A stretch of 20,000 bases of DNA from an uncultured virus (IMG/VR IMGVR_UViG_3300027974_000033) (taxonomy: Duplodnaviria > Heunggongvirae > Uroviricota > Caudoviricetes): IMG/VR virus record IMGVR_UViG_3300027974_000033. One strand, 5' to 3'. This document shows positions 1 through 20,000 of the stretch, in pieces (position 1 is the stretch's first letter; the number at the start of each line of letters is the position of its first letter). Below the pieces are notes generated by a model. That model had not been told where the DNA came from. It worked only from the letters and a program-made list of their open reading frames with translations, and did not search any database. A program made the translations under genes and the position numbers.

Positions 1-743
1 TTAGAAAGAGAAATCATTGCTGATCGGCGAACTCCGCCTACAACAACTACCTCACCAATCTTGCACATAATATCGTGGCATTCAATTGGTTTAAGGTTTC
101 TTCCTGTGGCGCTTTTGAACTTTGCAATTGTAAAATCAAATAGATTAACAAGTGGTTGTGGACCTGATGATCTTCCACCCATTGTCTTAAGTCTTGCACC
201 TGCTGGCCTTACCTTAGAAACATCAATTGCTGGAATCTGTCCAGACCAAAGTAATGCTAGCAACTCACGGTATGCTTTAGCCCAACCTTGCTTAGAATCT
301 TCTACTGTAATTACTGTAGTTGACTTCTCCAGTAACTCTGGGACGGCAGGAAGTTTATTAATGTACTTGTACTCAACAGAGAATCCAACGCCAGTGCCAC
401 ACATGAGAATATACATTGTCTCGTCAAATGAACGTGGTGAATCAACTGGAAGAAAAGCACAATTGTATCCTGCTACATTATCTCTTTCTAATGCTGGTCC
501 TGAAGTCATTACTGATCTCATTGATGGCATTACATTTCGTTCAAATACAAACTCTTTTAATTCCGCAACTAGCTTTTCATTTGGAATATAATTATGGTTT
601 ACCTTTAAATGGTTAGTCATAAACTCAAAATATCTATCTACTGTTTCTCCCCATGTTTCTCTACGGCCTTCTGCCTGTACCCATTTTGCATATCTGGATA
701 AAGCAATAAAGTTTTCATAAGGATTTTCAATAGTTTGTGACAT
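1..743 (-). CDS. nrdJ: Class II (adenosylcobalamin-dependent) ribonucleotide reductase, N-terminal part; runs off the left edge
   Basis: Manual minus-strand translation from ATG at 743 (not in the ORF track): MSQTIENPYENFIALSRYAKW..RRETWGETVDRY..VMPSMRSVMTSGPALERDNVAGYNCAF..MCGTGVGFSVE..RPAGARLKTMGGRSSGP..VVVGGVRRSAMISLS; open to the edge with typical phage NrdJ motifs. Confidence 0.93.
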   Translation of the reverse strand, partial: MSQTIENPYENFIALSRYAKWVQAEGRRETWGETVDRYFEFMTNHLKVNHNYIPNEKLVAELKEFVFERNVMPSMRSVMTSGPALERDNVAGYNCAFLPVDSPRSFDETMYILMCGTGVGFSVEYKYINKLPAVPELLEKSTTVITVEDSKQGWAKAYRELLALLWSGQIPAIDVSKVRPAGARLKTMGGRSSGPQPLVNLFDFTIAKFKSATGRNLKPIECHDIMCKIGEVVVVGGVRRSAMISLS

Positions 744-882
744 TTATTATACGACCTTCTCTCCGCCTTGCGGTGTTAATTTTAAGTGAAGTCCTAGTGT
801 ATCAAACTTTTATTTATCAGTCTATGGGTAAAAATATTTTTTATTTATCTCATTATGTAAGATAGCATCTTGGTTGACTAAC

Positions 883-912
883 TTGACAGTTGTTTATATT
901 TAATGCTATTCT
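883..912 (+). promoter_or_regulatory. Housekeeping-sigma promoter TTGACA-N18-TATTCT with extended -10 TGn
   Basis: TTGACA 883-888 and TGCTATTCT 904-912, upstream of the AGGAGG RBS of the 940 gene. Confidence 0.6.
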
Positions 913-939
913 TATAGTTCGTTATCTCTATAGGAGGAA

Positions 940-1488
940 ATGCCAATGGAGAATATAAAGCAACAGTTTAGCGATTTGGTTCGTGACTGGACAATAATAG
1001 CAGTAACAATGTTATTTTTGTTTGGCAACTCAGCAAACGCTTTAACTGTAGTAGCACCTTTAGTGAAAACTGAAGCCCAATTAAAGCAAGAAGTCTTAGA
1101 TAGTTTTAGTAAAGAGATTTACAAGCCATCTGAGATGCTTACAGACAAAGAGTTAAAACTATTACTTGAGACTGTAGGATTCGAAGGGTCAGGCCTTAAA
1201 AAAGCTTGGTCTATAGCAAAGCGTGAATCTAATGGAAGACCGCTTGCATATAACGGGAATAGGAATACAGGAGATAGTTCTTACGGATTATTTCAGATAA
1301 ATATGATTGGAAATCTTGGTCCGCAAAGACTTGAGAAATTTGATCTACAGAGTAACAAAGAGTTATTCGACCCAGTAACAAACGCAGAGATAACGTACTA
1401 TATGACCGATGGCGGCAATGATTGGTCAAGCTGGAAGGGTATGACCCCAAAAGCTAAGGAATTTTTATTAAAATTTCCGACAAAGTAA
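940..1488 (+). CDS. Secreted or membrane-anchored lysozyme-like (SLT) transglycosylase
   Basis: N-terminal hydrophobic segment ending ANA; catalytic-type IAKRES, GDSSYGLFQINM, LFDPVTNA and WSSW motifs; AGGAGG RBS. Confidence 0.85.
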   Translation: MPMENIKQQFSDLVRDWTIIAVTMLFLFGNSANALTVVAPLVKTEAQLKQEVLDSFSKEIYKPSEMLTDKELKLLLETVGFEGSGLKKAWSIAKRESNGRPLAYNGNRNTGDSSYGLFQINMIGNLGPQRLEKFDLQSNKELFDPVTNAEITYYMTDGGNDWSSWKGMTPKAKEFLLKFPTK

Positions 1489-1498
1489 AGGAGATGGG

Positions 1499-1714
1499 AT
1501 GAGGATACAGTATGTATCAACTTACATCTCCATGTCAGAAGAAGGATTGGTTGAAAAGCTTTTATGCCCAGTAGACCAATCCATTCTTTTTTCTAATCAA
1601 AGCCTTTTAGATGAAATATACTTATATTGCTTAGAGTGCGATTATAAAAAGGCTCTTGGAACGGCAAGCTATCAAAAAATAGTTGATGAGGTGAATAAAC
1701 ACAAAAATGTGTAA
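1499..1714 (+). CDS. Small zinc-ribbon-like hypothetical protein
   Basis: CPVD...CLEC motifs; AAGGAG RBS. Confidence 0.65.
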   Translation: MRIQYVSTYISMSEEGLVEKLLCPVDQSILFSNQSLLDEIYLYCLECDYKKALGTASYQKIVDEVNKHKNV

Positions 1715-1817
1715 AGAAAATTGTATTTGTAATTTAGAAAATGATTCGGTTCCGATACAGGTAACTGACGCAATGGGTAGAGAGGTTTTTTGGTTAGATG
1801 CAGGAAGGCCAGAATAA
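1707..1817 (+). CDS. Small hypothetical protein (36 aa)
   Basis: MCKENCICNLENDSVPIQVTDAMGREVFWLDAGRPE; GAGGTG RBS; fills the gap between neighbours. Confidence 0.5.
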   Translation: MCKENCICNLENDSVPIQVTDAMGREVFWLDAGRPE

Positions 1818-2013
1818 TCAAATTTCAAATGATTTAGAAGATAATTTGCCTATGGTAAATTACATAATGCTTCATAGAATATATGACATGCTTAGCCTTA
1901 TAGCAAAGGGATCGGTTGGGCAGGAAGAAGTAAGCAAAATGATTGCTTACCACGAACAGGGATATTTATTGGGCCCATCTCCAGCCTTTACCCCAGGAGA
2001 TCAAAATGATTGA
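1798..2013 (+). CDS. Hypothetical phage protein
   Basis: ORF track; co-oriented with and overlapping its neighbours. Confidence 0.65.
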   Translation: MQEGQNNQISNDLEDNLPMVNYIMLHRIYDMLSLIAKGSVGQEEVSKMIAYHEQGYLLGPSPAFTPGDQND

Positions 2014-2209
2014 TCCATTAAAACAAAGAATGATATTAAAAGATATGCACAAAAAGTTTCAAGATTTAAGTACTGATCTTGCTAAACTTAATGGCCTTTC
2101 TTTAGAAGAAGCTAATATATATGCAGACAACTCAAAAGAATCAACATTTTGGCTTTTAGATAAAGTACTTCAAGACATGGTAGAAAAAAAATATATAAAA
2201 TTTGATTGA
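2006..2209 (+). CDS. Hypothetical protein (start revised from 1943 to ATG 2006)
   Basis: AGGAGA RBS immediately before MIDPLKQ. Confidence 0.6.
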   Translation: MIDPLKQRMILKDMHKKFQDLSTDLAKLNGLSLEEANIYADNSKESTFWLLDKVLQDMVEKKYIKFD

Positions 2210-2234
2210 CTATTATAGATTCTTGTAATATAAT
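2206..2234 (+). promoter_or_regulatory. Housekeeping-sigma promoter TTGACT-N17-TATAAT
   Basis: TTGACT 2206-2211 and TATAAT 2229-2234. Confidence 0.7.
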
Positions 2235-2264
2235 TAAAACTCAGGTTGAGTTATGCTCCCTGTT

Positions 2265-2302
2265 AAAACCCTAGTCGGATCCGCCTCTGACTAGGGTTTT
2301 TT
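2265..2302 (+). terminator. Intrinsic terminator, possibly bidirectional
   Basis: AAAACCCTAGTCGGA-TCCGCC-TCTGACTAGGGTTTT hairpin with T tract. Confidence 0.8.
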
Positions 2303-2339
2303 AATACCATAGCCGTGATACAATTAGGTTATATTATCA

Positions 2340-3197
2340 ATGGAGGCAAAAATGTATTTTTATGACAGACCAGATTGTATAAAACTTTCAAGCTACACCG
2401 ACGCTTATGGAACCCCAAGCGGTATATTTTTGTTTAAAAACATACTGCCCGAAGAATTAATGTTAGACCTTGAAAACGAGCTGGACTCAATAGACTACCG
2501 AGACACCTTTAAATATTCAGGAACACTTATTAGCTGGTATGAGAATAAGATGGCCCCTAGACCAAAAAAACTATTAGAGTTTTGGGAATTTATTAGTGAG
2601 CTTCTTTATCCACATTATGTTATTCACCCTTCACAATCAATCTTAAATATAAGACCTGGGGACGGTGGAATGTTTACACATTCAGATAGTCCTGGAAAGG
2701 GTGCTTGCCATCTTTTATCTCAAGACGACAAATATGCAACATGCTGTGTAATTGACTACGGTCTAGTTGCTTATTTTGGACACTTTACTGGCGGAGAAAT
2801 ATTTTATCCAGACATCAACCCAGATGGAACTATAAAAACTGATGACAACAGACAAGCAGGTCAATACGAATACCTTCCTCAGCGTGGAGACATACTTATT
2901 CACAGCGCTTTTGATCCATACAGCCACGGAGTAAAAGAAGTTGAATCTGGTGTAAGGTATGCGTTTTCAAACTTCTGTTTAAAGACAGAAGACAATCCAG
3001 GAACATTCTACAATTACAAAACTCCAGAGTATTACGAACAAATAGGAAATGGAACAGAGGATGAGCTTGATAAGTGGATGCAGCCATTAAGAGAAAATCC
3101 ACAGTTCTCAAAAGATAGAATTGCAATTATGCAAGCATCAGGCCTTGAAGGTAAAGAATTAGCATCTACATTTATGTCCGAATTCAAAGAGCATTAA
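2340..3197 (+). CDS. 2OG-Fe(II) oxygenase (prolyl-4-hydroxylase-like)
   Basis: HSD iron motif, FTGGEIFYP, GDILIH and HGVKEVESGVRY (distal His and 2OG-binding Arg). Confidence 0.85.
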   Translation: MEAKMYFYDRPDCIKLSSYTDAYGTPSGIFLFKNILPEELMLDLENELDSIDYRDTFKYSGTLISWYENKMAPRPKKLLEFWEFISELLYPHYVIHPSQSILNIRPGDGGMFTHSDSPGKGACHLLSQDDKYATCCVIDYGLVAYFGHFTGGEIFYPDINPDGTIKTDDNRQAGQYEYLPQRGDILIHSAFDPYSHGVKEVESGVRYAFSNFCLKTEDNPGTFYNYKTPEYYEQIGNGTEDELDKWMQPLRENPQFSKDRIAIMQASGLEGKELASTFMSEFKEH

Positions 3198-3266
3198 GAT
3201 CATTTAGTGCAAAAGTGAAAAAATTGAAGTGCGGCGGCGGTAGAAGATACCATTTGGAGGATATGA

Positions 3267-3425
3267 ATGCCTAGAGACCATTTTAGTAAGATGATGAAGA
3301 GCCCATACTTCCAAACAGATCATTTTAAAAATGAATCCCATGAAGCTTTACTTGAAGCAAAAATAGAAAATGCTATATTTAAATTCTTTAATAGATTTAA
3401 ACTTAAGCGATACAGGGCCAAATAA
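3267..3425 (+). CDS. Small hypothetical protein (52 aa)
   Basis: GGAGG RBS; MPRDHFSKMMKSPYFQTDHF...RYRAK. Confidence 0.55.
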   Translation: MPRDHFSKMMKSPYFQTDHFKNESHEALLEAKIENAIFKFFNRFKLKRYRAK

Positions 3426-3545
3426 GGCTCTTTGAGTAAAGTTCTACCAGTTACACTGGTTAAATTCTCTGATGGCCTTCTGAGCCATTATAAGACCCAT
3501 TCTGACAGAATCTGACAGTAGACAATATGAATATATTCTAGTCAA

Positions 3546-3632
3546 CTAGGATATATATACACATACTGCATATATAGATATCAATACCCATGAACATATG
3601 ATTACAGTCTTATAGAACTTAGAGCTGATCAT
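3546..3632 (-). CDS. Small membrane peptide (28 aa)
   Basis: MISSKFYKTVIICSWVLISIYAVCVYIS; GAGGA RBS; overlaps the end of the upstream ORF. Confidence 0.4.
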   Translation of the reverse strand: MISSKFYKTVIICSWVLISIYAVCVYIS

Positions 3633-3762
3633 TGTCTATATCCTCATTTAGGTCAAAATCAAAGATTTCTTCTTTACCCGCCCAATTTAAAAATCTAGAC
3701 AATGCAACTCCTGAAAGGATTGCTGTCGCAATTAGACTTACCAATGCCCATATCTTTTTCAT
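3619..3762 (-). CDS. Small membrane protein (47 aa)
   Basis: MKKIWALVSLIATAILSGVALSRFLNW plus acidic tail; ATGA overlap with the upstream ORF. Confidence 0.55.
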   Translation of the reverse strand: MKKIWALVSLIATAILSGVALSRFLNWAGKEEIFDFDLNEDIDNDQL

Positions 3763-3836
3763 TTAATATCATCCCAAAATGCAATAATAGCAATAACTAT
3801 TGGTCCAAATATAATTGATGCTTGAAGCCAGTTCAT
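3759..3836 (-). CDS. Small membrane peptide (25 aa)
   Basis: MNWLQASIIFGPIVIAIIAFWDDIK; ATGA overlaps at both ends. Confidence 0.5.
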   Translation of the reverse strand: MNWLQASIIFGPIVIAIIAFWDDIK

Positions 3837-4468
3837 AGGTCATACCCAAATGTATGAAATTCCCATGCCCATTCATATGATATATTCTCCATCTGCTCTT
3901 CTGAAAACACATCTTTTGCAGTTATTTCTTTTGGTCTATGAGCTTTTTGATATACATTTAAATCTAAATGCAATCCTTTGGGCTCTAAAATTTTATTAAT
4001 TCCTGGCTCAATTCCATCCTCATATTTAATAACATTTTTAACCTGAATAACACCATCTTTGGAGTATAACCCTTTTGTACTTTTTAACCACCCACGCCAT
4101 TCTTCTCTTAAAGTGTTTTCAAAATATCTATTTACAAAATTAGATCTATCTCCAGATAAATAGTTTTGCATATTACCTGTATACTCTAGCTGCAAAAAGA
4201 AATCTGACATGACTGTATCGTATGGGTTTCTGACCACAACGCATGAGTCTACTTCAGATAAATTTTCAATCAGTGTTTCTAATTCTGAGTATGGGATATG
4301 ATTAAAAAACTTTTCATCATTTCTTGGACTATGTCTTTCATCTATTGGATGTACTGGAGTTACAACAGCATCATCGTCCATTATTTGAGATAAACAAATT
4401 TCAGTTGAAGACCCTCCAACTTTTTTATTTTTTAAATATAAAAAATTATATTTTTTTGAATATATCAT
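3833..4468 (-). CDS. Sulfotransferase family 2-like protein
   Basis: FLYLKNKKVGGSS (5'-PSB-like), VVRNPYDTVMSDF (3'-PB-like) and C-terminal FGY. Confidence 0.8.
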   Translation of the reverse strand: MIYSKKYNFLYLKNKKVGGSSTEICLSQIMDDDAVVTPVHPIDERHSPRNDEKFFNHIPYSELETLIENLSEVDSCVVVRNPYDTVMSDFFLQLEYTGNMQNYLSGDRSNFVNRYFENTLREEWRGWLKSTKGLYSKDGVIQVKNVIKYEDGIEPGINKILEPKGLHLDLNVYQKAHRPKEITAKDVFSEEQMENISYEWAWEFHTFGYDL

Positions 4469-4481
4469 TTAATGCCTCCAG

Positions 4482-4556
4482 TAGGGATACTGGGATTTGA
4501 ACCCAGAATCTATTGTATATAAGACAAGTGCTTTAACCAGATTAAGCTATATCCCC
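4482..4556 (-). tRNA. tRNA-Ile, anticodon UAU; CCA not encoded
   Basis: GGGGATA/TATCCCT acceptor, GCTT/AAGC D arm, TTGT-CTTATAT-ACAA anticodon arm, CTGGG-TTCAAAT-CCCAG T arm, discriminator A. Confidence 0.88.
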
Positions 4557-4562
4557 TAGGGA

Positions 4563-4679
4563 CTAGCGTATTCGGCTTGCTACTAGCTTTTCAATGCAAG
4601 ATGTGCAAAAGTTTTCAAGTATGCCTTTAGCGTTTATACGCTCTACATACTTTGGGTTTTCACAAAAATCACATTTCAT
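4563..4679 (-). CDS. Leaderless 38-aa C4 zinc-finger protein
   Basis: MKCDFCENPKYVERINAKGILENFCTSCIEKLVASRIR; TGGTATACT ends 6 nt before the ATG. Confidence 0.65.
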   Translation of the reverse strand: MKCDFCENPKYVERINAKGILENFCTSCIEKLVASRIR

Positions 4680-4699
4680 AGTATTAGTATACCATAATT

Positions 4700-5299
4700 T
4701 TAGTTGACTGCAATTTTATATTTGTATTCCCAATATCTATCATAGGTCTGCTTGACAATGTCGCTTGATTCAACCGCAGCTTTTAATATTGGTTTTTCTG
4801 GTGTTCCTATATTTCTATTTCTTCTAGCAAGTGGATAATTTACATCAGAAAGGTTTGCAACTAACTTTTCATCTACCCATTTATCAGTTACATCAAAATC
4901 TACAATAGGTATATTAAACTTATCAGAAATCTTTTGTACTAGATCCATTGGATTATTTCTCATATCTTCATACACATAAATTAATACGTTGTCCCTTTCA
5001 AAATCATCCATGAAAACGTTGTATAGCGTATTATAATATTTTATTTTTAGTTTTAATGTATCTGAATTAGATATTTCAAATTCCCGCAAATCTGGAGAAT
5101 CTATGCCTTGAAAATGTCTTTCTAAGCCTGAGACTATTGCGTAATATGGATCTCTAAGTATGTATACCTGATTTCCGCCTTCTGTTAGCAGATGCGGCTG
5201 ATGTGTTGTTTGAAACCATTTTCCAAAAGCTTTTTGTAAAATAGTGCTACAATAAGTTGTACCTGATCCTGGGGCTGAGTTTATAATTAAGTCATCCAT
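4700..5299 (-). CDS. Sulfotransferase-like P-loop protein
   Basis: INSAPGSGTT, YILRDPYYAIVS and YEDMRNNP motifs. Confidence 0.7.
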   Translation of the reverse strand: MDDLIINSAPGSGTTYCSTILQKAFGKWFQTTHQPHLLTEGGNQVYILRDPYYAIVSGLERHFQGIDSPDLREFEISNSDTLKLKIKYYNTLYNVFMDDFERDNVLIYVYEDMRNNPMDLVQKISDKFNIPIVDFDVTDKWVDEKLVANLSDVNYPLARRNRNIGTPEKPILKAAVESSDIVKQTYDRYWEYKYKIAVN

Positions 5300-6593
5300 T
5301 TATATTTTCCTTTTCTATTTGTTTTTTATACTCCAAAAATAATTCTTTCATTGGCTCATATTCACGTATTCTATTATTAATAAGGCTCCTTAAAGGATTT
5401 ATTTTTTTTGGAATTCTTTTTTCAGCAAACTTATCATTTTTCATTTTATTAATAATAATTTCTTGAATTAAATTTGAATCAAAATCTTTTAGTTTAGCAT
5501 TAAATTTATTAGAAAATTTATTTAAAAAGTTTTCTGGTGTTTTTGTTAAAAACTCAAATGTGCACAATAAAGCATGACTACTTTCTTCTTTATTTAATTG
5601 ATTTAAAAAATACCTATAATCTTTTATACATCTTTCAAACATATCATCTAATATAAATCTATCAAATTTTATTTGATTCATAAATCTAGCATTCTCGAGA
5701 TAGTTAAGTGAACTTGAGTTTTTACTTAAATCAAGTTCTATACAAGATGCTATTGATTCGTATGGATCTCTTATTATTGATACATCAAAAATATTTTTAT
5801 TAAAAGATGTGTAGTCGTGGTGCTGCGATTCGTACCTGGAGTCTTCAACATATTCATGTAGTAAATTTTCAGCAAAAGTATTTCCACATCCTGGTGGTGA
5901 TATCAGACTGAACTGAACAGTTTTAATCAAAGATGCTTTTTTAATAAATAAATCATATATCTTGCTCCAATATTCTCTCTTTAAAGAATCTTGTGGATGA
6001 GGGGCCCATGTTGCAGTATCTTCTGGGGTAAATTCAGATAGTCCAACTGCCTCTCTAATTTCTAATTGAGTTATCGGTTTAAGCATATTATGATCTCTAA
6101 CATACTTGTTAAGAGTGCTTATAAATATGCCATTAATTTTTCTTCTTTCTTCGTAAGTATAGCTTGGAGAAATCCCATCATACTTTAGAAGCATTTCAGT
6201 GAATTGCGGAAGTGGTTCTATTAACTGTATTGTTGAGCCCTTAAAGTATTCTCTAACACGGTCTAAATACTCTATAACTGTTTGCTCTGTATTTTGATGT
6301 TTTGGTAGCCACTGTCTAATGTCTACATATCCCAGCCATAACATAACTATGTCTGAATCTTTAAATTCGTTAAATGGTCTTACCCAGTAATCTCTTTGCT
6401 TTACACAATAATCGCTTCCGCTTTCTATTCCACTGGATTCCGCTTTTTCTTCCTCAAGTTTTTTTGGATCAAATGCCCATGCTGTCATACCAGCAACTCC
6501 CCAGACCTTAAAATCTACTGGGCAATCTTCTGGATTCCAATGCTCCCATATTCTGGTTGAGTGGCAATCTCCTATAAGGTTTACTGATCTCAT
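5292..6593 (-). CDS. Two-domain protein: SGNH-hydrolase-like N-terminus and sulfotransferase-like C-terminus; leaderless
   Basis: LIGDCHS and WLGYVDIR (SGNH-like, Ser replaced by Cys); ISPPGCGNTF and IIRDPYESIAS; TGATACAAT ends 6 nt before the ATG. Confidence 0.6.
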   Translation of the reverse strand: MRSVNLIGDCHSTRIWEHWNPEDCPVDFKVWGVAGMTAWAFDPKKLEEEKAESSGIESGSDYCVKQRDYWVRPFNEFKDSDIVMLWLGYVDIRQWLPKHQNTEQTVIEYLDRVREYFKGSTIQLIEPLPQFTEMLLKYDGISPSYTYEERRKINGIFISTLNKYVRDHNMLKPITQLEIREAVGLSEFTPEDTATWAPHPQDSLKREYWSKIYDLFIKKASLIKTVQFSLISPPGCGNTFAENLLHEYVEDSRYESQHHDYTSFNKNIFDVSIIRDPYESIASCIELDLSKNSSSLNYLENARFMNQIKFDRFILDDMFERCIKDYRYFLNQLNKEESSHALLCTFEFLTKTPENFLNKFSNKFNAKLKDFDSNLIQEIIINKMKNDKFAEKRIPKKINPLRSLINNRIREYEPMKELFLEYKKQIEKENING

Positions 6594-6722
6594 ACTTTAT
6601 TGTATCATTCTATGTATCACTTGATCTTAGGTCTTAGGTCTTATATATTTAATATTTATTATTTATTGATTTACTGACCCCCCGACCCCCCTATTGGAAG
6701 TATACTAAATGAAAATTCTATG

Positions 6723-7373
6723 TCAAGGCATTACGGAAACATTACCAACACGATCAATCCCAAATAATAAAATATTTTTTTGAGATCCTTTTTTAAAAGT
6801 AATTACTGGCATATATAAATTTTGTGTATCTTCTGGTATATAGTACGCATTGTCTGGTATGTCCGCTTTAAACTCTTTGCAGCTGAAGTCCATGTCACAA
6901 CTTAGAAATATTGGAGTATCTCGATCTTGATACCAAGAAAACTTAGCTCCAGGGTTTACATGGTTTTTTGCTATCTGATTATAAAATTGATATAGCCTTA
7001 ATGTAGACTTATCTGTATAGTCATCATGTGGAGAATCATCTAGAAATATCGTATCATACGTCCCAAGGCCATTTAAAGCCTTTTGCCAAGATCCTTCTAC
7101 AATTATGACTCTATGCCTTTGTTCTCCCGCCCACTTACGAGCCTTCTGAAGTACCTCTGGGCTACTTTCAATGATGGTGTGTGACTCTATGTCATGCATC
7201 TGTATTTCAGTGGCTGAAAACCCCATTCCAAAGCCGATTTCCAAAACATGACCTTTGGGATTTAAATTTTTAATAATAGCTTGCATATACGGCTTTTCCC
7301 ATTCCATCATTACCTGGAAATTATTTTTATCAATTAAAATATCTTTGTCGTACTGATCTTTTCCGTATTCCAT
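6723..7373 (-). CDS. Class I SAM-dependent methyltransferase, guanidinoacetate/Rmt2-like; leaderless
   Basis: VMMEWEKPYM, VLEIGFGMG, HTIIE, GSWQ and YDTIFLD; TGCTACAAT ends 6 nt before the ATG. Confidence 0.8.
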   Translation of the reverse strand: MEYGKDQYDKDILIDKNNFQVMMEWEKPYMQAIIKNLNPKGHVLEIGFGMGFSATEIQMHDIESHTIIESSPEVLQKARKWAGEQRHRVIIVEGSWQKALNGLGTYDTIFLDDSPHDDYTDKSTLRLYQFYNQIAKNHVNPGAKFSWYQDRDTPIFLSCDMDFSCKEFKADIPDNAYYIPEDTQNLYMPVITFKKGSQKNILLFGIDRVGNVSVMP

Positions 7374-7573
7374 ATCTTAATTGTAGCATTTGTATTTTAG
7401 TCGACTGCTATTTCATATTTCTAAAAATGTTAATATATTTTTATTATGTATGATACATACCTAAAAACAAAACGGACATTTGGGATAGACCGCACATATT
7501 AAGCGTGAATGTGTCCTATCTCACAGGATAATTCTAAGATTTATTCCGACACGCCGAGAGATAACTTGATAAA

Positions 7574-7595
7574 TGTCAGTCCCCTAGTGTAGAGT
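7574..7595 (+). promoter_or_regulatory. PafBC/RecA-NDp-type promoter 1
   Basis: TGTCAG-tcccctagtg-TAGAGT; CRP-like site 7510-7525; CGACACGCCG 7547-7556. Confidence 0.75.
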
Positions 7596-7628
7596 TATCT
7601 TATAACAACAAACGAAAGGAGTCACACA

Positions 7629-7805
7629 ATGACTCAACTTACAGAAACACTATACAGCACTATTGTGCACGACTTCCATAATGGTGGGGTCAAGTCCTCT
7701 TATGGACTCAATGCCTATACACGCAAGGCTCTATTGCGTGACCTACTCTCTAGCAAGGCTTGCTATTGCATAGAGTGCGTGTGTGAGGTAACTCACACCG
7801 CATAA
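7629..7805 (+). CDS. Hypothetical protein (58 aa, C-terminal CxCxxC)
   Basis: AACGAAAGGAG RBS; MTQLTETLYSTIVHDFHNGG...CYCIECVCEVTHTA. Confidence 0.7.
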   Translation: MTQLTETLYSTIVHDFHNGGVKSSYGLNAYTRKALLRDLLSSKACYCIECVCEVTHTA

Positions 7806-7835
7806 GGCTCACGCTACGGCGTGTCGCCTTGATAA

Positions 7836-7857
7836 TGTCAGCCCACTAGGCTACAAT
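7836..7857 (+). promoter_or_regulatory. PafBC/RecA-NDp-type promoter 2
   Basis: TGTCAG-cccactaggc-TACAAT; perfect TGTGA-N6-TCACA 7782-7797. Confidence 0.75.
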
Positions 7858-7895
7858 ACTTACTATAACTACTAACGAAAAGGATAGAAAATAAA

Positions 7896-8048
7896 ATGAA
7901 GATAACTTACTCACTATGGGACGGCGCTCAACTACTAGGCGTGGATTTCACCGCTAATAGCGCAGACGAAATGAATAAGGTCGTAGCAGACCTAATGAAA
8001 GTTTCTCGTAATGTCGTAGCACATATGCGAAAGGTAGAGCAGAACTAA
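7896..8048 (+). CDS. Hypothetical protein (50 aa)
   Basis: MKITYSLWDGAQLLG...KVEQN; AAAGGA RBS; TAATG overlap with the next gene. Confidence 0.7.
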   Translation: MKITYSLWDGAQLLGVDFTANSADEMNKVVADLMKVSRNVVAHMRKVEQN

Positions 8049-8230
8049 TGTCATACGCATACTCATACCAAACTAACTCAATAGATAAATATAACTCTAT
8101 TCAATCAGATGTCGCAGACGCATACGCATACCTTGATGAAGAAGAAACAGAGCAACCCCCTGTTGATGATTTTGATGATGTAGATGATGAAGAATTGGCG
8201 CAAGTATTCGCACTAAGTTGGGATAACTAA
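8048..8230 (+). CDS. Highly acidic small protein
   Basis: D/E-rich; TAATG-coupled on both sides. Confidence 0.7.
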   Translation: MSYAYSYQTNSIDKYNSIQSDVADAYAYLDEEETEQPPVDDFDDVDDEELAQVFALSWDN

Positions 8231-8367
8231 TGAACTTAGAACTAAACGGATATGGTCTATGCCTAGATAGCGATTGGTTCTATGTCGCACTAGATTGGAA
8301 ACTAATAACACTAACCGCCCTAGTGGTAATCGCCTATAAGATTTATAAGAGAAAGAAGAATAAGTAA
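8230..8367 (+). CDS. Small membrane protein (45 aa)
   Basis: Hydrophobic LITLTALVVIAY followed by KIYKRKKNK; TAATG-coupled. Confidence 0.65.
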   Translation: MNLELNGYGLCLDSDWFYVALDWKLITLTALVVIAYKIYKRKKNK

Positions 8368-8477
8368 TGACTACTAATCGCCTACTAACTACCCTAGTGC
8401 AACTGGGTATTGGTATCCCCGCCCTGCTTATGCTACGCCTTGCTATAAAAGACTTCTTAGAGAATGGACTAGATTAA
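8367..8477 (+). CDS. Small membrane peptide (36 aa)
   Basis: MTTNRLLTTLVQLGIGIPALLMLRLAIKDFLENGLD; TAATG-coupled. Confidence 0.6.
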   Translation: MTTNRLLTTLVQLGIGIPALLMLRLAIKDFLENGLD

Positions 8478-8671
8478 TGAAATCGGAATTAGAGAGAGAT
8501 TTAGAAATCAAAGAAAGTTTTATTGATTTACTAAATGATGTTTATCCTACTGTAAAAATCGGTTACTCTACATTCACACCCGCCGAGATTTTGGAGTGTT
8601 GCGATCCTATCGCTTTTTCTATCGGACTAATTGAGCACCAAGATTATTTAGAAGAATTAGAAGAAGAATAA
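8477..8671 (+). CDS. Acidic hypothetical phage protein
   Basis: ORF track; TAATG-coupled. Confidence 0.75.
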   Translation: MKSELERDLEIKESFIDLLNDVYPTVKIGYSTFTPAEILECCDPIAFSIGLIEHQDYLEELEEE

Positions 8672-8695
8672 CGGCGTGTCGGCTTGACAATGTCA

Positions 8696-8729
8696 AGCTG
8701 GCCCGCAAAGGCACGGGGTCGGGCGTGTC
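8696..8729 (+). repeat. 34-bp exact GC-rich direct repeat, copy 1
   Basis: AGCTGGCCCGCAAAGGCACGGGGTCGGGCGTGTC, identical at 10268-10301. Confidence 0.9.
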
Positions 8730-8825
8730 GTTACGGGCTTTGCATAGAACCCCTAGAATTTTGTGATTTTTATCACATAGGTTGAGCGTCTCAGTATTTG
8801 GATTTACTGGCTAGTAATTATCTTA

Positions 8826-8847
8826 TGTCAGTGGGTTCGTGTATAAT
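8826..8847 (+). promoter_or_regulatory. PafBC/RecA-NDp-type promoter 3
   Basis: TGTCAG-tgggttcgtg-TATAAT; perfect CRP-like site 8762-8777. Confidence 0.8.
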
Positions 8848-8881
8848 GTCTACTATAACAACAACGAAAGAAGGTCAATTC

Positions 8882-9001
8882 ATGAACCTAGATGAATTCA
8901 AGGCGCATGTTATCGCCACCCGTCAAGCAAGCAAGGCAGAAGCCTTGTCAGTGCTATCTGCTACAATGTCAGTATCAACAACAACGAAAGAAGGAAAGTA
9001 A
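8882..9001 (+). CDS. Hypothetical protein (39 aa; start revised from 8798)
   Basis: AACGAAAGAAGG RBS before MNLDEFKAHV. Confidence 0.6.
   Translation: MNLDEFKAHVIATRQASKAEALSVLSATMSVSTTTKEGK
8946..8967 (+). promoter_or_regulatory. PafBC/RecA-NDp-type promoter 4 (intragenic)
   Basis: TGTCAG-tgctatctgc-TACAAT. Confidence 0.75.
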
Positions 9002-9195
9002 TGTCAGCAAATGTTTACAATGTAACCGATTTACTAATCGGAAAAACTTATCGCTCAAATTCCGTAACTGGAGAAATTATCTCAGCGGAAATTCACCCGC
9101 AAGCAATTTGGTATGAAGGCGCAGAAGCGTATCGTGTCCAAATTAGAAAAAATACTGGCGGTTATACTTATCGCAGTTTGGCGGTAAATAAATGA
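9001..9195 (+). CDS. Hypothetical phage protein
   Basis: ORF track; AACGAAAGAAGG RBS. Confidence 0.75.
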   Translation: MSANVYNVTDLLIGKTYRSNSVTGEIISAEIHPQAIWYEGAEAYRVQIRKNTGGYTYRSLAVNK

Positions 9196-9356
9196 ACACA
9201 ATGATTGACGAAAATGAATTTTATACAATTCACGAACCAACTTTTATGTGTTGTGATGAAAGCCAATTTCGTTATGTGTGTAAAGCACACGGCGAAAGTA
9301 TGGGTTGCTACTTTTGCGAATTTGACTACTCTAATGATTGCGAGGAACAACACTAA
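9192..9356 (+). CDS. Cys/His-rich small protein (54 aa)
   Basis: MNTMIDENEF..MCCDESQFRYVCKAHGESMGCYFCEF..; ATGA and TAATG overlaps. Confidence 0.65.
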   Translation: MNTMIDENEFYTIHEPTFMCCDESQFRYVCKAHGESMGCYFCEFDYSNDCEEQH

Positions 9357-9511
9357 TGGGATACATTGAAATTTTCCGAATGGATAACGAAGGTGCTGGC
9401 TGGGTAGATTTATCCGAAGCAACACCCGATGAATTATTCAACATTGAATTAGGTCTAGTCAATGAAGGTGCGTTTGACGGCTCTTTATTTATGAATGGGG
9501 AAAACGAATGA
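9356..9511 (+). CDS. Acidic hypothetical protein (51 aa)
   Basis: MGYIEIFRMDNEGAGWVDLSEATPDELF..; GAGGA RBS. Confidence 0.65.
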   Translation: MGYIEIFRMDNEGAGWVDLSEATPDELFNIELGLVNEGAFDGSLFMNGENE

Positions 9512-9636
9512 GCGAAATTGCTGGAATGTGGATTTGCTCTAATTGCGATACTCTCGCCATTGTGTCAGTGGAAACTGATACAATACTTGTAACACAATGT
9601 AAATGCGTAACTAACGAAAGGGAAACTAATGAATAA
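9508..9636 (+). CDS. Small CxxC/CxC protein (42 aa)
   Basis: MSEIAGMWICSNCDTLAIVSVETDTILVTQCKCVTNERETNE; ATGA overlap. Confidence 0.55.
   Translation: MSEIAGMWICSNCDTLAIVSVETDTILVTQCKCVTNERETNE
9563..9584 (+). promoter_or_regulatory. PafBC/RecA-NDp-type promoter 5 (intragenic)
   Basis: TGTCAG-tggaaactga-TACAAT. Confidence 0.75.
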
Positions 9637-9775
9637 ATACACTTTTGGCGTTTGGCTAGACATAGACGCAGAGGATGAAAATCAAGCGTTATCTTTATTT
9701 GATGAGGTTGTAAAGAAAAATCCTTTTGTTTCAGACTCTTATTGTTTTGAATGGAAAGAGGTTGCTAATGTATAA
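9629..9775 (+). CDS. Hypothetical protein (48 aa)
   Basis: AACGAAAGGG RBS; MNKYTFGVWLDIDAEDENQAL.. Confidence 0.65.
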   Translation: MNKYTFGVWLDIDAEDENQALSLFDEVVKKNPFVSDSYCFEWKEVANV

Positions 9776-9971
9776 AATAACTCTAGCCTATGACGGAAAT
9801 GCCCCACACTGGCAGGGCGATTACTATGATGAAATGGAAGCGTGGTCAGCGTTTTTCAAATTCACCGACTGGGGATTTGCTGATGAATTCTCAACTGTAA
9901 ATATTTACACTCCCGAATTGAAATGCTACACAAAAAACTTTTATCGTAGCGGAATGGTGGTAGCAAAATGA
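9768..9971 (+). CDS. Hypothetical phage protein (start revised from 9726)
   Basis: AGAGG RBS before MYKITLAYDG. Confidence 0.7.
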   Translation: MYKITLAYDGNAPHWQGDYYDEMEAWSAFFKFTDWGFADEFSTVNIYTPELKCYTKNFYRSGMVVAK

Positions 9972-10159
9972 TGACACGCAAAGACTATGTGGCAACGGCA
10001 GAAATTCTAAAGTTTGCTAGCGACAAAACGCACCCTGCTTTATTTTCTAAAATCGTAAATGATTTTGCTGAAATGTTTGCGAAAGATAATGAGCGATTTG
10101 ATGTAAAACGATTTCACGAAGCGAGTGGATACAATGTTCCTAAACTCACTTCAAGATAA
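9968..10159 (+). CDS. Hypothetical phage protein
   Basis: MMTRKDYVATAEIL...FAKDNERFDVKRF; ATGA overlap. Confidence 0.75.
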   Translation: MMTRKDYVATAEILKFASDKTHPALFSKIVNDFAEMFAKDNERFDVKRFHEASGYNVPKLTSR

Positions 10160-10265
10160 GGTAAAACGAATTCAGGAATTGCGTCGCAGTAATGCGGCGC
10201 AACCTGTTCGTAATAAAAAAAAATACACACGCAAGATCAAACATAAAAATAAACTTGACAATTAG
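10134..10265 (+). CDS. Very basic 43-aa peptide
   Basis: MFLNSLQDKVKRIQELRRSNAAQPVRNKKKYTRKIKHKNKLDN; not in the ORF track. Confidence 0.65.
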   Translation: MFLNSLQDKVKRIQELRRSNAAQPVRNKKKYTRKIKHKNKLDN

Positions 10266-10267
10266 CC

Positions 10268-10301
10268 AGCTGGCCCGCAAAGGCACGGGGTCGGGCGTGT
10301 C
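10268..10301 (+). repeat. 34-bp exact GC-rich direct repeat, copy 2
   Basis: Identical to 8696-8729. Confidence 0.9.
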
Positions 10302-10352
10302 TTTAAGGGTGTGATCAATATCACCCTGGAAATTTGGGCCAGGATTGGAATA

Positions 10353-10374
10353 TGTCGGTCCATTCTGCTATACT
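10353..10374 (+). promoter_or_regulatory. PafBC/RecA-NDp-type promoter 6
   Basis: TGTCGG-tccattctgc-TATACT; CRP-like site 10310-10325. Confidence 0.8.
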
Positions 10375-10401
10375 TGCCATTCAACCAACGATTGGGCTCC
10401 A

Positions 10402-11121
10402 ATGAAATTAAAACGTTCTAATGATAGAAAGGTGGCTAACCTTGTCACAAAAAATGGAAAGCAAGCCGCAATTGCGAACACGTTCGGATTACCTGCAGGA
10501 AAGAATTATTCATGCCCTGGTGCCACTAGTATTTGTGAGAGTGTTTGCTACGCAGGAAAACTTGAAAAACTATTCCCAGGAGTAAAAACTAACCTATTAC
10601 ACAATTGGGAATTACTTAAAGACGCCGATACCGATACAATGCTTATTCTATTAGATGAGATGATTGTTGAATTTATTGCTGATTGTGAAAAGAAAAGTGC
10701 TCCTAAATTATTCCGTATCCACTGGGACGGAGATTTCTTTAATGATACTTATACTTATGCCTGGAAAGTAATTATTGAAAATCATCCCGATGTTCAATTT
10801 TGGGTTTATACTCGTGTAAAGTCTGCAGCGCTTATTCTTAAGGATGTTGTTAATCTTTCACTATACTATTCTACCGATGATGAAAATAAAGAAATAGCAT
10901 TCGATTTAAAAACTAATTCTAAAATACGTCTTGCTTATCTAGGGAAGACATTCGCTGCAACCGAAGACACAATGAAAGAATTGACTGGCAAGCCTGGCGC
11001 TAAGTGCCCTGAGAATATGAAGAGTATTCCACTTATCTCTAGCAATGGGTCCGCCTGCGTTTCTTGTGGTCTCTGCGTTTATGGTAAAGCAGATATTAGA
11101 TTTTCTGCGAGTAAAAAATAA
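10402..11121 (+). CDS. Gene product 88 (GP88) family protein, Cys-rich (start revised from 10345)
   Basis: FGLPAGKNYSCPGATSICESVCYA, FRIHWDGDFF, FWVYTR and C-terminal CP..CVSCGLC. Confidence 0.8.
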   Translation: MKLKRSNDRKVANLVTKNGKQAAIANTFGLPAGKNYSCPGATSICESVCYAGKLEKLFPGVKTNLLHNWELLKDADTDTMLILLDEMIVEFIADCEKKSAPKLFRIHWDGDFFNDTYTYAWKVIIENHPDVQFWVYTRVKSAALILKDVVNLSLYYSTDDENKEIAFDLKTNSKIRLAYLGKTFAATEDTMKELTGKPGAKCPENMKSIPLISSNGSACVSCGLCVYGKADIRFSASKK

Positions 11122-11270
11122 TGTATGACATTCTTGGATCTTTGATCGGAATCATATTAATTTGTTTCTTGTGCTCACCAATTGTGCTAGCAATATATAT
11201 GTGGACGCATGCAGAATCAGATATTGATAATGACGGTAAAAAAGATTTGCCTAATCGTTGGGATAGGTAA
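11121..11270 (+). CDS. Small membrane protein (49 aa)
   Basis: MYDILGSLIGIILICFLCSPIVLAIYMW..DIDNDGKKD..; TAATG overlap. Confidence 0.6.
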   Translation: MYDILGSLIGIILICFLCSPIVLAIYMWTHAESDIDNDGKKDLPNRWDR

Positions 11271-11318
11271 TGGTGTGTCGAGTTGACAATTGTCAGCTCG
11301 GCCCCTATATGTAGGGGG

Positions 11319-11348
11319 TTATCCACAGGCTTACGATACTTATCCACA
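11319..11348 (+). promoter_or_regulatory. Pair of perfect DnaA boxes
   Basis: TTATCCACA at 11319-11327 and 11340-11348. Confidence 0.7.
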
Positions 11349-11408
11349 ACCCCTGGAATTGTGAGTATTATCACAAAAGCTGCGACACGCCGAGAATGGA
11401 TTAGGTAA

Positions 11409-11430
11409 TGTCAGTGGACTATGCTAAAAT
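11409..11430 (+). promoter_or_regulatory. PafBC/RecA-NDp-type promoter 7
   Basis: TGTCAG-tggactatgc-TAAAAT; perfect CRP-like site 11360-11375; CGACACGCCG 11383-11392. Confidence 0.8.
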
Positions 11431-11459
11431 ACTCTTATTCCAACAACGAAAGGTAAGTT

Positions 11460-11684
11460 ATGTCTAATCTAATGAAAGTTCCACACACAGTTGAGTTCGA
11501 GGCAGTTATTGACTTGGATAAAATTCCCGCTAATTTATTGCCTGCGCTAATTGCGCTTGATACTTATTCAGTTACAAAAATGTGTAAGGAAGCGACACTT
11601 CACGCACTTACTGAGTCTAATGTATTACAAACTGCTAATGAGTTCAACACTTGGGCTGAAGTAACTATAAAGGAGAATAACTAA
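11460..11684 (+). CDS. Hypothetical phage protein
   Basis: AACGAAAGG RBS; ORF track. Confidence 0.75.
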   Translation: MSNLMKVPHTVEFEAVIDLDKIPANLLPALIALDTYSVTKMCKEATLHALTESNVLQTANEFNTWAEVTIKENN

Positions 11685-11950
11685 TGGGATACACAACAGC
11701 AGTAAGTCTATCTGAAGAATTAGATTTAGAGGTTGCACTAGGTTATCACTTACAAGGTAATCATTACCCGCCCGTTCCACTTTCTATGGTAGAGCCTTGC
11801 ATCGAAGCAATTGACGCATACTATGAAGAAGATTTTGATCGAGCCATCGAAATGCCTGAAGGCGTATCGTATAAAGGTAAGACACACGCACCCGCTTGGG
11901 CTATCATTGAACAGCATCACTTAGAGGCGTGGCTGCCTGAAAGTGATTAG
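11684..11950 (+). CDS. Hypothetical phage protein
   Basis: HLQGNHYPPVP...IIEQHHLEAW; AAGGAG RBS; TAATG overlap. Confidence 0.8.
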   Translation: MGYTTAVSLSEELDLEVALGYHLQGNHYPPVPLSMVEPCIEAIDAYYEEDFDRAIEMPEGVSYKGKTHAPAWAIIEQHHLEAWLPESD

Positions 11951-11995
11951 CATCACACAATAACTTTCTCAAATACTGAGATAGGGCTAGACTAA

Positions 11996-12017
11996 TGTCA
12001 GACCCCAATGCTATAAT
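11996..12017 (+). promoter_or_regulatory. PafBC/RecA-NDp-type promoter 8
   Basis: TGTCAG-accccaatgc-TATAAT; AGTGA-N6-TCACA 11942-11957. Confidence 0.78.
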
Positions 12018-12046
12018 TACAACCCTAACAAAGAAAAGAGGCAAAA

Positions 12047-12229
12047 ATGACAATAGAAGGAAAACTCTATCAGGTTGGCGATTTATTCACCACCCTAAAG
12101 TCAAAAAAGACAGGTGTTATCAAAGAGATACACCCACAGGCATCTGGCTCGGTGCGTGTGCTACTGGAAATGCCAACGAGGGAAACTCGCTGGACTTCAG
12201 TATCCGCTAAGACACTACTAGGCGCATAG
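12047..12229 (+). CDS. Small hypothetical protein, possibly SH3/KOW-like
   Basis: YQVGDLF..KTGVIKEI..VRVLLE pattern; AGAGG RBS. Confidence 0.7.
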   Translation: MTIEGKLYQVGDLFTTLKSKKTGVIKEIHPQASGSVRVLLEMPTRETRWTSVSAKTLLGA

Positions 12230-12246
12230 TCTAAAGGCAGGGGGGT

Positions 12247-12268
12247 TGTCAGACCCCCCTGCTATACT
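12247..12268 (+). promoter_or_regulatory. PafBC/RecA-NDp-type promoter 9, embedded in a hairpin
   Basis: TGTCAG-acccccctgc-TATACT; GCAGGGGGG/CCCCCCTGC inverted repeat 12237-12262. Confidence 0.78.
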
Positions 12269-12303
12269 ATCCATAACAACAACCAACCAACGAAAGGTAT
12301 CAA

Positions 12304-12720
12304 ATGTCAAGACAAATCACAGTAAAGGTCGCAACGACCAAAGTAATCAAGGCACTAGAAGGCACTCTTGCTAAACTAGAAAAAGACTACGCATCAACAG
12401 GTGCTAACGAAGCAAAGTATCAAAAGGCAGTAGAAGCGTGGAAAAAGGAAATTGGTAAGTGGGCTATTGCTAATTTCTCAAAGGCTGAAAACCTACGCAC
12501 AAACTATCGCTCTTGGAACAACACTCTCAATGTTGATTTTGACATCATCACAAAAGAGGGAACTTTCCCTGCTGAACCTGAAAAGGATTTTGAGGTTATC
12601 CATCAGCACAGTTATCGTGAGATGAAAGAGGACATCACAAATGCTCTCACAATTCTCAAGATGACAGATGAGGAAACAGTAAATGCTTCTACAATGAAGC
12701 AAATTGCTAAGTATCTCTAA
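12304..12720 (+). CDS. Hypothetical phage protein
   Basis: 138-aa ORF; AACGAAAGG RBS. Confidence 0.85.
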   Translation: MSRQITVKVATTKVIKALEGTLAKLEKDYASTGANEAKYQKAVEAWKKEIGKWAIANFSKAENLRTNYRSWNNTLNVDFDIITKEGTFPAEPEKDFEVIHQHSYREMKEDITNALTILKMTDEETVNASTMKQIAKYL

Positions 12721-12729
12721 CTAATACAA

Positions 12730-12766
12730 CGACCTGAGTATGTCGCCAAACTGCTCTCCTTCGGGA
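12730..12766 (+). other. Predicted H-type RNA pseudoknot plus cUUCGg hairpin
   Basis: S1 CGAC/GTCG; S2 GAGTA/TGCTC; then TCC-TTCG-GGA. Confidence 0.55.
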
Positions 12767-12788
12767 AACTACTAACAAAGGTAATACA

Positions 12789-13049
12789 ATGGCAAATCGT
12801 TTTAGAGTTGAAATCTATGACGCAAATAAAGCAAATGACATCACGATTTATTCGGATCAAGGTGTTGATAAAGAATATCTAACTGAATTAGTATTCAGTA
12901 ACATCAGAAACTTTAGCGGAAAAATAAATGCTTATGTTTTTGATAACGTAAAGAAAAAGAAAACAACTGCTATGTTTCTTGATGAGAACACAGTTCAGTT
13001 TAATAAAAACTTAATTAACAATGCGACAAAGGTAGAGTTAGGGAGTTAA
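12789..13049 (+). CDS. Hypothetical phage protein
   Basis: ORF track; AAAGG RBS. Confidence 0.75.
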   Translation: MANRFRVEIYDANKANDITIYSDQGVDKEYLTELVFSNIRNFSGKINAYVFDNVKKKKTTAMFLDENTVQFNKNLINNATKVELGS

Positions 13050-13078
13050 TCCCTAGCTCCGCCCCCGCTTTTGAGGGG

Positions 13079-13110
13079 TTATCCACAACGTTACGACAAC
13101 CTGTGGAAAA
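13079..13110. promoter_or_regulatory. Inverted pair of DnaA boxes
   Basis: TTATCCACA 13079-13087; TGTGGAAAA 13102-13110 (1 mismatch). Confidence 0.65.
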
Positions 13111-13175
13111 CCCTGAAATTTTGTGAGATTACTCACACGCATCAAATCGGACAAATGACTAACTAATCTAGACAA

Positions 13176-13197
13176 TGTCAGTGCCACCTGTTATACT
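13176..13197 (+). promoter_or_regulatory. PafBC/RecA-NDp-type promoter 10
   Basis: TGTCAG-tgccacctgt-TATACT; perfect CRP-like site 13122-13137. Confidence 0.8.
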
Positions 13198-13228
13198 TAC
13201 AACTAATCAAACGAAAGGTAAAAAATAT

Positions 13229-14233
13229 ATGGCTCACAATCTAGAAATGGAAAATGGCGAAGTTGCTTTCGCTCTCCGTGGCGCACCTGCTTGGCACAAC
13301 CTAGCAAATCGCATCTTTACAAAAGATGAGGAAGTTACAACTAGTCTAATGCTTGAAGAAGCAAAATTGGCTAATTGGAATGTTCGTCTATCTCCAATCA
13401 CCGAACACATTCCAGAATCTTGGAATGATGTATCTACCGCATCTCTTGTCATTCGTGATAACCCATTCAACAAGGGTGTAGATGTTCTCGCAACTGTCGG
13501 CAAGCGTTACAAGCCTGTGCAGAATGAGGAACTATTCGCATTTGCTGATGCAATTCACGATGCCAATGCTGATTGCCGTTGGGAATCTGCTGGCTCATTG
13601 AAAAAGGGTAAAGTAGTTTTTGGAACTGTGGACATTCCACGCACAATGGTTCTTGACCCACAAGGCGCCAATGATGAAACTAAGTTATATCTAATCGTAT
13701 GGACATCACACGATGGTTCTGTTGCTGTTCAAGCAGCCGTTACACCTGTTCGTGTTGTATGCCAGAATACACTAAACCTTGCAATGAAGAATGCTAAGCA
13801 ATCTTTCAAGATTCGCCATACGCAATCTGTTGAAGGTCGCATTCAAGTTGCTCGTGAAACTCTTGGGCTTGCTCTTGGATACTTTGATGAATTTGAAGTT
13901 CAAGCGAAAGCGCTTTACTCACAAGCAATCACCGATGCTGAATTCTCTAAATTGATTCAGACAATCTATCCTAAGCCTGAAAAAGATGCTAAGGGTGCAA
14001 TCAAGAAATGGGAAAATAAGGTTGTTCTAATTGATGACCTTTATCATAACTCACCAACTAACGCTACAATCAAGGGAACTAAGTGGGGTGCGTTCAATGC
14101 ACTAACTGAGCGCCTTGATTATTATCGTTCAGGTCGTGGCAATGGCGAAACACTTATGGCGGGTGCATCAGGGTTTGACCCAGTTCTAACCGCAGAAAAA
14201 AATAAGTTGTATCGTATGGTTGCAACTTTCTAA
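13229..14233 (+). CDS. DUF932 / TIGR03299 phage-plasmid family protein (start revised from 13175)
   Basis: MAHNLE..PAWH, VGKRYKPVQN, ESAGSL, SHDGS, TPVRVVCQNTL, IRHT and GTKWGAFNALTE. Confidence 0.9.
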   Translation: MAHNLEMENGEVAFALRGAPAWHNLANRIFTKDEEVTTSLMLEEAKLANWNVRLSPITEHIPESWNDVSTASLVIRDNPFNKGVDVLATVGKRYKPVQNEELFAFADAIHDANADCRWESAGSLKKGKVVFGTVDIPRTMVLDPQGANDETKLYLIVWTSHDGSVAVQAAVTPVRVVCQNTLNLAMKNAKQSFKIRHTQSVEGRIQVARETLGLALGYFDEFEVQAKALYSQAITDAEFSKLIQTIYPKPEKDAKGAIKKWENKVVLIDDLYHNSPTNATIKGTKWGAFNALTERLDYYRSGRGNGETLMAGASGFDPVLTAEKNKLYRMVATF

Positions 14234-14246
14234 AAAAAATAAATAA

Positions 14247-14274
14247 AAATCCTGAGCAAGATTTAAAACTGCTC
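14247..14274 (+). other. Predicted H-type RNA pseudoknot, second copy
   Basis: S1 AAATC/GATTT; S2 GAGCA/TGCTC. Confidence 0.55.
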
Positions 14275-14287
14275 ACATTTTTTATTT

Positions 14288-14361
14288 GGTCTGTTAGCTC
14301 AGTTGGTTAGAGCGCTACCCTGTCACGGTAGAGGTCGACGGTTCAAGTCCGTTACAGATCG
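14288..14361 (+). tRNA. tRNA-Asp, anticodon GUC; CCA not encoded
   Basis: GGTCTGT/ACAGATC acceptor, GCTC/GAGC D arm, CTACC-CTGTCAC-GGTAG anticodon arm, GACGG-TTCAAGT-CCGTT T arm, discriminator G. Confidence 0.95.
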
Positions 14362-14436
14362 CAAAGCGCCCGCAATAGTAAGGGACCCAAAACTGTGTTA
14401 CGAGTCACAAAACAATTCCCTGGAATCTATTGTATA

Positions 14437-14458
14437 TGTCAGTGGGCCCTGGTACAAT
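14437..14458 (+). promoter_or_regulatory. PafBC/RecA-NDp-type promoter 11 (predicted leaderless transcript)
   Basis: TGTCAG-tgggccctgg-TACAAT, ending 6 nt before ATG 14465; CRP-like site 14394-14409. Confidence 0.8.
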
Positions 14459-14464
14459 TCTCTC

Positions 14465-15130
14465 ATGACCAACGAACTAGTATCAAGTAAGTATACATTT
14501 GTCTGCGACCCAAATGAATGTGATTGCTTAATTGAATTAACATCATCTGATGGATTTGGATTCCCATCAGGTGTGACAGAACTCACCTGCCCATGTGGTC
14601 GCAAGACTACCTTGGTGTCAGTGGAGCATGCTACAATTGCACCTTCAACCCAAACGAAAGAGGAAAAAATGGAAGAGACAACAACACCTGCAGTAACAGT
14701 TCCTGATACATATAATTCTAACCTATTAGTTACATACAAAGTAATCCGTGGTTATTCAGATGCAGAATATGCAACTGATAAAGTTGCTAGCATTGAATGG
14801 GACCTGCACAATGGGCGCCAATCACAGAAGCGTGTAACTACTCTGCTATCTCAGATTGATGCAGTCAAAGAAATTATCTGTGAGGCATATGCTGATTCAG
14901 GTGACCAAGATACACTTCGTGCAATTGCTGAAGCGCTTTCAATTGAACTTATCAAAGAAGTTGAATTTACCGCATCTATTGAAGTTACTGGAACATATTC
15001 ATATAACATTCTTGAGAATGACTATGACTTAGACCTTGAGTCAGAAGTTACAGATGCTCTTTATGCCGATTCAAACAATGGCAACATTGAAATTGGCGAC
15101 ACCGAAGTATGTAATGTGCGTGAGTGCTAA
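14465..15130 (+). CDS. Acidic hypothetical protein with Cys-rich N-terminus; probable second in-frame start at 14669
   Basis: The track start at 14303 lies inside tRNA-Asp; MTNELVSSKYTFVCDPNECDC..CPCG; internal RBS AACGAAAGAGG before MEETT. Confidence 0.75.
   Translation: MTNELVSSKYTFVCDPNECDCLIELTSSDGFGFPSGVTELTCPCGRKTTLVSVEHATIAPSTQTKEEKMEETTTPAVTVPDTYNSNLLVTYKVIRGYSDAEYATDKVASIEWDLHNGRQSQKRVTTLLSQIDAVKEIICEAYADSGDQDTLRAIAEALSIELIKEVEFTASIEVTGTYSYNILENDYDLDLESEVTDALYADSNNGNIEIGDTEVCNVREC
14616..14637 (+). promoter_or_regulatory. PafBC/RecA-NDp-type promoter 12 (intragenic)
   Basis: TGTCAG-tggagcatgc-TACAAT. Confidence 0.75.
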
Positions 15131-15333
15131 TGTATTTTGAATTAACTGCTCCCGATAGGCTATCTCTTGAGATGGCTTATTGGGATGCACAAATTATGGG
15201 ACTTGACCCTGAGTTTATGCCACCGTTGACTTTCAATGTTGGAACTGGTAGTATTGAGAAAGTAAGTCGCATTCGTGATAAGTATAATTTAAAAGAATCA
15301 TACTGGTCAGACAAAGAAGCGACAGGATACTAG
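15130..15333 (+). CDS. Hypothetical phage protein
   Basis: TAATG overlap; MYFELTAPDRL. Confidence 0.7.
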   Translation: MYFELTAPDRLSLEMAYWDAQIMGLDPEFMPPLTFNVGTGSIEKVSRIRDKYNLKESYWSDKEATGY

Positions 15334-15341
15334 GAGATAAA

Positions 15342-15488
15342 ATGTCAGACTACAAAGATGGATTTCAAGACGGGTACAAGTTTGCTCGTGAAGAAATAAT
15401 GGAAAAGCTATCAGAGATTGATATCGCAGACATTGATTCTTGGATCCTTGACCGTCTTTCAGAAATGATTGAGGGTGGCAACCTGTGA
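15342..15488 (+). CDS. Acidic hypothetical protein (48 aa)
   Basis: AGGAGA RBS; MSDYKDGFQDGYKFAREEI..; TGATG overlap. Confidence 0.7.
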   Translation: MSDYKDGFQDGYKFAREEIMEKLSEIDIADIDSWILDRLSEMIEGGNL

Positions 15489-15676
15489 TGGCTGAATGGC
15501 TTAAGTGTGATCAGTGTGCAGCTCAGGCAATGTGGGAAGCAAAGAAAGATGAGATGTCTCTTTATTTTTGTGGACATCATAAAAACAAACAGGGCGAGTC
15601 ACTTGTGGACTGGGCCCATGAAATGGTACAATTACTAAACTACGAGCAAGAACAACAACTAGCAAAGGCGGAATAA
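15488..15676 (+). CDS. Small zinc-finger protein (CxxC...CxHH)
   Basis: CDQCAAQA...LYFCGHH; GAGGG RBS. Confidence 0.75.
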   Translation: MAEWLKCDQCAAQAMWEAKKDEMSLYFCGHHKNKQGESLVDWAHEMVQLLNYEQEQQLAKAE

Positions 15677-15677
15677 A

Positions 15678-16046
15678 ATGGGCGACAGAGCAAACTTTGG
15701 ATTCAGAGATTCCAAGGAAAATATTGTATTTTTATATGGACATTGGGCAGGGCACCGAATGCTAGAGAATTTAGCGGACGCCGTGCAGATTGCACATCCA
15801 CGTTGGAATGATGAAGCATATGCTACACGTATTGCTATCAGCCAAATGATTGGTGATGAGTGGGCTAGCGAAACAGGCTGGGGCATTAGTGTTAATCAAT
15901 TGGCAGATAATGAACACAAGGTCCCAATTATTGATTGGAAAAATAAAACGTTTACGTTAATGGAAGAAGACCTGCAGACTGTAGTATTTAGTACAACCTT
16001 GGATGCATTTGTGGCCAAGTATTGTAGTCAACTAAGTATGGTATAA
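15678..16046 (+). CDS. Hypothetical phage protein
   Basis: MGDRANF..LYGHWAG..RWNDEAYATRI..TGWGI. Confidence 0.8.
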   Translation: MGDRANFGFRDSKENIVFLYGHWAGHRMLENLADAVQIAHPRWNDEAYATRIAISQMIGDEWASETGWGISVNQLADNEHKVPIIDWKNKTFTLMEEDLQTVVFSTTLDAFVAKYCSQLSMV

Positions 16047-16053
16047 TTAATCT

Positions 16054-16203
16054 AGGACCTTGGTCCTGGTTTTAATACAGAAATGAAGTGGTGCGTCTAA
16101 CTAGTCTACGGGCCAGGCGCTAAGTAAAGCGGTTTATTTCTTTCGTTGGAAATCAGCAGCCATATTCATTAACCCCCCAGCTTGATCTGGGGGGTATTTT
16201 TTT
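16054..16203 (+). ncRNA. Candidate ~150-nt structured small RNA
   Basis: TGGTATAAT 16039-16047 upstream, no meaningful ORF, several stems, and an intrinsic terminator at the end. Confidence 0.4.
16172..16203 (+). terminator. Intrinsic terminator
   Basis: ACCCCCCAG-cttgat-CTGGGGGGT followed by ATTTTTTT. Confidence 0.85.
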
Positions 16204-16317
16204 GCCCACAAAAGAAATGAGGGTATCATATGTGTTTTACGGATGTCAAGTCAAAACCCTGAAAATCCCAAGCTTTGAGATCATGTGGCATGAATCACAT
16301 GCATTTGCTCTTCCATA

Positions 16318-16339
16318 TGTCAGTGGTCTGATATATAAT
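16318..16339 (+). promoter_or_regulatory. PafBC/RecA-NDp-type promoter 13
   Basis: TGTCAG-tggtctgata-TATAAT; TGTGG-N6-TCACA 16284-16299. Confidence 0.78.
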
Positions 16340-16366
16340 TAGAACATATCAACGAAAGGATATAAA

Positions 16367-17140
16367 ATGCCAAATTGGTGTTACAACACATTAACTATTC
16401 AAGGACCTAAGTCTGAGGTAGATATGATTAAAGATAGATTGAATAAACCTTTTACATTAGCCCAAGAAACATTTGGTATGGGTGATATATCTACTATGGG
16501 ATTTCCTACTAAGATTGAACAGGTATCTTATTCTAATCCCGTTTTTTCTTTTCATAACATCCACTCATATAAAGATGACGGAATTACTGATGAGGAATAT
16601 GCCTGCCAGCCTACACGACTAGGAACAGACACTAGTGCTCCTGATTGGTTTGCTAAAGAAGTTGCACATGCTAAAACTCAGAAGGATTGGTATTCATGGA
16701 ATACATCTAATTGGGGAACCAAATGGGATGTTGCTGTCCGTGATGAAGATGAATATCCTGAAACAGAATTACTTGAATATAAGTCAGAAGGTGATGACAA
16801 CTGGGTTGTATATAAATATGAAACTGCTTGGTCACCTGCTGTAACTATCTTAACTAAACTAAGTAATCTTGTTCCGAACTGCCTGCTCACATTAGAGTAT
16901 GAAGAAGAAACAGGCTGGGGTGGGGAATATGAGATTGTCCGTGGTGAAGTAAAAGAATTGGCTGAATGGGAAAACCGTTGCTATGCTTGCCAGTCTTTTG
17001 ATACATTGAGTTATTGTGAAGATGACTGTGGAGAATTCTGCTCAGAATGTAATCAAGGCTCTTGGCAGGATGAAAAGGCAATGGCAGAATGTCAGACCCA
17101 TAGTGTATTATTAGAGCCTAAAGAAAAGGTGGAGGCATAA
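16367..17140 (+). CDS. DUF1281/YubB (Api92-like) ferredoxin-like domain protein with Cys-rich tail
   Basis: MPNWCYN, DWYSWNTSNWGTKW, YETAWSP and LEYEEETG; C-terminal CxxC motifs. Confidence 0.8.
   Translation: MPNWCYNTLTIQGPKSEVDMIKDRLNKPFTLAQETFGMGDISTMGFPTKIEQVSYSNPVFSFHNIHSYKDDGITDEEYACQPTRLGTDTSAPDWFAKEVAHAKTQKDWYSWNTSNWGTKWDVAVRDEDEYPETELLEYKSEGDDNWVVYKYETAWSPAVTILTKLSNLVPNCLLTLEYEEETGWGGEYEIVRGEVKELAEWENRCYACQSFDTLSYCEDDCGEFCSECNQGSWQDEKAMAECQTHSVLLEPKEKVEA
17090..17111 (+). promoter_or_regulatory. PafBC/RecA-NDp-type promoter 14 (intragenic)
   Basis: TGTCAG-acccatagtg-TATTAT. Confidence 0.6.
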
Positions 17141-17370
17141 TGGCAAGTTTCTTAGAAGATGTAAATCAAATGGTAATTGACGCTGTATATCAAGAGATAG
17201 CAGAACAATTACTAGATGACTGGATTAATAATAATCTAAATGAAGGACAGTATTATGCAGATAAACAATTTGCACAAATGTCAGGAGATAAATTTATCTT
17301 TGAGCAATTTAATAAGTTCTATGAACTTAAAGAAGGAGACGATGATTATATGGAGTATGACTTATGCTAG
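17140..17370 (+). CDS. Acidic hypothetical protein
   Basis: GGAGG RBS; TAATG overlap. Confidence 0.75.
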   Translation: MASFLEDVNQMVIDAVYQEIAEQLLDDWINNNLNEGQYYADKQFAQMSGDKFIFEQFNKFYELKEGDDDYMEYDLC

Positions 17371-17546
17371 GTTATACTGAATCTGATCTAAATGAAATGA
17401 TTAATGCTGTACATGACGCAAAGCTTTTCTATCTTAGGACCCCGTCCGATTTAATGGATAAGTCTTTGCTAACTAATAGTTTGCTAAAGACAAATGATTT
17501 CTTGCAAGGACTATGGGCGGAGGGTTACTTTGACCACACTAACTAA
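17364..17546 (+). CDS. Hypothetical phage protein
   Basis: MLGYT...FLQGLWAEGYF; GGAG RBS. Confidence 0.7.
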   Translation: MLGYTESDLNEMINAVHDAKLFYLRTPSDLMDKSLLTNSLLKTNDFLQGLWAEGYFDHTN

Positions 17547-17715
17547 ATCTTCTAAGTTCCTAGAATATATGAAGATACATCTAATTAGTCTTAACCAGGA
17601 CTTAGAAATGAATCCTGAATCTATCAATGTAATTGATATTCCAGGACAAATATATGCAACCGAACATTTGTTGTCAGTGGCTACTGATATAATGAATGAA
17701 AACGAGAGGATATAA
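17530..17715 (+). CDS. Hypothetical protein (probable TTG start)
   Basis: GGAGGG RBS before TTG 17530, in frame with the track ORF 17494-17715. Confidence 0.6.
   Translation: MTTLTKSSKFLEYMKIHLISLNQDLEMNPESINVIDIPGQIYATEHLLSVATDIMNENERI
17672..17693 (+). promoter_or_regulatory. PafBC/RecA-NDp-type promoter 15 (intragenic)
   Basis: TGTCAG-tggctactga-TATAAT. Confidence 0.78.
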
Positions 17716-17716
17716 A

Positions 17717-17995
17717 ATGAATTCAGAAGACATTGGGCTCCCGCCCCACTTGCAACGTTTAGTTAATGCAGGTGTTAATGGATTAGATATAATGCATGGC
17801 GAACTAAAGAATCTAATGTTGATTGCCGAAGAGCAATTGGCTTGGGCTCAGGCAATTGAAGATGAAACCGAAGAGGCAATGGATTCAATGGCACGTACAG
17901 AGGCGGAGGGACGACTAGATACTCTAGTTGAACTATATAAACTAACATATGATTTATCATTTGCTATAGGAGAAAAGGAAGGGCAAAAAGTATGA
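17717..17995 (+). CDS. Hypothetical phage protein (start revised from 17696)
   Basis: AACGAGAGGA RBS before MNSEDIG. Confidence 0.75.
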   Translation: MNSEDIGLPPHLQRLVNAGVNGLDIMHGELKNLMLIAEEQLAWAQAIEDETEEAMDSMARTEAEGRLDTLVELYKLTYDLSFAIGEKEGQKV

Positions 17996-18225
17996 CATAC
18001 GAGCCAAGTCTAGAAATCCTGGAAATGGAATACTCTTGCTCACCTGGAGGAGTAGATACATTTGAGGTGTATGATAAAACAGATATACCTTTATCTGTAC
18101 CAATATATGAGACTGAATCTTTGACGGATGCCGTGCTCTACTGTTATAATTTAGGGAAAGACTTTACTGTCAAGACATTAGCGGAATGGAATGAAAGGGA
18201 GTTAGCATATGAAGCCAGCCGATAA
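17992..18225 (+). CDS. Hypothetical phage protein
   Basis: ATGA overlap; ORF track. Confidence 0.7.
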   Translation: MTYEPSLEILEMEYSCSPGGVDTFEVYDKTDIPLSVPIYETESLTDAVLYCYNLGKDFTVKTLAEWNERELAYEASR

Positions 18226-18526
18226 AGATAAACTAAACGAATGTTTAAAGATTCTAGACACCACCGACCTTGGCTTGTCATTAGTATGGCTGTGGACATG
18301 GTCCACAATTAACAACATTTTTGAGGATGAGACCTACAAGCAGAACTGCACCATAGATGACATGTGGGACCACCTCTGCGAGGCCGTGGAGGCTGGTATG
18401 GGCTTCTCCCTAGAGTACGGGGCGGAACAACATCAGGAAGACGTCCTTGAATGGATGATGAATCGTGAGTACATTGTCGACACAATGTTTGAAGAAGAGG
18501 AAGAAGACGAAGATGAGGATGAGTGA
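18209..18526 (+). CDS. Acidic hypothetical phage protein
   Basis: GGGAG RBS; poly-E/D tail. Confidence 0.75.
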   Translation: MKPADKDKLNECLKILDTTDLGLSLVWLWTWSTINNIFEDETYKQNCTIDDMWDHLCEAVEAGMGFSLEYGAEQHQEDVLEWMMNREYIVDTMFEEEEEDEDEDE

Positions 18527-18656
18527 TCAATACATCGATGAGATCCTTAACAGGGCCCAACAGCTTTTGTGGGGCGGATCAGAAACAGAGAACATCGAAG
18601 CACACAACCTTATATCTAATCTAATTAAAGAAAGAGTAGAACAAGTTTCTAACTGA
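18519..18656 (+). CDS. Hypothetical protein (45 aa; start revised from 18465)
   Basis: MSDQYIDEILNRAQQLLWGGS..; overlaps the upstream stop. Confidence 0.6.
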   Translation: MSDQYIDEILNRAQQLLWGGSETENIEAHNLISNLIKERVEQVSN

Positions 18657-18684
18657 GGGCAAGATTTTTAGTTTACGGTGACTA

Positions 18685-18713
18685 TTTACAAACCCGTGAA
18701 AAGTTGCTATAAT
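18685..18713 (+). promoter_or_regulatory. Housekeeping-sigma promoter TTTACA-N17-TATAAT with extended -10
   Basis: TTTACA 18685-18690; TGCTATAAT 18705-18713. Confidence 0.7.
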
Positions 18714-18745
18714 TAAAGCAAACCGATCTAGAAAGGATCAAACAC

Positions 18746-18895
18746 ATGACAACAAAGCGTGAATATCTAAAGCAGCAAGGCATCACAGTAGGTGTACGTG
18801 GCCGCTTCTCAGGAGCAGCTAAGGTAGCTCTACAAGAAGCTGCAGCAAAGGGAATTACATTTACATCAGAGGCGCCTGCTAACAAGGCCAAGTAA
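18746..18895 (+). CDS. Stand-alone Lsr2-like DNA-binding domain (49 aa)
   Basis: MTTKREYLKQQGITVGVRGRFSGAAKVALQEAAAKG..; matches the Lsr2 C-terminal pattern REWAxxxGxxVxxRGRI; AGAAAGGA RBS; not in the ORF track. Confidence 0.75.
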   Translation: MTTKREYLKQQGITVGVRGRFSGAAKVALQEAAAKGITFTSEAPANKAK

Positions 18896-18900
18896 GCCAG

Positions 18901-18947
18901 GGACGGGGTTAGGGCTTCGTTGGTCCTTGACCCCGTTTCTTATTTTT
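18901..18947 (+). terminator. Probable intrinsic terminator
   Basis: GACGGGGTTAGGG..CCTTGACCCCGTT hairpin followed by a T-rich tract. Confidence 0.65.
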
Positions 18948-18977
18948 GATACAATAGACAGTTAGGCGGAGGCGGAT

Positions 18978-19346
18978 ATGAAAACACCAGAAAGCAAAGT
19001 AGCAGAATCATTAGTTAATTTAATGGATGACCATTGGTTTAATCCAACAATGTTTGGTCGATATTTGGCAGAACAGCCAATGTATACACTTGACCGCATT
19101 ATGGAAATGGTTGTATCGATTATATCAGAACAAGCAAAGATATATGATGTATATCTAAATAGGGGTACATCGTCTGAAGGTCTATTACTAGCCAATGAAC
19201 TGAATGAATGTATCAAAGCATATCAAGAAGATAATAGTTTAATTAATCTTAAGTTACCTTCTCGTTCCTACAAAGTAGGGACGGTTCCAAAGGAACCTAA
19301 AGTTAATATATTTGGATGGAAAGAAGAAACAGATCCATTCAGTTAG
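18978..19346 (+). CDS. Hypothetical phage protein
   Basis: GGAGG RBS; TGATACAAT upstream; ORF track. Confidence 0.8.
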   Translation: MKTPESKVAESLVNLMDDHWFNPTMFGRYLAEQPMYTLDRIMEMVVSIISEQAKIYDVYLNRGTSSEGLLLANELNECIKAYQEDNSLINLKLPSRSYKVGTVPKEPKVNIFGWKEETDPFS

Positions 19347-19410
19347 TATTAGGCATATGACAATGAATAGATGAATGCCTGGTTAGATAGATAAACATAT
19401 CTAGCCCAAA

Positions 19411-19446
19411 TTATCCACAGGGTTATCCACATCCTGTGGATTTTTT
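19411..19446 (+). terminator. Terminator-like hairpin built from DnaA boxes
   Basis: ATCCACAGG..CCTGTGGAT followed by TTTTT; TTATCCACA at 19411-19419 and 19423-19431. Confidence 0.6.
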
Positions 19447-19891
19447 GTATGCTGTGGGCATGTGGGCAACATTTTGCTTTTACGACACATGATCCAAATC
19501 CCTGAAATTTCTAGCTCATGGGCCAAATTTTTCATTTACGAAGCCTTGACAAAAATCCCTGAAAATGCTACACAATATGTCTAAATAGATAATTATACAT
19601 ATAGAATGTCGACAAATGTGTAGAGAATATGGCAAAATAAGCAAAAATCGCTCCATAAATCTATTGACAAATATGGATCAATATGCTGCTATATATGGCT
19701 ATTGACATTACGTTTAAGATGGGGTATGCTCAATTACATATGTATGTTTAACTATATATAACTATAGTATATGATATGCTATCTATAGTATAAATTCTCC
19801 ACTATGCTCCACTTTACTCCACTATATAAGCCTTCTAAGGGCTATATGAGGCTGGATAAATGGGAGGGGGATATAGGAGTTAGGAGCTAAT

Positions 19892-20000
19892 TTATTGCAA
19901 TTTGCTCTTATTCTTAGATGGTCTTCTAGACCAATCTGGAGCTTTATGTGCAGTAGTTCCTCTAGATGTAGAATCTATTAGGGCTTTATTCTTATCTAAT
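19892..20000 (-). CDS. Possible 3' end of a gene entering from the right edge
   Basis: Open frame ..LDKNKALIDSTSRGTTAHKAPDWSRRPSKNKSKLQ*. Confidence 0.35.
   Translation of the reverse strand, partial: LDKNKALIDSTSRGTTAHKAPDWSRRPSKNKSKLQ

Follow-up and report, generated by a model that had tools for sequence, protein, structure and literature searches.

What reads the promoters that stand at the heads of the small genes in this phage, and whose signal do they answer? The window, that is, the whole stretch of 20,000 nucleotides analysed here, belongs to an uncultured lake phage of 116 kb, probably a phage of actinobacteria. At the sequence level, its assignment to the actinophages is supported by WhiB, a portal resembling those of Streptomyces phages, and GP88, DUF7455 and Lsr2-like genes; all 176 phage records that match its WhiB belong to phages infecting Streptomyces, Mycobacterium, Rhodococcus or Arthrobacter. 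The members of its family are lake phages with genomes of about 105-120 kb, kin to Streptomyces phages; they encode WhiB, the gene being present in all four complete genomes.

The pattern TGTCRG-N10-TAnnnT has 16 exact matches in the window, compared with a mean of 0.28 and a maximum of 3 in 200 shuffles. Every one is on the + strand, within 7574-17693, and there is none in 1-7573 or 17694-20000. All 15 sites listed in the first-pass annotation were recovered, a 16th (17279) was added, and the left part is as free of exact matches as had been reported; the block of small genes described there stands as well, with a gene count nearer 30 than the proposed 35. The 10-nt spacer, previously described as invariant, is also specific: among spacers from 4 to 21, only N10 is enriched (+ strand 16 sites, - strand 0), each other length giving 0-4. 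Counted by hexamer, 16 of 23 TGTCRG copies on the + strand, and 0 of 5 on the - strand, have a TAnnnT partner at N10. The block, its promoters and the neighbouring features are as follows.

7510..17717, + strand: block with about 30 small genes, arranged as about 16 short units that each have a TGTCAG-type promoter at the head
7574..7595, + strand: promoter TGTCAG-N10-TAGAGT; TTGATA 18 nt before the -10 box; ATG 7629
7836..7857, + strand: promoter TGTCAG-N10-TACAAT; TTGATA 17 nt before the -10 box; ATG 7896
8826..8847, + strand: promoter TGTCAG-N10-TATAAT; ATG 8882
8946..8967, + strand: promoter TGTCAG-N10-TACAAT, TGn; ATG 9001
9563..9584, + strand: promoter TGTCAG-N10-TACAAT, TGn; ATG 9629
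10353..10374, + strand: promoter TGTCGG-N10-TATACT, TGn; ATG 10402, GP88-family gene
11409..11430, + strand: promoter TGTCAG-N10-TAAAAT, TGn; ATG 11460
11996..12017, + strand: promoter TGTCAG-N10-TATAAT, TGn; -35-like TAGACT; ATG 12047
12247..12268, + strand: promoter TGTCAG-N10-TATACT, TGn; ATG 12304; in relatives, a G+C-rich hairpin just upstream
13176..13197, + strand: promoter TGTCAG-N10-TATACT, TGn; ATG 13229, DUF932 gene
14288..14362, + strand: tRNA-Asp (GTC), inside the promoter block
14437..14458, + strand: promoter TGTCAG-N10-TACAAT, TGn; ATG 14465, 6 nt past the -10 box; leaderless layout
14616..14637, + strand: promoter TGTCAG-N10-TACAAT, TGn; within ORF 14465-15130, heading the in-frame ATG 14669
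16318..16339, + strand: promoter TGTCAG-N10-TATAAT; ATG 16367; the encoded protein has an Api92-like domain at its C terminus
17090..17111, + strand: promoter TGTCAG-N10-TATTAT; ATG 17140
17279..17300, + strand: 16th match, weak, TGTCAG-N10-TATCTT; intragenic; ATG 17364
17672..17693, + strand: promoter TGTCAG-N10-TATAAT, TGn; ATG 17717
18121..18150, + strand: canonical-looking promoter by consensus match only, TTGACG-18-TATAAT (11/12, TG), just past the TGTCAG series
18685..18713, + strand: canonical-looking promoter by consensus match only, TTTACA-17-TATAAT (11/12, TG), before the Lsr2-like gene 18746-18895

The hexamer is TGTCAG at 15 of the 16 sites and TGTCGG at one (10353), the -10 box is near consensus at most of them, TGn is present at 10 and absent from 6, and an ACGAAA-type leader occurs at 10. 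The start codon lies 6-44 nt past the end of the -10 box at 15 sites and 63 nt past it at 17279, the weakest of the set with its TATCTT box and intragenic position, which may be a chance match. The weak -35 hexamers noted in the first pass are real, in that 5 of the 16 sites agree with the sigma-70 consensus at 9 or more of 12 positions, the cut-off used here (7566, 7829, 10345, 11988, 13169); together with the TGn motifs they make some activator-free activity plausible, in line with the basal activity suggested earlier. The 15 strong sites, perhaps along with the 16th, are genuine promoters and form a hybrid class, with TGTCAG as a -26 element at about -28 to -23, a gap of 10 nt, a near-consensus -10 box (often TGnTAyAAT) and no conserved -35 element. 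Contigs from four lake RNA libraries (four studies) map on the block and give a weak hint of its expression, their starts and strand not being readable and DNA carry-over being possible.

Actinobacterial promoters that depend on PafBC (RecA-NDp, recA P1-type) are read by sigma adaptation, according to the published accounts (PMC8635444, PMC6789036, PMC11804915, PMC5087735), and RecA-NDp promoters are found ahead of DNA-damage genes in Actinomycetales, Streptomyces among them (PMC5087735). The motif operating in vivo is given as tGTCgg(N10)tA(N3)T; its 5' part occupies -23 to -28, the -10 box is canonical, and a -35 consensus is lacking (PMC8635444). The resemblance claimed in the first-pass annotation is upheld in hexamer, orientation and 10-nt spacing, which equal those of this motif, and extends to the TAnnnT box, the lack of a -35 consensus and the single orientation just upstream of genes. 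The placement of start codons 6-44 nt past the -10 box counts for the same reading; at 14437 and at the GP88 promoters of four relatives (TATAAT-N7-ATG) the ATG follows the box by 6-7 nt, a leaderless layout. Unlike RecA-NDp promoters, the phage sites lie in a phage genome and do not precede DNA-repair genes, which are not among the downstream genes of the block; their hexamer is almost invariant, most have TGn before the -10 box, and the copies are dense, 15-16 in 10 kb, with CRP-type boxes upstream. The phage promoters are likened to the RecA-NDp class by sequence layout, from which we infer PafBC dependence; host PafBC as the reader is the best explanation, and one that we favour with moderate confidence. 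What speaks against it, besides the lack of DNA-repair genes downstream, is that the Streptomyces phage kin lack the motif series although their hosts have RecA-NDp promoters. Furthermore, among 80 recA loci from metagenomes only 2 have the motif upstream, neither assignable to actinobacteria. A literature search found no published account of PafBC-type promoters in a phage.

Could sigma A alone suffice? The sites would then be activator-independent extended -10 promoters, with TGTCAG as a control site within the spacer, either an operator for a repressor that silences the block or a high-affinity PafBC decoy that blunts the host damage response. The TGn motifs, near-consensus -10 boxes and -35-like hexamers noted above fit such a scheme, as does the constancy of the hexamer, which is TGTCAG in 103 of 109 distinct sites from 12 sources, stricter than one would expect from the published motif, with its lower-case letters (PMC8635444). 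Conservation of the motif, on the other side, counts for host PafBC. Outside the fixed pattern, these 109 sites carry information in AA 5' of the hexamer, in T/A followed by S-S on its 3' side and in TG before the -10 box, whereas the -35 zone holds at most about 0.5 bit per position. Upstream of the DUF932 gene, eight distinct sequences keep hexamer and -10 box invariant while three spacer positions vary; the motif precedes the GP88 gene in three unrelated contexts; and divergent lineages, with DUF932 proteins 51-57% identical, still keep TGTCRG-N10. All 175 matches from the 12 sources share one distance to the -10 box, a constancy imposed by the search pattern; in the window no other spacer is enriched, and a single spacing is more easily reconciled with a contact to bound polymerase than with an operator that stands free. 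Given also the 6 of 16 sites that lack TGn and the absence of a repressor candidate among the scanned phage proteins, we regard reading by sigma A alone as unlikely.

The strict bipartite spacing might suggest an alternative sigma factor, of host or phage, for which TGTCAG would serve as the -35 element. Factors of the sigma-70 family span 16-18 nt, far more than the 10-nt gap seen here. TGTCAG is followed by a -10 box of the housekeeping type with TGn, and no sigma domain was found in the scanned phage proteins, all of which renders this idea highly improbable.

A more serious contender, if still an unlikely one, is a phage adaptor outside known families that reads TGTCAG and redirects host sigma A, as MotA/AsiA do at the middle promoters of T4, the likeness to PafBC sites being then convergence or deliberate mimicry. 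All four complete genomes have 16-17 sites on one strand in a single block of about 10-12 kb: in G001, a record near-identical to the window, 16 of 17 matches fall within 62.4-72.6 kb, the same block as in the window, and G002-G004 have 17 each. Motif clusters were found in 15 of 17 further records searched; all 15 are fragments, for which completeness gives genome sizes of 107-120 kb, an indication of a single phage family. The motif turned up in no unrelated lineage of phages among the records searched, so that a family-specific factor is conceivable. Outside its block, G001 has 8 copies of TTGACA-N18-TAnnnT against 1.37 expected; TGTCAG-type promoters are a distinct class within one genome, and this we count towards host PafBC. 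For the adaptor, such canonical promoters could express the factor first, in which case the block would be of the 'middle' class, and an unrecognised adaptor could hide among the phage ORFs, most of which have no known family. However, it would have had to arrive independently at the hexamer, orientation and 10-nt spacer used by the activator of the host phylum. WYL, HTH, sigma, MotA and AsiA families gave no match in 33 window proteins, 94 + 60 G001 proteins (Pfam) or 69 proteins (PHROGs), WhiB and an Lsr2-like N-terminal domain being the sole exceptions among regulators, and WYL (PF13280) was found in 0 of 3 complete relatives. The first-pass annotation had named host PafBC or a phage WYL/HTH mimic as master switch; with no WYL protein found among the phage proteins scanned, a host reader is the simpler of the two. 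In neither of the two most divergent lineages, both of which retain the motif, did the stretches analysed contain a match to the genes of the first unit (7629-8671).

The Streptomyces phages of the Stanwilliamsviridae (for example, Muntaha and Enygma) resemble the lake phage in genome size, portal (56-57% identical), WhiB (46-52%) and a GP88 homologue (50%), but lack the TGTCAG series, with 1 match each in Muntaha and Enygma; in its place, Muntaha has 33 TTGACA-N17/18-TAnnnT sites. Only 1 of 34 block proteins of the lake phage has a match in them, and their GC content is 53% against 38%. The absence of the motif from these relatives agrees with a phage adaptor, yet it also makes WhiB, which they share, a poor candidate for the reader. 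In T4, sigma appropriation by MotA/AsiA is a mode related to sigma adaptation by PafBC (PMC8635444). The middle promoters likewise form a phage class that combines the host housekeeping sigma with an element near -30 in place of the -35 box; the lake phage element and spacing differ from theirs, and the element matches the site of a host activator. T4 encodes its own reader, whereas no MotA/AsiA homologue was found among the scanned lake phage proteins. PeSL (promoter-early stem-loop) cassettes, known from the hyperplastic regions of T4-type phages, are similar in their many small function-unassigned genes, which have individual promoters and hairpins close by, and in units reshuffled between relatives at promoter boundaries, consistent joints being seen in the RNA-library contigs of the lake phage; promoter type and host phylum differ. 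In the lake phage, the promoters may serve as recombination points.

Upstream of 10 of the 16 promoters lie boxes of the form TGTGA-N6-TCACA, whose offsets vary in steps of about 10 nt (listed without strand).

7510..7525: CRP/GlxR-type box, 1 mismatch, 64 nt before promoter 7574
7782..7797: CRP/GlxR-type box TGTGA-N6-TCACA, 54 nt before promoter 7836
8762..8777: CRP/GlxR-type box, 64 nt before promoter 8826
10310..10325: CRP/GlxR-type box, 1 mismatch, 43 nt before promoter 10353
11360..11375: CRP/GlxR-type box, 49 nt before promoter 11409
11942..11957: CRP/GlxR-type box, 1 mismatch, 54 nt before promoter 11996
13122..13137: CRP/GlxR-type box, 54 nt before promoter 13176, kept in relatives
14394..14409: CRP/GlxR-type box, 1 mismatch, 43 nt before promoter 14437
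14572..14587: CRP/GlxR-type box, 1 mismatch, 44 nt before promoter 14616
16284..16299: CRP/GlxR-type box, 1 mismatch, 34 nt before promoter 16318

Such boxes, and their steps of about 10 nt, recall class I CRP-dependent promoters (E. coli lac type) and actinobacterial GlxR/Crp sites. Compared with E. coli class I promoters, the box centres are about 2 nt off, as computed from an assumed start site, and a -26 element accompanies them; the boxes probably provide a second host input.

With host PafBC as the reader, the mechanism described in the papers cited above would operate as follows: host housekeeping RNA polymerase (sigma A) would bind the -10 box, and PafBC bound to ssDNA would insert between sigma region 4 and the DNA ('sigma adaptation') and read GTC of the hexamer. 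The trigger and timing we likewise infer: phage DNA could supply the ssDNA as it enters or replicates, or nucleases attacking it could do so. Being laid out like those activated by PafBC, these 15-16 promoters suggest that the phage probably borrows the ssDNA-alarm switch of its host for about 30 small, fast-shuffling genes, which would thereby be tied, as one module, to the alarm of the cell.

The pattern TGTCRG-N10-TAnnnT occurs 16 times in the window, on the + strand only, from position 7574 to 17693, compared to a mean of 0.28 and a maximum of 3 matches in the shuffled window. All 15 sites listed in the first-pass annotation are recovered by the pattern scan; the additional match, at 17279, is intragenic, has a poor -10 box (TATCTT) and may be due to chance. 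A repeat artefact as the source of the sites is ruled out by the lack of mutual homology between their flanks. The hexamer is TGTCAG in 15 of the 16 sites and TGTCGG in one, and when the spacer is allowed to vary from 4 to 21 nt, N10 yields 16 sites and any other length 0 to 4. On the + strand, TGTCRG occurs 23 times and has an N10-TAnnnT partner in 16 cases; on the - strand, it occurs five times, never with the partner. The distance from the -10 box to the start codon is 6-44 nt at 15 sites (63 nt at 17279), an ACGAAA-type leader is present at 10 of the 16 sites, and a -35-like hexamer (at least 9 of 12 consensus matches together with the -10 box) at five only. We consider it very likely that these sites are real promoters and that they represent a distinct class.

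In G001, a near-identical 116-kb virus record, 16 of the 17 motif matches fall within 62.4-72.6 kb, and three complete relatives from the same lake-phage family (G002, G003 and G004) have 17 matches each in a single one-strand block of ~10-12 kb, with 1-6 stray matches elsewhere in these genomes and 0-3 matches to a reversed control pattern. Among 17 further records, chosen by a stricter pattern scan and searched for motif clusters, 15 carry a cluster, with 6-17 sites on one strand. Extrapolated from CheckV completeness, the genomes behind these 15 records would measure 107-120 kb in full, and the records therefore appear to be fragments of the same phage family; for the two cluster-free records, the implied size is ~215-220 kb. 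Among the relatives of the window and the 17 further records, the motif was not encountered in any phage lineage unrelated to this family.

A logo was built from 175 matches in 12 sources; 174 lie on the dominant strand, and the whole set reduces to 109 distinct sites, 103 with TGTCAG and six with TGTCGG. Positions that are free in the search pattern are also informative: the hexamer is preceded by A-A (76 and 80 of 109 sites), position +6 is T or A, +7 and +8 are G or C only, +12 is A or C, and +13/+14 are T-G (73 and 83 of 109), followed by a TAyAAT-like -10 box, and the -35 zone holds at most ~0.5 bit per position. The flanks characteristic of the phage sites are AATGTCAG, TGG or ACC. Upstream of the DUF932 gene of the block, TGTCAGTG and CTGTTATACT are kept in eight distinct sequences while the spacer between them varies at three positions, and the GP88 gene occurs with three unrelated upstream contexts, with the motif in each. 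The layout is kept in divergent lineages in which the DUF932 protein is just 51-57% identical, and also where most of the other block genes had no match in the fetched stretches.

Relative to G001, the window is mosaic. Its block proteins match those of G001 at 100% identity in 7.6-10.2 kb and 15.5-19.3 kb, and in 10.4-15.5 kb (10402-15333) they have either no counterpart there or one of 66-98% identity; at the promoters, cassette order and upstream contexts vary between relatives.

Two further kinds of sequence element were observed in the window. Boxes of the CRP/GlxR type, TGTGA-N6-TCACA with at most one mismatch, number 10 against 0.78 expected (window 7510-16299), each 34-64 nt ahead of a TGTCAG promoter; nine of the 10 offsets (34, 43, 43, 44, 54, 54, 54, 64 and 64 nt) follow steps of ~10 nt, and the box ahead of DUF932 is kept in relatives. 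The DnaA-box-type sequence TTATCCACA is present in six exact copies, several of them paired just upstream of promoters, and TTGTCCACA with at most one mismatch has 20 matches against 4.6 expected in the window; these may be an origin or DnaA-binding sites.

CRP/GlxR-type and DnaA-box-type elements in the window
7510, CRP/GlxR-type box
7782, CRP/GlxR-type box
8762, CRP/GlxR-type box
10310, CRP/GlxR-type box
11360, CRP/GlxR-type box
11942, CRP/GlxR-type box
13122, CRP/GlxR-type box
14394, CRP/GlxR-type box
14572, CRP/GlxR-type box
16284, CRP/GlxR-type box
2606, TTATCCACA
11319, TTATCCACA
11340, TTATCCACA
13079, TTATCCACA
19411, TTATCCACA
19423, TTATCCACA

Which phage, then, carries this module? 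From G001 base 54,855 onwards, the window nearly duplicates this 116,155-bp record in mosaic fashion, and the gene set of G001 is that of a large tailed phage, with genes for a DnaE-type polymerase, primase, DnaB, RecA, class II ribonucleotide reductase, portal, capsid, protease, terminase and many 2OG-Fe(II) oxygenases. Nearly all G001 genes lie on the - strand, and the block under study on the + strand. WhiB scores above the Pfam cut-off in four of four complete genomes, and its matches among phage records (176) are distributed over phages of Streptomyces (127), Mycobacterium (32), Rhodococcus (9) and Arthrobacter (8), with no other hosts. The portal protein shares 56-57% identity with its counterparts in Streptomyces phages that belong to the Stanwilliamsviridae, and GP88, DUF7455 and the Lsr2-like domain also indicate an actinophage. 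Given WhiB, the portal kinship, these three further markers and a GC content of 27-43% per kb of the window, we identify the phage as an actinophage of low GC content. RNA libraries containing parts of the phage carry lake or fresh water labels, and megablast found no counterpart of the block among cultured phages. The window encodes two tRNAs, one inside and one outside the block, and G001 has at least 14 genes of the 2OG-Fe(II) oxygenase, JmjC and Asp/Arg-hydroxylase-like kinds, an unusually large set that is found alongside sulfotransferases, an APS kinase and a carbamoyltransferase and may serve virion or DNA modification.

tRNAs of the window and oxygenase-type genes of G001
window 14288-14362, + strand, tRNA-Asp (GTC), inside the block
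window 4481-4556, - strand, tRNA-Ile (TAT), outside the block
L020 (G001 stretch) 14240-19836, oxygenase-type genes
L022 (G001 stretch) 16933-19779, oxygenase-type genes
L023 (G001 stretch) 247-1557, oxygenase-type genes
L024 (G001 stretch) 10704-11537, oxygenase-type genes

So what could read these promoters? They do not fall into the canonical sigma-70 class, in which a TTGACA-like element precedes the -10 box by 16-18 nt, whereas here 10 nt separate the conserved element from the -10 box. The genome-wide motif of PafBC, the ssDNA-activated WYL activator of actinobacteria, is tGTCgg(N10)tA(N3)T in M. smegmatis, with the 5' part at -23 to -28, a canonical -10 box and no -35 consensus; PafB reads the GTC triplet, and PafBC slots in between the DNA and region 4 of sigma A (PMC8635444). 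The RecA-NDp promoters that are read in this manner are present in Streptomyces too (PMC5087735). The likeness of the phage sites to the RecA-NDp motif that had been proposed from inspection of the window holds for the TGTCRG element, the exact N10 to TAnnnT and the lack of a -35 consensus, and the two sets also share orientation and the canonical type of the -10 box; the phage sites differ in their near-invariant hexamer, the frequent TGn and the phage genes downstream, which have no assigned function. The most economical explanation would be that the block promoters are read by the PafBC of the host, and we lean modestly towards it because the hexamer, its orientation and the spacer coincide exactly with those of a host-phylum activator that works from -26, the one such activator known to us.

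The frequent TGn, found as TG at -15/-14 in 10 of the 16 window sites, is what would be expected if these were extended -10 promoters that work without an activator and TGTCAG served as a control or decoy site, while the hexamer and spacer are those of the PafBC class; we regard this alternative as distinctly unlikely. There are no LexA boxes (CGAAC-N4-GTTCG) in the window. No description of phage promoters of the PafBC type was found in the literature searched on PafBC/RecA-NDp and actinophage promoters.

The comparison with related phages of cultured hosts bears on a different possibility, namely, that a phage-encoded factor is the reader. The Streptomyces phages Muntaha and Enygma have a single TGTCRG-N10-TAnnnT match each, which is the chance level. 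The top bipartite patterns of Muntaha are TTGACA-N18 and TTGACA-N17, with 17 and 16 matches where 0.99 are expected for each, and that of G001 is TGTCAG-N10 (16 against 1.22), with TTGACA-N18 (8 against 1.37) as the second kind; in G001, the TTGACA-type matches are mostly on the - strand, outside the block. The units just past the TGTCAG series (window 18121 and 18685) have canonical promoter matches of 11/12, and a window-wide scan for the canonical consensus showed no enrichment (45 against 41 +/- 7). A small protein in this part of the window (18746-18895) resembles Lsr2-like DNA-bridging proteins in their N-terminal part (PHROG 6269, E 3.5e-7) and has a canonical-looking promoter ahead. 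Because GP88 alone among the 34 block proteins finds a match in Muntaha and the promoter patterns differ, the lake lineage has a module that is specific to it and uses a promoter class of its own, which shows a distinct regulatory class, yet leaves room for an unrecognised, lineage-specific phage adaptor that reads the motif.

Such an adaptor could hide among the phage ORFs, most of which are orphans. However, Pfam scans of 33 window proteins, 94 G001 proteins of at least 100 aa and 60 further G001 proteins, and a PHROG scan of 69 proteins, gave no match to WYL, HTH, sigma, MotA or AsiA, and WYL (PF13280) is absent in all three complete relatives searched. The phage's own WYL/HTH mimic that the first-pass annotation had envisaged is accordingly not recognisable in these scans, which, with so many orphans, amounts to absence of evidence only. 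The only regulator-like proteins detected are WhiB, which is common to the Streptomyces relatives that are devoid of the motif, and the Lsr2-like domain. In the two most divergent lineages, the fetched stretches contain nothing that matches the genes at 7629-8671, which make up the first two units. On balance, we consider a phage adaptor rather unlikely. The middle promoters of T4 differ in that they need the phage proteins MotA and AsiA, neither of which was found by Pfam or PHROG among the proteins scanned here, and with a canonical-type -10 box and no sigma match in the same scans, reading of the motif by an alternative sigma factor seems highly improbable.

Returning to host PafBC as the favoured reader, the host was sought through phage and cellular genes. 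The phage WhiB matches a 23-kb phage-like contig in a Bacteroidia-labelled bin (90% identity) among genome contigs, with a second, weak match in Oscillospiraceae; the best 120 matches of the phage RecA in a protein collection are all phage RecAs, and a representative search with RecA returned divergent RecAs without taxonomy. A search of metagenome contigs with an alignment of nine cellular-type RecAs yielded 80 recA loci; in two of them, the motif occurs no more than 400 nt ahead of the gene (L249 at -118 and L299 at -150). In L299, on a contig of 46% GC, TGTCAGTGG-N7-TATAAT (2340-2361) is located between divergent dnaE and recA, 150 nt ahead of recA. Neither the neighbours of the two loci (dnaE; an ECF sigma with anti-sigma, HAD/AAA) nor an Atlas look-up gave an actinobacterial assignment.

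Leaderless genes are common in actinobacteria. At promoter 14437 (window 14437-14467), the ATG lies 6 nt past the -10 box, and GP88 in four relatives (L004, L005, L006 and L009) has TATAAT-N7-ATG; an ATG 6-7 nt past the -10 box is a leaderless layout and fits a start ~7 nt after the -10 box. The TGTCAG promoter at 14616 lies inside the ORF 14465-15130, with an in-frame ATG at 14669 (window 14616-14671), so that two protein forms are possible. With regard to RNA complementary to the shared leader, the complement of the leader has no copy on the + strand of the window, and there is no exact leader copy on the - strand of G001.

The block is covered by contigs from four lake metatranscriptome runs in four studies, some of which span promoters; the contigs show neither starts nor strand, DNA carry-over is possible, and depth is unable to rank genes. 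In the four libraries, 5337-7337 is nearly free of contig cover and the block is covered, missing cover being no finding under the mapping rule. Several contig joints adjoin promoter ends; they were placed at 90% likeness with short sides and may stem from relatives, and their agreement with cassette reshuffling among relatives is given little weight. A lysozyme-like SLT_3 gene (940-1488, + strand) and the small ORFs downstream (window 668-2001) have contigs in all four libraries, at a depth that cannot be ranked.

A more far-reaching scenario is tentative and, taken as a whole, doubtful: the block would consist of shuffling cassettes for host takeover or counter-defence placed under the ssDNA alarm of the host, and its sites would also drain PafBC from host repair genes. 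ssDNA activates PafBC, which joins polymerase already present on such a promoter, and an in vitro assay for the mechanism has been published (PMC11804915); the PafBC level is unchanged under stress (PMC6789036), and PMC12848934 refers to work from 2025 on PafBC and resistance to mycobacteriophages. Under this scenario, ssDNA made by host nucleases or by phage DNA metabolism would cause PafBC to fire the phage genes, and dozens to hundreds of near-perfect copies of PafBC sites would deplete a constant pool of the activator. WYL regulators switch on bacterial defences by the same kind of signal.

To our knowledge, PafBC and sigma adaptation are known solely as a bacterial DNA-damage response, and this phage, if the scenario is true, would be the first virus to exploit sigma adaptation. 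A phage module on PafBC-type promoters would show that viruses plug into an ssDNA-sensing WYL activator, in parallel with the use of LexA/RecA by temperate phages, and would supply strong, compact, consensus-like PafBC promoters for tests of the mechanism. Abundant lake actinobacteria and their phages are hard to grow, and the block would offer a handle on gene control in both.
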